A program made the translations under genes and the position numbers. This document shows positions 1 through 64,000 of a DNA stretch of 64,000 nt, piece by piece (positions within the stretch are counted from its first letter, which is position 1; each line of letters begins with the position of its first letter). Source of the stretch: a virus; UHGV virus genome UHGV-0073881; one strand, written 5' to 3'. The notes under the pieces were generated by a model that made no database searches, was not told the origin of the DNA, and worked only from the letters and a program-made list of their open reading frames with translations.

Positions 1-148
1 CCATCCCCTCTTACTCCCCTTCCTCCCAAAAGTCAAGAGAAAAATTTGTAGAGAACTGAAAAATAATTCTTGACTAGTTTTCTGTTTTCTGTTAGTTGCG
101 TACACGCGTTTCATTCACAACTTTCCAAAAATATTTTTAAAAATTTTC

Positions 149-177
149 TTGACTCTATGAATCCAGTTTTGTAGTAT
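149..177 (+). promoter_or_regulatory. sigma70-like promoter, TTGACT-N17-TAGTAT
   Basis: -35 TTGACT 149-154, 17-nt spacer, -10 TAGTAT 172-177; upstream of first early ORF. Confidence 0.45.
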
Positions 178-230
178 TTGCATCAACGGGGCAAGCAAGC
201 CCCAACAATCCTAAACTGGAGAATCTAAAA

Positions 231-614
231 ATGAAAAAATACTACATGCCTAAATTCATCAAGAAAGAAAACTTTCGTAATGCTCTGGAAAAATCTATGG
301 GCGAACAATTCAAAGGAAAAATAATTGTTGTTCACGCTTACAATTTTAAGTATGATGTGAATGGAAACAAGATAAACCATTATACCGCTACAATGTTAGA
401 TGGTACACTATCAGGAGAAAAAGCCGTCATAAATGCACTTGCTGGACGTGGAAAAACTCTCATCCGTTGCGATAAACGCCGCTATCAGGGTAGTGCTTAT
501 GGTTATGAAGATGCAATCTATCATCTTGATAACATGGGTTACAATGTCGAAAAAGCTGGCGTATCTCAAATGATTGGCAGTGATGGCTATGTAACAATCT
601 TTGAAATTAACTAA
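231..614 (+). CDS. hypothetical early protein (127 aa)
   Basis: ORF track; ATG preceded by conserved leader CCTAAACTGGAGAATCTAAAA with GGAG RBS. Confidence 0.6.
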   Translation: MKKYYMPKFIKKENFRNALEKSMGEQFKGKIIVVHAYNFKYDVNGNKINHYTATMLDGTLSGEKAVINALAGRGKTLIRCDKRRYQGSAYGYEDAIYHLDNMGYNVEKAGVSQMIGSDGYVTIFEIN

Positions 615-616
615 TA

Positions 617-680
617 AAGTACTTTACATGGGGTTTATAGTTCGATAGGATAAGCCCCAGATAAAGAACTTTATCACTAA
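617..680 (+). repeat. conserved intergenic cassette type A (G4/C4 hairpin, promoter-like TTTACA-N17-TAGGAT)
   Basis: ACTTTACATGGGGTTTAT...ATAAGCCCCAGATAAAG; one of 7 near-identical copies. Confidence 0.6.
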
Positions 681-700
681 CCTAAACTGGAGTTTTAAAA

Positions 701-958
701 ATGGCTACCATTAAAAACATCGTAATTACTGCAAAATCCCGTGATGACGCTCGCGCAACTGCTAAAAAATTAAATGGTAAAGTAGTTGACAACGGAAAAA
801 GTTCTGCTGTAAGATGGGGCGTAAAGACAGACAAGGAATTAACCTTGAAACATAGCTCTAAAAACCTGTTTAAAGGTGTACAGACTATCGGTAAAACAAA
901 TGTATTTACAAAACAAGGTTATAAAATGCACTTGGCATTAACTGACAATTTAATCTAA
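701..958 (+). CDS. hypothetical early protein (85 aa)
   Basis: ORF track; conserved leader and RBS. Confidence 0.6.
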   Translation: MATIKNIVITAKSRDDARATAKKLNGKVVDNGKSSAVRWGVKTDKELTLKHSSKNLFKGVQTIGKTNVFTKQGYKMHLALTDNLI

Positions 959-1025
959 AAAGTACTTTACATGGGGTTTATAAATTGCTAGTATAAGCCC
1001 CAGATAAAGAGCTTTACCACTAAAC
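958..1025 (+). repeat. conserved intergenic cassette type A (hairpin, TTTACA-N17-TAGTAT)
   Basis: same cassette as 617-680; stem GGGGTTTATA/TATAAGCCCC. Confidence 0.6.
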
Positions 1026-1049
1026 AATCCTAAACTGGAGAATCTAAAA

Positions 1050-1562
1050 ATGAAATTTGTTGAAAGTACCTTTGAAGTTCAAAAAGAAAAATTCACCATT
1101 ATCTATGAGGCAATGAATATTTGTGAGCCTTCCCATTGTGTGGATAACTGGCAATTTACTGATGAGCATAAAGGCGGGGTTACAATCAAAGTTAAGAATG
1201 CAGAACGTAACAGCTACAAATATGCAATTCCCACACATTACCCGCTTTCACAACTTACCAGTGACTACGCAAAACAGGGAAGGGATAACCCGTCATTGGA
1301 AGCTTACAAGAGCTTACAGGATGAGCTAGAAAGGGATTTACAGGCTAATAACTACATCTTGTATGCCTCAGTAGTTGACGCTGAAGGCAACACGGTTTTA
1401 AATAGTTTTTCCCTTGCGTATGGTTTCGATTGGTGCTATCTTGACGGGGAAGATTTAGATTCACGCTTAAAAGAGGAAGTCAGTAATTCAGGTGCTGAAG
1501 AGGAAGTTTTAGAGCGTTTGGAAGATTTAAAAGACAGTGTGATGAATATCTTTAACATTTAA
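1050..1562 (+). CDS. hypothetical early protein (170 aa)
   Basis: ORF track; conserved leader and RBS. Confidence 0.6.
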   Translation: MKFVESTFEVQKEKFTIIYEAMNICEPSHCVDNWQFTDEHKGGVTIKVKNAERNSYKYAIPTHYPLSQLTSDYAKQGRDNPSLEAYKSLQDELERDLQANNYILYASVVDAEGNTVLNSFSLAYGFDWCYLDGEDLDSRLKEEVSNSGAEEEVLERLEDLKDSVMNIFNI

Positions 1563-1625
1563 AAGTACTTTACATGGGGTTATCAGGCTGATAAGATAGC
1601 CCCAGATAAAGAGCTTTACCCAATA
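1562..1625 (+). repeat. conserved intergenic cassette type A (hairpin, TTTACA-N17-TAAGAT)
   Basis: same cassette; stem GGGGTTATC/GATAGCCCC. Confidence 0.6.
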
Positions 1626-1646
1626 ACCTAAACTGGAGATTCTAAA

Positions 1647-1943
1647 ATGTTTATCGCTGCAAATGTACGTTCCAAATTGAGCAAGCTTTTACAAGATATC
1701 AAATTTGTAGAATCTATGCGCCGCACTCATGAAGTAACGGAGTGGTATCATGGGAAAATAAATGGTAAAGAAGTTGTTATTTGTATTTGGAATTTTTGTA
1801 AAGAATACAAAAAGCCGTTGCTTCAGGTGGATATCTATGATAATGCAAATAAAAATTCTGTTAAGTCTACAAGGGATATGATAGATTCTTTTGAGATTAG
1901 CCACACTGGCAGACTATTTCACAAAGGAAAATCATCATGCTAA
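1647..1943 (+). CDS. hypothetical early protein (98 aa)
   Basis: ORF track; conserved leader. Confidence 0.55.
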   Translation: MFIAANVRSKLSKLLQDIKFVESMRRTHEVTEWYHGKINGKEVVICIWNFCKEYKKPLLQVDIYDNANKNSVKSTRDMIDSFEISHTGRLFHKGKSSC

Positions 1944-2260
1944 TTTCTGGAGTTGCCTTACTCATTGCTATTTTAGCACTGTATAAATCATGTAAAGCAC
2001 ATCATGCGGCAAGTGATGCAATCACAAGACAAATCAATAATAAACTTGTGACGTCCTTTCTAGAGCGTTTAAACGTGGAACAACTGAAGCGCTTAGAGAT
2101 GGGCTTCAGATTCAAGGCTGATACGTATCAGGTTAGCGACATTCTAAGCGGTGATTTTCAATTGATTGATGATTATAACGCTTTATTAAATGCTTTAAAT
2201 ATCAGTGACTTGAAAGATTATCATGCTGTTATTGTTCACGAAATAAGCAAACGAAAATAA
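1937..2260 (+). CDS. hypothetical protein with N-terminal hydrophobic helix (107 aa)
   Basis: ORF track; ATG 1937 overlaps upstream stop; N-terminus LISGVALLIAILALY. Confidence 0.55.
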   Translation: MLISGVALLIAILALYKSCKAHHAASDAITRQINNKLVTSFLERLNVEQLKRLEMGFRFKADTYQVSDILSGDFQLIDDYNALLNALNISDLKDYHAVIVHEISKRK

Positions 2261-2353
2261 ATTACTAAAAAGGGCTTGCAACTGATAGCAAAAACAAGTA
2301 AATTACTAATCAGACGGGCAAACAAGCCCACTTCCTAAACTGGAGAATCTAAA

Positions 2354-2626
2354 ATGTATACTACCAACAATAGCCGAACTTTAAATGTAACTTTAAAGCA
2401 CTATGTAGAGGGTGTATTAAACTTTGAAGACTTGCAAGCAGAACAGCACTTGTTAGGTTGGCAAGTAGCAGGATTACAAAAAACTGCCACCGGATATGGG
2501 AAGAAAATCCCTACATCGTGGAAAGTGCGCTATTTAGGCAAGTTACGTAGAATTTATCAAGATGTTTATAGCAATAGTGGTGTAAGTTACATTATTGTTA
2601 ACGGTAAGAAGTTGTATTTAATCTAA
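2354..2626 (+). CDS. hypothetical early protein (90 aa)
   Basis: ORF track; conserved leader. Confidence 0.55.
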   Translation: MYTTNNSRTLNVTLKHYVEGVLNFEDLQAEQHLLGWQVAGLQKTATGYGKKIPTSWKVRYLGKLRRIYQDVYSNSGVSYIIVNGKKLYLI

Positions 2627-2629
2627 TAA

Positions 2630-2693
2630 ATTGCTTTACATGGGGTTATCAGGCTGATAAGATAGCCCCAGATAAAGAGATTTACCCAATAAC
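2630..2693 (+). repeat. conserved intergenic cassette type A
   Basis: near-identical to 1562-1625. Confidence 0.6.
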
Positions 2694-2712
2694 CTAAACT
2701 GGAGATTCTAAA

Positions 2713-3114
2713 ATGACTGCTAATCGTGATATCGCTATTCTGAAAGCACGATTGACTGTAAATCGTATTAATTCTATCACATCCACAGCACCCGATGAGA
2801 CATTGCATAACATTATCGGTAAAATTCAAGGTGTAATTTTAGACGTAGAAAACATCAAAAATTCACTTGCAAACGTTGCAAATGGTGCTACACTTGACGG
2901 CGCACAATATGAAATGGCTGATATGTTAGCCAAATCAAAAGTAATGAATAAAGAACTTGATTTGAAAATGTTTCGATTTGCTGTTAAAGTGTGGCTAGCT
3001 ATTGAGTTCGATGCTAATTTTGCAATTGCTGATTTCTTTGCTACATGGTTACAACGTAACCTGTCAAAACAAGACTTTGAAGATATCTGCGACACAATTT
3101 ACGCAGAACTTTAA
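2713..3114 (+). CDS. hypothetical early protein (133 aa)
   Basis: ORF track; conserved leader. Confidence 0.6.
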   Translation: MTANRDIAILKARLTVNRINSITSTAPDETLHNIIGKIQGVILDVENIKNSLANVANGATLDGAQYEMADMLAKSKVMNKELDLKMFRFAVKVWLAIEFDANFAIADFFATWLQRNLSKQDFEDICDTIYAEL

Positions 3115-3217
3115 AAAACGTTTGACACTAATTTTTAGATAGATTAAAGTACTAATCAGACGGGTATGCAATAACCTCCCCAGTAAGTGAAGTCCTTAAA
3201 CTAGGAGATTCTAAAAA

Positions 3218-3421
3218 ATGGCTATTATTAACGGCTTAACCATCGAAAAAACACACATCAAAGACATTAAAGTTGGGGATACAGTTCTTTTTCACGGCGT
3301 AGAAAAAACTGTCACCGCAAAAGATATCAAAGAAGATTCTTTCATGGGTGTGACTCTATTCGGCGACTCTTATCGCTTAGGATACCTTGCAGTTTTAAAA
3401 GTTATCAAAAATAACCGATAA
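3218..3421 (+). CDS. hypothetical early protein (67 aa)
   Basis: ORF track; leader variant CTTAAACTAGGAGATTCTAAAAAATG. Confidence 0.55.
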   Translation: MAIINGLTIEKTHIKDIKVGDTVLFHGVEKTVTAKDIKEDSFMGVTLFGDSYRLGYLAVLKVIKNNR

Positions 3422-3487
3422 AGTACTTTACAGGGGGCTTAAAAGTTGATACCTTAAGCCCCAGATAAAGAGCTTTACCAAATCAAT
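3421..3487 (+). repeat. conserved intergenic cassette type A (hairpin GGGGCTTAA/TTAAGCCCC)
   Basis: same flanking arms AGTACTTTACA ... CCCCAGATAAAGAGCTTTACC. Confidence 0.55.
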
Positions 3488-3507
3488 CCTAAACTGGAGA
3501 TTCTAAA

Positions 3508-4065
3508 ATGAAATGCTTTCACGGTACTACTCAAGAAAACTTTTTAAACCTCATCAATGGCGGCGAAAAACCTACAGGTGCTTGGAATTGCTCTGATATG
3601 GATGGTTATTTTTACGTATACCCTGTCAGTAAGTTCTGCGACGTAGAAGAGATGGACGAAGAACAAATCACAAATGAAGGGTTGCGCAATGCTCTTGATA
3701 GTGCTACAATCACAGCAGCTATCCAAATGAAAACTCAAAATATTGTTATCTTAGAACTTGAAATTCCAGAAGATGAGTTACAAGATGATTGGTCTTGTGA
3801 GAATATGAGTGACATCGCAAGCTTTACAGAGCACTTTGATAAAGATTGGGTTAAAAAGGTTTATACAACTGAATTCAATGCAATGTATTCACCGTTTTTT
3901 GTTCCTAACTTACAAAATCGTAATTTGGGATATATTGATGAAAAGCTTGAAGAGGTTGCAACATTCATCCAAAATGCCGATGATAGCTCAATCATCTATT
4001 GCAATATGCTGGACGCAATGCAAGAAAGCTTAACAGAAAGCGTTTTAAGCGACGTTTTAGCGTAA
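3508..4065 (+). CDS. hypothetical acidic early protein (185 aa)
   Basis: ORF track; conserved leader. Confidence 0.6.
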   Translation: MKCFHGTTQENFLNLINGGEKPTGAWNCSDMDGYFYVYPVSKFCDVEEMDEEQITNEGLRNALDSATITAAIQMKTQNIVILELEIPEDELQDDWSCENMSDIASFTEHFDKDWVKKVYTTEFNAMYSPFFVPNLQNRNLGYIDEKLEEVATFIQNADDSSIIYCNMLDAMQESLTESVLSDVLA

Positions 4066-4128
4066 ACCATACAATCACACTAACGACATTCAAAAGCCCC
4101 GCATAGGGGCTTACAAGGGGATTAAATC

Positions 4129-4365
4129 ATGTTAACAACAATCTATCTCATGCTTGCCGTTTGCTCTGGTGCAAATAATTGTCATTATGGCATTATGGAA
4201 TCTTTCGAAGGCACTAAACAAAATGCAGTAGAGGCTTGCAATATTGCTAGACAGGACTACCCGAAATCGTCTATAATGGACTGTTATGTCTCACAAGGTG
4301 AAGACGAAAGCACAGAATACTACGAAAACGTTAATGAAGATGAATTTTTAGAGATTTACAAATAA
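4129..4365 (+). CDS. hypothetical small protein with N-terminal signal-like segment (78 aa)
   Basis: ORF track; N-terminus MLTTIYLMLAVCSG; RBS AAGGGGA. Confidence 0.5.
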   Translation: MLTTIYLMLAVCSGANNCHYGIMESFEGTKQNAVEACNIARQDYPKSSIMDCYVSQGEDESTEYYENVNEDEFLEIYK

Positions 4366-4423
4366 AGTACTTTACATGGGGCTTAAAAGCTTGATACCAT
4401 AAGCCCCAGATAAAGAGCTTTCC
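4366..4423 (+). repeat. conserved intergenic cassette type A
   Basis: AGTACTTTACATGGGGCTTAAAAGCTTGATACCATAAGCCCCAGATAAAGAGC. Confidence 0.55.
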
Positions 4424-4441
4424 TAAACTGGAGTTTTCACA

Positions 4442-4588
4442 ATGTCAAATATAGTTGAAATGGTTTTTAATAATCCGGTATTCTCAGAGATGATTTTCTC
4501 GTTTATCATGATGTTACTTGTTAAAACCATGAAAAAAGCCGAAAAATTACACTCAAAGAAAAAAGCTATTGCAAACCGTTTTAAGTAA
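4442..4588 (+). CDS. hypothetical small membrane protein (about 49 aa)
   Basis: ATG 4442 behind leader CCTAAACTGGAGTTTTCACA; hydrophobic translation; not in ORF track. Confidence 0.35.
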   Translation: MSNIVEMVFNNPVFSEMIFSFIMMLLVKTMKKAEKLHSKKKAIANRFK

Positions 4589-4635
4589 AGATATAGTATC
4601 AATCAAGCCCACTTCCTAAACTGGAGAATCTAAAA

Positions 4636-4977
4636 ATGGCATACGTAACAATTATCACTGATAAAGAAAACTCTTCTTGGTCCACACAAGTAAGCGATAA
4701 AATGTCGCCTATGCAATGCCTCAAATACTTTGAGCAATGGAACAGGGGGGAAGATGTAAGCCCTTTCCAAGTAATGCAGGTTGTACATGTTGACAATGAC
4801 GGCAACAAAACTACCCTTAACACTGAATACTATGCTACACGTTTTGAGACTCGCAAAGAAGCTATGCGGGAACTAAGAGAAAAGGGCTATAGTCACATTG
4901 CCGCTTTGATTTGGTCTGATTTGCTTAAAAAACAAGCATTAACCTACGTCAAGCCTGAAAAAATCTTTATAAACTAA
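4636..4977 (+). CDS. hypothetical early protein (113 aa)
   Basis: ORF track; conserved leader. Confidence 0.6.
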   Translation: MAYVTIITDKENSSWSTQVSDKMSPMQCLKYFEQWNRGEDVSPFQVMQVVHVDNDGNKTTLNTEYYATRFETRKEAMRELREKGYSHIAALIWSDLLKKQALTYVKPEKIFIN

Positions 4978-5199
4978 TCAACAACTTACAAAATTCTTTG
5001 AAAAAACTGTTGACATTGCCCCTTGACAATAGTACATTTGTTCGAGGGGGTTTATCTAAAGGGATTCACTTAAAAGATTCTTTATAGATAAGCGAAAAAG
5101 TACTTGCAATCAGATTTCAAAACAAGTAAATTACTAAGCAACGGGGAGGGGATGACCTTCCCCACTAAGTAAAGTCCTTAAACTAGGAGATTCTAAAAA

Positions 5200-5448
5200 A
5201 TGTATACTAAAACACAACTCAAAAGCATGGTAAACAGTGGTTTAATGAATGATGTTTATAAGGATTGCAGACGTTACGGGGAAATAAGAGAGATAATTGA
5301 TTATGAGTATACTCACACAATAAATTTCAAAACTAATGAAAAACGGACTGACTTTATAACTGTAGTGATTATTGAATACAAAAATTTATTGTGGACTTTT
5401 GAGCTGGTGAAAGGTGAGTGTATAGAAATCGAATACAAGGCCGCTTAA
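5200..5448 (+). CDS. hypothetical early protein (82 aa)
   Basis: ORF track; leader variant with AGGAG. Confidence 0.55.
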   Translation: MYTKTQLKSMVNSGLMNDVYKDCRRYGEIREIIDYEYTHTINFKTNEKRTDFITVVIIEYKNLLWTFELVKGECIEIEYKAA

Positions 5449-5500
5449 AAGTACTTTATAGGGGGATTAAAAGCTGACACCTTAAGCCCCCAAACACCTT
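5448..5500 (+). repeat. conserved intergenic cassette type A (degenerate copy)
   Basis: AAGTACTTTATAGGGGGATTAAAAGCTGACACCTTAAGCCCCC. Confidence 0.45.
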
Positions 5501-5504
5501 TACA

Positions 5505-5537
5505 GCCCCTTTTGTCTCTCTCATAGGGGCTTTTTTT
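5505..5537 (+). terminator. rho-independent terminator ending the early block
   Basis: stem GCCCCT/AGGGGC, 14-nt loop, then TTTTTTT. Confidence 0.6.
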
Positions 5538-7100
5538 ACGTCTATGTAATAGCCCCTCTCAAATGCTTATATAAACCCTTCCCCTGTCCTTTCCAGAATC
5601 TTACAAGACCTTAAAAAGCAATAACTCTATAGCTTACTCTATAACCTCTTATCAAATCAACTTAAATATAAGCCCATAACCCGAAAGGGAAGGGCAATCC
5701 CTTAAACGCTCTATAACGCTCTATAACGGCTTATCAACTCAACTTAACCAATCATATTAACCCACTCTTAAAAGCCCTCTATAGAGCTTCATAGACCCTT
5801 AAAAGAATCTTATAAGGGGTGTAAGCTTTATCATCTCGTTAGTATCTTGTGAATAGTTAAACAGGGGGCTTGTTATTAGCTTAAAAGTATGTTATAGGGG
5901 CTTAAAAGTAGCTATAAAGTTACGTAAAAGTATCGTAAATGCTAGCCCCCTTAACATTTCTTTAACAATTTCTTAACAATCCCTACATAGTTATGCTTAT
6001 TAGAGACTTGTTAGCACCTTGTTAAATCTCTGTTAAGACTATGTTACAACCTTGTTAGATTCTTTGGAGTCCCTATATAAGCCCCTGTAAAGGGCTATAA
6101 AGAGCTATACAGTCAGTTGGGCTATAGTTACTATGGAGAACCTTAGAAATGGCTGTATAGAGCTATACAGGGCTTTTAAGAGGGCTTTTAAGAGAATCAC
6201 TGAGAAAGATAGGGAACTATAGACCAAGAGATAGTGACATGTTAACAGCTTGTTAAAAAGGTTAAACACTTGTTAGGAACTTGTTAATAATCTTAACAAA
6301 ATAACTCTTAACATTTAACTACTCAACTCTTGTTAGCAATCTGTTAAGACTCTGTAAAGACTATGCAACAACTGTTAAGCACTTGTTACAATCTTGTTAG
6401 CTCTGTTAAGGGTCTATTAAGAACTCTGAAGAGATGTTAAGAGGATGTAGTAACTGTTAAGAAATTGTTAATGATATTTTAAGATTTTGCAAAGGGTATG
6501 TTACAGGGATGTTAAGGGCTACCAAGCAGATATACACCCTAGACAGATATTTTTCAGTTCCTTCAAAGAACCTAAATAAAACACTTGACAGTCTATTTTA
6601 TAAAAATTTTATAGAACTGAATAACTATCTATACACTATCTAGTATAAAACAGGTAATAACAGGCTTATAAGATACCTTGTTAGTACCGTGTTAGACCTT
6701 GTAGGATAAGCCTTAGAAGGGAATACCTGTTTAGTGCTATATAACAGTCTATATAGAGGCTTAGTAAACCCTAGTGAACCATCTATAGAGAGTCACATAG
6801 TTAACATAGAGATTAAGATGGGTATAGGAGCTTCTAAGGGGTTGTTAAGATGTTAGGAAGGGGGTTGTATAGGTGGTTAAGAAGGCTTGTTAGAGAGCTT
6901 GTTAGAGGGCTATTTAGAAGGGGCTATACAGTTCACTATATCGAATCACTAGAAAGAGACTAAGAGGCTATATAGATACTATATAATACTATATAGAGAG
7001 TATGCTTAGATAGGTTGTTTAGAAGGGCTAGATATTTTATCACATATCATGGTGACCCAAGATGAACGTAGTGAATCCAAATTTTATAAAATTATAAATT
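5538..7100. repeat. ORF-free repeat-dense region (short TTGTTA / CTGTTAAG / CTTGTTAG and CTATACAG / CTATATAG repeats)
   Basis: no ORF of 60 aa or more on either strand; dozens of short direct and palindromic repeats, densest 5930-6480 and 6650-7000. Confidence 0.6.
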
Positions 7101-7114
7101 TCGTAAATTTTACT

Positions 7115-7165
7115 CAATAAAAAGCCCCTATGAGATAGATTCTATCGAATCCATATTAAGGGGCT
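7115..7165 (-). terminator. terminator-like hairpin ending the leftward block
   Basis: minus strand: stem AGCCCCT...AGGGGCT followed by TTTTATT; long loop. Confidence 0.4.
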
Positions 7166-7417
7166 GTAAAGTTCTTAGCAAAGGTTATCTATGATAGCCT
7201 GAATAGCTGGAATAGTTGTGTGATAAAAATGAGTGTTTCCATTATGAGCTTCTCTCTCTTGTAACATGATAGAGTGACCCTTTACAGGGAAGCATTGAAT
7301 GTGATAACGATTCCCGTTAAATATTGCTCCACCACCTGAACAGAAACCTTCCAAGACTGACTTAGCAAGGAACTCATTTTCGCTACCTCTAAAGAGGGGC
7401 TGTTACACCCCTTTAAA

Positions 7418-7654
7418 TCACTCTTCAGTCTTCTTCTCATCAGACTTTTTAGTTTTCTTATCAACTTTCTTAGGCTTCTCTTCAACCTTAGCTTCTGGTT
7501 CATTTTGAGTTGCCTGAATAGCAATGTCCAGAAGTTTTGCCAAGTCTGATTTAATCACCGTAACAGGTTGCTCATTGTAGTAGCTCTTGTCAAGGTGCTC
7601 TTTCAGTTCATTAAGAGAGCTAAAGCCGAATGGCTGGATAGGTGTCTTAATCAT
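7418..7654 (-). CDS. hypothetical protein with K/E-rich C-terminus (78 aa)
   Basis: ORF track; preferred over overlapping 7282-7524. Confidence 0.5.
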   Translation of the reverse strand: MIKTPIQPFGFSSLNELKEHLDKSYYNEQPVTVIKSDLAKLLDIAIQATQNEPEAKVEEKPKKVDKKTKKSDEKKTEE

Positions 7655-7728
7655 TCATTACTCCTTATAAGCATCTTCCAAAATGTGTTTATTAATCATC
7701 TCTGCAATTGCATAACGAATACAGATAA

Positions 7729-8235
7729 CTAGAATTTTAGGTTGCATTCTTTACTCACTTCTTCAAATTTCTGTTCATGTTCCAAGGCTTTCTTCCTGTG
7801 GAACCTCATTCTTAAGTAGGCTGCAATCATACCACCTACAGGAAGCACATACAAGAACCAAATTTCTTCGATTTTGTTTATTGACTGCTTAATAGTCATT
7901 TCTTGACCGTAAAAAGCTGTTATAGCCACTGCACAGACCATGATAAAGAACATTGCCAAGAATACAATCATTCCTGCATAGGCTCTTACGTGCTGTTCTG
8001 ATAAAGTCTGCTTGTTCTTTGCATCAATCAGTCCGTTGTAGTCATTTGAAAAGTCCCTGTAGAAAGCTTTCAAGTATTCTCGGCTATAACCTTCAAAACA
8101 ACCTGTGCCAAACCAATCATCCCCTCCAAAGTGGGAAATTACACCCGTTTCACCGTTTGCTTTAACAATCTTGATAGAAACATGGTGCTTAGATTTTGTA
8201 TGGGAAATCTGGTCTCTTTCTTCTAACATAATCAT
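7729..8235 (-). CDS. hypothetical membrane protein (168 aa)
   Basis: ORF track; ATG start; two hydrophobic segments in C-terminal half. Confidence 0.6.
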   Translation of the reverse strand: MIMLEERDQISHTKSKHHVSIKIVKANGETGVISHFGGDDWFGTGCFEGYSREYLKAFYRDFSNDYNGLIDAKNKQTLSEQHVRAYAGMIVFLAMFFIMVCAVAITAFYGQEMTIKQSINKIEEIWFLYVLPVGGMIAAYLRMRFHRKKALEHEQKFEEVSKECNLKF

Positions 8236-8453
8236 TGTTTAATCCTCTCTAAACGTGCATTCCACTCAATGTCAATCATTTTCTTAAAAGTTTTTCCCCT
8301 TGGGGTTACATTTGGAATGCCTTCATCTGCTGTGCAATAGAGAATATCCCCTCTTGCTGCTTTACCGTAGCACTGTTTGATTTTCTTGGCTCTCCTGTAT
8401 GACTCTGCTGCTGCAATCATCCAGTACTCACCTAAAGTTGTAAACTTTTTCAT
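8232..8453 (-). CDS. hypothetical protein (73 aa)
   Basis: ORF track; overlapping start-stop with neighbours. Confidence 0.5.
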   Translation of the reverse strand: MKKFTTLGEYWMIAAAESYRRAKKIKQCYGKAARGDILYCTADEGIPNVTPRGKTFKKMIDIEWNARLERIKQ

Positions 8454-9151
8454 TCGTTCACCATTGCGTTGTAAAACTGTCTTTGAATTTCTTCAGCAAT
8501 TTGATGAGGTGTCAAACCAGCTTTCAGCATCATTCTCACGGTGTATTCAATATTTCCGTGGTTTACTACTCTGTCAGCGATAAAGGCAGCCTCTTTAAAC
8601 TCTTCAGCTTTCTTCTTAGCGTCTTCACATGCCCCTGTCAAGAGGGAAGAAAACTTTTTATGTGGTGGTAACCAATGATGGTGTGGATTGTTGGAAGTAA
8701 ATGCTTTGAAGAACTCTCCAACATGGTCAACAACTCTTGAATCTCCACCTTTTACATTCAGTTCTGTGGTGTAACGGTTTTCATGCTTTGGTAAATCTTC
8801 AATCTGAAGAATCTTATGAGTAGGCTCAATAGTCACGTCTACAGAACGAATCTTTGGAGTTGTCTGAGATTCTTCGTGACGAATGAACAGAATGTCTTTA
8901 AACTGCCCTGTGAACTGACCACTTGAGTACTCATCAGTAGAGTAGATGATACCTGCGTGTAACACTCCGAGAGTACCTTGTGGGTTATGTCGATAATCTT
9001 TAAACATCAGTTTCTTAAGTGGTCTGAAAAAGATACGCCCAGATTCTGCTACGTGCGTAATCTCAGCCTGAGTAGAATCTTGACCATTGTAACGGTTTCC
9101 TAAAGAAACCTGAATAGTAATCTTGTCACCAGCTTTTGGTTTAGTGTTCAT
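8450..9151 (-). CDS. hypothetical protein (about 233 aa)
   Basis: ORF track 8450-9166; start moved to ATG with GAGGA RBS (MNTKPK). Confidence 0.6.
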   Translation of the reverse strand: MNTKPKAGDKITIQVSLGNRYNGQDSTQAEITHVAESGRIFFRPLKKLMFKDYRHNPQGTLGVLHAGIIYSTDEYSSGQFTGQFKDILFIRHEESQTTPKIRSVDVTIEPTHKILQIEDLPKHENRYTTELNVKGGDSRVVDHVGEFFKAFTSNNPHHHWLPPHKKFSSLLTGACEDAKKKAEEFKEAAFIADRVVNHGNIEYTVRMMLKAGLTPHQIAEEIQRQFYNAMVNE

Positions 9152-9224
9152 TTTCTTTCCTCGCATATGAAAAAGGGAACTACCTTTCGATAGTTCCCAT
9201 GTTATACGTTTTTATGTATCACTG

Positions 9225-9827
9225 TCAAGTGTGTTTTTTAGGCAGTAATGCACTTCTTTTATCCCTGACATTATCAAGAATACCAATAAAGGTATCTTTA
9301 GCACCTTTCCAAGGGCTGAAGTCTGGGATGTACTCTCGAATTCCTTCGATAACAACCTTCAAAGCATTGTTCTTCATCCACCAATCAGGACTTGAAGCAG
9401 ACATGACATAGAACTGTTTATCGTCTGTCAAAATAGGTTCTTCAGTCATCGGTGAGATGTAAGTTGTAACAACTGCACCACTATTCATGTAGTAAGTACG
9501 TTTTGTAACCTTACTCAATGTTTTGTGCAGGTCTGCAAACAGTGTCACAACATCTTTGTGGTCAATGTCTTTTTCAAGGTCGATACGATACTTCAATAGA
9601 GCCTCATCAACCTCTTTATCAGTAAACTTGAAGTACTGCACCTCATCAATAAGGCAAACAGACACGTTGTTTACGTTAAAGGTTTGTTTAACAACCTTTG
9701 CAGGTGACGTTATAGTTGGCTGAAAAGCTGCAATCAGACCTTCAATGTTTCCGTAGAAACTTACAAGCTGAACTTGAGGCTGTTGAATGTACTCATCAGG
9801 GGCATTTTTATTTTCTATTTCTGACAT
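9225..9827 (-). CDS. hypothetical protein (200 aa)
   Basis: ORF track; ATG start. Confidence 0.6.
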   Translation of the reverse strand: MSEIENKNAPDEYIQQPQVQLVSFYGNIEGLIAAFQPTITSPAKVVKQTFNVNNVSVCLIDEVQYFKFTDKEVDEALLKYRIDLEKDIDHKDVVTLFADLHKTLSKVTKRTYYMNSGAVVTTYISPMTEEPILTDDKQFYVMSASSPDWWMKNNALKVVIEGIREYIPDFSPWKGAKDTFIGILDNVRDKRSALLPKKHT

Positions 9828-9828
9828 G

Positions 9829-10173
9829 TTACAATTTCCTTACAAGATATTTCTTAAGTGGGGTGTTAGGCTTTTCGAAGACCTCCAGAGAATCTATCTT
9901 AATATGTTCACCTCTCATACCTGTGGCTTGATAGATGTAATATTCAAGCATACCAACCTGTTTAGCTGGTAAGTCATGTTTTACAAACACAACAACTTTA
10001 TCTCTGGATTTATAGATGATTGTACCATCTTTGAAACTTAGTTTCTTAGGTCTCTCATAATCACCTAGTTCACACATAATGAAGAGTTTTGACAGATAGT
10101 TGTCAATTTGTGAAGTCAAAGCTTCTGGGATATCTGCAAAACTCTTGTAAACGACCACATGCAACTTAATCAT
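9829..10173 (-). CDS. hypothetical protein
   Basis: ORF track 9829-10218; start moved to internal Met (MIKLHVV) to reduce overlap. Confidence 0.45.
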   Translation of the reverse strand: MIKLHVVVYKSFADIPEALTSQIDNYLSKLFIMCELGDYERPKKLSFKDGTIIYKSRDKVVVFVKHDLPAKQVGMLEYYIYQATGMRGEHIKIDSLEVFEKPNTPLKKYLVRKL

Positions 10174-10459
10174 CGCGGTATTCCCTGACGAAGAAGTAGT
10201 TAACCTTGTTGCCACCAACTAAAAGGTTAAAGCAGGTGTTTTCAAACTTGACGTTTGCTGCATCGTATGTGTTATACGGGTCTGCAACCTGCTCTGTTGA
10301 GACTTTCTTATTTTGGGGATTCAAGAGGCCACCATAAAGTTTCTTGATAGCCTCTGAAACAACTTCCCAAATCACCTCATCAGTAATTTCTTCGAACAGG
10401 TCAAATTCACGTTCAAGACGAAAGTCACAAATCGGGAATACAACCTGTATCTTACTCAT
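10166..10459 (-). CDS. hypothetical acidic protein (97 aa)
   Basis: ORF track. Confidence 0.5.
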   Translation of the reverse strand: MSKIQVVFPICDFRLEREFDLFEEITDEVIWEVVSEAIKKLYGGLLNPQNKKVSTEQVADPYNTYDAANVKFENTCFNLLVGGNKVNYFFVREYRDD

Positions 10460-10839
10460 TAGCGGATTACCTGAGATACCTGAATAGCTTCTGTTACAGA
10501 AATGTCACCGACCTTTTCTTCAGTGATAAAAGTGAAGGTAACAAGAGATTCTTCAACTTTTTCTTCTTCAAGTGGTACTCCGTTAAGCTCATCAAAGATT
10601 GCTTGTGTAGTCCAATCTTCCTGACCATCTGGGTAATGAATGGCATACAGTGGGAATCCTGTAGCATACCAACCAAATACTGGACAGCCATCTTCATCGT
10701 CACGGAATCTACGTAGAGTTGAACCTGAGCCTGTGAAACGAAGACTTAGATTACCATTGCATTGGAAAATTGTTGCCTCAGCAAGACCTGCGTTGTCATG
10801 AGCATATGTATCAACTTTTACATGAATCTCTTTATTCAT
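10459..10839 (-). CDS. hypothetical protein (about 126 aa)
   Basis: ORF track 10459-10938; start moved to internal ATG (MNKEIHV) next to upstream stop. Confidence 0.5.
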   Translation of the reverse strand: MNKEIHVKVDTYAHDNAGLAEATIFQCNGNLSLRFTGSGSTLRRFRDDEDGCPVFGWYATGFPLYAIHYPDGQEDWTTQAIFDELNGVPLEEEKVEESLVTFTFITEEKVGDISVTEAIQVSQVIR

Positions 10840-11230
10840 AATAACCTCTCTCAGCTTTCTCAATTTTATCCAGAAGTTTGATGCACTGGTTGTTGTGATA
10901 AGTTGCCTCACGGTTGTGCATTGCTTTCTGTCTCTCAAGTAGAGCTTTATAGTAACCTGCTAACTGCTCTCTTGTCAAGGGTTGCTCTGAAATAATATCT
11001 AAAGAACTTTCTCCAAGTGAGCAAAACATACCGTCATCGTTGACTTCATAGAGTTCATTTGTAAAGAAACCCTTGTTAGCCATCGTGATAGGTGAACGAT
11101 TGATAACCTCAATGATAAACTTGGTAACAACCTCCTCACCATAAGTGATTAGCTTGCTTCCATAGATACGTACCTTCATACCACTTCTCGTGTACTTGAA
11201 AGTCCCAACATCACTAGCCCAAATCTTCAT
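10832..11230 (-). CDS. hypothetical protein (132 aa)
   Basis: ORF track; RBS before ATG. Confidence 0.55.
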   Translation of the reverse strand: MKIWASDVGTFKYTRSGMKVRIYGSKLITYGEEVVTKFIIEVINRSPITMANKGFFTNELYEVNDDGMFCSLGESSLDIISEQPLTREQLAGYYKALLERQKAMHNREATYHNNQCIKLLDKIEKAERGYYE

Positions 11231-11281
11231 AACTTTTCTCCATAGAAATAAAAAAGGCTCCCGAAGGAGCCTCTGAATATA

Positions 11282-11746
11282 TTACTTTGGGTATACAGCG
11301 TCAAGATAAATTTTTGCTTCCATTCTACGTCTGTTTTTCAGACCCTTAGAAGGTACTTTCTTACCTTTGACTGTAATCTTGTTCCACCATTGCATAGCTT
11401 CTGCGCATCCAACTTTATCTCCAGCATTATGACGCTTGATAAATGTCGAGGCTTGCATAGCTGCAATACCAATGTTATAAGTCTCAATGACAAGAGCATC
11501 AAACTCATTCTGTGTAGTAGGAACTTTAATCGCTCTTGCTACAGCACCAATGTAGTTTTCAACATCTGCCAGAAGATACTGTTCAGCTTGTTCAGCAGTA
11601 ATCTTCATACCCATAGTTACTGGTTTTCCGTGGATACGGATTGTACCGTATCCAATTGTAGGAATTCCAGCAGAGTCTGGATATGCTTCTAGCTCAAGCC
11701 CTTCAAAGAACTTGATAGCATCAAGACCTTTCTGTGAGAGCCTCAT
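11282..11746 (-). CDS. endolysin, GH24 lysozyme family (T4 e / lambda R-like muramidase)
   Basis: N-terminal FEGLELEAYPDSAGIPTIGYG matches the GH24 lysozyme catalytic motif (Glu ... TIGYG); 154 aa. Confidence 0.85.
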   Translation of the reverse strand: MRLSQKGLDAIKFFEGLELEAYPDSAGIPTIGYGTIRIHGKPVTMGMKITAEQAEQYLLADVENYIGAVARAIKVPTTQNEFDALVIETYNIGIAAMQASTFIKRHNAGDKVGCAEAMQWWNKITVKGKKVPSKGLKNRRRMEAKIYLDAVYPK

Positions 11747-12381
11747 TATTCACCTCCAACTGCATTAACGACAACTGTTGCGGTATTTGAAGTAACACTT
11801 CCACCAGCACCAGTTACAACACATGTGTAAGCTCCTGCATCATCAGCAGTTGTTGCATTTTCTTTAGTATACGTTGCAGATGTAGCAGAAGGGATGTTCA
11901 CATTGTCTTTCTTCCACTGATAGCCAGTAGCATTTGAGGCAACAACCTGTAGAGTCAGAGTATCACCTTCATTAACCGTCTGGTCAGTTGGTTGTGTAGT
12001 AATTGTTGGAGGAACTACAGCATCTTTCAACTTAGCATTCAGCATCGAGAAAGGTTTAACTCTTGCAAGCCATTCATAGTAAATGGTGTCAACATCTTTA
12101 CCATTGATAATTGCATATTGCAAATCCATGAAGAAGTCAGCAGTCCTCATCTGTGAGCCAATTGCATATAGCAACTCTTCATTAAATGGAACGTCATAGT
12201 CTGGAACGTATGTGAAGTTTGTCACTTCAGCAATATCAGCTTCAGGCCAAGGTGAACTGTATGTGAGTGGCAATACAGCAGCTTGGTAAGTTCTGAAGTC
12301 ATATCTTTTACCAGCTTTAACATTCGCAATAAAACCTTTCACGAATTCTTTAAAGTCTGGATATGTTTTTGCTTTAATCAT
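11746..12381 (-). CDS. hypothetical protein with C-terminal Ig-like domain; paralog of the next gene
   Basis: C-terminus TITTQPTDQTVNEGDTLTLQV...YTCVVTGAGGSVTSNTATVVV is Ig/I-set-like; N-terminal 120 aa resembles 12378-12746. Confidence 0.6.
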   Translation of the reverse strand: MIKAKTYPDFKEFVKGFIANVKAGKRYDFRTYQAAVLPLTYSSPWPEADIAEVTNFTYVPDYDVPFNEELLYAIGSQMRTADFFMDLQYAIINGKDVDTIYYEWLARVKPFSMLNAKLKDAVVPPTITTQPTDQTVNEGDTLTLQVVASNATGYQWKKDNVNIPSATSATYTKENATTADDAGAYTCVVTGAGGSVTSNTATVVVNAVGGE

Positions 12382-12746
12382 TTATTAGCCTCTAATCTAG
12401 CATTTAATCTAAAATAACCTCTGTGGTGAGGGGAAACATCACCAACCACAATACCACCAATCTTATAACCTTTCCCCATGACGTATTGAATATCCATTAA
12501 GAAAGTCCCAAGACCAACAATGTGAAACATTGGGTAAAGTAATTCTTCAGAATCTGGTAAGTCAATTACAGGGGTATAATTAAAGGTGTTTAGAGTGGGG
12601 TTGATATCTTCTTCAGGCCATTGGCTATCACGCCATGTTAAGGGTGTTGGAAGTACATCATCAAGATTATACCTTTCACCTTTTTGAACACTTTGAACAT
12701 AAGATTGTAGGAAGCAGTAAAAGTCCTTTCCACTCTTTGCTTTCAT
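12378..12746 (-). CDS. hypothetical protein, tandem paralog of 11746-12381 N-terminal domain
   Basis: shared pattern MxKAKxxxDF...KGxRYxxxxxxxxPLTxxxSxWPExDI...FxYxPxxDxPxxEELLY. Confidence 0.55.
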   Translation of the reverse strand: MKAKSGKDFYCFLQSYVQSVQKGERYNLDDVLPTPLTWRDSQWPEEDINPTLNTFNYTPVIDLPDSEELLYPMFHIVGLGTFLMDIQYVMGKGYKIGGIVVGDVSPHHRGYFRLNARLEANK

Positions 12747-12789
12747 TATCTTTCCTTAACAAAGAAAAGGGGCTTTCGCCCCAAATCAC

Positions 12790-13380
12790 TTAAGCCATAG
12801 TCTTAAGCATGTTTTTAAGTTTTTTGAGATTCATAGCCTCATCTAACTTAAATCCAAATCCATTGACATACTCAATGAAATCAGATTTCTTACTCAGAGA
12901 GAGTGCATAACTCATATCAAAGTCATTACTAGGAGTTGACTCTGGAGAAGTGTTCACATCGAAAGAAATCTCAGTGGCTGTTGACTCTTCCTCTCTCATG
13001 TTATCAATTACAACACACGTATAGTTGGCTGGAGAGAAGTTTGTTGAACCTTCCACATAGATATACTTTTCGTTGTGAATAAGGTTTGAGAATACCTTGA
13101 AGAAAGTTTCAGAATCGTGGCAGACGAGTTTAAATTCACTCTTTCCACCAAGAGCCATAAGTGAATATGGGTTTTCACCATCAATGTTGTAAGCAGGGTT
13201 CATACACTGAACTGTCACACGCATGAGGTTGTTTGCAATAGTCTTCTGTTTAAAAGAATTAGGAACGTAGTGCATACCTCTTGCACACTGATTAACTAAT
13301 TCCTTTAGAAGGTCATCGGAGTATGGCGAAGTGATAGATACAGACCCATCACCATTATAATTAAAACTTACATTTAACAT
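12790..13380 (-). CDS. hypothetical protein (196 aa)
   Basis: ORF track; ATG start. Confidence 0.55.
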   Translation of the reverse strand: MLNVSFNYNGDGSVSITSPYSDDLLKELVNQCARGMHYVPNSFKQKTIANNLMRVTVQCMNPAYNIDGENPYSLMALGGKSEFKLVCHDSETFFKVFSNLIHNEKYIYVEGSTNFSPANYTCVVIDNMREEESTATEISFDVNTSPESTPSNDFDMSYALSLSKKSDFIEYVNGFGFKLDEAMNLKKLKNMLKTMA

Positions 13381-13607
13381 TTGTTAGTTCTCCTACGATT
13401 AATAATTTTGCTGCAATAGAGAAATGAAGCAAATTCACTGGAAGAAACCATTAAAACTTGTTCACTAGATTGAGCTACAGCCCTGAAGTAAATTGCTGTC
13501 AAAGCATCATAGTGTTTATTCTTTCCTACTGAAGTGAAATATCCATGACTCTTTGCAGTTTGATACAAATCTATAATATCTGTGATTTCTAATTGGGAGC
13601 TACACAT
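13374..13607 (-). CDS. hypothetical protein (77 aa)
   Basis: ORF track; ATG start. Confidence 0.4.
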   Translation of the reverse strand: MCSSQLEITDIIDLYQTAKSHGYFTSVGKNKHYDALTAIYFRAVAQSSEQVLMVSSSEFASFLYCSKIINRRRTNKC

Positions 13608-13999
13608 AATAAATCCTCTTGTCTTCTATAATTCTGGAAGTACAGGTACAAACCAATTTCAGAGGACGAATAGTGGATTGCTTCCACACGTTTTGATTCC
13701 TTACAGTGATTGGTATTATTACCTTTCTTCTTTTTGGTAGTTTTTCTCATTAAGTCTCCTTTGTAGAAAGGCAGACCTACAGCTTTAGTAAGATGGTACA
13801 GCAATCCATACAACAAGTCAAGAAAAATTACAATATCAAAATTTTACTTGACAAGCCTCTTGACAAGGTGTAAGTTAATAAAACACTTAGAAGATAACTT
13901 AAAAGACTCTTCTAAAAAGGCTATTTAAACAGATATCTTTCTGGATATCTATCTCTTATCTTAAAAGCCTTTTAAGAAGTCTTCATAGTAGGAGTCCCA

Positions 14000-14374
14000 A
14001 TGACCAAAAGAACAAACAAAGGCCAATTCAAAAAAGGCCAATCTGGTAACCCATCAGGGAGACCAAAAGGTTCCCGTAACAAGAGTTCTCTTGTAAAAGC
14101 CCAATTAACCATTGACAACTCAGCAGAGTTTGCTGCAAAGTTGTTTGAAGCAATCGTCACCAGAGACCCTGTAAAACTTGCAGAGTTTGGTCTTTCACCA
14201 AATGATGTTCAGTTAAAATCTATGATGGAGGCTGGTAAGGTCATCATGACCCACTCAGCAGGTGAGATGAAAGCTATTGCGGTTGATAACAAGAAGAACC
14301 CTGATAACATCGGTGGTAATACTCCACAGGAGAATAAACCAACGTTCTCTCCAGTGGCAGCGATTAAAAGATAA
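14000..14374 (+). CDS. hypothetical basic protein with GNPSGRPKGS motif (124 aa)
   Basis: ORF track; RBS TAGGAG 7 nt before ATG. Confidence 0.6.
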   Translation: MTKRTNKGQFKKGQSGNPSGRPKGSRNKSSLVKAQLTIDNSAEFAAKLFEAIVTRDPVKLAEFGLSPNDVQLKSMMEAGKVIMTHSAGEMKAIAVDNKKNPDNIGGNTPQENKPTFSPVAAIKR

Positions 14375-14454
14375 TTTAAAAAGGTGTTGACAGACTTTAT
14401 TGGTTACTTTAGAGTCTGTCACATCAAACAACAAATGAGAGAAGAGAGATAAAC

Positions 14455-15870
14455 ATGAGCGAATTATTTGACCACTCAAACCTTCATCAAGGTCGTACTG
14501 AAAATGGTGCTGTAAACCACACCTCTTCAATGTCAGCCTCGGTAGACTTCTACAAAGCTGCTGGCTCTAGCCGCAACTACGTAGAGAAACTTCCAAATCT
14601 TTTCTACAAAGCTTTACGGGAAGATATTGATGTTGCTGTACGAATCCTGCTTCATATGCGAGATGCACGAGAAGGTATGGGTGAGCGTAAAGCGTTCAGA
14701 ACTGTTTTGACTGAATCCATCAAAAGCAACATCCTAGACTCTTTCCAAGTTCTACGTATCATGGAAAAGATTTCTGAACTAGGCCGTTATGATGACTTTA
14801 AAATCTTCGTAGGTACTCGATACGAAACAGATGCTTTCAAACAACTTGAAGCAGCACTGTTAGACCCTAACACTGCACAGTTAGCTGCAAAGTGGTTGCC
14901 AAGGGTTAAGCGTCGTCATATGAACTTTGTAAACCGCTTCTGTAAGTTTGCAAAGCTAAGTCAGAAAGAGTACCGACTGTTACTGTCAGCCTTGTCTGAT
15001 ACGGTTGAGCAGAAGATTTCTGCAAATGCTTTTGGAGAGATTGATTACAGTAAAATCCCTTCACTGGCTGCTGCACGTTACCAGAAGCTTTTCGGTCGTA
15101 AAGATGGTGAGCGTTACAAAGCATACATTGAAGCTCTTACTAAAGGTGAGACCAAGATTAATGCTGGTGCAGTTTACCCATACGATGTGATTAAGTCAGT
15201 AAATTACGGAAACGCTACAGTTGCCAATGAACAATGGAAAGCTTTATCAAACTGGATGGCAGATGGTGAAAACATTCTCTGCATGACAGACGTATCAAGC
15301 TCTATGACTTGGGAAAGACACGGTGCAGTTACTGCTTTAGATATTGGTATGTCTCTTGCATTATACGTCGCAGAACGCAACACAGGTTGTTTTAAAGATG
15401 AGTTAATGGTTTACTCCAGCAGACCTCACTTTATTACACTGAGTGGAGATTTAGCACAACGTAAGCGTCAGGTAATGTCTCATGTTGAGTATGGTTCAAC
15501 TAACCTTCAAGCAGCATTTGACAGAATTCTTGAAATTGGTGTTAAAAATGGCTTGACACAAGAAGCTATGCCAAGTAAGCTTATTATCTTCTCTGATATG
15601 GAATTCAATCAGGTTGATGGTGCAAATGGTCTTACTAACTTTGAAGCAATTCAGAGTAAGTACAAAAAAGCTGGATATGAGATGCCACAACTGGTATTCT
15701 GGTACTTAGCTGACCGTAACGGTAATTGCGAAGTATCTGTAAAGGATAACGGAGTAGCAATGGTTTCAGGTTTCTCTCCAGCCACCTTAAAAGCTTTGCT
15801 TGGTGGTGAGAAGTTTGACCCTATCAGCGTAATGCTCAAAGCAGTAATGATTGAACGCTACGATTGGTAA
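14455..15870 (+). CDS. vWA-domain protein with Ro60/TROVE-like architecture (471 aa)
   Basis: C-terminal vWA with MIDAS motif DVSSSM, GSTN and IIFSDMEF segments; order and spacing resemble the Ro60 C-terminal half; N-terminal 270 aa helical domain unassigned. Confidence 0.7.
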   Translation: MSELFDHSNLHQGRTENGAVNHTSSMSASVDFYKAAGSSRNYVEKLPNLFYKALREDIDVAVRILLHMRDAREGMGERKAFRTVLTESIKSNILDSFQVLRIMEKISELGRYDDFKIFVGTRYETDAFKQLEAALLDPNTAQLAAKWLPRVKRRHMNFVNRFCKFAKLSQKEYRLLLSALSDTVEQKISANAFGEIDYSKIPSLAAARYQKLFGRKDGERYKAYIEALTKGETKINAGAVYPYDVIKSVNYGNATVANEQWKALSNWMADGENILCMTDVSSSMTWERHGAVTALDIGMSLALYVAERNTGCFKDELMVYSSRPHFITLSGDLAQRKRQVMSHVEYGSTNLQAAFDRILEIGVKNGLTQEAMPSKLIIFSDMEFNQVDGANGLTNFEAIQSKYKKAGYEMPQLVFWYLADRNGNCEVSVKDNGVAMVSGFSPATLKALLGGEKFDPISVMLKAVMIERYDW

Positions 15871-15888
15871 AAAGTTTTAAAAAGGGTA

Positions 15889-15917
15889 TTGACAAAGTGT
15901 TTAATACCCTTTAATAT
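15889..15917 (+). promoter_or_regulatory. sigma70-like promoter upstream of tRNA array (TTGACA-N17-TAATAT)
   Basis: -35 TTGACA 15889-15894, 17-nt spacer, -10 TAATAT 15912-15917; inside a hairpin AGGGTATT/AATACCCT. Confidence 0.5.
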
Positions 15918-15978
15918 GTTCTACATAGAAACGAAAAAGAAGTTTTCTGAAATAAATCAAATTATTTTAAAAAACCTC

Positions 15979-16008
15979 TTGACAAACACTAAAAAATAGT
16001 GTTATAGT
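15979..16008 (+). promoter_or_regulatory. sigma70-like promoter upstream of tRNA array (TTGACA-N17-TTATAG)
   Basis: -35 TTGACA 15979-15984, -10 TTATAGT at 16002-16008, about 28 nt before first tRNA. Confidence 0.5.
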
Positions 16009-16035
16009 TGTTACATAGGTTGTTAAAAAGATTAT

Positions 16036-16112
16036 CTCTGTTTAGCTCAGTTTGGTAGAGCGTTCCGTTTGGGGCGGTAAGGCCAGAGGTTCAAGTCCTC
16101 TAACAGAGACCA
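16036..16112 (+). tRNA. tRNA-Pro (anticodon TGG), isotype tentative
   Basis: acceptor CTCTGTT/AACAGAG, D-stem GCTC/GAGC, T-arm AGAGG-TTCAAGT-CCTCT, anticodon loop TTTGGGG, CCA encoded. Confidence 0.7.
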
Positions 16113-16119
16113 AATTAAT

Positions 16120-16194
16120 GTCGTAGAAGGCAAATGGTTAGCCACCTGACCTTCAATCAGTTGCTCGCGGGTTCGAATCCCGTCTACGACTCCA
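16120..16194 (+). tRNA. tRNA, anticodon TTC (Glu?), isotype uncertain
   Basis: acceptor GTCGTAG/CTACGAC, T-arm GCGGG-TTCGAAT-CCCGT, CCA encoded; anticodon loop CCTTCAA has C at position 33. Confidence 0.6.
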
Positions 16195-16200
16195 AATTTG

Positions 16201-16269
16201 ACAGAAGACCAAATACAGCAAACAACTTTTACTTTTCGCGCATAGAAAACATAAAAAGCTTGGTCTGGT
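16201..16269 (+). repeat. tRNA-array spacer module A (ACAGAAGACC ... ACAGCAA ... GGTCTGGT)
   Basis: conserved 5-prime ACAGAAGACC and 3-prime GGTCTGGT ends with AT-rich core; 4 copies in array. Confidence 0.6.
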
Positions 16270-16279
16270 CATTAAGAAT

Positions 16280-16356
16280 TGCGGGTATAGAGAAAGGGCG
16301 TCTCACATGTCTCATTAGCATGGTATCGGTAGGTTCGACTCCTGCACCCGCCTCCA
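16280..16356 (+). tRNA. tRNA-Met-like (anticodon CAT)
   Basis: acceptor TGCGGGT/ACCCGCC (1:72 mismatch), T-arm GTAGG-TTCGACT-CCTGC, loop CTCATTA, CCA encoded; weak D-stem. Confidence 0.6.
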
Positions 16357-16361
16357 AATTT

Positions 16362-16425
16362 ACAGAAGACCGTTTACAGCAATTCAAACAATTTTATCGG
16401 AAAATTAAAATGAATACGGTCTGGT
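16362..16425 (+). repeat. tRNA-array spacer module B
   Basis: ACAGAAGACCGTTTACAGCAA ... ACGGTCTGGT. Confidence 0.6.
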
Positions 16426-16437
16426 AATGTTAAACAT

Positions 16438-16514
16438 GGTTAGGAAGCACATAAGGCATGTGCGGTCGGCTGTTAACCGAATGGCACAGGGTTCGAATCC
16501 CTGACTAACCGCCA
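16438..16514 (+). tRNA. tRNA-Asn (anticodon GTT)
   Basis: acceptor GGTTAGG/ACTAACC, D-stem GCAC/GTGC, T-arm CAGGG-TTCGAAT-CCCTG, loop CTGTTAA, CCA encoded. Confidence 0.75.
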
Positions 16515-16524
16515 AAATTTAAAT

Positions 16525-16612
16525 GCGTCGTTATCCCGTAGATGGAAGCGGTGGTGACTGTAAATCACTTGTCATTACGACTCGGTAGGTTCGACTCCTT
16601 CACGGCGCACCA
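16525..16612 (+). tRNA. tRNA-Tyr (anticodon GTA), class II with long variable arm
   Basis: 88 nt; acceptor GCGTCGT/ACGGCGC, anticodon stem GGTGA/TCACT loop CTGTAAA, T-loop TTCGACT, CCA encoded. Confidence 0.7.
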
Positions 16613-16618
16613 AATAAA

Positions 16619-16696
16619 GGTTATGTAGTTTAATCTGGTTAAAATACCTCCCTGTCACGGAGGAAGATGTGGGTTCGAATCCCATCGTAACCGCCA
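16619..16696 (+). tRNA. tRNA-Asp (anticodon GTC)
   Basis: acceptor GGTTATG/CGTAACC, anticodon stem CCTCC/GGAGG loop CTGTCAC, T-arm GTGGG-TTCGAAT-CCCAT, CCA encoded. Confidence 0.75.
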
Positions 16697-16754
16697 ATTT
16701 TGAGAAGGGCTTTTTAGCCCCTCCCTTAAAGAGTTCTTGCGAGTATTCTTTAAA

Positions 16755-16835
16755 GGAGCAGAAGACCAAATTCAGCAAGCAACAAAAATATTTCAAGCCA
16801 ATTAATTTGAAAAATTTAAAACTTGGTCTGGTTCC
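16755..16835 (+). repeat. tRNA-array spacer module C
   Basis: GCAGAAGACCAAATTCAGCAA ... CTTGGTCTGGT. Confidence 0.55.
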
Positions 16836-16844
16836 AACAAATTT

Positions 16845-16969
16845 ACAGAAGACCGTTTACAGCAAGTTAAACAATCTAATTCTCTATGAAAGAAAGGGCG
16901 AAGGTTCGATTCCTTCACACGTTACGGCGTGTTGGTGTAATGGCAGCACTTAAGATGATACGGTCTGGT
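16845..16969 (+). repeat. tRNA-array spacer module D, carrying a tRNA-like T-arm and acceptor-like hairpin
   Basis: ACAGAAGACCGTTTACAGCAA ... GAAGG-TTCGATT-CCTTC (16900-16916), ACACG-TTACGG-CGTGT hairpin (16917-16932) ... ACGGTCTGGT; no full cloverleaf. Confidence 0.55.
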
Positions 16970-17118
16970 AATCCTCTTTGCAGTGACTTATGGAGCTAAT
17001 ATATCGTCCCATGAGTGCCGATGAATCTCTTGAGCATGATTCTAGATTAGCTTACTAAGAGATGACTCTACAAACCCTTTAGCAAGGTTTGCGTAGGTTA
17101 CTGCAAAGATGATTTAAT

Positions 17119-17194
17119 GGAAGTGTAGCAGAATGGTGATGCGGCAGACTTTTAATCTGACAGGCGATGGGTTCGAATCCCTCCACTTCTACCA
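17119..17194 (+). tRNA. tRNA-Lys (anticodon TTT)
   Basis: acceptor GGAAGTG/CACTTCT, anticodon loop CTTTTAA, T-loop TTCGAAT, CCA encoded. Confidence 0.7.
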
Positions 17195-17279
17195 AATTCG
17201 CCCTTAATTGAAGAATACCTACTTCGCGGCTGGAAACACCCACGAAAAATCAATTCTTCTCCAAAGGGCAACTTATTAC

Positions 17280-17356
17280 GGTTCAGTCGCAGATAAGGTA
17301 ATGCAAGGGTTTCATAAGCCCTATGAATGTGGGTTCGACTCCCATCTGAACCTCCA
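17280..17356 (+). tRNA. tRNA with anticodon CAT (Met or Ile2)
   Basis: acceptor GGTTCAG/CTGAACC, anticodon stem AGGGT/GCCCT loop TTCATAA, T-arm GTGGG-TTCGACT-CCCAT, CCA encoded. Confidence 0.75.
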
Positions 17357-17358
17357 AT

Positions 17359-17433
17359 TGTGGGTTAGCATAAATGGTAATGCAAACGGCTGATAACCGT
17401 TAGAAGAGGGTTCGATACCCTCACCTACAACCA
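17359..17433 (+). tRNA. tRNA-Ile (anticodon GAT)
   Basis: acceptor TGTGGGT/ACCTACA, D-stem GCA/TGC, anticodon stem AACGG/CCGTT loop CTGATAA, T-arm GAGGG-TTCGATA-CCCTC, CCA encoded. Confidence 0.75.
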
Positions 17434-17448
17434 ATTCCAATAAAGTTG

Positions 17449-17477
17449 TTGACATTAACATGTGACCACTTTATAGT
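17449..17477 (+). promoter_or_regulatory. strong sigma70-like promoter inside tRNA array (TTGACA-N17-TATAGT)
   Basis: -35 TTGACA 17449-17454, 17-nt spacer, -10 TATAGT 17472-17477; followed by about 320 nt with no ORF and no canonical tRNA. Confidence 0.55.
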
Positions 17478-17801
17478 AACTAAAATACTTCATAATATGT
17501 ATAATTCAAACACCAATACATGAGCGTTAGACGTAACACAATGTGGGGAAATTTGTTGTACATATTCTGAATAGTTTTCGTTAGTGTAGCGTCTATTTTG
17601 CAAACTTAAAAATAAATGCAAACGATAATGTTTTTCTGGCAGTAGCTTAATAGGCTAAACACCAGTGAGGTCTTCCAATCCCTCATCAAAGAATTTGGCG
17701 TACTAGCCCACGGTATGATTAATAAAGTGGGCGACATTCTAAAGGGTATCCCTTATGGGGCTTGGCTTAAATGCAATGAGTACCCTTTAAAATGTTAATT
17801 A

Positions 17802-17883
17802 CGGGGCGTATCTCAGCGGTCTTCTAAACCGCCGTTAACCGAGTAAGTGGAGTATGCGGGTTCGAGTCCTGCCGCCTCGACCA
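17802..17883 (+). tRNA. atypical tRNA-like gene (Arg TCT-like anticodon arm), possible pseudogene
   Basis: acceptor CGGGGCG/CGCCTCG, T-arm GCGGG-TTCGAGT-CCTGC, CCA encoded; stem GCGGT/ACCGC with loop CTTCTAA but no canonical D-arm and a 23-nt segment before the T-arm. Confidence 0.4.
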
Positions 17884-17898
17884 ATTTTGGATGAAATC

Positions 17899-18246
17899 AT
17901 GAAGACTTGTATTAGGTGCAAACTTAGCAAGGATGAAAATGATTTCTACATGAAAGATGGTAGGAGAACTCATTCATACTGTAAAAAGTGTGTTAATGAG
18001 CAAACCATAGAAAGACAAAGAGCACTTAAACTTTCAGCTGTTGAGTACAAAGGTGGGGTTTGTCATGATTGTGGTAAAAGGTATCATCCAGCAGTGTATG
18101 ACTTCCATCATTTGAATCCTTCAGAGAAAGATTTTAACATTGGTCATAGAAAAAGTCTTAAGTTCTCTCAGGAGCTAAAGAACGAACTTGACAAATGTGT
18201 TTTGCTATGTTCAAATTGCCATAGGGTAAGACATGCAAAGTATTAG
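17899..18246 (+). CDS. HNH endonuclease (zinc-finger plus HNH) embedded in tRNA array
   Basis: CxxC...CxxC and FHHLNPSEKD...LLCSNCHRVRH motifs; ORF track 17854 start lies inside the tRNA, so start moved to ATG 17899. Confidence 0.8.
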   Translation: MKTCIRCKLSKDENDFYMKDGRRTHSYCKKCVNEQTIERQRALKLSAVEYKGGVCHDCGKRYHPAVYDFHHLNPSEKDFNIGHRKSLKFSQELKNELDKCVLLCSNCHRVRHAKY

Positions 18247-18383
18247 TTAGCAGATTGCTTAGACGACCTTAACGGGTCTCCTGTAAGGAGGTGGTCTGTA
18301 TCTCATGTTTCCAGAGCATGTAAAAATATTCTGAGAAGGGGCTTTACAGTGTTGTGATAATACGGTAAGCTTCGAATTATAAT

Positions 18384-18466
18384 ATGGGACGATGTTAAGA
18401 CTCTAAGGCATGAGCAACGGCTTCCAACACCGTTTCAAAGGGGTTCAACTCCTCCGTCCCATGCCA
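18384..18466 (+). tRNA. tRNA, possibly Trp (anticodon CCA); atypical
   Basis: acceptor ATGGGAC/GTCCCAT, T-loop TTCAACT, CCA encoded; stem AACGG/CCGTT around TTCCAAC; extra nucleotides between acceptor and D region. Confidence 0.45.
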
Positions 18467-18478
18467 AAGTCTTATTAG

Positions 18479-18567
18479 GGGTAGGTAGCGGCTAATGGTA
18501 GCCAAACTGTCTTGAAAACAGTTGCCACTGTAGAGATACGGTGAGGGTTCGACTCCTTTACTTACCG
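18479..18567 (+). tRNA. tRNA-Ser (anticodon TGA), class II
   Basis: acceptor GGTAGGT/ACTTACC, D-stem GGC/GCC, anticodon stem ACTGT/ACAGT loop CTTGAAA, long variable arm, T-loop TTCGACT; CCA not encoded. Confidence 0.7.
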
Positions 18568-18817
18568 CCTAATAAGATTTAAAGCCGCGCTTCGTTCGGA
18601 TGTTGCGTTAGGTTTCACTTCGTGTATTGTCGTACACGATGTTGAGAAAGCACCTAGTAGGTGTCACGGAGAAGAGATAGCATCAAGCTCTCCAAAGGTT
18701 CTAGTCACCGGATTAAACAAGACTATGCAAAGACTGATTAGGTCTTTTTAGATAACTTCTGAGGCAAACTATACCATTGTTGCTTTGGGTCTTGGAAGTT
18801 CTCTACAAAGATTTAAT

Positions 18818-18894
18818 GCACCTATAGCCCAATTGGAAGAGGCAGCAGACTTAGAATCTGTTCAGTGTGAGTTCGACTCTCTCTAGGTGTACCA
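18818..18894 (+). tRNA. tRNA with anticodon TAG (Leu-type anticodon, class I length)
   Basis: acceptor GCACCTA/TAGGTGT, D-arm CCCAATTGGAAGAGG, anticodon stem GCAGA/TCTGT loop CTTAGAA, T-loop TTCGACT, CCA encoded. Confidence 0.6.
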
Positions 18895-18901
18895 AATTAA
18901 T

Positions 18902-18977
18902 GCAGGTGTAGCAAAATGGTTATGCGGCTGACTCTTAATCAGTAAGACGATGGGTTCAATTCCCTCCACCTGTACCA
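18902..18977 (+). tRNA. tRNA with anticodon CTT (Lys?)
   Basis: acceptor GCAGGTG/CACCTGT, anticodon stem GCTGA/TCAGT loop CTCTTAA, T-loop TTCAATT, CCA encoded. Confidence 0.6.
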
Positions 18978-18983
18978 AACATT

Positions 18984-19059
18984 GGGGATGTAGTTTACAT
19001 GGTTAAAACATAAGTTTTGCAAACTTAAGTACAGGGTTCAATTCCATGCTTCTCCACCA
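18984..19059 (+). tRNA. tRNA-Ala (anticodon TGC)
   Basis: acceptor GGGGATG/CTTCTCC with G3:U70 identity pair, anticodon stem TAAGT/ACTTA loop TTTGCAA, T-loop TTCAATT, CCA encoded. Confidence 0.75.
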
Positions 19060-19065
19060 ATTAGT

Positions 19066-19140
19066 GCATCCATAGTTTAAACGGGAAAATTACAGTCTTC
19101 CAAACTGAGGTTGAGGGTTCGATTCCCTCTGGATGCTCCA
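19066..19140 (+). tRNA. tRNA-Gly (anticodon TCC)
   Basis: acceptor GCATCCA/TGGATGC, T-arm GAGGG-TTCGATT-CCCTC, anticodon loop CTTCCAA, CCA encoded. Confidence 0.75.
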
Positions 19141-19146
19141 ATTCAT

Positions 19147-19222
19147 GCTCCTATCGTATAACTGGCTATTACGGTTGTCTTGTAAGCAACTTATCAGGGT
19201 TCGAATCCTTGTGGGAGCACCA
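19147..19222 (+). tRNA. tRNA-Thr (anticodon TGT)
   Basis: acceptor GCTCCTA/TGGGAGC, D-stem CGTA/TACG, anticodon stem GTTGT/GCAAC loop CTTGTAA, T-arm CAGGG-TTCGAAT-CCTTG, CCA encoded. Confidence 0.7.
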
Positions 19223-19316
19223 ATTTGAGGTCAAGTGAAAGACCGCTTGAGTCAACTGAAGACCGTAACAAATTCCACGGAGTTGAGTTAGCGGCACAAC
19301 TTCAGACCTCTTTAAA

Positions 19317-19391
19317 GCTCGCTTAGTTTATATGGTAAAGCCCCATCCTTACAAGTTGGTGAAGAAGGTTCAAGTCCTTCAGCGAGTACCA
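19317..19391 (+). tRNA. tRNA-Val (anticodon TAC)
   Basis: acceptor GCTCGCT/AGCGAGT, T-arm GAAGG-TTCAAGT-CCTTC, anticodon loop CTTACAA, CCA encoded. Confidence 0.7.
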
Positions 19392-19392
19392 A

Positions 19393-19470
19393 GTTCCAGT
19401 ATCCCAATTGGCAGAGGATGCAAGCTCAAACCTTGTATTAGTGACGGTTCGAATCCGTCTTGGAACACCA
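19393..19470 (+). tRNA. tRNA with anticodon CAA (Leu-type anticodon, class I length)
   Basis: acceptor GTTCCAG/TTGGAAC, D-stem ATCC/GGAT with loop CAATTGGCAGA, anticodon stem GCAAG/CTTGT loop CTCAAAC, T-arm GACGG-TTCGAAT-CCGTC, CCA encoded. Confidence 0.65.
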
Positions 19471-19487
19471 AATTTTAGGAGATTCCT

Positions 19488-19700
19488 ATGAAGCCTTATG
19501 GTAGACACGGTAAAGTTGAAATTGCAAGTTGTGGTTGCTGTGCTTCTCACGATGGTGAAGAAGATTACTACAAGTGGCGTACAGACCATCGTAGACGCTT
19601 TCTCAGAAGAGATAAGAAGAAAGCTAGACAGGAATCTCGAAAAGATATTGCAGAATTAGTTCAAATGGATAGAGCAGCAACCTACGAAGTTGTTAGTTAG
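19488..19700 (+). CDS. hypothetical small basic protein (70 aa); 3-prime end overlaps tRNA-Arg
   Basis: ORF track; RBS AGGAG 7 nt before ATG; last 50 nt overlap the tRNA at 19650. Confidence 0.35.
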   Translation: MKPYGRHGKVEIASCGCCASHDGEEDYYKWRTDHRRRFLRRDKKKARQESRKDIAELVQMDRAATYEVVS

Positions 19701-19723
19701 GGGTTCGAATCCCTTATTCTGCA
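19650..19723 (+). tRNA. tRNA-Arg (anticodon ACG)
   Basis: acceptor GCAGAAT/ATTCTGC, D-stem GTTC/GAGC, anticodon stem GCAAC/GTTGT loop CTACGAA, T-arm AGGGG-TTCGAAT-CCCTT; CCA not encoded. Confidence 0.75.
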
Positions 19724-19744
19724 CAAATTTTAGAAGGTAATTAT

Positions 19745-19972
19745 ATGCGTAAACTCATTATTGAAAGGCATAAAGATGCTGACAAGATTGAAACAACACA
19801 AGTTGGGGACACTGACTTCATTCTTGTAGGTTGGAAATGTGACCCAATAGCAGCTATGAAGGTTGTTCATGGTTTTGCAGGAATTGAATTTAATCAAATC
19901 ATATTTGAAACGCTATTACCAGAAAATCAGGATACGTGTAATAACGCATATATCCTGACAAGAGTTCGTTAG
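19745..19972 (+). CDS. hypothetical protein (75 aa) between tRNA genes
   Basis: ORF track; ATG start; stop abuts tRNA-Gln. Confidence 0.4.
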   Translation: MRKLIIERHKDADKIETTQVGDTDFILVGWKCDPIAAMKVVHGFAGIEFNQIIFETLLPENQDTCNNAYILTRVR

Positions 19973-20046
19973 GGGATTAGTTTACAAGGTTAAAACCTCG
20001 GTCTTTGAAATCGAAGAAGTTGGTTCAATTCCAACATCCCCCGCCA
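19971..20046 (+). tRNA. tRNA-Gln (anticodon TTG)
   Basis: acceptor AGGGGAT/ATCCCCC (1:72 mismatch), anticodon stem TCGGT/ATCGA loop CTTTGAA, T-arm GTTGG-TTCAATT-CCAAC, CCA encoded. Confidence 0.7.
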
Positions 20047-20048
20047 AT

Positions 20049-20127
20049 GCTCCATTACTCCAATTGGCAGAGAGGCCAGACTTAAAATCTGTGTTATGTA
20101 TCGGTTCGAATCCGATATGGAGTACCA
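20049..20127 (+). tRNA. tRNA with anticodon TAA (Leu-type anticodon, class I length)
   Basis: acceptor GCTCCAT/ATGGAGT, D-arm CCAATTGGCAGAG, anticodon loop CTTAAAA, T-arm ATCGG-TTCGAAT-CCGAT, CCA encoded. Confidence 0.65.
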
Positions 20128-20133
20128 AATATT

Positions 20134-20209
20134 AGCAGTGTAGCATAACTGGCAATGCTCCAGCCTCTGAAGCTGAAAGATTAAGGTTCAAATCCTTACA
20201 CTGCTGCCA
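20134..20209 (+). tRNA. tRNA with anticodon CTG (Gln)
   Basis: acceptor AGCAGTG/CACTGCT, D-stem GCAT/ATGC, anticodon loop CTCTGAA, T-arm TTAAG-GTTCAAAT-CCTTA, CCA encoded. Confidence 0.65.
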
Positions 20210-20240
20210 CTTCTAAGGGTTCTTACGAGAGTCCTTAAAT

Positions 20241-20317
20241 GTGGCCTTATCATAAATGGATAATGACCCATGCTGTGAACATGGTCTATACGGGTTCGAT
20301 TCCCGTAGGTCACCCCA
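20241..20317 (+). tRNA. tRNA-His (anticodon GTG)
   Basis: acceptor GTGGCCT/AGGTCAC with C73, D-stem TCAT/ATGA, anticodon stem CCATG/CATGG loop CTGTGAA, T-arm ACGGG-TTCGATT-CCCGT, CCA encoded. Confidence 0.75.
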
Positions 20318-20324
20318 ATTTTAA

Positions 20325-20401
20325 TAGCTCAATTAGCTTATATGGTTAAAGCGCGTGTCTGAAAAACATGAGAACAGGGTTCAAATCCCGATGGGCTACC
20401 A
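20325..20401 (+). tRNA. tRNA-Phe (anticodon GAA), irregular acceptor/D junction
   Basis: anticodon stem CGTGT/ACATG loop CTGAAAA, D-stem GCTT/AAGC, acceptor TAGCTCA/TGGGCTA, T-loop TTCAAAT, CCA at 20399-20401. Confidence 0.6.
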
Positions 20402-20417
20402 ACTTTATAGGTGCATA

Positions 20418-21152
20418 ATGAAAGAGATGACAGGACAAGGTAAAGAGATTTTCAATCTCCTTAAATCCGGTAACGGGTTCTCTAACCCTCTTATTACTGG
20501 TGCAGCAGTTCTTGGTGGTACAGTTGCTGCTTCTCAGTCATTAATCACTTCAATTAGTTCTGTATCAGACCCAGCTACCCAGCAAATCCTTATTGCTGCT
20601 GGCTTGACAACTGCCTTACTAAGCAGCTTTACAACAAGCCTTGGTAGCACCACTTCAACGACAACTACTTTAACTGACTATGGACAGAAGTCTGTAGATG
20701 AGTTTTCACAGCGTATGCAGGTAGCCAAAGGATACTCTAATGTTATGGGAGCAGCGGGTGAACAAGTTGGATGTACACCGTTTAGTGGAATCATGGGAGT
20801 TGCTACTGAATACGGTAACAAGGCTATGGATTTGATTAACACCTCCATAGATGCCGTAAACAGCGTTCTAAGCGACTTACAGGATGCAATTGATAAAGGA
20901 CTAGCAACCATCTCTGACCTCGCTACACAAGCTGTTACAGCGATTAATGAAGGTATGGCAAAGATTACTGCCTACGCTAATGAAGTGGCTCAGATGATTG
21001 CAGACGAAGCAGCAATGATTGCAGAGTATCTAAAAACCAATATTAATGGTTTCCTTGCAAATGTTTTACCAGATTGGTTTAACGATGATTGTAAGACGGG
21101 TGTAATTGATACAATTGCAACTCCAGAGATGAAAGAAGCTCTAAACAAATAA
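20418..21152 (+). CDS. hypothetical Ala/Ser/Thr-rich protein embedded in tRNA operon (about 244 aa)
   Basis: ORF track 20355-21152; start moved to first ATG after tRNA-Phe (MKEMTGQ) with AGGTG RBS. Confidence 0.6.
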   Translation: MKEMTGQGKEIFNLLKSGNGFSNPLITGAAVLGGTVAASQSLITSISSVSDPATQQILIAAGLTTALLSSFTTSLGSTTSTTTTLTDYGQKSVDEFSQRMQVAKGYSNVMGAAGEQVGCTPFSGIMGVATEYGNKAMDLINTSIDAVNSVLSDLQDAIDKGLATISDLATQAVTAINEGMAKITAYANEVAQMIADEAAMIAEYLKTNINGFLANVLPDWFNDDCKTGVIDTIATPEMKEALNK

Positions 21153-21155
21153 TTT

Positions 21156-21248
21156 GGAAGATTAACCCTAAAAGGTAAGGGAGCAGTTTGCTAAACTGCC
21201 AGTAGCTGAGAAATTGGTGTACCAGTTCAAGTCTGGTATCTTCCTCCA
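21156..21248 (+). tRNA. tRNA-Ser (anticodon GCT), class II
   Basis: 93 nt; acceptor GGAAGAT/ATCTTCC, D-stem CCC/GGG, anticodon stem GCAGT/ACTGC loop TTGCTAA, long variable arm, T-arm ACCAG-TTCAAGT-CTGGT, CCA encoded. Confidence 0.75.
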
Positions 21249-21254
21249 AATTTT

Positions 21255-21330
21255 GCATTGGTGTCAGAAATGGATATGTACCTGTCTGCAAAACAGGTTT
21301 ATGAGGGTTCGAGTCCCTTCCAATGCTCCA
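21255..21330 (+). tRNA. tRNA-Cys (anticodon GCA)
   Basis: acceptor GCATTGG/CCAATGC, anticodon stem CCTGT/ACAGG loop CTGCAAA, T-arm GAGGG-TTCGAGT-CCCTT, CCA encoded. Confidence 0.8.
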
Positions 21331-21364
21331 ATTTACTTTAATATCTCTCTCTCAAAGTATATAT

Positions 21365-21426
21365 GCCCTGCTATGAGTATTCTCCCTTTCGCTACCGGAG
21401 AGTATTTTTAGACAGGGCTTTTTTAT
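21365..21426 (+). terminator. terminator-like nested hairpin after tRNA array
   Basis: outer stem GCCCTG...CAGGGC followed by TTTTTTAT; inner CTCC/GGAG hairpin; large loop. Confidence 0.4.
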
Positions 21427-21490
21427 AGAGTTATACTTTATAGGAAAGACCTATACAGTATGTCTCTGACATACATTGTGGTTTCTCCTT

Positions 21491-21515
21491 GACGGTCTCT
21501 GCGCCGTCTTTTTTC
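21491..21515 (+). terminator. rho-independent terminator
   Basis: stem GACGG/CCGTC, loop TCTCTGCG, then TTTTTTC. Confidence 0.6.
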
Positions 21516-21552
21516 AGGGGAACCATTAACTTATTATCTTTGGAGAAATACA

Positions 21553-21753
21553 ATGAACGAGACTAACATTTATAAAGATTTTTACGAAGCACAGCAGCAA
21601 GTTAATCTGCTGAAAAATACTATCATGTCTATTGCTGAACGTCTAATTACGGCTACCGGTATTAAACCAGAAGAAGCAACAATGGACAGTCTTCTTGATG
21701 CTGTAGATGCCAAGTTTGGTGTATGTAAAGAAGAAGAAGCTAAACCTGAATAA
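21553..21753 (+). CDS. hypothetical small protein upstream of terminase (66 aa)
   Basis: ORF track; RBS GGAGAAATACA before ATG. Confidence 0.5.
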   Translation: MNETNIYKDFYEAQQQVNLLKNTIMSIAERLITATGIKPEEATMDSLLDAVDAKFGVCKEEEAKPE

Positions 21754-21774
21754 TTCTATTTGCAGAGGTGCTTA

Positions 21775-23376
21775 ATGGATTTAAATGCTATTAAGCAGAA
21801 GCGAGTGGAAGATGTAAGGAAAGTCCTAGCTGGAGAGTTGGGGCTTTCTGAAGAAGTAAAAGAAATTATCAAATCATTTGGTAAAGACCCGTCTAAATTC
21901 CTTCCTACTCAGATTCTGACTTTATTAAGATATTCACCAGACCAAGTAAGACTCATCTTTAAATTGATGACTGACAAGAACTACGTAGCTCCACAGCCTG
22001 GGTCTCAGGAAGTATTCTTGAACACTAATGCTGACTTGGTGCTATATGGTGGTGCTGCTGGTGCTGGTAAAACGGCTGCCCTTTTAATGGACTCATTACG
22101 ATTCATTGAAGACCCTAACTATAATGCTGTATATTTCCGTCGAAATACTACGCAGCTACAAGGGGGTTTATGGCCTGCTGCTAAAAAGCTATTTGGTAAG
22201 TTTGGTGGTACTCCACACGAACAGAAAATGACTATTACATTCCCTTCAGGAGCTACTATTAAGTTTACTTACTTGGAACTTGAAAAACACTCAGAAGGTC
22301 ACCAAGGGATTGAATACTCTGCTATCTACTTTGACGAAGGTACACACTTCTCAGCTTCACAGATTTCATATCTGCAAACACGTTTACGTTCTGGTGCTGA
22401 AGGTGACTCATACATGAAGATTTCTATGAACCCTGATAGAGACCACTTCATCTATGATTGGGTAGAACCTTTCCTTGATGAAGACGGTTATCCAGACCCT
22501 GACAAGTGCGGTAGAATTCGTTGGTATGTTATGAATGATGGTGTGATGGTTTCTGATTGGGACAGAGATAAGATTCTCGAAATGTTTCCTCTTGAGATTC
22601 CTCAAACATATACCTTCATTTCTGGTACAATTGATGATAACCCAATCCTTGACTTCTTGGAGCCTAAGTATCGTGGTAAGCTTGAAAACAACACTCCAGT
22701 TAACGTAGCAAGACTTCGTTTTGGTAACTGGAAAGCTCGTGCTGAAGGTTCTAACTATTGGCAAAGGCAATGGTGTGAGATTGTTGACAGTGTTCCACCA
22801 GATATCTTTGATGTTCGAGCATGGGACTTAGCGGCTACTTTACCATCTGAAGTCAACCCTAACCCTGACTGGACAGCGGGTGTCAGAATGGCTAAATCTA
22901 AAAAAGATGGTTGCTATTATGTCATGAACGTAGTAAGATTTAGGGATAGACCTTCTGGAGTCGAGACACAAATTAACTTGACTGCTGAAAGCGACGGTAA
23001 GCGCACAGGTATTTTTATCCCTCAAGACCCCGGCGCTGCTGGTAAATCCTACGCAACATCCCTTATCAGAAAGCTTGCTGAGAAAGGCTACAGAGCAAGA
23101 GCAAAACCAACAAACAAAGATAAAGTCACCCGTTTTGCGGGTTTCTCTGCTGCTTCTGAAGCAGGATTGGTTAAGATTGTCAGAGGTAGCTGGAACGAAG
23201 CTTACTTCCAAGAACTAGAAGGTTTTTGTGGAGATGGTAAGACCAAGGATGACCAAGTGGATGCTACAAGTGATGCTTTCAACAGTCTCAATGAGGTAAA
23301 ACTGTTTAAGCCACCTTCAATGGGAACTCACACAGATTTAGTGAGAAATAACCCTTATGAGGGACTTAGACGCTAA
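21775..23376 (+). CDS. terminase large subunit
   Basis: Walker A LYGGAAGAGKTAAL and Walker B-like IYFDEGTHF; start moved from TTG 21760 to ATG 21775 with GAGGTG RBS; heads the morphogenesis module. Confidence 0.85.
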   Translation: MDLNAIKQKRVEDVRKVLAGELGLSEEVKEIIKSFGKDPSKFLPTQILTLLRYSPDQVRLIFKLMTDKNYVAPQPGSQEVFLNTNADLVLYGGAAGAGKTAALLMDSLRFIEDPNYNAVYFRRNTTQLQGGLWPAAKKLFGKFGGTPHEQKMTITFPSGATIKFTYLELEKHSEGHQGIEYSAIYFDEGTHFSASQISYLQTRLRSGAEGDSYMKISMNPDRDHFIYDWVEPFLDEDGYPDPDKCGRIRWYVMNDGVMVSDWDRDKILEMFPLEIPQTYTFISGTIDDNPILDFLEPKYRGKLENNTPVNVARLRFGNWKARAEGSNYWQRQWCEIVDSVPPDIFDVRAWDLAATLPSEVNPNPDWTAGVRMAKSKKDGCYYVMNVVRFRDRPSGVETQINLTAESDGKRTGIFIPQDPGAAGKSYATSLIRKLAEKGYRARAKPTNKDKVTRFAGFSAASEAGLVKIVRGSWNEAYFQELEGFCGDGKTKDDQVDATSDAFNSLNEVKLFKPPSMGTHTDLVRNNPYEGLRR

Positions 23377-23392
23377 TGAAGCGGTGAGATGA

Positions 23393-24859
23393 ATGACAGA
23401 TATTACAGAAACACAAGAAAGCCTACCACCATTTAGAATGGGTGAGGTTGGGAGTCTTGGTATCAAAGTTCGTAATGGAAGAATCTATGAAGAACCTAGA
23501 CAAGCCTTAAGATTCCCAGAAAGTATCAAGACTTTCCAACTTATGATGCGTGACCCTGCTGTAGCAGCATCTGTAAACATTATTAAGATGTTTGTTAGAA
23601 AAGTCAACTGGAGATTTGTTCCACCGAAAGGTAAAGAGCAAGACCAGAAGATGATTGAGCGAGCAGACTTCTTTAACTCTCTGATGGATGACATGGAGCA
23701 TGATTGGGCTGACTTTATTAACTCTGTAATGTCATTCTGTACTTACGGATTCTGCGTGAATGAGAAAGTTTACAAGAAGCGTCAGGGTAATAAAGGGAAA
23801 TATCCTTCAAGATATAATGACGGATTAATTGGTTGGGCTAAACTCCCAATTAGAAATCAGTCAACTCTTGATAAGTGGTATTTTGACGAAGACTACAGAA
23901 AAGTAATTGGTGTTAGACAGAACCTTAGAAATGTTTCACATATTGCTGGAGCAATTAATCTTGGAGAAAGACCTCTGACAAGGAAACTTCCAAGAAGTAA
24001 ATTTATGCTGTTCAAATATGACGACGAATATGGAAACCCAGAGGGACGTTCACCATTACTTAATGCTTATGTACCTTGGAAATATAAAGTTCAGATTGAA
24101 GAGTACGAAGCTGTAGGTGTTTCCAGAGACTTAGTAGGTATGCCAAAGATTGGTTTACCACCTGATTATCTGGATGAGAATGCAGAACCTGAAAAGAAAG
24201 CTTTCGTAGAATACTGCAAAGCTGTAGTAAATGATATGATTGCAAATGACCGAGCAGGTTTAATCTGGCCTAGATTTATCGACCCAGAAACTAAAGAGGA
24301 TATTTTCGAGTTCTCCCTAGTTTCTAGACAGGGTGCTAAAGCATACGACACAGGGGCTATCATTGACCGTTATTCAAAACAGATTATGATGGCGTTTATG
24401 TCCGATGTACTTGCAATGGGACAATCAAAGTACGGTTCATTCTCTTTGGCAGATTCTAAGACAAGCTTACTGGCAATGTCTGTAGATATTCTTCTGAAAC
24501 AAATTAAGAACGTTATTAATCGTGACCTAGTAGCACAGACTTATGCTCTTAATATGTGGGATGATGAAGAACACGTCGAAATTGTCTATGACGATATTGA
24601 AACCCCAGACCTAGAAGCTATCGGTGCTTATATTCAGAAGACCGTTGCAGTTGGTGCTATGGAAGTTGACAAGCAATTGTCAGATAAGCTTAGAGAGAAT
24701 ATTGGCTTGCCACCTGCTGATGAATCTAAACCTGTGTCTGAAGCTTTATCTCCAAATACTCAGAGTCGTTCTGGTGATGGTTATAAGACTGCTGGAGAGG
24801 GAACTGCTAAGACTCCTTCAGCAAAAGACCCAAGTACAGCTAATAAGGCAAACAAATAA
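23393..24859 (+). CDS. portal protein (putative)
   Basis: 488 aa ORF immediately after large terminase; position and size; no motif verified. Confidence 0.7.
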   Translation: MTDITETQESLPPFRMGEVGSLGIKVRNGRIYEEPRQALRFPESIKTFQLMMRDPAVAASVNIIKMFVRKVNWRFVPPKGKEQDQKMIERADFFNSLMDDMEHDWADFINSVMSFCTYGFCVNEKVYKKRQGNKGKYPSRYNDGLIGWAKLPIRNQSTLDKWYFDEDYRKVIGVRQNLRNVSHIAGAINLGERPLTRKLPRSKFMLFKYDDEYGNPEGRSPLLNAYVPWKYKVQIEEYEAVGVSRDLVGMPKIGLPPDYLDENAEPEKKAFVEYCKAVVNDMIANDRAGLIWPRFIDPETKEDIFEFSLVSRQGAKAYDTGAIIDRYSKQIMMAFMSDVLAMGQSKYGSFSLADSKTSLLAMSVDILLKQIKNVINRDLVAQTYALNMWDDEEHVEIVYDDIETPDLEAIGAYIQKTVAVGAMEVDKQLSDKLRENIGLPPADESKPVSEALSPNTQSRSGDGYKTAGEGTAKTPSAKDPSTANKANK

Positions 24860-25359
24860 TGGCAGAAGTTATCTCTATTTCCAATGCTACGAGAGTGCAT
24901 TCTTATAGAGGTGTCTTAGTCATTACTGACAATTTAACTGTGGAGGCTGGCTCAAGGGTCAGCCTTACAGGGTTTGTTAGTGATGGTGGAACCTCGAATG
25001 TTTTCACAATTTGCAGGTTACTTGATGCTCTAATGAGCGGAAAATCGTTTATTTCACAAAATTGTTACGAAATTGTTAAAATTCCATTTGACAGTTCATG
25101 CCTTTTGGGTGTAAAGTTATATAACTGTGAGAATAAACGTATTAACGTTAACAGCGTTGAAGCTGCTTTCATTACCATTGACACAGCATTTCAATCCCCT
25201 ATGACAGTAAACAAAGAGACTAACAGACTTGAATACATTTTTTCACAAAATGATTACAAAGTACTTGTCAAAGGTAAAGTTTATGATATGATTGTAAATG
25301 TGGTGGATGAATCTGGTAACCATTCAACAGCCCTTAAACAGAAAGTAAGGTTTAATTAA
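24859..25359 (+). CDS. hypothetical head-module protein (166 aa)
   Basis: ORF track; ATGA start-stop overlap with portal. Confidence 0.55.
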   Translation: MAEVISISNATRVHSYRGVLVITDNLTVEAGSRVSLTGFVSDGGTSNVFTICRLLDALMSGKSFISQNCYEIVKIPFDSSCLLGVKLYNCENKRINVNSVEAAFITIDTAFQSPMTVNKETNRLEYIFSQNDYKVLVKGKVYDMIVNVVDESGNHSTALKQKVRFN

Positions 25360-25691
25360 TGGGAACATTAACTATTGATGGTAAGAATAAAATCCTAGCC
25401 ACACTAACCCCGACGACAATTGTTTTACACAATGTAGACCCAACGGCAGACCCTACAGCAAACAAGGTTACTCAGCCAGTGGCTATTCTATTTTCAGAAC
25501 CTAACAACGGGCTAATTGCCTCAGAAGATGCAGTTAATATTACTGTACCAGCTTCTGCTACGGTTTCTCATTATAGCCTGTGGGATGACAATAACAAGTG
25601 CATGGCAACGGGTGCTTTAAGTAGTCCTCAATTCTTTGCTGAAGAAGGTATTTATGTTATCTCTTCAGTATCTGTGGATTTAAACAAATAG
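25359..25691 (+). CDS. hypothetical head-module protein (110 aa)
   Basis: ORF track; coupled to upstream ORF. Confidence 0.55.
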   Translation: MGTLTIDGKNKILATLTPTTIVLHNVDPTADPTANKVTQPVAILFSEPNNGLIASEDAVNITVPASATVSHYSLWDDNNKCMATGALSSPQFFAEEGIYVISSVSVDLNK

Positions 25692-25702
25692 GGTGAAAAA
25701 GA

Positions 25703-27040
25703 ATGAGTTCGAATATCTTCAGACTTGCTGATAGATTATTCAACCAGCCTTTACTAGCCACAGAATCACTAGCTCACTCAGCAGCGACTTATGTTAATAA
25801 CCGTCTGTTAGGTGAAGTTCAAGCAGCAGTAAACTTTGACAAACCTAAAGGTGAAGCAAGAAGTCTTTTAAAAGTAAAAGATGACATTGCTATTATCCCT
25901 ATTATGGGTGGCCTTACACATCGTATGACCTTTATGGATGCTATGTGTACTGGTGGTCTAAGTTCTTATGAAGGTTTACGCAGAGGCTTCGACGAAGCTT
26001 TAGCAGATGAATCTATCAATACTATCTTGCTGCATATTGATTCAGGTGGTGGTGAAGCGTCAGGTTGTTTTGAGTTGGCACGTCATATCATGGCCTCAAG
26101 AGGCAAAAAGAAAATTATTGCTTATGTAGATGAGTTCGCATGTTCCGCTGCATATGCTCTTGCATCTTCTGCTGACGAAGTTATTGCTTCTCCAGATGCT
26201 GATGTTGGTTCAATTGGTGTAATTATGGTTCACCAAGAATTAACTAAGGCATTTGAAAAGAATGGCGTAACAATTAACGTTATTAAAGCTGGAGAATTTA
26301 AAGGTATGGGTTCCCCATTCCAAACTCTCTCAGAAGAAAGTAAAGCAAGACTTCAGAAACGTATTGACGACACCTACTCAACCTTTACAGGTTTTGTTGC
26401 AGAATCTCGTAATATCTCTGAAGAAGCTGTAAAGAATACTGAGGCGAATGTTTATTCTGCTCAGGAAGCTCTTGAACTTGGTTTAATTAATTCAATCATG
26501 TCTCAAGATGATTTCTTAAATTACTTACAAGGTTCTGAAGAAGCTCCTGTAAGTTTAAACGTTAACAATTCAGGTGAAGAAATGACTGAACAAGAAAAGC
26601 AAGAACTAGAAGCTTTGCGTCTTCAGGTTGCTCAAATGAAAGCTAAAGAACAAGAAGCTGCTCTGTCAGATTTAACTGGCAAGATTTCTGCTTCTGCCGA
26701 AGCTTTTGGGTTTGATGCAAAAGAAGCTGCAACAGCTATTTTAGGTGCTGGTCTTGATAACCCTCTGAGTGTTCTGTTTATGAATGCTATGGAAGGTGCT
26801 AACCAGAAACTTAATGAAACTATCGCGTCCCATGCTTCTGCCATGTCTGAGAAGGACACAGAAATCACTAAGCTGAAAGAAACTGCTGGTGCTGTTCTGG
26901 AACACTCAAACGCAATGGAAGAACTTGGCAATGACGGTGAAGCAGAACTTGAAGTTGAAAAACCAGCTTCCGAAGCAAATGCTGAACCTGACCAACGCAA
27001 ACTGGCTCTCCAGAATGCTTTGAAATCTCTTATCAAATAA
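25703..27040 (+). CDS. prohead protease (S49/ClpP-like) fused to scaffold-like C-terminal domain
   Basis: N-terminal half has ClpP/SppA-like segments (LLHIDSGGGEASG, AYALASSADE); C-terminal 150 aa Ala/Glu-rich coiled-coil-like. Confidence 0.7.
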   Translation: MSSNIFRLADRLFNQPLLATESLAHSAATYVNNRLLGEVQAAVNFDKPKGEARSLLKVKDDIAIIPIMGGLTHRMTFMDAMCTGGLSSYEGLRRGFDEALADESINTILLHIDSGGGEASGCFELARHIMASRGKKKIIAYVDEFACSAAYALASSADEVIASPDADVGSIGVIMVHQELTKAFEKNGVTINVIKAGEFKGMGSPFQTLSEESKARLQKRIDDTYSTFTGFVAESRNISEEAVKNTEANVYSAQEALELGLINSIMSQDDFLNYLQGSEEAPVSLNVNNSGEEMTEQEKQELEALRLQVAQMKAKEQEAALSDLTGKISASAEAFGFDAKEAATAILGAGLDNPLSVLFMNAMEGANQKLNETIASHASAMSEKDTEITKLKETAGAVLEHSNAMEELGNDGEAELEVEKPASEANAEPDQRKLALQNALKSLIK

Positions 27041-27052
27041 GGAACACAAATA

Positions 27053-27430
27053 ATGGCATATCAAGGTTTTACACACTTGGGTAACAGAGAACCTCTGAAT
27101 GATATCATCCTATGGGAACAGATTACTCCAACTGGTCACTCTCGTAAAGAGTATGCTCCTGTAGCGAGCACAGAATACCGTGTAGGTGAAGTTCTGAAAG
27201 CTGACGGCTCTAAAGTAGCTGCTGGTCAAGAAGCTCAGGCTGATTCTATCTGTATCGTAAACTTCTACGCAGACCTACAACTGTCTTATCATGGTCAGTT
27301 GAAAGTTGTTGGTATCTACCGTGACGCCGAACTGAAGGACATGCTGACACTTGAAGATGGTGTTGACGCTGCTGCTGTTAAAGCTGCCCTGAAAGCGAAA
27401 GGCATTGATTTTGTACCAACTGGCCTGTAA
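27053..27430 (+). CDS. head decoration protein (putative)
   Basis: 125 aa ORF between protease/scaffold and capsid gene, the position of decoration genes in lambda-type head modules. Confidence 0.45.
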   Translation: MAYQGFTHLGNREPLNDIILWEQITPTGHSRKEYAPVASTEYRVGEVLKADGSKVAAGQEAQADSICIVNFYADLQLSYHGQLKVVGIYRDAELKDMLTLEDGVDAAAVKAALKAKGIDFVPTGL

Positions 27431-27461
27431 TTAATTATAAGACATTCTGGAGAATTTTATA

Positions 27462-28571
27462 ATGGCATTAACTAATTCTGAAAAAAGCAGATTTTTCCTT
27501 GCTGACCTGACTGGCGAAGTTCAGTCTATCCCAAATACTTACGGTTATATTTCCGGTTTGGGTCTTTTCCGTTCTGCTCCACAGACTCAGACAACTTTCC
27601 TGATGGACTTGACTGATTGGGACATTAGCTTGCTTGACGCTGTAGACCGTACCAGCCGTAAGGCTGAAACAAGCTCTCCAGAGAGAGTTAAGCAGATTAG
27701 CTTCCCAATGATGTATTTCAAGGAAGTTGAAAGCATTACTCCTGATGAGATTCAGGGTGTACGTCAGCCAGGCACTGCAAACGAACTGACTACTGAAGCT
27801 ATCGTTCGTGCTAAGAAGCTGATGAAGATTCGTACCAAGTTCGATATTACTCGTGAGTTCTTGTTCATGCAAGCTCTGAAGGGTAAAGTAATCGACGCTA
27901 ACGGTGTTCTGTACGCTGACCTGTACAAGCAGTTCGATGTTACTAAGAAGACTATCTACTTCGACCTTGACAACCCTAACTCTGATATCGATGCGCACAT
28001 TGAAGACCTGCGTATGCACATGGAAGACGAAGCTAAGACAGGTACTGTAATCAACGGTGAAGAAATTCATATCGTTGTTGACAGAACTTTCTTCAGTAAG
28101 CTTATCAAGCATCCGAAGATTCGTGATGCGTATCTGGCTCAACAGACTCCTCTGGCATGGCAACAGATTACTGGCTCTCTGAGAACTGGTGGTGCTGATG
28201 GTGTTCAGGCTCATATGAACACGTTCTACTATGGTGGTGTTAAGTTTGTCCAGTACAACGGTAAGTTCAAAGATAAGCGTAACAAGACCCACACTCTGGT
28301 GAGCATTGATGGTGTTGCTCAGGATGGAACTGTAGGTGTAGGTCACGCATTCCCTAACGTAGCAATGTTGGGTGAAGCTAACAACATCTTTGAAGTGGCT
28401 TACGCTCCATGTCCTAAGATGGGTTATGCAAATACTCTTGGTCAGGAACTGTACGTATTTGAATACGAAAAAGACCGTGACGAAGGTATTGATTTCGAAG
28501 CTCACTCTTACATGCTGCCATACTGCACACGCCCTCAGTTACTGGTAGACGTTCGTTCTGACGCTGCTTAA
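27462..28571 (+). CDS. major capsid protein (putative)
   Basis: 369 aa ORF after protease/scaffold and decoration genes; strong RBS CTGGAG; call by position and size. Confidence 0.75.
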   Translation: MALTNSEKSRFFLADLTGEVQSIPNTYGYISGLGLFRSAPQTQTTFLMDLTDWDISLLDAVDRTSRKAETSSPERVKQISFPMMYFKEVESITPDEIQGVRQPGTANELTTEAIVRAKKLMKIRTKFDITREFLFMQALKGKVIDANGVLYADLYKQFDVTKKTIYFDLDNPNSDIDAHIEDLRMHMEDEAKTGTVINGEEIHIVVDRTFFSKLIKHPKIRDAYLAQQTPLAWQQITGSLRTGGADGVQAHMNTFYYGGVKFVQYNGKFKDKRNKTHTLVSIDGVAQDGTVGVGHAFPNVAMLGEANNIFEVAYAPCPKMGYANTLGQELYVFEYEKDRDEGIDFEAHSYMLPYCTRPQLLVDVRSDAA

Positions 28572-28591
28572 GACTTGAAAGGAGGGTTATA

Positions 28592-29041
28592 ATGTGTTAT
28601 ACAGGCGACCCCGCCAATAACCCTCTTGATAGAGTTAGAATTCTCTGCACCGACACTAATAATGATGAAATTCTTATTGAGCAATCGGTGCTAGAGTGGT
28701 TCTACCAAGAATCTGGAAAGGATGAAAAGAAAGCAGCCATCAAAGCTCTTAAATATTTACTCTTTCAAGTAGCCAAGATGGGAGATGAGAAAGTTGGTGG
28801 TGTTTATTTACGTAACTCTTCCAGATTCAAATCTCTGAAAGCTGTTTATGACGACCTTATTAAAAGCTCTGTTTCAGGACTACCCTATGTAGGTGGTATT
28901 AATCAGTGTGATATTAATATGCGTAGTCAAAATCCTTGCTCTGTCAAGAAATATACTGAATATGGCGATGCTGCAAGATACGAGGGTAGAGATTACTGCA
29001 ATCGTGTTAATGGCGTATTTGTAATTGAGCGAGATGAATAA
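28592..29041 (+). CDS. hypothetical head-tail joining module protein (149 aa)
   Basis: ORF track; RBS GGAGGG. Confidence 0.55.
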   Translation: MCYTGDPANNPLDRVRILCTDTNNDEILIEQSVLEWFYQESGKDEKKAAIKALKYLLFQVAKMGDEKVGGVYLRNSSRFKSLKAVYDDLIKSSVSGLPYVGGINQCDINMRSQNPCSVKKYTEYGDAARYEGRDYCNRVNGVFVIERDE

Positions 29042-29523
29042 TGGTAAAAAGGGTTATTCACCCCGCTAGAGCTAAATTAGTCGGGGCTATGAAGAACTTG
29101 CAAACGGCTAATGCTCAAGTTGGGTATTTTCAAGAACAAGGTCAACATAGCTCTGGTTTTTCTTATCCTGCTTTAATGTACTTACACGAAGTTATAGGGG
29201 TTCCCTCAGCTTCTGGTAAGGTTTATCGTAGGCTGTTTGAAATCACTATGATGCTACACAAACAGACCTTGTTAGAGCAGACTAAGAAGAATCTCTATAA
29301 GCAACTAAACAGTCTTACTGTAGACCCTTCAAATACCTTGGAAGCATTCGCAAAGAGTGCTCAAGGGGCAATTAAAAGAGGTTTTGGTAATACTGCTATC
29401 CTTCCTCCTAACGCACCTTCCACAGTAGCTAAAAAAGGTTTTAACGCTCCACTTGTGGAAACAGGTGACTTAAGAGAAAACCTTGCTTATAAAATTTCTA
29501 CTAAAAAGGGCATTAAGAAATGA
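29041..29523 (+). CDS. hypothetical head completion/neck protein (160 aa)
   Basis: ORF track; overlapping start-stop. Confidence 0.5.
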   Translation: MVKRVIHPARAKLVGAMKNLQTANAQVGYFQEQGQHSSGFSYPALMYLHEVIGVPSASGKVYRRLFEITMMLHKQTLLEQTKKNLYKQLNSLTVDPSNTLEAFAKSAQGAIKRGFGNTAILPPNAPSTVAKKGFNAPLVETGDLRENLAYKISTKKGIKK

Positions 29524-29921
29524 GACTCTTAAACAGACACAGCTTTGTAGTTAAACGCAAAGTATCTGAAGACGGCTATTACAATAACGATGGTGATTGG
29601 ATTGCTTCTCAAGATATTGTTGAGGTAAACTGCAAAGGTAATATTCAACCTTATATTAAGGGTTCTGTAAAGAATGGTACACAGATTGTTTTACCTGAAG
29701 GTATCAGACTGACAGATACAAGAATCCTTTTCACTGTAGCTGAGTTAAGAACGTCAGATGACGTTGATTGGACTGAGGCTGATATTGTTATGATTAAAGG
29801 ACACGAATACGAAGTCTTTATGACAATGGATTGGTCAGAACAGTTAGCTCACACATCCCATTATGAATATATCATCATTAGAAGGGATAAGATGAATGCA
29901 GTTAGAAACAGCAGAACTTGA
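29520..29921 (+). CDS. hypothetical neck/tail completion protein (133 aa)
   Basis: ORF track; 4-nt overlap. Confidence 0.5.
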   Translation: MRLLNRHSFVVKRKVSEDGYYNNDGDWIASQDIVEVNCKGNIQPYIKGSVKNGTQIVLPEGIRLTDTRILFTVAELRTSDDVDWTEADIVMIKGHEYEVFMTMDWSEQLAHTSHYEYIIIRRDKMNAVRNSRT

Positions 29922-30495
29922 GAAAGGGATTGTCAGAACTTTGGTTGATGTTATTGGTCACCGTCTAGCACGAGATAAGAATAACAGACCAAACGTTATC
30001 AGGGCATACCCATCTGACAACTCAAATGATAAAGGTCTAAAACCTGACCAGCCATTTATTACAGTTTACTGTCAAGATGCTACAACGCCTTATGGGTGGG
30101 TACTTGATAAATTCGTGGAAGATGATGTAGTTTGTTATAGAATTGCTTTTCAGATTCCAGTGTTAATTACTGTGAATGGTAAAGGTGCTCATAGTATTAT
30201 GCTAGAGCTAAAACAGAGATTAGAGATGAGTTCCACAAGGGATTTATTAGCTGAGGAAACAGGAGCATCTGTTCTTGATACCGGAGCTATCCCAAATGAT
30301 TACACTTATCTTAATACAGACTTTGAAAATTCTGCACCTCTTGTTGTAACACTCGTAAAAAATTCAGTATTAAAAGATGAACGTGGAAGTATTATTGAAC
30401 GTGTCATTGTTGATGGTGAGTTAGTTTATGAGGAAGGACAGGAGCCACCAGAATATACTATCCATCTAGATGTAGACTCCAAAGGGGTAAAATAA
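29896..30495 (+). CDS. hypothetical neck/tail completion protein (199 aa)
   Basis: ORF track. Confidence 0.5.
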   Translation: MQLETAELEKGIVRTLVDVIGHRLARDKNNRPNVIRAYPSDNSNDKGLKPDQPFITVYCQDATTPYGWVLDKFVEDDVVCYRIAFQIPVLITVNGKGAHSIMLELKQRLEMSSTRDLLAEETGASVLDTGAIPNDYTYLNTDFENSAPLVVTLVKNSVLKDERGSIIERVIVDGELVYEEGQEPPEYTIHLDVDSKGVK

Positions 30496-31848
30496 ATGTG
30501 GAATCCAATTGTTAATGTAGATATTACATTGAACACAGCAGGGACTACGAGAGAAGGTTTTGGACTGCCATTATTCTTAGCTTCAACAGATAACTTTGAA
30601 GAAAGAATTCGTGGTTATACTTCACTAACTGAAGTTGCCGAAGACTTTGATGAAAGTTCTGCTGCATACAAAGCTGCAAAACAGCTATGGAGTCAGACTC
30701 CAAAAGTAACTCAACTTTATATTGGTAGACGTTCTATGCAGTATACCGTTGCTGTTCCTGATGCCGTTGCTGAGAGCACAGAATACTCTCTTACAGTTGC
30801 TGTAGGTGGTGGTGTATCTCAGCCATTCCAGTACACAGCTAAGGCCGATGATACAGCCCTGATTGTTCTGAATGAATTTAAAACTCAGATTGAAGCAAGC
30901 CCTGCTGTTAAAGATGATGTTCAGGTTAATGTAACAGGTGCTGGTGACTCAGCTACAATGATTATCTCCAAAGCAGGTGATAATGATTTCGTAAAAGTTA
31001 CCACAACTGGTAAGACTCTTTCAATCTCTTCTACGACTGCTGACAGTGCATCAACTGCTCTCTCTGCAATTGAAACGTACTCAACAGATTGGTACTTCAT
31101 TGCAACAGAAGACAGAACTTCACAGTTTGTCTTGGCAATGGCATCTGAAATTCAGGCTCGTAAGAAGATTTTCTTCACAGCTAACTCTGATGTGAAAGCT
31201 CTACAGGGAACCGACCTAGCTTCTGCTACAGACGTACCAGCACAGCTTGCTAAATCCAAGTACACTCGTACAGTTTGCTTGTGGCATCACACTGCAAGAT
31301 ACGACTACCCAGAAATGGCTTACATTGCTTACGGTGCTCCATATGACGCAGGTTCCATTGCTTGGGGTAACGCTCAGTTGACGGGTGTTGAAACATCTTA
31401 TCAGCCAGCTAACAAGAGACCTCTGACAAGCATTCAGAAATCTGCACTAGATGCACGTAGCTGTAACTTCATTGACCTTGATGGTGGTGTTCCGGTTGTG
31501 CGTAGAGGTATCACTTCAGGTGGGGAATGGATTGATATCGTTCGTGGTGTCGATTGGCTGACTTCTGACTTGAAAACTTCTCTGAGAGACTTGCTAATTA
31601 ATCAGAAGGGTGGTAAGATTACTTATGATGATACTGGTATTACTCGTATTCGTCAAGTCATTGAAACATCTCTTCAGAGAGCGGTTAACAGAAACTTTTT
31701 ATCATCTTACACCGTTAATGTACCTAAAGCTTCTCAGGTTTCTTTAGCAGACAAGAAAGCACGTATCCTGAAAGATATTACCTTCCACGGTATTATCGCA
31801 GGTGCTATCTTGGATGTTGACCTGAAAGGTACAGTGGCTTACGAATAA
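30496..31848 (+). CDS. tail sheath protein (putative)
   Basis: 450 aa ORF followed by a 148 aa ORF, two chaperone-sized ORFs and a tape measure gene, the usual contractile-tail order. Confidence 0.55.
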   Translation: MWNPIVNVDITLNTAGTTREGFGLPLFLASTDNFEERIRGYTSLTEVAEDFDESSAAYKAAKQLWSQTPKVTQLYIGRRSMQYTVAVPDAVAESTEYSLTVAVGGGVSQPFQYTAKADDTALIVLNEFKTQIEASPAVKDDVQVNVTGAGDSATMIISKAGDNDFVKVTTTGKTLSISSTTADSASTALSAIETYSTDWYFIATEDRTSQFVLAMASEIQARKKIFFTANSDVKALQGTDLASATDVPAQLAKSKYTRTVCLWHHTARYDYPEMAYIAYGAPYDAGSIAWGNAQLTGVETSYQPANKRPLTSIQKSALDARSCNFIDLDGGVPVVRRGITSGGEWIDIVRGVDWLTSDLKTSLRDLLINQKGGKITYDDTGITRIRQVIETSLQRAVNRNFLSSYTVNVPKASQVSLADKKARILKDITFHGIIAGAILDVDLKGTVAYE

Positions 31849-31863
31849 TAGGAGTACTTTGGA

Positions 31864-32310
31864 ATGGCTATGTATCAGCAATATTCCCCTAAAGACGTAG
31901 TTTGTAGCTGGAATGGTATTGCCATCGAAGGCTTTGCTCCAGACTCTTTCCTACGCCTACAGAGAACATCACCACTTGTTACACCAGTTGTTGGTGCAGG
32001 TGGTCAGGTAGCTCTGACAAGAAACGCAGATAAGACAGGCACTATTGAGATTGAGCTAATGCAGACCTCTCTATCTAACCAGATTCTTTCTGCGATTCAA
32101 GCTAAACAGGACGATATGGAACTTGAAGAAGATATCTCTTCTAACTTCGTAATCTATGACCCTTCGGGGTCTGTAATGGCAACTGGTATTAATGCTTGGT
32201 TGCAAGAACTTCCACAGGTTGAGTTAGGTCGTGACCAGAACTCTAAGACGTGGATTTTCGGATGCGAACGTTTAGACTATACTTCTACAGTACCAGCGTC
32301 AAGCGTTTAA
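31864..32310 (+). CDS. tail tube protein (putative)
   Basis: 148 aa ORF directly after putative sheath; RBS TAGGAG. Confidence 0.5.
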   Translation: MAMYQQYSPKDVVCSWNGIAIEGFAPDSFLRLQRTSPLVTPVVGAGGQVALTRNADKTGTIEIELMQTSLSNQILSAIQAKQDDMELEEDISSNFVIYDPSGSVMATGINAWLQELPQVELGRDQNSKTWIFGCERLDYTSTVPASSV

Positions 32311-32388
32311 TAAATCCTAATAAGGGGGAGACTGTAAAAGGTCTTCCCCTTTTGTGTTTTTGTACACCAATAATTTTAAGGAATCACA

Positions 32389-32796
32389 ATGAAGACTCAA
32401 ACCAAACACATTAATGGAAAGAAAGTAACTATTATTCTTTTAGGTGCAAGAGAAGGTATTAAAATGTCTATGAAGCTCGGTAAAGTAGTTGTACCGACAT
32501 TTGCACAGATGCTTTCTAGTTTAACTGGAAATAAAGAAGCTGAAGAAGCTCCGAAGGTTCCATTTAAAGAACTTGTAGAAGCTTGCTTTGACAGAATTGA
32601 TGAGTTGGATATTGACTCAATGGCAGAATTACTATTTCAGGGGGCAACAGTTGATGACTTCCCACTGAAAGTTGACTCTTACTTCCAAGGAAACTACGGA
32701 GAATTTATTGACTTCTTAGCATTTGCTCTGGAGGCTAATTTCGGAAGTTTTTTCGAGGCAAGCATTTTCAAAAGCCTAACTTCTCAGGAAGCTTAA
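32389..32796 (+). CDS. tail assembly chaperone (putative)
   Basis: 135 aa acidic ORF immediately upstream of tape measure region. Confidence 0.5.
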   Translation: MKTQTKHINGKKVTIILLGAREGIKMSMKLGKVVVPTFAQMLSSLTGNKEAEEAPKVPFKELVEACFDRIDELDIDSMAELLFQGATVDDFPLKVDSYFQGNYGEFIDFLAFALEANFGSFFEASIFKSLTSQEA

Positions 32797-32804
32797 GATA
32801 TGCT

Positions 32805-33032
32805 ATGCAGACCCCACTGACTGATGGGGCTGTAGAAGCAACTTATGAAGAAGCAGATGAGATGAAATTTGTGCTTGCTATTTACGGTATGGAAGGGTGC
32901 AAAGAAACACTTGACCAACTTTTCTCTATGTCCTTCACTGACCTACTATCATTACGTCAGTATCTGGAAATCCAGAGGTCATACAAAGAGGAAATTGCTT
33001 ACAACGAACTTAGAAAGGCAGGTAAAATTTAA
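32805..33032 (+). CDS. second tail assembly chaperone ORF (putative)
   Basis: 75 aa ORF in a different frame between chaperone and tape measure gene. Confidence 0.4.
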   Translation: MQTPLTDGAVEATYEEADEMKFVLAIYGMEGCKETLDQLFSMSFTDLLSLRQYLEIQRSYKEEIAYNELRKAGKI

Positions 33033-35239
33033 TGGCACAATATACAGTTGATAGTTTTATTGTTGAGTTGGGCTTTAGTGAAAAGGTTGTGAAGGGTTTA
33101 CAAAGAGTTGAAAAGATGGCTATGCAATCTGCACAACGAATTGAAAGAAACCTGAATAAAGCCTTTGCTGTGAAGCCAAATAAAAACTCTCAAGAAGCTT
33201 TAAACAGACTTGTTAAAAACGCTCAGACTGCTTCGGGCAGAATCAATAAAGCCCTGAACAACTCCCTTAACTTAGACTCCCAAGGTGCAAAGTCTCTGAA
33301 GAAATTAGAGACACAAGGTAAGAAGACTGCCAAAGAAATTAATAAGGCTCTAAGACAGGCTATGAATGTTGATGGTAAAGTCAAGATTCGTGGTGTTGGT
33401 AGAGGCCGTGGTAATTCTAATCCTCCAATTGGTGGAGGTTCACCAAGAGTTAGACCTGATATTGCTCAGAGACAAATGGAAAGAATGTTTAATAACAATT
33501 TCTACTCTGGCCTTACTCGTCGTCTTGAAACTATTGGTGGACAGGGTAACCAAATGGCTGCTTCTTTCAGAGGCAACTTGCAAGGAATCTATAACAAGTA
33601 TAAAGGGAGTGGTAAGGTTGGTGAATATGAGATGGAAGTTAAAAAACTCATTGACACAACCAAAAGATGGGTAATTGCAGAAAATGCTAGACTTAAGGCA
33701 GTCAAAGAATCAGCATGGCTACAGGATAGAGCAAACTCTTCACTAAGACAACTAGTAGGTGGTTTTGTTTCTGCATACGCTATGTTAGAATTGGCTCAGA
33801 AGACTATTGATGCAGGTGTTAAAAGACAATCTGCACAGTTAGCTTCTACGGCAATCTTTGGAGCAGATACACAGCAAGCTAGAATGTTCGCTGCATCGTT
33901 CGCTCACCAGATTGGACAGAACTACACAGACACTATGAAGCAGTATTCAAACTTTGCTGCTGGTGCTCAACCAACACTTGGTTTCCAAGGTACTCAAGAG
34001 TTCTATAAGAATGCTGCTATGTTTGCCCGTATTAGAGGGGCATCTGACGAAGACCTGAAAGGTATCATGGTTGCTTTCCAACAGATGGCTTCTAAGGGTA
34101 AGATTCAGGCTGAAGAACTTCGTGGACAGTTAGGTGACCGTTTAGCTGGTGCTGTACAACTGTTTGCTGACGCGATTGGTAAGACCCCACAGGAACTGGA
34201 TAAACTGATGAAGGATGGTAAACTTCTTGCTAAAGACGTTCTTCCTCAAGTTTCTGAGAAGATGAGAGAGTTAGTAGAAGCAGCAGGTGGTATGAATGCC
34301 GTGTCTAAGCAGACAGCTACTTCTATGGGTCAAGCAAAAGCTATGTGGGACAATACCCTCGTAGCACTGTTTAACAACTCTAGTGAAGGTATTTCACAGT
34401 TGTCTAACTCAATTTCAATGTTCTTACAAGGTTCCCTTGGTACTGCTGAAGCTTTAGGTACTGGTATTGGATACCTGTTAAAAGGTGCTGGAAACTTACT
34501 TGATTTCATTACAGACATTATGTATAGAATCTCTGGGCTGTACTACCTATCTATGGGTTATTACAACGAATTAGATGCTAGTCAACAGAAACTTGTAAAA
34601 GAAGCTTCTGAGTTCCTTGCAACAGTTATTGCTATTGGTGCTGCTGTAGCAACGGTCGCTAAAGTGGCGAAGCTTATCACTGGATTCTTTGATACAGCAA
34701 TTGTACGAAAGATTCTTCAGAGATTTGGCATTGAGGTGGCTGAGAAAGTTGCACCAAGAGCAGCTCCATTTTTAATGCCACCTCAAGTAAAGGTGGCCTT
34801 GGCAACAATTGCACTATCTAGGTCTTCTGACCCTAATGCTGGAAAGAGATACAATGAGGTCACTCTTCCAAAACCTTTTGAAGATGCTGTATCAAGTGTT
34901 ACCAACGCTAAACGCCCAATGTTCTTTGACCAGAATGGACAGTTGCAGTTTGCACAATATACGACTGACACTGATGGTAACATCCAAAGAGTTGATAATG
35001 GTATGTCAAATTGGGATATCATTATGAACAACTTGTCAGAGTCTTTAAACAACTTTGCAAACAAGTTCAATCAGACCCCTATGATGATGACACCTTCTGG
35101 ATTACCTATGCAAACTAAGCAGACTCTTAATGTCACGTTTAACCTTGATGGTAACCAGATTGCTACTAAGATGGTCGATATTACTAACAAGAACCAAGAA
35201 GATATTTTGTTAAACTCAGCTTACCCAGAGGATAATTAA
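33032..35239 (+). CDS. tail tape measure protein
   Basis: 735 aa, long low-complexity helical protein with Gly-rich segments, after chaperone ORFs. Confidence 0.8.
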
Positions 35240-36050
35240 TGTTATGGGATAACAACATGCAAATCAAGTACTCTGGAAAGGATGGTATTTATTTCCATCT
35301 TAGAGATAATGTAGACGCATTCTTGACATTATCTGCAACAGAGCAAATGGAGTATGATTCACCTATGTTGGTGACTACTCAAGCAATGCAAAGTGGTCAG
35401 ACTATTACTGACAACGTGCAACGTTCCCCTAAGACAATTTCTATTTCTGGTGTTGTGGTAGTTGGCTACGAAGGTAGCCTTCTACGTACTCGTCAAGGCC
35501 AATTAGTAGAAAACTTTATTTCAACTGTAGAGACTTGGAGAGACCAGAAGCAAATTATTTCAATCGTCTGTAAAGATGGTATTAAGATTGACGACGCTGT
35601 AATTACCCAATTTAAAGCTTCTAAAGAACACACAATTTCTAATGGTCTTCGTATTCAGATGACCTTCCAAGAAATTAACTTTAAAGCCGTTGTAGGGACT
35701 ACAGATGTTAGTGCAGCAACTGGTAAAACATCCACAACTAAAGATGACGGTGTAACTTCTAAAAAGAACACTGGTAATACTACAACATCTCTTGGAAGTG
35801 GTAAATTGAATTGTCAATTGCTTTATGATATCCAAGCAAGTGGTGTGAGGATTCTTTCTAGTGCAGAGCAAAAAGCACTAGGTAACTGTGGTTTATCTGC
35901 AAACACTAATAAAGGTGTAACCACATTTAGTGACAAAGCTAATGCTGGAGCAGCTAATGCAATCAGACAAACCTCAGCCAACCAATCAGCAGGTAAAGGG
36001 AATGCTTTACAGACTCATTCAGTAAATCCTAACAAGAAAGGAAATTATTA

Positions 36051-36051
<1 letters not shown>
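35239..36051 (+). CDS. baseplate/tail hub module protein (270 aa)
   Basis: ORF track; ATGA overlap with tape measure stop. Confidence 0.5.
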
Positions 36052-37368
<1,317 letters not shown>

Positions 37369-37369
<1 letters not shown>

Positions 37370-38010
37370 TGAAATCCCCTGTAACAAGAATGTCAGGGTA
37401 CGTTACTGAGTGTTTGGATGAATTTAAAAAGGAACTCTACACTGGTTTACCAGCTATTATTGTTTCCTATGATGCTAAAACACAATCTGCAACGGTAAGG
37501 CCATTATATTCTATTGATGGTCTTCCAATGCCAGAGATTACAGGTGTTCCAGTTCAGTTCCCTAGTGGTGGTGGAGCATCTTTAACGTTCCCTGTAAAGA
37601 CAAATGACAGATGCTGGTTAGCATTCTCTATGCTTCCACTTGATGACTATGTAGTTAATGACAAGAACGTACAGATGGAAACAAATCTAAGAAGAACACA
37701 TGATATGACTGACTGTGTAGCTTTTGTAGGTATCTGTACAAGAACTCAGAACTTTAATCCTGACCCAACAGCAGTCAGATTACACTACGGAGATTCAGTA
37801 TTAAGAATCACTGATGATGGTAATTTTTGGTTCACTGGTGATGTTCATATTTCTAAGAATCTTTACGTTGAAGAAGATGTAATTGCCAAAGGTGAAGTTC
37901 ATGGTTCAGATTTTGTCAGTGATACTACAGGTGTTAGTTTCAATGAGCATAACCACCATTATTACTGGACTGACGGTGGCGGTGAAGCTGATACAACAGA
38001 GGCACAATAA
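37369..38010 (+). CDS. baseplate spike/assembly protein V-like (putative)
   Basis: 213 aa; size and position. Confidence 0.4.
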
Positions 38011-38426
38011 TGAAGACAGATTTTGCAATTAACCTTGGTGGAGACTACGTAGCTAAAATGGGTTCAGACTCTGTTTACGTAGCCCACGGAGACTTAAAAA
38101 TTATTGGTAACCAAATTAGAATTATCCCTGAAGATGATAAAGCTACACAGGTTGCACAAAGATTACATATTAGATGTTTACTAAGGGCTGGAGAAGTATT
38201 CTTTAATACGTCTGCTGGATTCCCTTATTTGCAACTTGCTAAGTTCAAACAGAGAACATCAATTTTTGACAACTATATGAAAGGCTATCTTGTTGAAACG
38301 AGAGATGTGACAAACATCTACAATTATTCTTCAACAATCGATAGTGCCATGAGAAAAGTTTCAGTTAGCTTTAGTGCAACTACAACTGCTGATACTGTAG
38401 AAATTAATGAAGAGGTAAACATTTAA
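38010..38426 (+). CDS. baseplate wedge protein W/gp25-like (putative)
   Basis: 138 aa ORF between V-like and J-like ORFs. Confidence 0.4.
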
Positions 38427-39895
38427 TGGCTGGATTAACTACAACTGGTTTGCAGACAAAAAGATATCAAGAAATCTTAGATGATATTAAAGAAAGACTA
38501 TACAGAGATATTTCACCTAACCTTGACGTATCTGAAGATAGCCAGCTTGGACTCTTCTTAGCTTCTGTTTGTAGAGCCTTGGCAGATGCACATGAAATCT
38601 TGTCAGAAATCTATGACGGTGGCACTATTGACAAAGCTGAGGGATTTAGCCTTGATGATGTAACAGCACTGAATGCTGTATACAGATATGTTGCACAAGC
38701 TACGAGAGGTCAGGCTGAGTTTACTGGTGCATCCGGTTCTCCAGTTCCATCTACAACAAGGCTGAGAAGTACAGCAGGTAATATTTTCTACCCTGTATCA
38801 ACATTTACGCTAACTCCGTCTTACTGCGTTGAAGCAAATTTGGAAGTTAACTCTTTACGTACTGACTCAAACTATGTTATTATTATTGATAACGTTGAAT
38901 ACTCATATCAACCAACAAGCTCAGATACTGTTACAACACTTTTACAGCACTTAGCAGACTCTATCAATGGTGGTCTCGTTGCTAAAGCGGAAGTTGTTAA
39001 TGATGGTTCTGTGTTGAAAATCTATAAAGACACTGGAGATATTGTTGCCAGAACAAACCCTATGGTTGTAACTGCAACAACCTTCTTGACATTCACAAAG
39101 ATTACTACAATTAATGATGTAGTGGCTGAACAGACAGGTGCTTTACCAACTCTGGCAGGAACACTTATTGAGATTGAAACAACTGTAGATGGTCTTGACG
39201 GTGTATTTAACAGGTATGACCTAGTAACTGGACGTGATGAAGAGTCTGATACAGAACTACGTCAGCGTTACCTAGAATCTTTAGCAGTTACTGGTGTGGG
39301 TACTTTAGATGCTATCGTTGCTGCTGTCAAGAGAGTTCAAGGTGTATCTGATGCTTCTGGTGTAGAAAATGACACAGAGACTACTTCTTCTGATGAGTTA
39401 CCTCCAAAGTCTTTCAAGATTGTCGTTGTAGGTGGTCAGAACGACAACGTAGCACAGGCTATCTGGGATGCTAAACCTGCTGGTATTAGAGCATACGGCT
39501 CTATCTTTGGAACAGCTTATGACTTAGGTGACTTACCACATAATGTCTACTTTAGCAGACCAATGCCTAAGTATGTTTTTGTCAAGGTAAAATACTCAAT
39601 GTACGATGAAGAATCTTTGAACATCCCTGAACAGGATATCCATGACAGAATTGTGCAGGGTATTAACGCTTATGGTAGAACCTTGAAAGTTGGTAATGAC
39701 GTTATCCCTAACAGAATCTATGGATATGTTTATGACGTTATCCAAGGTATTGAGATTAATGAAATCAAAGTAGCCTTGGCAAATAACCAATCAGTTCCTC
39801 CAGCAGATGACCAGTACACAACTGCAAGAATCACAGTTGATGGTGACCAGTATACCGTATGGGAAAGCAGTCAGTATACCATTACTAAGGAATAA
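38426..39895 (+). CDS. baseplate J-like protein (putative)
   Basis: 489 aa; position in coupled baseplate operon. Confidence 0.45.
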   Translation: MAGLTTTGLQTKRYQEILDDIKERLYRDISPNLDVSEDSQLGLFLASVCRALADAHEILSEIYDGGTIDKAEGFSLDDVTALNAVYRYVAQATRGQAEFTGASGSPVPSTTRLRSTAGNIFYPVSTFTLTPSYCVEANLEVNSLRTDSNYVIIIDNVEYSYQPTSSDTVTTLLQHLADSINGGLVAKAEVVNDGSVLKIYKDTGDIVARTNPMVVTATTFLTFTKITTINDVVAEQTGALPTLAGTLIEIETTVDGLDGVFNRYDLVTGRDEESDTELRQRYLESLAVTGVGTLDAIVAAVKRVQGVSDASGVENDTETTSSDELPPKSFKIVVVGGQNDNVAQAIWDAKPAGIRAYGSIFGTAYDLGDLPHNVYFSRPMPKYVFVKVKYSMYDEESLNIPEQDIHDRIVQGINAYGRTLKVGNDVIPNRIYGYVYDVIQGIEINEIKVALANNQSVPPADDQYTTARITVDGDQYTVWESSQYTITKE

Positions 39896-39898
39896 TTA

Positions 39899-40756
39899 AT
39901 GTTACAAAAAATTGACAACATCTATGAAAAGACGTTGGACGAGAGAACTGTAACACAATTCAAAGACAAGTTTATTTACACAAGTCTATTGAAATCTATC
40001 ACAGATGAGTTACAATTGATTGAGGATATTAGTTTTCAGTTATACACTGAACGTAATATTCGTACAGGTGTAGGCCAGCAATTAGATAACATTGGGGCTT
40101 TGATTAAAGTCCCTAGACCTATTGGTGCTACAGATGAAGCTTACAGAGCTATCCTATATATCCAAATCTTTCTAAGACGTTCTGACACAACTCCAACGTT
40201 TCTTCAAAGAGCTATTATGACTCTTTACAATGCTACGTTCAGTCAAATCTTTGAGCATATTACTCCTATGACTGGCGGTATTGTTATAAGAGTTAATACC
40301 AGAAACAACGTTGTAGATACAGCATACACACTTTCAAAGATTGCTGCAACAACTATTGGTTCAGCAGTTATCTTGAGAGATGTGACTTTGAATGGTACTG
40401 CATGGACACCTGTAGAGGTTGCTGACTCAGCTTTAGCAATCACTGATGACAAGAATAGCTGGTTCGTTACAGATAACAACAAAGGTCTTGTAACAAACAA
40501 CACAGGTGGCTCTCTTGAGGCAAACTTACTAGGAAGTTTAGCAGATGCTGGTGTAAAGGATGGCTACATGAGGGTTGATAAAACTGGTGGGAGTACCAGT
40601 AAAGACTACTTCAAAGTCTCTAAGACAGCAAACGGTAATGACTATTTCATTGCTGGTAAAGAAACAGTCGCAGGTGGTGATTACGGTGTAATGGCTGAGG
40701 TTGCACAAATCATCAAAGGCAGAAAAGATAAATCCCAACAAGAAGGAAGTTCATAA
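39899..40756 (+). CDS. baseplate/tail fiber attachment protein (putative)
   Basis: 285 aa; precedes tail fiber genes. Confidence 0.4.
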
Positions 40757-41058
40757 TGGCAGATTTAAATTGGGCTACAGGCTCAGTAGATGCTGATGGT
40801 AACCAGCTTAAAGTATTACCACCACCAGAAGTTCAAGCAACTGGCCTTTTAAGGGGTGAACCTATGGGCCGTCAGTGGTTTAACTATATCTTAAACTACC
40901 TTCTGGTAAAAGTAAACGGGACGGTAGGTGAAGTCAAATCTTTTGCCACTGAACAACCTGATTTAGTTGAAAGTGGTTGGACGCTTATTAAAACAGAAAC
41001 AGGTACTGCAACAACATCGACAACAAACCTATACACATATGAATATGTAGGGAGCTAA
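40756..41058 (+). CDS. hypothetical protein (100 aa), possibly fiber-associated
   Basis: ORF track; coupled. Confidence 0.45.
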
Positions 41059-41060
41059 TA

Positions 41061-42269
41061 ATGGCAGTTGGTGAAATTCAAATTAGTGCATTACCTCAAG
41101 CCTCTCTACCAATCGGGCTTAGTGATATTTTTCACTTGAAGCAGGGTATTGAGGATAAAAGGTGTACACTAGAGCAATTACTTGCTCCACACGCATCTTT
41201 AAAGAATAACCCACACGAAGTTACAAAAAATCAGGTTGGTTTGAGTAGTGTTATTAACGCACTCCAATTAGTTGCTGCTAATAACTTGTCAGATGTTGTT
41301 AATGTTCAGGAAGCAAGAGCAAACTTAGGAATCCTTTCAAGTGACCAAGTTAATGCTCTTATTCAGACTCACATTGATGACAAGAATAACCCTCACAATA
41401 CTACGAAGGGTCAAGTTGGATTAGGTAACCTCCAGAACTGGACATACTCCAATTCATACTCTGAAGATGCTGACAAATATGCTACAGCAAGGGCTGTAAA
41501 CGCACTGTACAGGGCTATTCAGAATAGTTACCCGATTGGTTCTATTCACCTGACTGTGAACCCTGCAAACCCCACTACGTACCTTCTTTGTGGGGGTACT
41601 TGGGAACTTGTCTCTAAAGGTAGAGCACTTGTAGGTTATGATACAGATTCCAGACCAGTTGATTCAACATTTGGTAGTCAGAATGTGACATTGAACAGTA
41701 ACCACTTACCTGCTCACAGCCACTCAATTTACCTAACTGGTGGTACTCACAAGCATGGTAATAGTGTTTCTGTATCAAGCTTTGACTACGGAACAAGAAC
41801 TACAAGTGGTTTTGACTATGGCACAAAGGCTACTAGTGGTTTTGACTATGGAAGCAAATCAACGACTCCATTTGATTATGGAAACAAATCTACGGATTAT
41901 AGTGGCGACCATACCCATACGATTCCAGATTTTCCTGCTTATGAATGGAAAAATGCCACCGACAATGGTCGTTACAGAATGGGGATTAACACTAGAGATG
42001 GGGTAACAGGCTCATCCGGGAATCACGCGCATACAGTCTATATTGGTGCTCATAGCCATTCTGTGTATATCGGTGCTCACAACCACACACTTGATATCGG
42101 TGCTCACAACCATACTTTGGCAATTGGTGCTCACACACATACAGTAACTGTAGACATTGAAGATGCTGACCATACACACTCTGGTACAACTGGTAACACT
42201 GGTAGTGGACAAGCTTTTAGTGTGGAGCAACCTTCCTATGTAGTTTACATCTGGAAGAGAGTAGCTTAA
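41061..42269 (+). CDS. tail fiber protein with tandem FDYG repeats and His-x-His C-terminal repeats
   Basis: four tandem (S/G)FDYG(T/S)K repeats; C-terminal GAHSHSVYIGAHNHTLDIGAHNHTLAIGAHTHTV resembles metal-binding HxH motifs of T4-type fiber tips. Confidence 0.7.
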   Translation: MAVGEIQISALPQASLPIGLSDIFHLKQGIEDKRCTLEQLLAPHASLKNNPHEVTKNQVGLSSVINALQLVAANNLSDVVNVQEARANLGILSSDQVNALIQTHIDDKNNPHNTTKGQVGLGNLQNWTYSNSYSEDADKYATARAVNALYRAIQNSYPIGSIHLTVNPANPTTYLLCGGTWELVSKGRALVGYDTDSRPVDSTFGSQNVTLNSNHLPAHSHSIYLTGGTHKHGNSVSVSSFDYGTRTTSGFDYGTKATSGFDYGSKSTTPFDYGNKSTDYSGDHTHTIPDFPAYEWKNATDNGRYRMGINTRDGVTGSSGNHAHTVYIGAHSHSVYIGAHNHTLDIGAHNHTLAIGAHTHTVTVDIEDADHTHSGTTGNTGSGQAFSVEQPSYVVYIWKRVA

Positions 42270-42315
42270 TTATTTTTAAGGGGGCTGTAAAGCCCTCTAT
42301 TAAGAGGATTGATAA

Positions 42316-44664
42316 ATGGCTGAATACAAACTAAGTGAACTAAACAGTATTGATACAGTTCGCTCAGACGACCTATTACATTTGAGAGTTATTAAAAGAC
42401 CTGAAATGTTAGGTGACGAAGACCGTAAAATTACTTACGCAAATTTTCTAGCCTCATTTAGACTTGAAAGATTCCTGCAATTATCTGGTGGAACTATGAC
42501 AGGTAATTTGGGAATTGTGAAGTTAACTTACGGTGGAAAAGATTTATTTGACCCTACAAATTCTTCTGAAATTTCTATTGGGGATACTGCAAAGACTTTT
42601 AAAGTTAATGCAAATGGTCTTGCTTTAAAAGTTGCCGATGCAACAAGAACTGCATTTGTTTATCACACTCTGAATAAACCAAGCCCAGCAGATTTGGGTA
42701 TGAGAACAAATGCTGAAAATGATGCAAGATATGCTATTAAGAATGCAGATAACACCTTTGCAGCTAGGCAGATTGTTAATATCAACGGTGCTGGTATTAC
42801 CCTGAAAAGTATCTTCCCAGATGCTGGAGCATATTTTGAAGCAAGAGACTCTAACAATGCTTTGAGATTTACTGTAGGTAACTTGGATGCAAGTTCAGAT
42901 GTTACTTTAGTAAATAGCAAGGGTGCTAAGTTGACTCTTGGGACAAACGCTGTTAGTGTTGATAAGGATTTTGCAATTACTGGTCAAGTATTACCAAGTG
43001 ATTTGTCTAACTTCGATGCAAGATACTACACTCAGAATGCTGCTGACCAGAGATTTGCAAGACTGACTGCAAATAACACCTTCTCAGGTACTAACAATTT
43101 CACAAACTATCAGACAATCACTTCTGATGGGGCTTTGCTGAGATTGAAGCCAGCTACAGCAAATGGTGCAGTGTTTGTTCAAGCTTATGCAGGTTCTGGC
43201 TCAGAGTCTTGGTATCTTGGTCAACCTGACGGGACTAAGCAGGATGTTAACTTGTTTAACCAGATGACAGGTGCAACTATGAGACTCTCTACAGAGTTCT
43301 TCTTCAGTAAAGCACTAAACGTTACTGGACAGGTTAAGCCAAGTGACTACAACAACTTTGACTCAAGATACCTGCCAGCTTCTTTAGGTAGCACACTTGC
43401 TAGGACTAACTCTGCAAATACTTTTAATGGTATTCAGACTATCCTATCTGATGAAACTCCGCTTCTACTGAAGAATAATACACTTAATGCACCATTGTAT
43501 ATTTCAGGGATTAATGCAAACAACATTAGAAGATGGTATCTTGGTAATGGAGACCGTTACAATCCAGAATCCCTATTTTTGTCTAATGACACAACAGGTG
43601 CAGCGATTGTATTAAGTAACACCATTAATATGACTAAGACCATTAATGTTACTGGTCAGGTTCAACCAAGTGATTTGTCTAACTTTGATGCAAGATACTT
43701 CTTAAAAGGTTATTTCATTGGTCAATCAGTTATGACAAGAACGGTCAATGCTCTTGACAAACCAAACACTTTTGACATTAACTACGCAGGGTTTGTGAGA
43801 GCAAATGGTATGATTGATGGGTTAGGCTCTTTAGCTATTCATGTTCCACACTCTGCTGGTTGTGAGCATGGTAGAGGCATTAGTTTTGACTATGGAAGTG
43901 TGGGTTCGGGTCTTGGTCTAGGCACATATGCCTATGATGCAAGTGGTAATTACCGTGGTTCAGCAGAAATCTACACAACTGCCAGAAAACCAACAACTGC
44001 GGAGTTAGGTGTGTACAGTAAAGCAGAAACTGACCAGAGAATTGCAACAGCTATCACAAACTCAACAGACCTAAACAAGATTTACCCTGTAGGTATGGTT
44101 ACACTGTTTGCTTCTAATGTCAACCCTAACGTAGCCTTTGCAGGAACTACTTGGGCTTACTTGGCAAATGGACAGTTTAGAACTATCCGTATTGCATCGT
44201 CAACTGGTGAAGATGTTGGTTCGGTTGGTGGTTCAGATACTAAGAGTATTGCCGTTGGGCATCTTCCAAACCACACGCACAGTTTCTCAGGTACTGTATC
44301 GACATTTGACCACGGAACAATTGGTACTTCACTAAACGGTTGGCATGGTCACTCTGTGAGTGGCTCTACTGCTGCTGCTGGTGCTCACAACCACACATCA
44401 TTTGCACTTGGTTGGCAGAAGGGATGGGGTTTCCCAGCCGGTAACCAGAACATGGGTGAGTATGCAAAACCAACGTCAACTAATGGTGAACACGCTCACT
44501 CATTCTCCGGCACTGCTGCTGGCGATGGTAACCACACTCACACTGTTCCAGTTGGTGCTCACAACCATACTTTCAGTGGTAACACTGGTGGTACGGGTTC
44601 TGGTTCAGCATTTGACGTTACTAACGCATTCATTAAATTGATGGCATGGGTTAGAACTGCGTAA
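42316..44664 (+). CDS. long tail fiber protein with His-x-His C-terminal repeats
   Basis: 782 aa; repeated PSDxxNFDxRY motif three times; C-terminal HTHSFSG...GAHNHT...GEHAHSFSG...GNHTHTVPVGAHNHT. Confidence 0.75.
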   Translation: MAEYKLSELNSIDTVRSDDLLHLRVIKRPEMLGDEDRKITYANFLASFRLERFLQLSGGTMTGNLGIVKLTYGGKDLFDPTNSSEISIGDTAKTFKVNANGLALKVADATRTAFVYHTLNKPSPADLGMRTNAENDARYAIKNADNTFAARQIVNINGAGITLKSIFPDAGAYFEARDSNNALRFTVGNLDASSDVTLVNSKGAKLTLGTNAVSVDKDFAITGQVLPSDLSNFDARYYTQNAADQRFARLTANNTFSGTNNFTNYQTITSDGALLRLKPATANGAVFVQAYAGSGSESWYLGQPDGTKQDVNLFNQMTGATMRLSTEFFFSKALNVTGQVKPSDYNNFDSRYLPASLGSTLARTNSANTFNGIQTILSDETPLLLKNNTLNAPLYISGINANNIRRWYLGNGDRYNPESLFLSNDTTGAAIVLSNTINMTKTINVTGQVQPSDLSNFDARYFLKGYFIGQSVMTRTVNALDKPNTFDINYAGFVRANGMIDGLGSLAIHVPHSAGCEHGRGISFDYGSVGSGLGLGTYAYDASGNYRGSAEIYTTARKPTTAELGVYSKAETDQRIATAITNSTDLNKIYPVGMVTLFASNVNPNVAFAGTTWAYLANGQFRTIRIASSTGEDVGSVGGSDTKSIAVGHLPNHTHSFSGTVSTFDHGTIGTSLNGWHGHSVSGSTAAAGAHNHTSFALGWQKGWGFPAGNQNMGEYAKPTSTNGEHAHSFSGTAAGDGNHTHTVPVGAHNHTFSGNTGGTGSGSAFDVTNAFIKLMAWVRTA

Positions 44665-44750
44665 TCAACTTATTGACTAATTGTTAAGATGGTGTTAATA
44701 TTTCTTAGTAGGTATTCTCACCATCTTGGCTTAAGAAGTAAGGTGATTAA

Positions 44751-44945
44751 ATGCCAACTATCCTAGCAATCCTCTTAAAAAACCTTGGGGCATTCTTCTG
44801 GAAGCTTGCACTTTCTCTTCTAAGTGAATACATGATTGAAAAAGCATTCTTCAGACTTGCAAGATACCTTGCGAGTAAGACTGATACGCCTATCGACGAT
44901 GAATTTGTAGATAACTTGGAAAAAGCTTTTAAAGGTGAGAAATAA
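44751..44945 (+). CDS. hypothetical small protein (64 aa), possible membrane protein
   Basis: ORF track; hydrophobic N-terminal half. Confidence 0.45.
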   Translation: MPTILAILLKNLGAFFWKLALSLLSEYMIEKAFFRLARYLASKTDTPIDDEFVDNLEKAFKGEK

Positions 44946-45319
44946 TGAAGTGGTTAGAAGATGCTTTCAAGAATAATATCGGTGCAATTGTTGTAGGTAT
45001 TTTCAGTGTAATTGGGATGTACACTACAATGCAGGTCTCTGACGGAAAGCAAGAAGTTTCTATCAACACAAAGTTACAACAGTTGGATAGTTACTCAAAA
45101 GGTAACTATTCATCTATTCGTGATTTGCAGTCTGATATGAGACTTCTTCAGTTAGGTATGGAGAACCAGAAGGTACAGCTAGAGAACGTTAAGGGGGAAA
45201 ACGCTAAGTTGACCAAAACCCTTGATAAATTCTCAGATAGTGTGAACAACTTAGCACAGTCTGTATCAGCTTTACAAGCAATTACCGAACAAAATACACA
45301 AAGCACTAAGAAAAAATAA
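44945..45319 (+). CDS. hypothetical protein with N-terminal transmembrane helix and coiled-coil C-terminus (124 aa)
   Basis: IGAIVVGIFSVIGMYTTM hydrophobic segment, then Q/L-rich heptad-like region. Confidence 0.5.
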   Translation: MKWLEDAFKNNIGAIVVGIFSVIGMYTTMQVSDGKQEVSINTKLQQLDSYSKGNYSSIRDLQSDMRLLQLGMENQKVQLENVKGENAKLTKTLDKFSDSVNNLAQSVSALQAITEQNTQSTKKK

Positions 45320-45323
45320 TGTT

Positions 45324-45352
45324 AAGGCTCCCGTAAAAAGGAGCCTTTTTCT
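45324..45352. terminator. bidirectional rho-independent terminator between convergent blocks
   Basis: stem AAGGCTCC/GGAGCCTT, loop CGTAAAA, flanked by A-run and T-run. Confidence 0.6.
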
Positions 45353-45355
45353 TAT

Positions 45356-46255
45356 CTACTTACCAACTGACAAGGGAGCTTCAATCTTCCCTGCATGACG
45401 GTAATCTTTCAAGCCACCTATGAAGTCACTTGCAGTTTTATGTTTAATGTCTTCAAGGCATTTCAAGTCTTGAACAATCTCAAATTTAGGTGCTGGAAAC
45501 TCTTCATTACCTAGCAACTGGAAAACCTGAGACATATGGTTTTGATAAATTTGAGTATCCCCAAAAGTGCCTACCAAGTATCTTGGAGTGTACCCTGTCA
45601 TCTTACACAGAACATGCAAAATAAAACCATATGATGCAATATTAAATGGTAAACCTAAGAAGGTGTCACATGACCTTTGATACCATTTCAAATCCATCTC
45701 TCCAGTATTCGAAACATAAATCTGGAAAAGAACATGACAAGGTGCTAATGCCATAGAACCACTTGCAATATCTGCTGCATTCCAAGCATTAACCAGCATG
45801 TAACGGTCTGTAGGAGACTTTTTAACCTTATCAATAAGAATGTCTAACTGGTCAACTACAACGCCACCATGACCTTCTGAAGCCCTCCACTGGACACCAT
45901 AGATTCGTCCACCTGCATCTTCCAGCCAATCCTTCTCAGTCGCATAAGAAGTCTTCAACCAACGCTTGAAGTCATCTGTCCAGATAGTCCAACGTTCTCC
46001 GTCATTCTCTCCCCAAGTTCTGTATCGAAGAGTTCCAAGGGTGTTTTCACCATTTAAGAACCAAAGTGCTTCCCCAATTACCTGACGCATGAAGGTTTGC
46101 TTTGAAGTGATTAATGGGAATCCAGAACGCATATCAAAGCGAAACTCTGGTGGAGCAAAGGTGGTAACAACTTTACCAGTTCGTGTATCACGCTGCTCAC
46201 CGACTGTTAAAACATGGTTCAAAATATTCTTGTAACTTACATCTGCTTGTGACAT
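45356..46255 (-). CDS. thyA: thymidylate synthase (ThyA type)
   Basis: RDTRTGKVVTTFAPPEFRFDMRSGFPLITSK, active-site MALAPCH and YQRSCDTFLGLPFNIASY motifs. Confidence 0.9.
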   Translation of the reverse strand: MSQADVSYKNILNHVLTVGEQRDTRTGKVVTTFAPPEFRFDMRSGFPLITSKQTFMRQVIGEALWFLNGENTLGTLRYRTWGENDGERWTIWTDDFKRWLKTSYATEKDWLEDAGGRIYGVQWRASEGHGGVVVDQLDILIDKVKKSPTDRYMLVNAWNAADIASGSMALAPCHVLFQIYVSNTGEMDLKWYQRSCDTFLGLPFNIASYGFILHVLCKMTGYTPRYLVGTFGDTQIYQNHMSQVFQLLGNEEFPAPKFEIVQDLKCLEDIKHKTASDFIGGLKDYRHAGKIEAPLSVGK

Positions 46256-46256
46256 A

Positions 46257-46802
46257 TCAGAAACGTCCTCTTACTTGTGGAACATAAATGTTGAATACAA
46301 CGCTGTCATCCTTCGATGGTTTTGACTGTATTCTAGCAAAAGTTGACTCATCATACAAGTACTCAAAGAAACCCTTGTAAGGAAGCTTCACAGTTGCTTC
46401 TTCAGTCACTTCACGAATATATGTTTGACAAACTGCATCTGCATATGGTAAAGCTTGGATTAGAATGCTTGCCCCGCCAATTATACAAACATCTTGCTCG
46501 ATACTATTATCAAGATGTTTTAAGAATGCCCCAAAAGCGTCTGAATGAACCTTAGCAAACATTACATCTTCTCTACCAAAATCTATACCTTCATACGGTA
46601 ATGAGTTTGTCAGAACAATATTATCACGGTCTGGTAAAGGTTTGCTTCCAAGACTCTTGAAAGTGTCATTACCCATAACTACCAATTGACCTGTGGTAAT
46701 CTTTTTGAACTCTTGCATGTCTTGCTTATTACGAGGCCAAGGCATACCAGAAGGACAACCAAACTCCCCGTTAAGACCATTTGCAAAAACTAATTTAATC
46801 AT
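46257..46802 (-). CDS. folA: dihydrofolate reductase
   Basis: MPW ... VVMGNDTFKSLGSKPLPDRDNIVLTN pattern of DHFR; adjacent to thyA. Confidence 0.85.
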   Translation of the reverse strand: MIKLVFANGLNGEFGCPSGMPWPRNKQDMQEFKKITTGQLVVMGNDTFKSLGSKPLPDRDNIVLTNSLPYEGIDFGREDVMFAKVHSDAFGAFLKHLDNSIEQDVCIIGGASILIQALPYADAVCQTYIREVTEEATVKLPYKGFFEYLYDESTFARIQSKPSKDDSVVFNIYVPQVRGRF

Positions 46803-47071
46803 TGTGTGAACCCCTTTACAATAAACCAGTTAGCAATATTTTTAACAAATTTAACTGGGTGAAATACTAAATGTGGTTGTGGTTCATAACCACCATAAGC
46901 CCAGAAAGAGATAATGTTATTACAATCCGTGCAACGTGTATACTCTTCGGCTACATTACCTGCGACAATCTCTGTAATCTCACCTTGGAAATTTGTACCT
47001 CCACAATGTGGGCATTTTAAAGGTTCGCCGTCTTGACTGTAACAGTGTTCAAACTTCTCAAACAGTTTCAT
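46799..47071 (-). CDS. hypothetical zinc-ribbon protein (90 aa)
   Basis: CPHCGG ... CTDCNN cysteine pairs. Confidence 0.5.
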   Translation of the reverse strand: MKLFEKFEHCYSQDGEPLKCPHCGGTNFQGEITEIVAGNVAEEYTRCTDCNNIISFWAYGGYEPQPHLVFHPVKFVKNIANWFIVKGFTQ

Positions 47072-47589
47072 TTTTTGTTTACCTTAAAAGTTTGCTGGAT
47101 ATCAACTACGAAGTCTAAATCATCACACTCACTTGATAGGAAATCTTCAAAGTGTTTTGGTATAAAACTTAGGAAATCCATAGAACCCAAATCACCTACT
47201 AAGCGAATGTAATAATCGTTCTCGCAAGTTGCATTAACTAAATGCCGTCCTATGTATGGCTTCACAATATCTCTTATATCATCTACGAAGATATTCAAAA
47301 GAGCTTTGAAGGATTTAGGGTACTGAGTTCCTCCATACAAGTCAATGCTTGCTTCAGTCTTTACAGAGATTGATTTAGCATCTCTGAACTCAGTTGAGAA
47401 AAGATGAGCAGGGAGAATACAAAGTGAATCTCCAGTATCTTCATCAACCAACTCAATAGTTCCTGCATCATAGTTTGTTTCAATCAGTATTTCACCCTCT
47501 TGTATCTTTCTTGCTTCAAGGTGAGTTGTGATAATACCTCTCAGTATTGATGCTTCAGGGAGAAATAAGTTGATTCCTATTTTCTGCAT
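47068..47589 (-). CDS. hypothetical protein (173 aa)
   Basis: ORF track; coupled. Confidence 0.5.
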   Translation of the reverse strand: MQKIGINLFLPEASILRGIITTHLEARKIQEGEILIETNYDAGTIELVDEDTGDSLCILPAHLFSTEFRDAKSISVKTEASIDLYGGTQYPKSFKALLNIFVDDIRDIVKPYIGRHLVNATCENDYYIRLVGDLGSMDFLSFIPKHFEDFLSSECDDLDFVVDIQQTFKVNKK

Positions 47590-47590
47590 A

Positions 47591-48094
47591 TCAAACCTCT
47601 ACAAATGTTTGCTTCATGTTATCGTATGAATAGAATTTTATACACTTTTGAGTATTCCAGTCAACCTTTTCTTTGTAAGAAAGACCTTTTGAGATTCGCT
47701 TACCAAGAGTCTGATAGACGATATCTCGAAGCTTTCTGTACTCAGGTGCATCATCTAAAGCTTTTGCATCTGTAGTTGCCTTGTAACCGTCTATAGAACG
47801 TTGATTCCAATCCTGCTGAGTTGGTGACATTGGCTTGTAAAGCTGTGGCAGATGATTGTAAAGCATGTTACCTTCTTCTAAAGCAAGCTTCAGTTGGTGA
47901 AGGTACTCATTCAAACGACCATCCTCTTCAAGCCACTCATACAGAGACTGTAAAGCCCCTAGATTGTTGTTGTAATGGGCAGCACGTTTTACAGAACCCT
48001 TGTCAGTACGATAAGGTGACTTTGGAAGACTCAGTATCTGACCTTTCAAAACGTTGAATCCAAAGACCAAATCTATTTTCATGGGAAGAGACAT
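47591..48094 (-). CDS. hypothetical protein (167 aa)
   Basis: ORF track. Confidence 0.5.
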   Translation of the reverse strand: MSLPMKIDLVFGFNVLKGQILSLPKSPYRTDKGSVKRAAHYNNNLGALQSLYEWLEEDGRLNEYLHQLKLALEEGNMLYNHLPQLYKPMSPTQQDWNQRSIDGYKATTDAKALDDAPEYRKLRDIVYQTLGKRISKGLSYKEKVDWNTQKCIKFYSYDNMKQTFVEV

Positions 48095-48438
48095 TTGATA
48101 TCCTCATTTTTAAAAGTGAATGTTGTGTAGATAGTACCTTCAACATCTAACCAGATAGCAGTGGCATCCACACCATCAAGGTTATTGAAAAGTTCTTTGA
48201 TGAACGAGTTACGAATATCCTTTGCACAGGTTGTCTCAAGTTTAATGTTTGAGATTGCTGAACCAATTGCCATATAGCCTTTGACACGATTCTTCTCAGA
48301 ATGCTTGATATCACCTTTCTGTAGTTTAGCAATCATCTCTACAAGAATCTCATGCCCCCATACCTTCTCAGCCTCTGTAGGCTTACTATAAAAACCAATT
48401 GCAAAGTTACCTTTAAAGATTGCATTTTCACGTTTCAT
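48079..48438 (-). CDS. hypothetical protein (119 aa)
   Basis: ORF track. Confidence 0.5.
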   Translation of the reverse strand: MKRENAIFKGNFAIGFYSKPTEAEKVWGHEILVEMIAKLQKGDIKHSEKNRVKGYMAIGSAISNIKLETTCAKDIRNSFIKELFNNLDGVDATAIWLDVEGTIYTTFTFKNEDIKCLFP

Positions 48439-48439
48439 A

Positions 48440-48739
48440 CTAATCTACCTTACTTAAGTTGAAGTTTAAGCCAAGTTTATCACAAACACTAATCATGTAG
48501 TCAAGAGATACTTTCCCACTACCATTCAGGATGTTTGAGACTCTGGCTTGAGATATTTCACAAATCTTTGCTACCTGAATCTGTGAAAGGTTGTTTCTTT
48601 TCATGTGTATGTTTAACTTTTTAGAGATGTAAAACTTCATCTCATCAACATCCATTCCTGCTATATAAGCTTCCATTTCGGCCTCTCTATCTGCCTCCCA
48701 ATCATCTTGAGGTGCATAAGGGTCAAAGATACTATTCAT
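48440..48739 (-). CDS. helix-turn-helix (XRE-like) DNA-binding protein
   Basis: LSQIQVAKICEISQARVSNILNG is a typical HTH_XRE segment. Confidence 0.65.
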   Translation of the reverse strand: MNSIFDPYAPQDDWEADREAEMEAYIAGMDVDEMKFYISKKLNIHMKRNNLSQIQVAKICEISQARVSNILNGSGKVSLDYMISVCDKLGLNFNLSKVD

Positions 48740-48935
48740 CTTTCTTTCTCCGTTTACGAGAAGTGTCGATTAACGAATCAAGGTTAGTAGCTCTAACTTG
48801 TTCACGAGTACCATTGATGTAGTTATCAAGGGACTCTACAACAGTGTTGAAGTCTTTAGCCCAAACTCTGTAAATAACTACGCCGTCATCGTCAATAACT
48901 TCACCATAGTCTACTCTACAGATATTCTTCTTCAT
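48732..48935 (-). CDS. hypothetical protein (67 aa)
   Basis: ORF track. Confidence 0.45.
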   Translation of the reverse strand: MKKNICRVDYGEVIDDDGVVIYRVWAKDFNTVVESLDNYINGTREQVRATNLDSLIDTSRKRRKKDE

Positions 48936-49312
48936 TGTGGAAGACCCATGCAGTGACGGTTAATGATAAAGTGTTCAACACCGTCTAAAGCACCCTGAGA
49001 AACGTGCTCTTTCACAACTTCAATTTCAGTAATCTGCTCAGGGTTAAGAACGTCAATGTTTTCTGTAACCATCATATCAGAAACATCAAGGTAGTACTGC
49101 CCCATTGTGTGGTAATTGAAATCAATTATCTTGTCAGTTAATTCAGAAACAGTGTCTTGAGAAATCGGCTTTGTCAATTCTCCAGCTTTAGAAACAACCT
49201 TTTGAGCAACCTGACAAGCTTCTACTCTGACGTTGTTGTAATCAATCTTTGGCATATCTGCATAAGCATTGAAGCTTAGTGCGGCAAAGATACATAGTAC
49301 AATCTTTTTCAT
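48932..49312 (-). CDS. hypothetical secreted protein with signal peptide (126 aa)
   Basis: N-terminus MKKIVLCIFAALSFNAYA. Confidence 0.55.
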   Translation of the reverse strand: MKKIVLCIFAALSFNAYADMPKIDYNNVRVEACQVAQKVVSKAGELTKPISQDTVSELTDKIIDFNYHTMGQYYLDVSDMMVTENIDVLNPEQITEIEVVKEHVSQGALDGVEHFIINRHCMGLPQ

Positions 49313-49486
49313 AACTTACTCCTATATAATATTTTGTATACCTACGAGTATAAAAATAAGCTATAACACCTGACTTGTCAACAGATTTTATAGCTTATTT
49401 GGCAGATTTTTTATAAAGCTACTGCCATCCTTCCATACCTTACCACACAAGACCAAACCATGCCGTACTCCACTTCACAGGACCAA

Positions 49487-49527
49487 GCATCACTTAAAAA
49501 TCCTCTTAGAAGACTCTTAAGTGATGC
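49487..49527. promoter_or_regulatory. 41-bp palindrome GCATCACTTAA-N19-TTAAGTGATGC (candidate operator or terminator)
   Basis: perfect 11-bp inverted arms; near-identical copy at 51022-51062. Confidence 0.45.
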
Positions 49528-49685
49528 AATCGAATTTTAATGTAGCTCCGATTAACTACCCATACCTGACCGAACCTTACCGAGCCTTACCAGACACTAC
49601 AGAACAGGACCGCACCGCACCTCATTAAAAGACCCTCTTTAAAGACCTTTTAATAAGGAGCCTCCGAAGAGGCTACCTAGTCAAC

Positions 49686-50126
49686 TTAGAAGGGTTTTCT
49701 ACGTTGCTTGTTAATATTAGCTTTCATAGCAGCTAAGTGGTTTTGCTGTTCAATCAGTCGTGAACGTTCTTGATGGCTAAGTGTCATAGTGTTCACATTC
49801 TCAATTGCTTGAGTGGCTTGTTTTAAAGCACGACCAATCTTACCAGACATTTTACGTTTTGCAATAGTTGCTTGATGTTTTGGCTCAACTACTCGATAAC
49901 CGACACCCATTGAAGCAACCAGATAAATCTTCTCTTCTTTAAGAAGCTTCTCAATAAACTTCTCAAGTCGATTTAGGCGTGTAAGTGCGTAAGCCTTCAT
50001 TTCATCTTCGTACTTAACAATGTCACCTTGATAAGTTGGCTTCACAATACCTAAGAAGGTGTCCATCTCAGAATGTGATACGGTGTCACCGTAACTAAAC
50101 TTTGCTGCTAATGCTTTTGTATTCAT
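49686..50126 (-). CDS. hypothetical protein (146 aa)
   Basis: ORF track; flanked by paralogous intergenic regions. Confidence 0.55.
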   Translation of the reverse strand: MNTKALAAKFSYGDTVSHSEMDTFLGIVKPTYQGDIVKYEDEMKAYALTRLNRLEKFIEKLLKEEKIYLVASMGVGYRVVEPKHQATIAKRKMSGKIGRALKQATQAIENVNTMTLSHQERSRLIEQQNHLAAMKANINKQRRKPF

Positions 50127-50128
50127 AA

Positions 50129-50734
<606 letters not shown>

Positions 50735-51021
50735 TTAGTTGATTGTTAAGTTGTTTGTAAAGAACCCTCAACAGAAGACTCTTTAGAAACTTGGTAGATT
50801 TTTAACGTGGCTACTACCATCCACCCATATCATACCAAACCTGACCAAATCTTACCGCACCCAACATCGCCTAACCTTACCACACCTCATTAAAAGACCC
50901 TGTTTAAAGACCTTTTAAAAAGGTAAGTCTCATTTTAATGTAGCTGAGACTAACTACCCATACTAAACCTCACCGCACCTCACCGAGCCGCGCATTACCA
51001 AACCAGACCAAACCTTGCCTC

Positions 51022-51062
51022 ACATCACTTAAAAATCCTCTTAGAAGACTCTTAAGTGATGC
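51022..51062. promoter_or_regulatory. second copy of palindrome (ACATCACTTAA-N19-TTAAGTGATGC)
   Basis: 10 of 11 arm positions paired; same loop as 49487-49527. Confidence 0.45.
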
Positions 51063-51125
51063 TGGTGAGTACCCGTTGGTTTATGCTGCTTAGTATACTC
51101 ACCAAATTTTCTAGGTCAACAACTT

Positions 51126-52229
51126 TTATTCATAGTCTCGAATAACTAACCCAACAGGGAACTGTAAAGACCCCTTGCGAGTCATCTTCTGGAACTGAAC
51201 CGTTAAAGGTTTCCCGATAAACTCTTCAGGGTGTTCAGCAAGATACTGTTTCTTCTCATGGGTAGTTTTCCATGAAACATCTACAAAGACATTTGGAAGT
51301 GTCTCTACAACAAACTTACCATGACCCCGCTTATCGGTCTTCACACCAGTAATTTTAAACTCCTCTGTGTGCATCTTCTTATGTTTAATCAGGAAGTATG
51401 AACGGTGACCACACTCATAGAAGGACTCTGGAGAGATTGAGCGGTACATTGCACCTTCAAACTTAGCTTCAACCCACTTATCATGAGCTTCATCAAACTC
51501 TTCCCAAGAATTTACACGACGAGATTTAACAGGGACAACTCTACAGCCATCTCTAAAGTCATTCAATGGTGAAGTCTCAATAATACTTCTACGCTCAGGC
51601 CATGTCTTAGTGCTGTCACAGATATCATACCAGTAAAACTTGAGTAAATGTCGGTCAGGATTGTCTTCATTTTTAATCATGGAGACAATATCTTCTAAGT
51701 CCAACCCATGAGCATAGATTTCACCATCAAATTCATCAACGTCTTTATGGAGCCTCAACATTGCCATAATGTCAGGTATTAGCTCAGTAGGAATTTTATA
51801 AATAGTGTTCTCACGAGAATATGCTGTAAATACACTGCCAATACTTAAGTGTCTTGAAATCCTACAACGTACACCATCCAGTTTTGGTTGAGCATCAGCA
51901 GGAAATTTCAGATACTTTGCATGACTAACCTTTGCAGCATCATGAGCAAGCTGTACACCTACCTTCTCAGTATTCTGTGCAGACTCTTTTGTGTAAGCGT
52001 AACCTTTACGGTCTACTTGTTTCTTGTACTTAGCAGAAACTTCAAAGAGAGCTTGCTGTTCAGCATTACGCTCATTCTTTTTACCGATGTTCTTAGGCTC
52101 TGCTGTGTACTCTTCAAACATCATCTTGCCATTTTCTTTACCGTAGGTTGTAACCACCTTATCACCTACAGCAACACACGACCAAACGTTAAAAGAGCCA
52201 TCTTTATTTTGTTTGTACAGAATTGTCAT
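51126..52229 (-). CDS. ATP-dependent DNA ligase (putative)
   Basis: nucleotidyltransferase motif I KLDGVR (QPKLDGVRCRI); 367 aa, similar in size to T7-type ligases. Confidence 0.7.
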   Translation of the reverse strand: MTILYKQNKDGSFNVWSCVAVGDKVVTTYGKENGKMMFEEYTAEPKNIGKKNERNAEQQALFEVSAKYKKQVDRKGYAYTKESAQNTEKVGVQLAHDAAKVSHAKYLKFPADAQPKLDGVRCRISRHLSIGSVFTAYSRENTIYKIPTELIPDIMAMLRLHKDVDEFDGEIYAHGLDLEDIVSMIKNEDNPDRHLLKFYWYDICDSTKTWPERRSIIETSPLNDFRDGCRVVPVKSRRVNSWEEFDEAHDKWVEAKFEGAMYRSISPESFYECGHRSYFLIKHKKMHTEEFKITGVKTDKRGHGKFVVETLPNVFVDVSWKTTHEKKQYLAEHPEEFIGKPLTVQFQKMTRKGSLQFPVGLVIRDYE

Positions 52230-52483
52230 TTTCTCTTACCACCAATCTCTACGTCGATAACTTGAGTGTCTCCACAAACATCAAACTTGTGAATGACATT
52301 TTCTACAGTGTAAGTCCAACCATCAATCCTTACCCACTCACCTTCTCGTGGTACGATAGGGTTACGTTGGGCAACTGTAGTAGTTGAGTGTATAACGTCA
52401 TATAGGTGAATAAAGTTTACCAGTACTTGCATCTTAATATCCTTCGTCAATAACGGTGATGTGTTGAGTGCTTGACTTACCAT
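52226..52483 (-). CDS. hypothetical protein (85 aa)
   Basis: ORF track. Confidence 0.45.
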   Translation of the reverse strand: MVSQALNTSPLLTKDIKMQVLVNFIHLYDVIHSTTTVAQRNPIVPREGEWVRIDGWTYTVENVIHKFDVCGDTQVIDVEIGGKRK

Positions 52484-52679
52484 ACCTGTAAGAAGTTGTT
52501 GTCTGTGAATTTGGGCAACGGACTACTATTAAGTCATATTTAAATGTTGACCAATTAAGTTTGTATATTGAACAATCTCTCATCTCTGGAGGTAACTCAT
52601 AGCTACTGTCTTGTTTGTCATAACTTGGGTTACAGCCAGTTAGAAAAAGCACTCCAAGTGCAATGATTGTTTTCCACAT
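52434..52679 (-). CDS. putative lipoprotein (81 aa)
   Basis: N-terminus MWKTIIALGVLFLTGCNP with lipobox LTGC. Confidence 0.5.
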   Translation of the reverse strand: MWKTIIALGVLFLTGCNPSYDKQDSSYELPPEMRDCSIYKLNWSTFKYDLIVVRCPNSQTTTSYRYGKSSTQHITVIDEGY

Positions 52680-52900
52680 AGTTGATTTCCTTTTTCACAG
52701 TTTTCTTCGTAACCTTCTTGGACGGTCTTGTAAAGTTCCTTGAAAGTTTCTTCTTTCACTGGCTCTACAGACTTTGTTTTACACAAGTCCAAGTACCATT
52801 GATAGTCTAACCCACGACACCATGCTTCAGACACAAAAGAAATCTGAGGGTTTATGTTTCGGATTATTGCTAAACCAGCTTCTTCTTTACTGCTCATCAA
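52640..52900 (-). CDS. hypothetical protein (86 aa)
   Basis: ORF track; overlaps lipoprotein ORF start region. Confidence 0.4.
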   Translation of the reverse strand: MMSSKEEAGLAIIRNINPQISFVSEAWCRGLDYQWYLDLCKTKSVEPVKEETFKELYKTVQEGYEENCEKGNQLCGKQSLHLECFF

Positions 52901-53026
52901 ACTTAACCTCTCTAAAAGTTCTTAAGTAATATAGTTTGTAGTAAACTATTTCGCAACTACGAACGTTTGTTTTCAAAAGGTTCCAATCAAAACCTTCACC
53001 CATACTTCCCCAGATGCTGTAGAGCT

Positions 53027-53230
53027 TCACTGTAAAATGCTCCATCCAGTTTTCTGCCAATCACACCCACGATACCATGTAGCCATTGGGTAACCCATTT
53101 CACAGACAATCTTCCCATCTTTCATTTCGAAGAACTCATCAGATGTGAAATTTTCATTACGTACTTTGTGACCACTCTTCATGGCTTCAATAGCTTCTTC
53201 ATAAGTCATTTTGATTTCTCCAATACTCAA
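53027..53230 (-). CDS. hypothetical protein (67 aa)
   Basis: ORF track. Confidence 0.45.
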   Translation of the reverse strand: MSIGEIKMTYEEAIEAMKSGHKVRNENFTSDEFFEMKDGKIVCEMGYPMATWYRGCDWQKTGWSILQ

Positions 53231-53439
53231 AAGTTAATGTCAATGCGTTCACCCTTAAGGACTCCAGTGTGGTCTTTTGCAATCTTACCATCAACAATAA
53301 GGATATGTGCAAACCTTAAAGAGTCACGATTAAAACCTTTTACGAACTTACTAGGCATCACTACAATAAGCATCTCCTGAATCAACTCTGGAGTATAGCA
53401 ATTGTCGTGAAGTTGTTGGATAACGTCTGAAAGTGTCAT
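53227..53439 (-). CDS. hypothetical protein (70 aa)
   Basis: ORF track. Confidence 0.45.
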   Translation of the reverse strand: MTLSDVIQQLHDNCYTPELIQEMLIVVMPSKFVKGFNRDSLRFAHILIVDGKIAKDHTGVLKGERIDINF

Positions 53440-53490
53440 AAATCCTCCTATACAAGATATAGTATAAGGTACTCTTCCATGAGCACCTTG

Positions 53491-54003
53491 TCAACTTAGT
53501 TTTGCAAACTCTCCGTGGAGTTTCATAGCAGCTTCACAGTAAGCTTCATGGGCTTCTTCAGGGGTGTCATACATCCCAAGATGATAATTCTTACCTTGTA
53601 AACGAATCATTGCCCTAAACCTTTTCCCTATCTTCTGTACACCTTTTGGTAAACCTGATATGGACTTTCTAGACCGATTGCAAGAGTTTTGTGAAGCCGT
53701 ACAAACCCTCAAATTCAAATACCTATTATCCCAACCATCACAATTCTTGTGGTCAACCTGTAAGGTTTTATCAGGTAGGTATCCATCCATATACAAGATA
53801 ACTAAACGATTTGCTTGGTAACTCCTTCCATCAATCAGCAATTGGACAGACTTGTGACCATCAGTGTTTGTTCTGTAGTTTCCAGCCCTCTTACCTCCAA
53901 ATCTAGAGTTAAAGTTTGCATTACCTTCTCTAAATTTCCAAGTAAAGACCCCTGTATCGGGGTCGTACTCTAAAAGCTCCTTTAAACGAATTTCTGTAAT
54001 CAT
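53491..54003 (-). CDS. HNH homing endonuclease (NUMOD4-like N-terminus, HNH, AP2-like C-terminus)
   Basis: LKELLEYDPDTGVFTW, VDHKNCDGWDNRYLNLRVCTASQN, GVQKIGKRFRAMIRLQGKNYHLGMYDTPEEAHEAY; start moved from TTG 54042 to ATG 54003. Confidence 0.85.
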   Translation of the reverse strand: MITEIRLKELLEYDPDTGVFTWKFREGNANFNSRFGGKRAGNYRTNTDGHKSVQLLIDGRSYQANRLVILYMDGYLPDKTLQVDHKNCDGWDNRYLNLRVCTASQNSCNRSRKSISGLPKGVQKIGKRFRAMIRLQGKNYHLGMYDTPEEAHEAYCEAAMKLHGEFAKLS

Positions 54004-54013
54004 TTCAACACCA

Positions 54014-56713
54014 TCAATGTACTTCCAACCAGCTCTTACCAACCTTACCAGTACCTGTAACCATAGTTTCTTTTCTTAGACCAAGGTTTTTAGAAGCCTG
54101 CCCGTACATCCAGTCAGTGATAGCTTTAACCTCTTGAGTCATACTTTCTGGACATTCCCAACTATTTTCATCGTGATATGCCAGAAGAAGTCTAGCTCCA
54201 ATAGCTGGCTTACGTCCATTCAGCTTCATCAACCCTTCATCATAGGCTCTACGACATGCAAGGTTAATTGCTTCATTCTGTACTTGACTTTCTGAACCCA
54301 TCAAAAGGTAATTTAACAGCTTGTGTGGAGACTTACACCATAACCAAGCTCCAGCAACCTTTACAAAACCCCCTTTAGAGATTGCAGCAGTCTTACCAAA
54401 GACCTCTTCAAGAGCCTTCTTAGTCGCTTTAAAGTCAGCTTCTAAGTTATCAATCAGTTTCTTAATCTTCGGCAAACGAACGAAGTAAGTCTGTTTAGTC
54501 AATGCACCCTCCTGAGTAGTTGCTGCTTTAATGGTCTTAGCAAACTTCTCATCCCCTGCACCAAACAGCAGTGCATAGATGCCATTCTTAGCTTTCTTAC
54601 GACCTTTACTGATTTCGTGAAGAAGATTTTCATCCTGAGTCATACGACAAGTCAAGATATCCTGCTCATCATTCAAGCTGAAGTAGATACTGTTCAGTGT
54701 GTGAGCATCAGTGCCTGAGTAAACTACGTACAAGTCGTTTTCAGAGTCATAACGCAGATACTTGTCAACCTCTGGATTCAGGTATTCGTCAAAGTGTTTG
54801 CAGTAGTAGCGACCATCTTCTTGACGAACAAATTCAATCTCTTCTTTACCTTCGGTTACCGCTTTGGTGAACTCTTTATCACCCATAAAGTTACACAGTA
54901 AAACAAGCTGTGCAGAGTTCATATCCACAGAGACTACGTTGGTTCCCTTCTCACAAATCCAAACTGCCCTCATTGGTTCACCATAAACAGCAGCACCGGA
55001 AGGTACGTTTACAATACCATACTGTGTCATACGTCCAGTGGATGTACCAAACACCATTGCACCAGCACTTAAACGACCATCTGGACGAATCTGATTCAAC
55101 CAACCTTTCTCATCATCCTTTGAGTTCTCAATAGTTCTGCGTCGGTGCATCAAAGTATAGTACTTCGCAATCTTCTGCCCAAGTTCACCTTCGATAGTGT
55201 CATAAGAAGATTCAGTCAGTTTTGGTGAAGTACGAATCAAGCAAGGTTCAAGAACATCTGTGTATTTCTTCACAGACCAATTATGCTCGATGTACTGTAC
55301 CCCTTCATGCTCAACGTAGTTTAAACCACAACGTTCAACCATTTCATCCCACTTAGGATGTTTACGAATCATCTTCTTATTATCTTTGAAGCGACAAACC
55401 TTAACAGGACGACCATCTGAGTCTTTCTTGTAGTTCCAATCATCAGGAATCCAACCAACAGATTTCAGATACTCTTTAACTACTGCAACCTGAGTCATGC
55501 GTGAAACTTCAAACTCAATCGGTGTATATGGTGCATCAATCAAACCCGTGTAACGACTTGACTCAAGTTCAAAGTGATTAACAACATGATTGTTGTAGTA
55601 CTTGACAATCTTAACAGTTTTAACTGGCTTCCAATCTTTGCACTTCTTGTCAACCTTCGCATTTAGCTCATTACATACTGCACGAGCATCTTTCATTGCC
55701 ACGAAACCTTCTTTGTACTCTTCTCCGGTTACCGTGTTAGTTGGTGTGTAGCAGTTACGTTTCTCTACGCTGAAAATCTTGGTAGTTGGTTTACCAAATG
55801 GCTTAATAGGATAACTTTGCATTTCCCCATTACGAACCTGCTGACGATACTTTGTCTTAGGATACTTGGTAATACGTTTCAAACCATCTGCTTCACCAAA
55901 AGTTTCAACATACTCATTCCAAGCTTTTGCAAATTCTTCACCAGTAACTTTCCCTTTTGTCTTGATAGTTGGTGGTAAGAATGGCTCAACCTCTGAAGCA
56001 AGGTCAGCAGTCATCTTATCAAGTTCTTTAACACAACTCTTCATCATGTTAATGTCAGCTTTCCAACCATTGATAGCTTGCTGGCTCATCCAGAAAGATG
56101 TTTCTTTAGCTCGCATGTAGGTTTCGTAGGTATCCACACCACACTTCTTCAGCTTCACATACTCATTATCAAGAGCACGTTTAGTTTTGGCGTTGATTCG
56201 AATATCTTCAACAACACGAGTTAAGATTTCAGCGTTCCAAACTCCCCACTCTTCAATCTCAGGCTTACGGACACCAACACGAGCACCCCATGCAGCCAAA
56301 CCATGAGAACCCTTGTAACCTTTCGGTGTAGGTCTATCCATCCACTGAACACGAGATTGGATAAGTGAATCTTGGAAGAAATTACTCCAAGGCTTACATT
56401 TAGGGTTATCAAAGTTCCACAGGTCAGGTGCAATGTGGTTGAACACCCACCAGTCATAACCAAGACCGTTGTGAATGCAAAGACGTTTCGCCTTTAAAGC
56501 AAACTCAACACCCTCTCTTAAGCCACCCTTGATATACTTGGTGTACTTGTGACCAAGAATAGGCTCATCAGTGAATACCCACACAGGTGGTTCATCACTG
56601 TCATCTTTGTAATCTGCAAAAGCCATTACGTGAGCTTTAGTGAACTCAAGCAGCAATCCGTCAGTTTCTGTATCGCCTACCAGATGCAAATTTTTAAAGT
56701 CTACGTTTTCCAT
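54014..56713 (-). CDS. DNA polymerase, family A with 3-5 exonuclease domain
   Basis: exo motif HLVGDTETDGL, polymerase motif B-like KNGIYALLFGAGDEKF and motif C YHDE; start at ATG 56713 (MENVDF) with GAGGGAG RBS. Confidence 0.9.
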   Translation of the reverse strand: MENVDFKNLHLVGDTETDGLLLEFTKAHVMAFADYKDDSDEPPVWVFTDEPILGHKYTKYIKGGLREGVEFALKAKRLCIHNGLGYDWWVFNHIAPDLWNFDNPKCKPWSNFFQDSLIQSRVQWMDRPTPKGYKGSHGLAAWGARVGVRKPEIEEWGVWNAEILTRVVEDIRINAKTKRALDNEYVKLKKCGVDTYETYMRAKETSFWMSQQAINGWKADINMMKSCVKELDKMTADLASEVEPFLPPTIKTKGKVTGEEFAKAWNEYVETFGEADGLKRITKYPKTKYRQQVRNGEMQSYPIKPFGKPTTKIFSVEKRNCYTPTNTVTGEEYKEGFVAMKDARAVCNELNAKVDKKCKDWKPVKTVKIVKYYNNHVVNHFELESSRYTGLIDAPYTPIEFEVSRMTQVAVVKEYLKSVGWIPDDWNYKKDSDGRPVKVCRFKDNKKMIRKHPKWDEMVERCGLNYVEHEGVQYIEHNWSVKKYTDVLEPCLIRTSPKLTESSYDTIEGELGQKIAKYYTLMHRRRTIENSKDDEKGWLNQIRPDGRLSAGAMVFGTSTGRMTQYGIVNVPSGAAVYGEPMRAVWICEKGTNVVSVDMNSAQLVLLCNFMGDKEFTKAVTEGKEEIEFVRQEDGRYYCKHFDEYLNPEVDKYLRYDSENDLYVVYSGTDAHTLNSIYFSLNDEQDILTCRMTQDENLLHEISKGRKKAKNGIYALLFGAGDEKFAKTIKAATTQEGALTKQTYFVRLPKIKKLIDNLEADFKATKKALEEVFGKTAAISKGGFVKVAGAWLWCKSPHKLLNYLLMGSESQVQNEAINLACRRAYDEGLMKLNGRKPAIGARLLLAYHDENSWECPESMTQEVKAITDWMYGQASKNLGLRKETMVTGTGKVGKSWLEVH

Positions 56714-56969
56714 TTTCACTCCCTCTCAAACATATGACTCCATACCTTACTGCAAAACGACACAAAAAGCAAGTTGACAAATAACTTGACAGGGTGTTAG
56801 TCTTGTATGCAGTGGGTTTTAACTTAAAAGACTCCCTTTACAGATTAACTATACAGATTCTTTAAAACCCTTAAAAGATTTTAATAGCTTTTAAAAAGCT
56901 TTAAAGTATTACGTATAGAATACGTAAAGAAAGAGATTAAGACTTAATAGAAACTATAAAGAGGCTGCC

Positions 56970-57392
56970 ATGCAGAGAATGTTTGTTCACCCTGACGTAG
57001 CAAATTTCCTAAAAGCTTTGGAGAAGTTAGAAGAACTTGACATAGCTGCTCAGAAGGAATATGCTTACCATCATCGTCGAATGGTTGATGTTCAACACGA
57101 AATAGAACTTTCAGAAGGTTACGACGAAGATTTGAAATGCTCTGTTTTCGAGCATATGAAAGAGATTGCTTCTGATAGGCGTAAAGCAAAAGATACATGT
57201 TTTTTGATAGATGCCTTAAAAAAGAAGTTGCAAAGTGGAACAGACTTGTGTAGTCTAGCAACACTTCTTCAGGATGTTGAGAGTTCTTGGGACAGACATT
57301 ACTTCCCAAGGTCTGAAAAGACACTTGACTTCTCTTCACCGGAAGGATTAAAATTATCACGACTTACATTAAACAAAATGAGAGAGAAATAA
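56970..57392 (+). CDS. hypothetical protein (140 aa)
   Basis: ORF track; RBS AAGAGG. Confidence 0.55.
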   Translation: MQRMFVHPDVANFLKALEKLEELDIAAQKEYAYHHRRMVDVQHEIELSEGYDEDLKCSVFEHMKEIASDRRKAKDTCFLIDALKKKLQSGTDLCSLATLLQDVESSWDRHYFPRSEKTLDFSSPEGLKLSRLTLNKMREK

Positions 57393-57393
57393 T

Positions 57394-58194
57394 ATGAAAA
57401 CTGTAAATGAAATGCTGGCAGAAAAGAACATCAACGAACAATTCCTGTTAACTACTGTGGAAAGCCTTGCTGTAATTTTCCGTAGCAATACGTTCACTCG
57501 TGGCTTTATGCCAGAATCACTTCAAGTTACAGATATTGACAGTGACGAATCTTTCCGCTCAACTGTAGAGTTACTTACCAGCAATCGTAAAATTGCTCTG
57601 ACCTCTATCGTTGTTGGTGTTGACTCTCTGGCTAAATTCCTGTTTGAGAACATGCAGAGTGGTGATTACTCTAGCATGGATGAGCAAAGCATTAATATGC
57701 TGCTTAATGAGATGACTGAACAGCAAATGGTCATGGGTATTGTTGGTGGAGTATCAAGTGTCATGGCTATGCTGGAAAAGCGTATGGAAGATAAATCTTC
57801 ACGCTATGACAAACTTGATTGGGGTTTCAATGTAATCTCTGAACGTGCTAAAGCGCTGGCTATTGAAACTTACCAGAAACTGGAAGACTTGACTAAACAG
57901 GACGCAGATATTAAGCTTGACGACATTCAGGTTATGGTTACTGCTCTGACACCTGCAATCATGACTATCATGAATATTCACGCAATTCTTGAAGTTGCAG
58001 ATTTGCTGAAGTCTCCACCTTCTTTCATTGAAGAAATCAGTGGTGGTGCAAGTGCATCTGCTTTGCAAGATGTTCTTATGCAGACCAACGTAGCAATTGT
58101 ACGTGAGAAGATTGCCATTAACTTTGGCGATGAATTTTTGCAGCAGATTGAAGCAATGGCTGAAAAGAACGGTGAAGATATTACAATTCACTAA
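57394..58194 (+). CDS. hypothetical protein (266 aa)
   Basis: ORF track; coupled to upstream ORF. Confidence 0.6.
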   Translation: MKTVNEMLAEKNINEQFLLTTVESLAVIFRSNTFTRGFMPESLQVTDIDSDESFRSTVELLTSNRKIALTSIVVGVDSLAKFLFENMQSGDYSSMDEQSINMLLNEMTEQQMVMGIVGGVSSVMAMLEKRMEDKSSRYDKLDWGFNVISERAKALAIETYQKLEDLTKQDADIKLDDIQVMVTALTPAIMTIMNIHAILEVADLLKSPPSFIEEISGGASASALQDVLMQTNVAIVREKIAINFGDEFLQQIEAMAEKNGEDITIH

Positions 58195-58209
58195 TTGTTA
58201 ATACCCAAA

Positions 58210-58238
58210 TAGCCTCCTTAATTGGGGGCTTTTTATTA
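58210..58238 (+). terminator. rho-independent terminator-like hairpin
   Basis: stem AGCCTCC/GGGGGCT, loop TTAATT, then TTTTATT. Confidence 0.5.
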
Positions 58239-58252
58239 TGGAGAGGTTGAGT

Positions 58253-58993
58253 ATGAAAAGTATTATTGCATTCACTGGTAAGGCTCGTTCTGGAAAAGAC
58301 ACTTCCTGTACTCTGGTAAGAAATGCCTTGACTGAGAAAGGTTACAAAGTTAAAGTTTTTGCGTTTGCAGATAACCTTAAAAACACTGCTGGAGATATCT
58401 TCAACCTGACTTGGGAAGATTTGTATGGAGACACAAAAGAAACTCCACAGGTCTTCACACTGACTCATTCAGCATTATCTTCACAGGTTATTTGGGCTTT
58501 TTACAGACACATGCAAGATAAGGATATCCACAAGGATTTAAAGCTGTGTGGTGAATTAACCGACAAACTAATCAAAGAATTGAAAAAGGTTGGTAAACCG
58601 ACATTACTCACCAGACTCGGCTTGCGTAATGAATATAAAATCTCTTCACGTCAAATCCAACAAGTTTGGGGAAGTGAAGTTGTCCGTAAAATCTTGGGTG
58701 AAAGGTTCTGGATTATTGACTTAGCAGAACGCATGGAGAAGTTCTTTGGTGAATGCCATACAGAAGACCATGAAGGTATTGCACTAATCTGTGATTTAAG
58801 ATTTGACATTGAGGCTGAGTTTCTTCAAAGTTATGACAGTAAAATCATTGAGGTGAAGAGGGACAATACTACACAAGTTGCTTCACATCATTCTGAGAAA
58901 GGTATTTCAACCTTGTTTGAGCGTGACATTATTCAAAACAATGGCACAATGGATGAGCTTGAAAGTAAACTAAAAGCTATCATTGGAATTTAA
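58253..58993 (+). CDS. deoxynucleoside monophosphate kinase (T4 gp1-like, putative)
   Basis: P-loop FTGKARSGKDT resembles the T4 dNMP kinase N-terminus; start taken at ATG 58253. Confidence 0.65.
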   Translation: MKSIIAFTGKARSGKDTSCTLVRNALTEKGYKVKVFAFADNLKNTAGDIFNLTWEDLYGDTKETPQVFTLTHSALSSQVIWAFYRHMQDKDIHKDLKLCGELTDKLIKELKKVGKPTLLTRLGLRNEYKISSRQIQQVWGSEVVRKILGERFWIIDLAERMEKFFGECHTEDHEGIALICDLRFDIEAEFLQSYDSKIIEVKRDNTTQVASHHSEKGISTLFERDIIQNNGTMDELESKLKAIIGI

Positions 58994-59201
58994 AAAGAGA
59001 GATATTAAGATGAGAGTAGATAATTTAAAAGTAATTGACCACCGTTCTGTAGAACTCTCATCTCTTTCTAAGGAAGTAATGATGGAGCGACTTGAAAGGG
59101 TCACTTCACGAAGGAAAGAGATTGCTGAAGAAATTCATGAACTAGACAAGATTGAAAATGGTTTAAAAGCTGAACTGCAACGTAGAGGTGCTAATGTCTA
59201 A
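58983..59201 (+). CDS. hypothetical protein (72 aa)
   Basis: ORF track. Confidence 0.45.
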   Translation: MEFKKRDIKMRVDNLKVIDHRSVELSSLSKEVMMERLERVTSRRKEIAEEIHELDKIENGLKAELQRRGANV

Positions 59202-61179
59202 AGGTCGTAAATTGAAAGAGGCTGGTCAGTTTGTTGGTCACTGTGCATGTCCTAAGTGTGGTTCATCAGATGCAGGGTCTATCTATCATCATGACGATGA
59301 TTCTTATTCGATGACTTGCTTTAGCTGTAACAAAGGGTTTCCAGAGTGGGATTTTGATAAGGGTCAGATTGTGAGCACATATTCTACAGGTTCTGATAAT
59401 AATAGCCGTACTTTCCGTGGTATGGATTTAGATGAAGTAAAAGAGAACCTTGAAGCAATGGATTTAAAAGACAGGAAGATTCCTGCAAAGGTTCTTGAAC
59501 GTCTTGGTATTAAGGTTGACATTGATGAAAACGGTGATATTGACGCTCACTTTTACCCAACTTATAAGAAAGATGAAAATGGGAAGCTGAAGCATGTTGG
59601 TTATCGTGTTCGCCACAAATACCCTGAAGACCATCCTAAAGAGCATCTTCGTGGCAAGTTAAAAGACTTCTCAGGTGGTGTAGGAGATATTAAAGGTGAA
59701 CTGGCTATGTTCGGTTCATGGATTGCTCCAGAAGGTGGTAACCGTCTTTTCATTTGGGAAGGAGAGATGGAATGTGCTACAGCAATCTATATGACTTCTT
59801 TGGCAATCAAAGATAAGTCACGTAGAAAGAATTACTGTCACGTTTCTGTACCATCTGGTGCAAACATTAAGTCTATCAAAGAAAACTATCAGTACATTAC
59901 ATCGTTTGATGAGATTTACCTGTGCTTTGATAATGACGAAGCTGGAGCCAAAGTAACTAAAGAAGCTGCTGGTATTCTGCCTATTGAGAAGGTTCGTTTA
60001 TTCCAGTACCCAGAAGGTGTTAAAGACCTTAGCGAGTGGTGGACTAAATTCTTCAAAGACAAAGATACAGTCCTTGAAGGGTTTAAGCAGAGAATTTACA
60101 ATGCACCTCGTTACTGCCCTGCTGGTATCAAGAACTTCGCAGATGGTTTTGAGGCTATGAAGAATCGTGGTCAGATTCCACTGATTCCCTTCCCAGATTC
60201 CTTCGGAGACCTTAACAGGTTGACTTATGGAGGTTATGGCTTAGGGGAAATTACAACTCTGGCTGCACCATCTTCAGTTGGTAAATCTGCATACACTCGT
60301 GAAATGATTTACACAGCTTGGAAAGAAACTGACTACAATATCGGTGTAATTCCTGTGGAAGACACCTATGAAGAGTTAATGGAAATGCTCTGTGCAATTC
60401 ACCTGAGTAAGCAGATTTCAGAAATTAATTATGATGAACGGGATTGGGATGAAATCAAAGTTGCACATGCTGAGTTGTCTGCTGGTCGTCGTATCCATAT
60501 CGTTGACCACCAAGGGGCAATTGACCAAGACAACCTTCTAGAGTTTGTTGACTATCTGGTTAACAGTCTAGGTTGCAAGATTATTATTCTTGACCCTATT
60601 ACGTTGGCACTGTCACGTTCTGATACAGATGAAGAAGAAGTTCTGTCTGAGTTACTTCGTCGTTGTAAGCGTTATCAATACGCTCAAGTAAACGTCTGTC
60701 ACGTTCGTAAGAGTGCAGGTGGTCAGAAAGCTAACTCTGAAGGTGGAGATATCTCTGAAGAGGATATCAAGGGTTCTGGTGCATACTTCCAGATTTCTAT
60801 GAACAACATTCTGTTAATGCGTAACAAGGTTGACCCAGACCCTGTTAAGAAAAACTTGACTAAAATCAAGTTAACAAAATGTCGTCGTCATGGTAAGTCA
60901 ACTGGTATTGCTGGTCACACTTGGTATAACCCAGATACAGGTCGTCTTATCAAGGCTGCTGGTAGTGGTGTTGATATTGACGGTGCAGCAGAGAATATCC
61001 GTCAGCAATTTGGTATCGGTGAACCGGAAGACCACTATGATGATTCTATGCCACACTATGAAGATGGAGACTTTGACAAAGATACTGGTGAAATCTACAC
61101 TGAAGAACAACGTCAAAGTTCTACCATTCCACCTGTGATTAATGAGGATGATGATGACTGCCCGTTTGAAACTGAATGA
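59194..61179 (+). CDS. primase-helicase (zinc-finger primase fused to DnaB-like helicase, T7 gp4-type)
   Basis: N-terminal CACPKCGSS...CFSCNKGF zinc ribbon; Walker A LAAPSSVGKSAYT; 663 aa; start ATG 59194 with AGAGGTG RBS. Confidence 0.85.
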   Translation: MSKGRKLKEAGQFVGHCACPKCGSSDAGSIYHHDDDSYSMTCFSCNKGFPEWDFDKGQIVSTYSTGSDNNSRTFRGMDLDEVKENLEAMDLKDRKIPAKVLERLGIKVDIDENGDIDAHFYPTYKKDENGKLKHVGYRVRHKYPEDHPKEHLRGKLKDFSGGVGDIKGELAMFGSWIAPEGGNRLFIWEGEMECATAIYMTSLAIKDKSRRKNYCHVSVPSGANIKSIKENYQYITSFDEIYLCFDNDEAGAKVTKEAAGILPIEKVRLFQYPEGVKDLSEWWTKFFKDKDTVLEGFKQRIYNAPRYCPAGIKNFADGFEAMKNRGQIPLIPFPDSFGDLNRLTYGGYGLGEITTLAAPSSVGKSAYTREMIYTAWKETDYNIGVIPVEDTYEELMEMLCAIHLSKQISEINYDERDWDEIKVAHAELSAGRRIHIVDHQGAIDQDNLLEFVDYLVNSLGCKIIILDPITLALSRSDTDEEEVLSELLRRCKRYQYAQVNVCHVRKSAGGQKANSEGGDISEEDIKGSGAYFQISMNNILLMRNKVDPDPVKKNLTKIKLTKCRRHGKSTGIAGHTWYNPDTGRLIKAAGSGVDIDGAAENIRQQFGIGEPEDHYDDSMPHYEDGDFDKDTGEIYTEEQRQSSTIPPVINEDDDDCPFETE

Positions 61180-61432
61180 GTGTTATCTGAAGGAGGGTTT
61201 CACGCCCTTCTATTCAGAAGAGACTACTAAAAAATTCGCAAAAGAGTGCTTGACTAAGATTGAACAGTTCGCTAAAGTACTCATCAACAAGGGGCACGAT
61301 GTTACTTTTGAACATGAAAGCCGTAAAGATAAAGACTTGTTTGCACTGTCAATTGACAAAGCTGATACAATTTATCTTTTCACCTTGACTTTAAAAACAT
61401 TTGAATATGAAATATATCGGAGCACAAAATGA
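61142..61432 (+). CDS. hypothetical protein (96 aa)
   Basis: ORF track; overlaps primase-helicase 3-prime end. Confidence 0.4.
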   Translation: MRMMMTARLKLNECYLKEGFTPFYSEETTKKFAKECLTKIEQFAKVLINKGHDVTFEHESRKDKDLFALSIDKADTIYLFTLTLKTFEYEIYRSTK

Positions 61433-61653
61433 AACACTCTAAAGCATTTGAAGCAGTATTTGGCGATTCCATGAAAGCAACTGCTGGTAAGTCTGCTGCA
61501 CATTATGAAGCGAAGCGTGTACGTACTGGCAAGACTGCTCGCAAAGCTGCTAAGAAAGCTGCTTAAAAAGATTTGACAAAGGAGTATGAAGTCTGTAACA
61601 TTGTACTCCTTCGAGTTTGAGTTAAAAGTTTAATTGAGTAAAGAGGTATTAAA

Positions 61654-62496
61654 ATGTCTAAAGTTGTTAAAATGAAATCTCCGGTAGAAAAGTACAACGG
61701 TCAAGAGCGCGAGACAATGCGTTATCTGCTGAAAGATGTTTGGTTCTACTACCTGAACACTATTCCACGCCCGGGAAAAGGTAAGTCAGTAGATAAGAAA
61801 TTCCCAGGCAAAGATTGCAACTACAGCGTTTCAATTCTTGCAAAGGATGGTAACAAGCTGTTTAAAGAGTTTACCAAGACCAAGAAGAGTCCTGAAGGTT
61901 GGGATAAGGTCACCACTGAAGTTGTTGATGCAGATGACTTTGAAGAAAAATTTGGTTGTGAGCCTCCATTTGAAGCTGACACCTATCACATCTTGAAAGT
62001 TAGTCGTGCTGCTGCTTACAAAGATGGTGCTGTGTGGACAGCTAAACAGTCTTTCCCTGTAAGTCTGATTGAAGAAATTAACGGGAAGCGTGTTGCAGTT
62101 AAGCAGCCTATGAAGAAAATCAAAGCGCTTAAATCTGATAAGCACGAAGATGATAAGAACTATGACGTAGTTCACCCAGACATTGCAGTTGGTAACGGTT
62201 CTTTTGGTAGTGTTATCTTGGCAACTCACTTCTACACATTTGAAGGTGCTGTGTTGACGAAACCAATTCAAGAGCAGTTTATCATTGATACTCTGGTTCC
62301 GTACACTGGTGGTACAGGTAGCAACTCTGATACTGAACTGGATGAAGACGAACTGGCAATGCTTGGTCTGGATGGTGTTGAAGATAATGGTACTATCACT
62401 GAAGAAGAACCTACAGAAAATGATGGTGACGACGACGATGATGACCTTCCAACTCCAGACGACGATGACGACGATGACTTTGATACTGAAGAATAA
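61654..62496 (+). CDS. single-stranded DNA-binding protein-like with acidic C-terminal tail
   Basis: C-terminus DGDDDDDDLPTPDDDDDDDFDTEE resembles acidic tails of phage SSBs; sits between helicase and FEN genes. Confidence 0.55.
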   Translation: MSKVVKMKSPVEKYNGQERETMRYLLKDVWFYYLNTIPRPGKGKSVDKKFPGKDCNYSVSILAKDGNKLFKEFTKTKKSPEGWDKVTTEVVDADDFEEKFGCEPPFEADTYHILKVSRAAAYKDGAVWTAKQSFPVSLIEEINGKRVAVKQPMKKIKALKSDKHEDDKNYDVVHPDIAVGNGSFGSVILATHFYTFEGAVLTKPIQEQFIIDTLVPYTGGTGSNSDTELDEDELAMLGLDGVEDNGTITEEEPTENDGDDDDDDLPTPDDDDDDDFDTEE

Positions 62497-62511
62497 TCGT
62501 TAAAACTAATA

Positions 62512-62542
62512 CTAAGCCCTGTACTATGTATGGGGCTTTTTC
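62512..62542 (+). terminator. terminator-like hairpin
   Basis: stem AGCCC/GGGCT with 15-nt loop (CTGTACTATGTATGG), then TTTTT. Confidence 0.45.
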
Positions 62543-62556
62543 GTATGGAGATTAAA

Positions 62557-63603
62557 ATGGAAAAGTATACACTTACAAAACTCCCAGATACTGTGACACA
62601 CGTCTTTATTGACTCTGATAGCATTGCCTATAAAGGTGCTTGTGTAGTTGAGAAAGCAAAGTACAAGTATGTGAACAAAATCACTGCTGAAGAGTCTGAA
62701 GGGTTTGACAGTGCAAAGCTTGCTAATCAATGGTTGTCAGACCAGAGAACTTTGACAGAAGAACTTGGCCTCAGCTTTGATGAAGATGAATGGGAAAGAC
62801 AAACTTGGAAAGAAGCTAAGAGTGAAAAAGAAGCTATTATGGCAACTCAACAAGTTCTTCAAGAATGGTTGAAGGTTGTCGGAAAAGAAAGACATTGGGA
62901 AGGTTACCTCACAGAGAAAGGTGTTCACAAACACAAAGACATTAAAGGTCTTGAACATCAATACCAAGGTAACAGGAAAGATGCTGTAACACCAACGCAC
63001 CTAGTTGCTTGTCGTGAGTATCTTCTGTCACGACCAGAGTTTAAGCTTTTAAAGGGAGGCTTTGAAGCTGACTCTATTGTAATTGCCAAAGCTGAGAAGA
63101 TGGGTAAAAAAGCTGCATTGATGAGTATTGATAAAGACCTTCGTCAAGCTGAAGGCACATACTGCATCGATATGACTTATGAGAAAGCCCCATTAATCTT
63201 TATCGCTGATGGTAATGTGGGAGAGATTTGGGATTGTCCTATCAAATCTAAACCAAAAGCTAAGAAGACGGTTGGAGTAGGCTTCAAATTCCTCTGCTAT
63301 CAAGCTGTAGCAGGTGATAATGCCGATAACTACTTTGGCCTTAAGGGTGCTGGTAAAGTTGCTGTAATGAACGCTCTGGAAGGTAAAACAACCTATAAAG
63401 AGTGTCTTGATGCAATCTATGAACTGTATGCTAAGAAAGACTCTTACACATACGTATCGTGGGACGGTGAAACAATTACAAGAACACCTCTTGAGTTGAT
63501 GGAACAACATTTCTTCTTAGCATACCAAGAGCGAAACAAATCAGATGACTTCTCATTTGAAAAGTATGGTTGGACTCCAAATGTTGACTCAGCAGACACT
63601 TAA
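62557..63603 (+). CDS. 5-3 exonuclease / flap endonuclease (FEN family)
   Basis: VFIDSDSIAYKGA, MSIDKDLRQ and AGDNADNYFGLKGAGKVAV resemble FEN/Pol I 5-prime nuclease motifs; start taken at ATG 62557. Confidence 0.8.
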   Translation: MEKYTLTKLPDTVTHVFIDSDSIAYKGACVVEKAKYKYVNKITAEESEGFDSAKLANQWLSDQRTLTEELGLSFDEDEWERQTWKEAKSEKEAIMATQQVLQEWLKVVGKERHWEGYLTEKGVHKHKDIKGLEHQYQGNRKDAVTPTHLVACREYLLSRPEFKLLKGGFEADSIVIAKAEKMGKKAALMSIDKDLRQAEGTYCIDMTYEKAPLIFIADGNVGEIWDCPIKSKPKAKKTVGVGFKFLCYQAVAGDNADNYFGLKGAGKVAVMNALEGKTTYKECLDAIYELYAKKDSYTYVSWDGETITRTPLELMEQHFFLAYQERNKSDDFSFEKYGWTPNVDSADT

Positions 63604-64000
63604 AGAGTATCTTCATTATGACCCCGAAACAGGGGTCTTTACTTGGTTGAAGAAATCGGCTAATAGGACAGTCATTGGTTCAGTTGCTGGAACACCCCAT
63701 AAAAGGGGCTATATCAGGATTACCATAAAGAGAAAATCATACATGGCTCATGATTTAGCCATTCTTTACACAGAGGGATTCTTACCAGACCGTGTAGACC
63801 ATCGTAACGGAATTACTAATGACAACCGAAGAATGAACTTGAGAGTTTGCACTCAAGCTGAAAATTGTTGGAATAGAAAAATACACTCCAACAATACATC
63901 TGGCGTAAAAGGTGTATCATTCAACAAAGCTTCACAGAGGTGGAGAGCAAGGATTATGGTTCACGGTGTAACACATTTCCTTGGTCTGTTTGACAATGTT
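63581..64000 (+). CDS. HNH homing endonuclease (partial, runs off window end)
   Basis: frame 2 from ATG 63581: LHYDPETGVFTW, VDHRNGITNDNRRMNLRVCTQAEN, GVKGVSFNKASQRWRARIMVHGVTHFLGLF; paralog of 53491-54003. Confidence 0.75.
   Translation, partial: MLTQQTLKEYLHYDPETGVFTWLKKSANRTVIGSVAGTPHKRGYIRITIKRKSYMAHDLAILYTEGFLPDRVDHRNGITNDNRRMNLRVCTQAENCWNRKIHSNNTSGVKGVSFNKASQRWRARIMVHGVTHFLGLFDNV

Follow-up and report, generated by a model that had tools for sequence, protein, structure and literature searches.

What does a small, apparently exported protein do in the replication region of a phage genome? The window analysed here is a stretch of 64 kb (64,000 nucleotides) from virus genome UHGV-0073881, in which an ORF on the minus strand, at positions 52434..52679, opens with the features of a lipoprotein signal. 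The original prediction described this ORF as a small lipoprotein gene in the replication block and proposed, by analogy, that its product excludes superinfecting phages or masks the phage receptor. Below, we ask in turn whether the ORF is a gene, what kind of protein it encodes, to which family that protein belongs, and which functions are compatible with its anatomy, its genomic setting and its distribution.

Results

The ORF is a conserved gene between DNA polymerase and ligase

The coding sequence of the lipoprotein precursor is complete and comprises 81 aa, with its ATG at 52679-52677 and its TAA at 52436-52434 on the minus strand; position and length are as originally claimed. The precursor reads MWKTIIALGVLFLTGC followed by NPSYDKQDSSYELPPEMRDCSIYKLNWSTFKYDLIVVRCPNSQTTTSYRYGKSSTQHITVIDEGY. 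No in-frame alternative start lies upstream of the ATG, and a Shine-Dalgarno sequence, AAGGAA, can be read from the sequence 8 nt upstream of it (52687..52692, minus strand).

Over the 6.8 kb around the ORF, 266 phage records match with a nucleotide identity of 80-95%. Every one is a Felix O1-like myovirus (Ounavirinae), the best matches being Mooglevirus-type phages of Shigella, Salmonella and Citrobacter, and the gene order is that of Citrobacter phage Moogle in reversed orientation. The plus strand carries the structural genes; the minus strand carries the DNA polymerase (54014-56719), a run of small genes and the ATP-dependent DNA ligase (51126-52229). The lipoprotein gene lies between the polymerase and ligase genes, both here and in KPS64, Moogle and Henu11, which bears out its placement in the replication block. 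Its orthologues in these phages are annotated as genes, always as hypothetical ones (KPS64 gp42, Moogle gp40, Henu11 gp3), and the product is 96% identical to Henu11 gp3 and 74% identical to Moogle gp40.

The two flanking genes, which serve as context only, are also on the minus strand and are of unknown function. Upstream lies an 86-aa gene (52640..52900, PHROG 9065), whose 3′ end overlaps the start of the lipoprotein gene by 40 nt; the identical overlap is found in Moogle gp39/gp40. Downstream lies a 68-aa gene (52226..52432, PHROG 4427), whose ATG is 1 nt past the lipoprotein stop codon and whose ribosome-binding site (RBS) falls inside the last lipoprotein codons. This arrangement of the overlapping start and of the downstream ATG and RBS indicates that the lipoprotein gene is embedded in an operon. 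Neither flanking gene encodes a transmembrane (TM) segment. Furthermore, the 86-aa gene accompanies the lipoprotein gene in only 4 of 23 Felix-like loci and is not its conserved partner.

In other phages, the homologues are located among unrelated small genes, and across 22 such diverse loci we found neither a recurring neighbour protein family nor a consistent membrane-protein neighbour. The lipoprotein gene is a stand-alone accessory module with no genetically linked partner. It is also dispensable, since it is absent from SUSP1, a phage of the same subfamily in which the neighbouring genes are kept at 82-96% identity and both the lipoprotein gene and the 86-aa upstream gene are missing; the 68-aa downstream gene is retained there. 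Because SUSP1 is without the gene, the published genome-wide CRISPRi-ART knock-down screen of this phage is uninformative on the lipoprotein.

Could the ORF nevertheless be a chance reading frame with a signal-like N-terminus and no functional gene behind it? It is the only ORF within the 64 kb window that passes our lipoprotein-signal filter, and windows shuffled by mononucleotide yield 0.075 ORFs of at least 60 aa that do so, which gives the motif alone a p of about 0.07. The motif is therefore only modestly improbable, and to that extent a chance origin is conceivable. The argument from conservation is stronger than that from the motif. Among 23 Felix-like orthologues, dN/dS is 0.14 for the lipoprotein gene, which is similar to the 0.10 of the ligase and the 0.07 of the polymerase, while its dS is 1.0 versus 0.5 for the flanking ligase. 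Gene-wide positive selection was sought, and purifying selection was found instead. Together with the RBS, the translational coupling with both neighbours, and the hundreds of homologues with invariant Cys positions described below, these values reduce a chance ORF to a negligible probability. Evidently, the 81-aa ORF is a genuine, conserved gene of a virulent Felix O1-like phage and is under purifying selection.

The product carries a canonical lipoprotein signal

Residues 1-15 (52635..52679, minus strand) form the signal peptide, in which an n-region MWK is followed by an h-region TIIALGVLF and then by L-T-G. The lipobox L13-T14-G15-C16 (52632..52643, minus strand) fits the pattern [LVI][ASTVI][GAS]C. 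Cys16, the predicted lipid-attachment residue and mature N-terminus, is invariant in 12 close and 150 diverse homologues. The signal peptide and LTGC lipobox reported in the original prediction hold up, given this canonical layout and the invariance of Cys16 among the 150 homologues, and the protein is probably lipidated at this residue. The generic lipid-attachment-site model of Pfam, LPAM_1, matches 28 of the 150 and was the only model that a Pfam scan of these sequences gave.

In E. coli, the residue that follows the lipid-bearing Cys decides whether the Lol pathway transfers a lipoprotein to the outer membrane. The residue at this +2 position is Asn in our protein, and Asp is found there in only 12% of the family. 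Sorting to the outer membrane is predicted from the +2 Asn, with the provisos that the rule is that of E. coli and that those 12% of members carry Asp.

The mature domain has two further invariant cysteines

The mature domain, residues 17-81 (52437..52631, minus strand), begins with a tether of some 19 residues, after which AlphaFold2 predicts a five-stranded beta domain, with strands at residues 19-22, 37-42, 49-54, 60-66 and 69-75. The pLDDT of the model is 64.8 when 150 sequences are aligned and 54.5 with 12 sequences. A fold search against the PDB gave no match among those listed, with Llp included in this statement, although for a model with a pLDDT of only 65 this is weak evidence. The C-terminus (...HITVIDEGY) is hydrophilic and has no TM segment, and a unimolecular spanin of the T1 gp11 type was ruled out on these grounds.

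Across 150 diverse family members, only three alignment columns are invariant: Cys16, Cys36 and Cys55. The codon of Cys36 (52572..52574, minus strand) lies in the motif LPxE[LM]xDC, and that of Cys55 (52515..52517, minus strand) in the motif VVRCPNSxT. Around these two residues, P30, L33, D35, V52, R54, P56, S58, T60, G67 and K68 are near-invariant, and from such positions the family motifs LPxELxDC, VVRCPNSxT and GK can be written. The spacer between the lipid-bearing Cys and Cys36 is 19 ± 1 residues in most family members; the spacing between Cys36 and Cys55 ranges from 15 to 22 residues across the family.

Of 242 family members, 94% have an even number of cysteines in the mature part, most often two and at times four, as is characteristic of exported proteins with disulfide bonds. 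We infer that Cys36 and Cys55 form a disulfide, which the model would place at the base of the beta2-beta3 hairpin. The tip of this hairpin, residues 42-49 (52533..52556, minus strand), is hypervariable, with column entropies above 2.9 bits. It varies family-wide in both sequence and length, and is also the most variable segment among the Felix-like orthologues.

Conservation of the core as a whole may reflect the demands of folding and not a binding face.

The lipoprotein belongs to DUF4884, a protein family of phages

The lipoprotein matches PHROG 902, a group of unknown function, over residues 1-76 (E = 5.2e-16). Its orthologues, that of Moogle included, and more than 120 distant homologues bear the precomputed tag PF16225 (DUF4884), which is unmarked and hence strong; the orthologue P0003 and the protein P0177 are among those with the unmarked tag. 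A local Pfam-A scan did not return PF16225 for the lipoprotein or for any of 150 relatives, so that membership in DUF4884 rests on the precomputed tags together with the PHROG match. Family members are about 75-100 aa long and have in common the lipobox and the motifs DC...RCPNS. Scans of the lipoprotein and its neighbours against Pfam-A, NCBIfam and PADLOC gave nothing meaningful. Their only hit, a match to an InsA zinc-ribbon that stayed below threshold, was rejected because it arises from the spacing of the cysteines.

When 1.84 billion cluster representatives (50% identity) were searched with the family profile, 697 sequences were retrieved at E <= 1e-3, 129 of them at E <= 1e-10. The best 150 of the 697 are 61-137 residues long, and almost all are matched over nearly their full length. 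Among 50,697 phage records searched in translation, 590 contain the family. These take in Ounavirinae, Asteriusvirus, Erwinia jumbo phages, Aeromonas Plateaulakevirus and Acinetobacter phages, and about 295 of them are Vibrio phage records, of which one that we inspected is classified as Demerecviridae (T5-like). Also represented are Certrevirus (Vequintavirinae) and further phages of around 150 kb, 4MG among them. A structure-based search of viral models adds the T4-like Aeromonas phages Aeh1 and phiAS5, and for the T1-like phage Henu8 a DUF4884 protein appears, by annotation only, in a published table of genes. One conserved core is found in phages of Enterobacteria, Vibrio, Aeromonas, Acinetobacter and Erwinia.

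The motif VVRCPNSxT[ST] was found at 37 loci in viral contigs. When the genomes of 185,579 bacterial and archaeal species (one genome per species) were scanned, a single relative was detected, in Hylemonella gracilis; as the scan was limited to this strict motif, one bacterial locus is a lower bound. The Hylemonella gracilis gene adjoins a gene for a ComM-type (Mg-chelatase-like) ATPase and two genes with ABC-3C-system domains. Within the limit of the strict motif, the family occurs mainly in virulent phages. The name DUF4884 has also been applied to BT_3183 of Bacteroides thetaiotaomicron.

In the literature, DUF4884 was found in annotation tables only, and no characterised member was found. 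The lipoprotein is a new member of a catalogued family that has no assigned function, neither catalogue giving one.

Discussion

The original prediction suggested that the lipoprotein might exclude superinfecting phages or mask the receptor. A factor of the Llp/Cor type would cover the phage's own receptor, preventing re-adsorption and the loss of progeny on cell debris, and the likeness is apparent. T5 Llp (PDB 8A60 and 7QJF) is a small lipoprotein of a virulent phage, with a mature part of 61 residues versus 65 here. It is an outer-membrane lipoprotein with an intramolecular disulfide and acts from the periplasmic side (PMC9586334); the outer-membrane anchor, the periplasmic facing and the single disulfide are all shared with what is predicted for our protein, as a resemblance only. 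Cor of T1, phi80, N15 and HK022, which is about 20% identical to Llp (PMC9586334), is likewise a small outer-membrane lipoprotein with a disulfide, as predicted here. Size, outer-membrane signal and Cys pair therefore all resemble those of Llp and Cor, and one jumbo-phage homologue is labelled 'lytic conversion lipoprotein', an annotation given without evidence. However, Llp and Cor act by jamming a TonB-dependent transporter, whereas LPS serves as the receptor of Felix-like phages: the Felix O1 type reportedly targets LPS and has no protein receptor (PMC8594841), which leaves no obvious target for one-to-one masking in the style of Llp and FhuA. The llp and cor genes adjoin the gene of the receptor-binding protein (PMC9586334), whereas the lipoprotein gene adjoins no tail-fibre or receptor-binding protein gene, and the known cases do not bear out the premise that such lipoproteins are typically encoded in non-structural regions. 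Profile similarity to Llp is confined to the signal peptide. Aligned by hhalign, the family and T5 Llp share 19 columns, all within that segment, and an hmmsearch of the family profile against PDB sequences, which gave signal-peptide matches only, matched 8a60_B (T5 Llp) at residues 1-18 only (E = 2.7). Llp is likewise absent among the listed matches of the fold search made with the pLDDT 65 model. Furthermore, the conserved core is common to phages with unrelated receptors, and no single receptor can have shaped a core that is kept across phages of Enterobacteria, Vibrio, Aeromonas and Acinetobacter. By annotation, Henu8 has a DUF4884 protein as well as a Cor exclusion protein, which argues that the two have distinct roles and are probably not redundant. 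Cor is common in temperate phages, whereas the strict-motif scan found DUF4884 in only one of the 185,579 species genomes. In sum, the small lipoprotein signal stands, while masking of the receptor is disfavoured by the use of LPS, the gene's position, the lack of detectable homology to Llp, the breadth of hosts and the coexistence with Cor, and we consider it very unlikely.

Small outer-membrane lipoproteins of phages are most often o-spanins, and this speaks for a function in lysis, either as the outer-membrane subunit of a spanin or as another lipoprotein that regulates or assists disruption of the outer membrane. The o-spanins are, however, dependent on an i-spanin gene that is adjacent, overlapping or embedded; the flanking genes here have no TM segment, and there is no conserved TM neighbour in the 22 loci. 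In favour of such a function, too, the lysis genes of Felix O1-like phages are scattered and not clustered (PMC4319497). These phages are nonetheless reported to have both an inner- and an outer-membrane spanin (PMC4319497), and the canonical pair of the relatives is encoded elsewhere. In Moogle, gp122 and gp121 form an overlapping i-/o-spanin pair, with an N-terminal TM segment and a lipobox LISGC, respectively; they lie near the genes for polynucleotide kinase and rIIB, which by synteny corresponds to about 2 kb beyond the left edge of the window. Specialists in lysis genes annotated Moogle gp40 merely as hypothetical. The o-spanins lambda Rz1 and Moogle gp121, likewise small outer-membrane lipoproteins of phages, are unrelated to our protein in sequence, and the predicted folded beta domain with its intramolecular Cys pair also argues against a role in lysis, as does the absence of the lipoprotein gene from SUSP1. 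We regard a lysis function as improbable, on a par with receptor masking.

The reading that we favour, at low confidence and with a probability of roughly one in three, is exclusion at the level of the envelope by a periplasmic binder anchored in the outer membrane, a proposal made by analogy and by elimination. The precursor would be exported by Sec, then lipidated and cleaved at Cys16 by Lgt and LspA, so that the protein would come to be anchored in the outer membrane and to face the periplasm. There, the tether of about 19 residues would hold a beta domain of about 45 residues, stapled by Cys36-Cys55. With a folded part of only about 45 residues, binding is more plausible than catalysis, and the protein would act as a stoichiometric binder and not as an enzyme. 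Taken together, the core, which is conserved across very different hosts, and the variable tip point to a scaffold for a widely shared target: the conserved surface next to the disulfide (LPxELxDC, VVRCPNSxT and GK) may contact a component common to Gram-negative envelopes or to incoming phages, with the variable hairpin tip tuning specificity. The changed envelope of the infected cell could then impede a second infection, the entry of a genome or other envelope-borne competitors. This would be exclusion in a broad sense, as distinct from masking of the phage's own LPS receptor. A role in competition is favoured because the gene is dispensable, mobile and found mainly in virulent phages.

Several observations touch on this proposal. 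Llp, an outer-membrane lipoprotein with a disulfide that acts in the periplasm (PMC9586334), provides one analogy. The one bacterial homologue that the strict-motif scan detected lies in an island beside ABC-3C-type genes and offers another, although this association with a defence island comes from a single locus. On the other side, neither homology nor, among the listed matches, a similar fold links the lipoprotein to Llp or to any characterised exclusion protein. The data would also agree with a contribution to the phage's own cycle, for instance in the timing of lysis or in shielding against host factors of the periplasm.

A precedent for the kind of mechanism that we favour is found in T4. 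Spackle (Sp), a small, secreted, periplasmic early protein of a virulent myovirus, shuts out superinfecting phage at the envelope and leaves the receptor alone; it is helical and is not a lipoprotein. No relation to Spackle in sequence or fold was detected in the PDB searches.

Takeover of the host envelope accounts for much of the same evidence. The lipoprotein would bind and neutralise a conserved periplasmic or outer-membrane factor of the host in a single infection and thereby improve the yield, as opposed to excluding competitors; examples of such a target are a nuclease, a protease, an envelope-stress sensor lipoprotein, or a component of Tol-Pal or TonB. The anatomy on which the exclusion reading draws is shared in full, as the protein is exported, has a predicted disulfide, is too small for an enzyme and keeps one core across hosts. 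In addition, co-transcription with replication genes makes it likely that the protein is made before the late genes, and the family occurs almost only in large virulent phages. Against this, the gene is dispensable in the subfamily, as its absence from SUSP1 attests, no candidate target has been identified, and scans of Pfam, NCBIfam and PADLOC gave no family match to known periplasmic inhibitors. We hold takeover to be a real possibility, nearly as likely as exclusion, with the remaining probability falling to functions not thought of.

A more specific form of envelope-level exclusion, which is doubtful but worth stating, is that DUF4884 constitutes a third class of exclusion lipoproteins beside Llp and Cor, unrelated to them in sequence, independent of the receptor, and blocking the genome entry of competitors. 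Such proteins would act at the inner face of the outer membrane, on a Proteobacteria-wide component or on a conserved part of the incoming tail. If true, this would explain why one small gene is traded among T1-, T4-, T5-, Felix- and rV5-like phages and jumbo phages.

The gene alone is no discovery, being an orthologue (96% identical to Henu11 gp3) in a catalogued family. The family, on the other hand, is one of few exported proteins found across widely differing virulent phages that infect Gram-negative bacteria; its gene is dispensable and mobile, and its core is strongly conserved. As the protein is small and easily expressed, the question of its function is cheap to test. Phages of the Felix O1 type find wide use against Salmonella and E. 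coli. Should the lipoprotein exclude competitors or neutralise a conserved envelope factor, the finding would bear on the design of phage cocktails and would indicate a conserved vulnerability of the envelope.

The lipoprotein gene and its 86-aa neighbour

Comparison with phage SUSP1, a member of the same subfamily, shows that both the upstream 86-aa gene and the lipoprotein gene (together 52434-52900, minus strand) are missing from the corresponding region of SUSP1 (L052 3240-3250), while the genes flanking the missing pair on either side are retained at 82-96% identity. In SUSP1, the two genes behave as a single insertion/deletion cassette. Unlike this pattern, most Felix-like phages carry the lipoprotein gene without the 86-aa gene.

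Within the lipoprotein itself, residue 43 (52551-52553) is Trp in this genome and Gly in at least 90% of close relatives, including the 96%-identical protein of phage Henu11. This position falls within the variable tip of the predicted hairpin. Some relatives from metagenomic Felix-like contigs (P0007 and P0011) have an upstream ORF in the same frame, and their gene is therefore annotated as 124 aa long. In these long forms, the conserved start of the lipoprotein gene is an internal Met, with the signal peptide after it, and the 124-aa forms look like artefacts of gene calling.

Every member of the lipoprotein family carries a strong PF16225 (DUF4884) match in the precomputed annotations. However, a local Pfam-A hmmscan of the lipoprotein and its relatives never returned PF16225 with a cut-off as loose as E ≤ 10, perhaps because the local copy of Pfam-A lacks the model.

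Neighbouring genes and other features of the window

Two genes upstream of the lipoprotein gene lies a 67-aa Tad2-like candidate (53027-53230, minus strand) that belongs to PHROG 3474 and is kept in SUSP1 with 82% identity. Its match to the Pfam Tad2-like domain (Thoeris anti-defence 2) scores 22.2 bits (E = 2e-4), below the cut-off of 25 bits, and the protein could be a relative of anti-Thoeris sponges. An HNH-AP2 homing endonuclease gene (53491-54042, minus strand) shares 29 nt with the 3′ end of the DNA polymerase gene. Given that phages KPS64 and SUSP1 have a copy and that Moogle does not at the corresponding position, we conclude that this gene is a mobile insertion.

The ligase gene and the next minus-strand operon are about 390 nt apart, and the non-coding stretch between them (50732-51125) holds the region's best sigma-70-like promoter match (TTGACC-16-TATACT, 51119-51092, minus strand). 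Moogle and KPS64 have a somewhat longer non-coding gap (about 560-575 nt) at the equivalent position.

The window also carries 23 tRNA genes clustered at 16036-21327 (plus strand), like other Felix O1-like phages. The lysis genes are dispersed: on the basis of synteny and length matches to Moogle gp54 and gp91, respectively, the gene at 44945-45319 (plus strand) appears to encode a putative holin and that at 11282-11746 (minus strand) an endolysin, and the spanin pair lies beyond the window.

DUF4884 genes in other genomic settings

The sole relative found in a bacterial genome is that of Hylemonella gracilis (NZ_AEGR01000062, 7956-8234; neighbours at 4226-13274). It lies downstream of a gene for a ComM-type (Mg-chelatase-like) ATPase and adjoins two genes with ABC-3C-system CTD10 and DUF2326 domains; the locus looks like an integrated island with defence-type genes. 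Within a few genes of the DUF4884 gene, jumbo and T4-like phages encode further small proteins that bear a lipoprotein or secretory signal, as in Escherichia phage G17 (3504-3755 and 4117-4392 of locus L008) and at locus L031 (4652-4927 and 6265-6576). The proximity of these signal-bearing proteins suggests that, in jumbo and T4-like phages, exported accessory proteins form local clusters.

Follow-up and report, generated by a model that had tools for sequence, protein, structure and literature searches.

How did three HNH nuclease genes come to lie beside replication genes and within the tRNA array of a Felix O1-like myophage (Ounavirinae), and do they mark sites of recent gene conversion, as a sequence-only reading of this DNA had proposed? 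The stretch analyzed here (the window; 64,000 nucleotides) carries three intact HNH genes, one in the tRNA array, one after the DNA polymerase gene and one after the exonuclease gene, and open reading frames are indeed present at the three positions given in that reading: 17899-18246 (HNH-1), 53491-54003 (HNH-2) and 63581 onward (HNH-3). Judging from the evidence presented below, all three open reading frames are very probably homing endonuclease genes of the free-standing kind, and they represent two HNH types: HNH-2 and HNH-3 pair an HNH_3 domain with a putative AP2 region, and HNH-1 belongs to the zinc-finger type. Each lies directly downstream of a conserved gene in the same orientation (a tRNA-like gene for HNH-1, the DNA polymerase gene for HNH-2 and the exonuclease gene for HNH-3) and is probably co-transcribed with this neighbor. 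A motif scan and tblastn searches using Felix ORF44/47/48, Moogle GIY-YIG and Mushroom HNH as queries turned up no additional members of these HNH and GIY-YIG families in the window.

HNH-2 (53491-54003, minus strand; Pfam, PHROG) encodes a protein of 170 amino acids. Its ATG at 54003 is found 10 nt past the stop codon (54014-54016) of a family A DNA polymerase gene (54014-56719, minus strand; Pfam DNA_pol_A, annotated as DNA polymerase in relatives), and a longer open reading frame with a TTG start reaches 54042. Promoter-like sites that could serve HNH-2 as promoters of its own were no commoner than in shuffled sequence. The protein matches Pfam HNH_3 at 43.4 bits (cut-off 24.8) and phrog_99 "HNH endonuclease" at 8.6e-60 in PHROG, is 98.1% identical to KPS64 gp36 "HNH endonuclease", and has an intact catalytic DH...N...N motif (VDHKNCDGWDNRYLNL) that aligns to the motif of I-HmuI, whose structure (PDB 1U3E) is the closest solved HNH part, with a weak match (E 0.016). 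Its C-terminal part gave phmmer matches to plant AP2/ERF structures (WRI1, E 0.0017) and a Pfam AP2 match of 27 bits (E 5.5e-6), under the 33.3-bit cut-off.

HNH-3 (63581-64000, plus strand; Pfam, PHROG) is cut by the window end, the 140 codons present, without a stop, being the first of about 166. It matches HNH_3 at 32.3-32.8 bits (cut-off 24.8) and phrog_99 at 1.5e-61 (PHROG), includes the start of the putative AP2 region, and likewise has an intact DH...N...N motif (VDHRNGITNDNRRMNL) aligning to that of I-HmuI. Genes annotated as HNH (homing) endonuclease in Moogle, Mijalis and vB_SflM_004 are 98.2% identical to it; the full-length Moogle copy, gp26, has 166 amino acids and matches Pfam AP2 at E 0.0012, again under the 33.3-bit cut-off. 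At 41% identity (E 8e-31), HNH-2 and HNH-3 are paralogs of one another. Their earlier description as NUMOD4/AP2-type paralogs is thus borne out as to paralogy, whereas NUMOD4 has no match in either protein even at E<=10 and the AP2 matches fall under the Pfam cut-off. The upstream neighbor, which HNH-3 overlaps by 23 nt, is the exonuclease gene (62530-63603, plus strand), assigned to phrog_107 exonuclease at 1.3e-63 and labeled exodeoxyribonuclease or 5'-3' exonuclease in relatives; the narrower name "FEN" previously given to it finds weak backing in that PHROG match and annotation, and there is no sequence match in Pfam or PDB.

HNH-1 (17899-18246, plus strand; 115 amino acids) is placed between a tRNA-like element (17802-17887) and tRNA-Ser (18480). 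A Pfam search returned no match at 0.01, the HNH model PF01844 scoring 15.4 bits (E 0.021), under its curated cut-off of 21.4 bits, and HNH_3 giving no match. Its probable membership of the wider HNH fold follows from a phrog_2255 "HNH endonuclease" match (3.8e-39, PHROG) and from the CxxC...HH...N...CxxCH motif, which the motif scan found complete; its closest solved relative is the McrA HNH domain (6GHC), in a weak alignment. HNH-1 is 96-99% identical to genes of the Felix O1 ORF45 type, whose annotation is HNH endonuclease, and 95.7% identical to Felix O1 ORF45 itself.

Comparison with about 260-310 relatives revealed that all three genes are polymorphic for presence and absence, rather than universally present at fixed positions. 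HNH-1 was found in 28 of about 307 related records and the HNH-2 allele of the window in 28 of 263. In an even sample of 60 relatives, about 29 have an HNH gene of some kind at the polymerase site. Full-length HNH-3 occurs in 28 records, and 125 of about 280 contain it in some variant. The same sites repeatedly hold several divergent HNH variants. The closest relative, pEC-M719-6WT.1, is without all three genes and has instead a Felix ORF47-like HNH gene at a tRNA-Gly/Thr site that is empty in the window.

The inserted segment at each site is scarcely more than the HNH open reading frame itself. Relative to the empty site of wV8 (CCAATT/TAGTTAGCAGATT, the slash marking the insertion point), HNH-1 is an exact insertion of 356 bp (17888-18243, plus strand), 4 nt past the CCA of the tRNA-like gene, made up of 11 nt with a ribosome-binding site and the open reading frame, to which the flank provides the TAG stop; the occupied site in the window reads CCAATT/TTGGATGAAATC ATG...TAT/TAGTTAGCAGATT. 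HNH-2 is a clean indel relative to pEC-M719 and Moogle, of 513 bp comprising the open reading frame only, placed after the polymerase stop and before the gene that follows, with a 5-bp repeat, GTTGA, at both edges; the empty junction in pEC-M719-6WT.1 reads TTGAA/CAAGGTGCTCATGG.

The proposal that the three genes mark sites of recent gene conversion is directly supported by donor-type tracts beside each of them inside a pEC-M719-like backbone. All three tracts begin exactly at the HNH gene and are short and one-sided, and the sequence comparisons indicate that each gene was copied in from another phage together with some neighboring DNA. HNH-2 and the adjoining 3' end of the polymerase gene are 98-99% KPS64-like, in a backbone that is 86% KPS64-like and 97-100% pEC-like. 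Informative sites delimit a tract of about 375 bp (54005-54380, minus strand) in which 63 of 71 sites are KPS64-like, as opposed to 24 of 297 in 54392-56719 (Fisher p 1e-41); up to 54257 the tract is almost purely so (49 of 50 sites), and beyond it the rest of the polymerase gene is pEC-M719-like. Mushroom carries an HNH gene at the polymerase site and yet a pEC-like polymerase 3' end, so that the 3' allele is not strictly tied to the presence of an HNH gene. Given this loose linkage, the tract is the record of one transfer event, and the idea that HNH-2 is coupled to a fixed, "immune" allele of the polymerase 3' end was rejected.

At the exonuclease gene, the tract (63427-63603, plus strand; about 180 bp) was delimited by mismatches to Moogle, of which there are 2 in these 177 bp compared to 40 in the 327 bp just upstream. 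HNH-3 together with the final 177 bp of the gene is about 99% Moogle-like, the upstream part about 88%. Unlike the polymerase 3' end, the exonuclease has a distinct C-terminus common to all three HNH-bearing alleles compared (...GWTPNVDSADT; ...NVNSTNS in Mushroom), whereas alleles without the HNH gene end in ...GWEPVMNED (...NWEPVMNED in KPS64). The 9.6 kb between HNH-2 and HNH-3 are pEC-like for 54400-60900 only and, beyond, about 85% identical to all compared genomes. A jointly mobilized "HEG island" bracketed by HNH-2 and HNH-3, defined as a high-identity block of >10 kb from one donor between two homing genes (Barth et al. 2023), was ruled out, the two tracts being short and derived from separate donors.

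In the tRNA array, the segment comprising HNH-1 and the tRNA-like element resembles Felix O1/D4 (96-100%), and the flanks on either side are 96-100% identical to pEC-M719; the donor tract spans the entire tRNA slot upstream of HNH-1. The element (17802-17887, plus strand; anticodon UCU) lacks a D-arm and scores 31.7 bits with the Rfam tRNA model (cut-off 29); ARAGORN called no tRNA there. The same slot holds a canonical tRNA-Arg in pEC-M719, Henu11 and KPS64, and the alignments indicate that the element was co-converted with HNH-1, taking the place of the canonical tRNA-Arg(UCU) that belongs to the pEC-M719-like backbone. That it forms part of an HNH-1 cassette was ruled out, since it is 100% identical across Felixounavirus genomes with or without HNH-1, dozens of which lack the gene. 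From its distribution, the element is the Felixounavirus allele of the slot, carried into a Mooglevirus/pEC-like backbone by the conversion tract.

These observations are consistent with the following course of events. In a cell co-infected by a relative without the gene, the HNH enzyme would nick or cut the unoccupied allele, either at the insertion point or close to it, and recombinational repair off the HNH-bearing genome would copy the gene and a flanking stretch into that allele. Nuclease activity, target sites and enzyme-driven transfer are inferred for the genes of the window, and that the enzymes may cut homologous loci of co-infecting phages, as suggested earlier, is the standard inference for such genes. 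HNH-1 and HNH-2 are apparently under purifying selection: synonymous changes dominate among codon differences (29:18 synonymous to non-synonymous for HNH-1 relative to Sf16; 28:10 for HNH-2 relative to Mushroom) and catalytic residues are kept.

Three other explanations were weighed against homing. HNH-1 might be a DNA-repair or packaging enzyme, namely an endonuclease VII-like junction resolvase, and several GenBank records do name its orthologue "putative endonuclease VII"; moreover, HNH-1 and T4 endonuclease VII have a zinc-bound HNH fold class in common. An essential resolvase would not, however, be as sporadic as HNH-1, a gene confined to 28 of about 307 related genomes, and the insertion of HNH-1 is ORF-precise, behind a tRNA-like gene, with a conservation (96-99%) far above that of its flanks, all of which leaves this explanation hardly credible. 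Alternatively, the HNH genes could be passengers, the tracts having been made by ordinary homologous recombination among co-infecting Ounavirinae and the nucleases being inactive relics or uninvolved in their own spread. Mosaicism does exist without HNH genes: around 60950-61000, for instance, where there is no nuclease gene, identity to pEC-M719 falls to about 85%, having been 97-100% before. The exact start of all three short, one-sided tracts at an HNH gene, the intact reading frames with kept catalytic motifs and mostly synonymous changes, and the repeated occupation of the same sites by divergent variants nevertheless make mere passengers improbable.

The enzymes might also serve mainly the phage, through marker exclusion directed at rivals' replication genes or tRNA array, or through amplification of nearby loci. 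Their places beside essential genes agree with what has been reported of phage homing genes (PMC10448857). SegB gives preferred inheritance of the T4 tRNA region (PMC2330249), and a recent report on T4-group SegB connects it with the amplification of tRNA loci that act in anti-defence (PMC13096335). This explanation differs from homing only by the beneficiary, and sequence therefore cannot separate the two; each gene is, however, missing from about half or more of the relatives, so that none is required, and a main role in the service of the phage strikes us as very improbable. Homing thus remains the preferred reading.

Both the phenomenon and the gene families concerned have been described before, as have the very genes seen here (98-99% identical, annotated as HNH homing endonucleases). 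Six HNH genes were reported in Felix O1 (Whichard et al. 2010, PMC3185647), and HNH-1, HNH-2 and HNH-3 are one and the same as Felix O1 ORF45, KPS64 gp36 and Moogle gp26, respectively, and occupy identical positions; relative to the HNH genes of Felix O1 and other Ounavirinae, it is the combination of filled sites that is specific to the window genome. AP2-HNH homing endonucleases have been described, Felix O1 proteins included (Magnani 2004, as related in PMC5318435), and HNH-AP2 homing genes are known to adjoin DNA polymerase genes and to sit at boundaries of genetic exchange (PMC10448857). The "IPA-HNH" family of ICP1 (Barth et al. 2023) resembles HNH-2 and HNH-3 in being free-standing with an N-terminal HNH and a C-terminal AP2 region, which in HNH-2 and HNH-3 is putative. 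HNH-2 and HNH-3 score above the cut-off of Pfam HNH_3, a model from which the ICP1 genes were said to have diverged too far to match, and a large island of the ICP1 type is not seen in the window, the HNH-2 and HNH-3 tracts being <400 bp. I-HmuI, the HNH nicking endonuclease of the SPO1 DNA polymerase intron, shares with HNH-2 the association with a DNA polymerase gene but is intron-encoded and has other DNA-binding modules; HNH-2 is free-standing, past an uninterrupted polymerase gene, and has a putative AP2 domain.

The "intronless homing" of T4 MobE, SegF and SegG (PMC2790892; PMC2330249) likewise involves free-standing genes between conserved genes and co-conversion of flanking markers; it was demonstrated experimentally, whereas for the genes of the window the same outcome is read from mosaicism alone. 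The T4 tRNA cluster holds SegB and that of T5 holds F-TflI/II/IV (PMC2330249), and SegB (GIY-YIG), F-TflI/II/IV (HNH) and HNH-1 are all free-standing nucleases among phage tRNA genes that are missing in close relatives. The SegB target includes tRNA-gene sequence, and neighboring tRNA genes are co-converted (PMC2330249). HNH-1, although of another nuclease family, similarly brought its adjoining tRNA-like gene along, but here the co-converted segment put an aberrant tRNA-like element in the place of a canonical tRNA-Arg(UCU). The result has little importance past annotation, but the window illustrates clearly how homing genes turn over: between two phages that share 97-100% identity across several kilobases, four or more HNH sites differ, and each HNH gain carried 90-400 bp of neighboring essential-gene or tRNA sequence, which is of use in reading mosaicism, setting species boundaries and engineering Felix O1-like therapeutic phages.

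Two RNA features deserve mention. In the tRNA-like element, G3:U70 and A73 are identity marks for alanine, and the 3' end resembles that of a tmRNA. Just upstream of the element, at 17484-17800, lies a conserved RNA driven by a promoter, whose tag frame, ANDNVFLAVA, is likewise tmRNA-like; ARAGORN called no full tmRNA in the window, and Rfam tmRNA and permuted-tmRNA matches there were far under cut-off. It is a doubtful, speculative proposition that the gain of HNH-1 changed the translation toolkit of the phage, the element and the tag-frame RNA forming a split tmRNA-like system, and that the HNH-AP2 genes carry a hairpin attenuator; if such a split phage system existed, homing genes would shuffle functional RNA modules between phage genera. 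The hairpin in question is GC-rich, is followed by UUUACUU and lies about 40 nt into both HNH-2 (GACCCCGAUACAGGGGUC; 53947-53964, minus strand) and HNH-3 (GACCCCGAAACAGGGGUC; 63620-63637, plus strand). Identical in the two open reading frames, this hairpin with its U-tract might be a built-in attenuator holding nuclease expression low. The two copies are the only ones in the window, where none is expected by chance; the hairpin is also identical in the Mushroom variant, and its codons in HNH-2 are rare in the phage (CCC 2%, GGG 8%, GTC 8%).

The three HNH genes that a sequence-only reading had assigned to this region are confirmed, all at the places claimed. HNH-1, in the tRNA array (16036-21330), occupies 17899-18246 on the plus strand and encodes 115 amino acids. 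HNH-2 (53491-54003, minus strand, 170 amino acids, N-terminus MITEIRLKELL) follows the family A DNA polymerase gene (54014-56719, minus strand, Pfam DNA_pol_A), its ATG lying 10 nt past the polymerase stop; a longer reading from a TTG start, to 54042, runs into the polymerase gene, and 53491-54003 is preferred. HNH-3 begins at 63581 on the plus strand, shares 23 nt with the end of the exonuclease gene (62530-63603, plus strand, phrog_107) and is truncated by the window boundary after its first 140 codons; the Moogle copy has 166 amino acids and is 98% identical. The "replication genes" of the earlier reading are the family A DNA polymerase, primase/helicase and exonuclease genes. HNH-2 and HNH-3 both score over the curated cut-off for Pfam HNH_3 and, at 41% identity (E 8e-31), are paralogs as proposed; of the proposed NUMOD4/AP2 type, NUMOD4 found no Pfam match in either protein at any threshold, and AP2 matches fell under the cut-off (E 5.5e-6 for HNH-2, 1.2e-3 for HNH-3 in its full-length Moogle copy). 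HNH-1 matches phrog_2255 ("HNH endonuclease", 3.8e-39) and bears the full CxxC..HH..N..CxxCH signature; it has no confident Pfam match and aligns weakly to the McrA HNH domain. No further HNH or GIY-YIG genes of families known in this phage group were found elsewhere in the window.

Megablast with 52000-64000 returned 280 phage records, every one a Felix O1-like myophage (Ounavirinae: Felixounavirus, Mooglevirus), headed by Escherichia phage pEC-M719-6WT.1 (92.4% identity over 84% of the query). The three genes are polymorphic among relatives and all missing from pEC-M719-6WT.1, so they are not universally present at the same positions. Full-length HNH-1 DNA occurs in 28 records, the tRNA region being common to about 307; of 263 flank-sharing records, 28 carry the whole of the window's HNH-2 allele. 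HNH-3 is complete in 28 records (6 at about 98%, 22 at about 78%), and 125 have its conserved 5' end. The HNH-2 site was further surveyed with the empty site of pEC-M719-6WT.1 as query in 60 records sampled evenly down the ranking, occupancy being scored from annotation or from a span of about 700-730 bp over the empty site: some HNH gene was present in about 29, 16 were uninterrupted and 15 carried smaller unrelated insertions. In pEC-M719-6WT.1 the tRNA-Gly and tRNA-Thr genes are separated by an HNH gene resembling Felix ORF47 (8834-9247 of that phage's sequence); this site is empty in the window, with only a 6-nt spacer (19141-19146). Felix O1 and wV8 have at least two additional HNH insertion sites in the array, each immediately 3' of a tRNA gene.

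The insertions are precise. The HNH-2 indel, 513 bp, is exactly the ORF from ATG through TGA, edged by a 5-bp repeat (GTTGA); it has the polymerase stop on one side and, on the other, intergenic sequence (CAAGGTGCTCATGGAAGAGTACC...) kept in all compared genomes. That of HNH-1, 356 bp, comprises 11 nt with a ribosome-binding site plus the ORF, starts 4 nt past the CCA of an upstream tRNA-like gene and takes its TAG stop from the flank. HNH-3 starts within the final eight exonuclease codons; the exonuclease C-terminus in HNH-bearing alleles (window, Moogle, Mushroom) is distinct and two residues longer than in HNH-less ones (...GWTPNVDSADT in the window and Moogle versus ...GWEPVMNED in pEC-M719-6WT.1). 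Since each gene shares the orientation of its upstream neighbour and promoter-like sites show no excess around HNH-2, co-transcription with these neighbours is likely. The polymerase gene of the window is unbroken; in Mushroom, as remarked by that genome's authors (PMC4392139), and in several other relatives it is in two parts, the splitting segment in Mushroom (5469-5853 of its sequence; 383 bp, without an ORF) being possibly a small intron or an insertion leftover.

Donor-type tracts adjoin all three genes and directly support the proposal that they mark sites of recent gene conversion. In a sliding identity profile the window is 97-100% identical to pEC-M719-6WT.1 over 54400-60900, but over 54000-54400 it is only 75-90% identical to that phage and 95-100% identical to KPS64, whose HNH-2 is 98.1% identical to ours. 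Three-way alignment of the polymerase gene gave KPS64-like states at 63 of 71 informative sites in 54005-54380 (49 of 50 up to 54257) versus 24 of 297 in 54392-56719 (Fisher p 1e-41); beyond the opposite edge of HNH-2, the return to pEC-like sequence lies inside a 50-bp conserved spacer. At HNH-3, window and Moogle differ at 7 of 397 positions in the gene, at 2 of 177 in 63427-63603 and at 40 of 327 directly upstream. The HNH-1 flanks (17550-17800 and 18250-18400) are 96-100% pEC-M719-like, and 17800-18243, missing in that phage, matches Felix O1 and D4 at 96-100% identity; because two more small segments (17481-17571 and about 18400-18450) are also of Felix O1/D4 type, this tract may extend to about 1 kb. 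Such tracts are the footprints expected when homing co-converts flanking markers, a process demonstrated experimentally for T4 SegB, SegE, SegF and SegG (PMC2330249). Joint mobilisation of HNH-2 and HNH-3 as an "HEG island" was unsupported by the identity profile. Identity to pEC-M719-6WT.1 breaks sharply near the primase/helicase 3' end (about 60950-61000), where 97-100% gives way to about 85%; this boundary lacks a nuclease gene.

As far as sequence reaches, gene conversion by homing is supported, and classical "intronless" homing is the best-supported reading: in a co-infecting relative, the enzyme would cut or nick the allele without the HNH gene, close to the insertion point, and subsequent repair would bring in the HNH gene plus adjoining sequence. 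That the genes are dead relics is disfavoured by their whole catalytic motifs and by allele differences that are mostly synonymous (28:10 synonymous to non-synonymous codon differences for HNH-2, window versus Mushroom; 29:18 for HNH-1, window versus Sf16), although this is no proof of activity. A target spanning the HNH-2 insertion point is plausible because the insertion interrupts a conserved junction, and the linked change in HNH-bearing alleles suggests an HNH-3 target within the exonuclease 3' end. By analogy with SegB, whose target site takes in a T-loop motif (PMC2330249), the tRNA-like gene's 3' end is probably part of the HNH-1 target.

None of this departs from published descriptions, and the finding is an ordinary, already known one. 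In annotations of KPS64, Moogle, Felix O1 and many others, these genes already appear as HNH (homing) endonucleases; six HNH genes were reported in Felix O1 (PMC3185647), which also served as an example when AP2-HNH homing endonucleases were described (Magnani 2004, cited in PMC5318435). Barth et al. (PMC10448857) described HNH-AP2 homing genes adjoining DNA polymerase genes, as well as homing genes that border stretches of exchanged DNA, and nuclease genes within phage tRNA clusters include T4 SegB and T5 F-TflI/II/IV (PMC2330249).

One 18-nt GC-rich hairpin, GACCCCGAnACAGGGGUC with UUUACUU after it, occurs without change in HNH-2 and HNH-3 (53947-53964, minus strand; 63620-63637, plus strand), about 40 nt into both ORFs despite the 41% protein identity; the Mushroom variant has it too. 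This phage seldom uses the codons that make it up (CCC 2%, GGG 8%, GTC 8%), and the hairpin could serve in attenuation or regulation, stem from gene conversion between the paralogs, or act as a DNA site.

The tRNA-like gene upstream of HNH-1 (17802-17887, plus strand, anticodon UCU) lacks a D-arm, has a 20-nt extra variable region and bears the alanine identity marks G3:U70 and A73; its 3' end resembles that of E. coli tmRNA. Of the array's Rfam tRNA scores its own is lowest (31.7 bits), and it was not called by ARAGORN. Dozens of Felixounavirus genomes share the element at 100% identity, and the same slot in Mooglevirus-type genomes holds a normal tRNA-Arg(UCU). Upstream, a consensus-like promoter (17449-17477, plus strand; TTGACA, 17 nt, TATAGT) precedes a conserved non-coding RNA within 17449-17800 (plus strand) with a tmRNA-like message segment, AAAUAAAU GCA AAC GAU AAU GUU UUU CUG GCA GUA GCU UAA UAG, whose tag frame reads ANDNVFLAVA and then two stops; KPS64 and Sf16 have compensatory changes in a hairpin 3' of this frame. 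The 90-bp segment at 17481-17571, between promoter and tag, is shared by the window, Felix O1 and D4 and missing in pEC-M719-6WT.1, Henu11, KPS64, Sf16, wV8 and VpaE1_ev78. Rfam tmRNA matches to the RNA were far under the cut-off; ARAGORN called a permuted tmRNA with the tag ANDNVFLAVA in Moogle and none with it in the window. The Moogle (PMC4319497) and Mushroom (PMC4392139) genome announcements name an "ssrA" of Felix O1-like phages, without analysis.

Elsewhere in the array, a tRNA at 16120-16191 (plus strand; Rfam 53.7 bits), in the tRNA-Glu slot of relatives, was missed by ARAGORN, and the gap between tRNA-Asp and tRNA-Lys holds a sub-threshold tRNA-like element (16861-16924, plus strand; Rfam 26.9 bits). 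KPS64 carries, directly after its tRNA-Arg(UCU), an unannotated 118-nt tRNA-like sequence (2495-2612 of its sequence) that is missing in the window and has acceptor strands GGTCAAG...CTTGACT, the T-arm GTAGGTTCGACTCCTAC and a CCA end.
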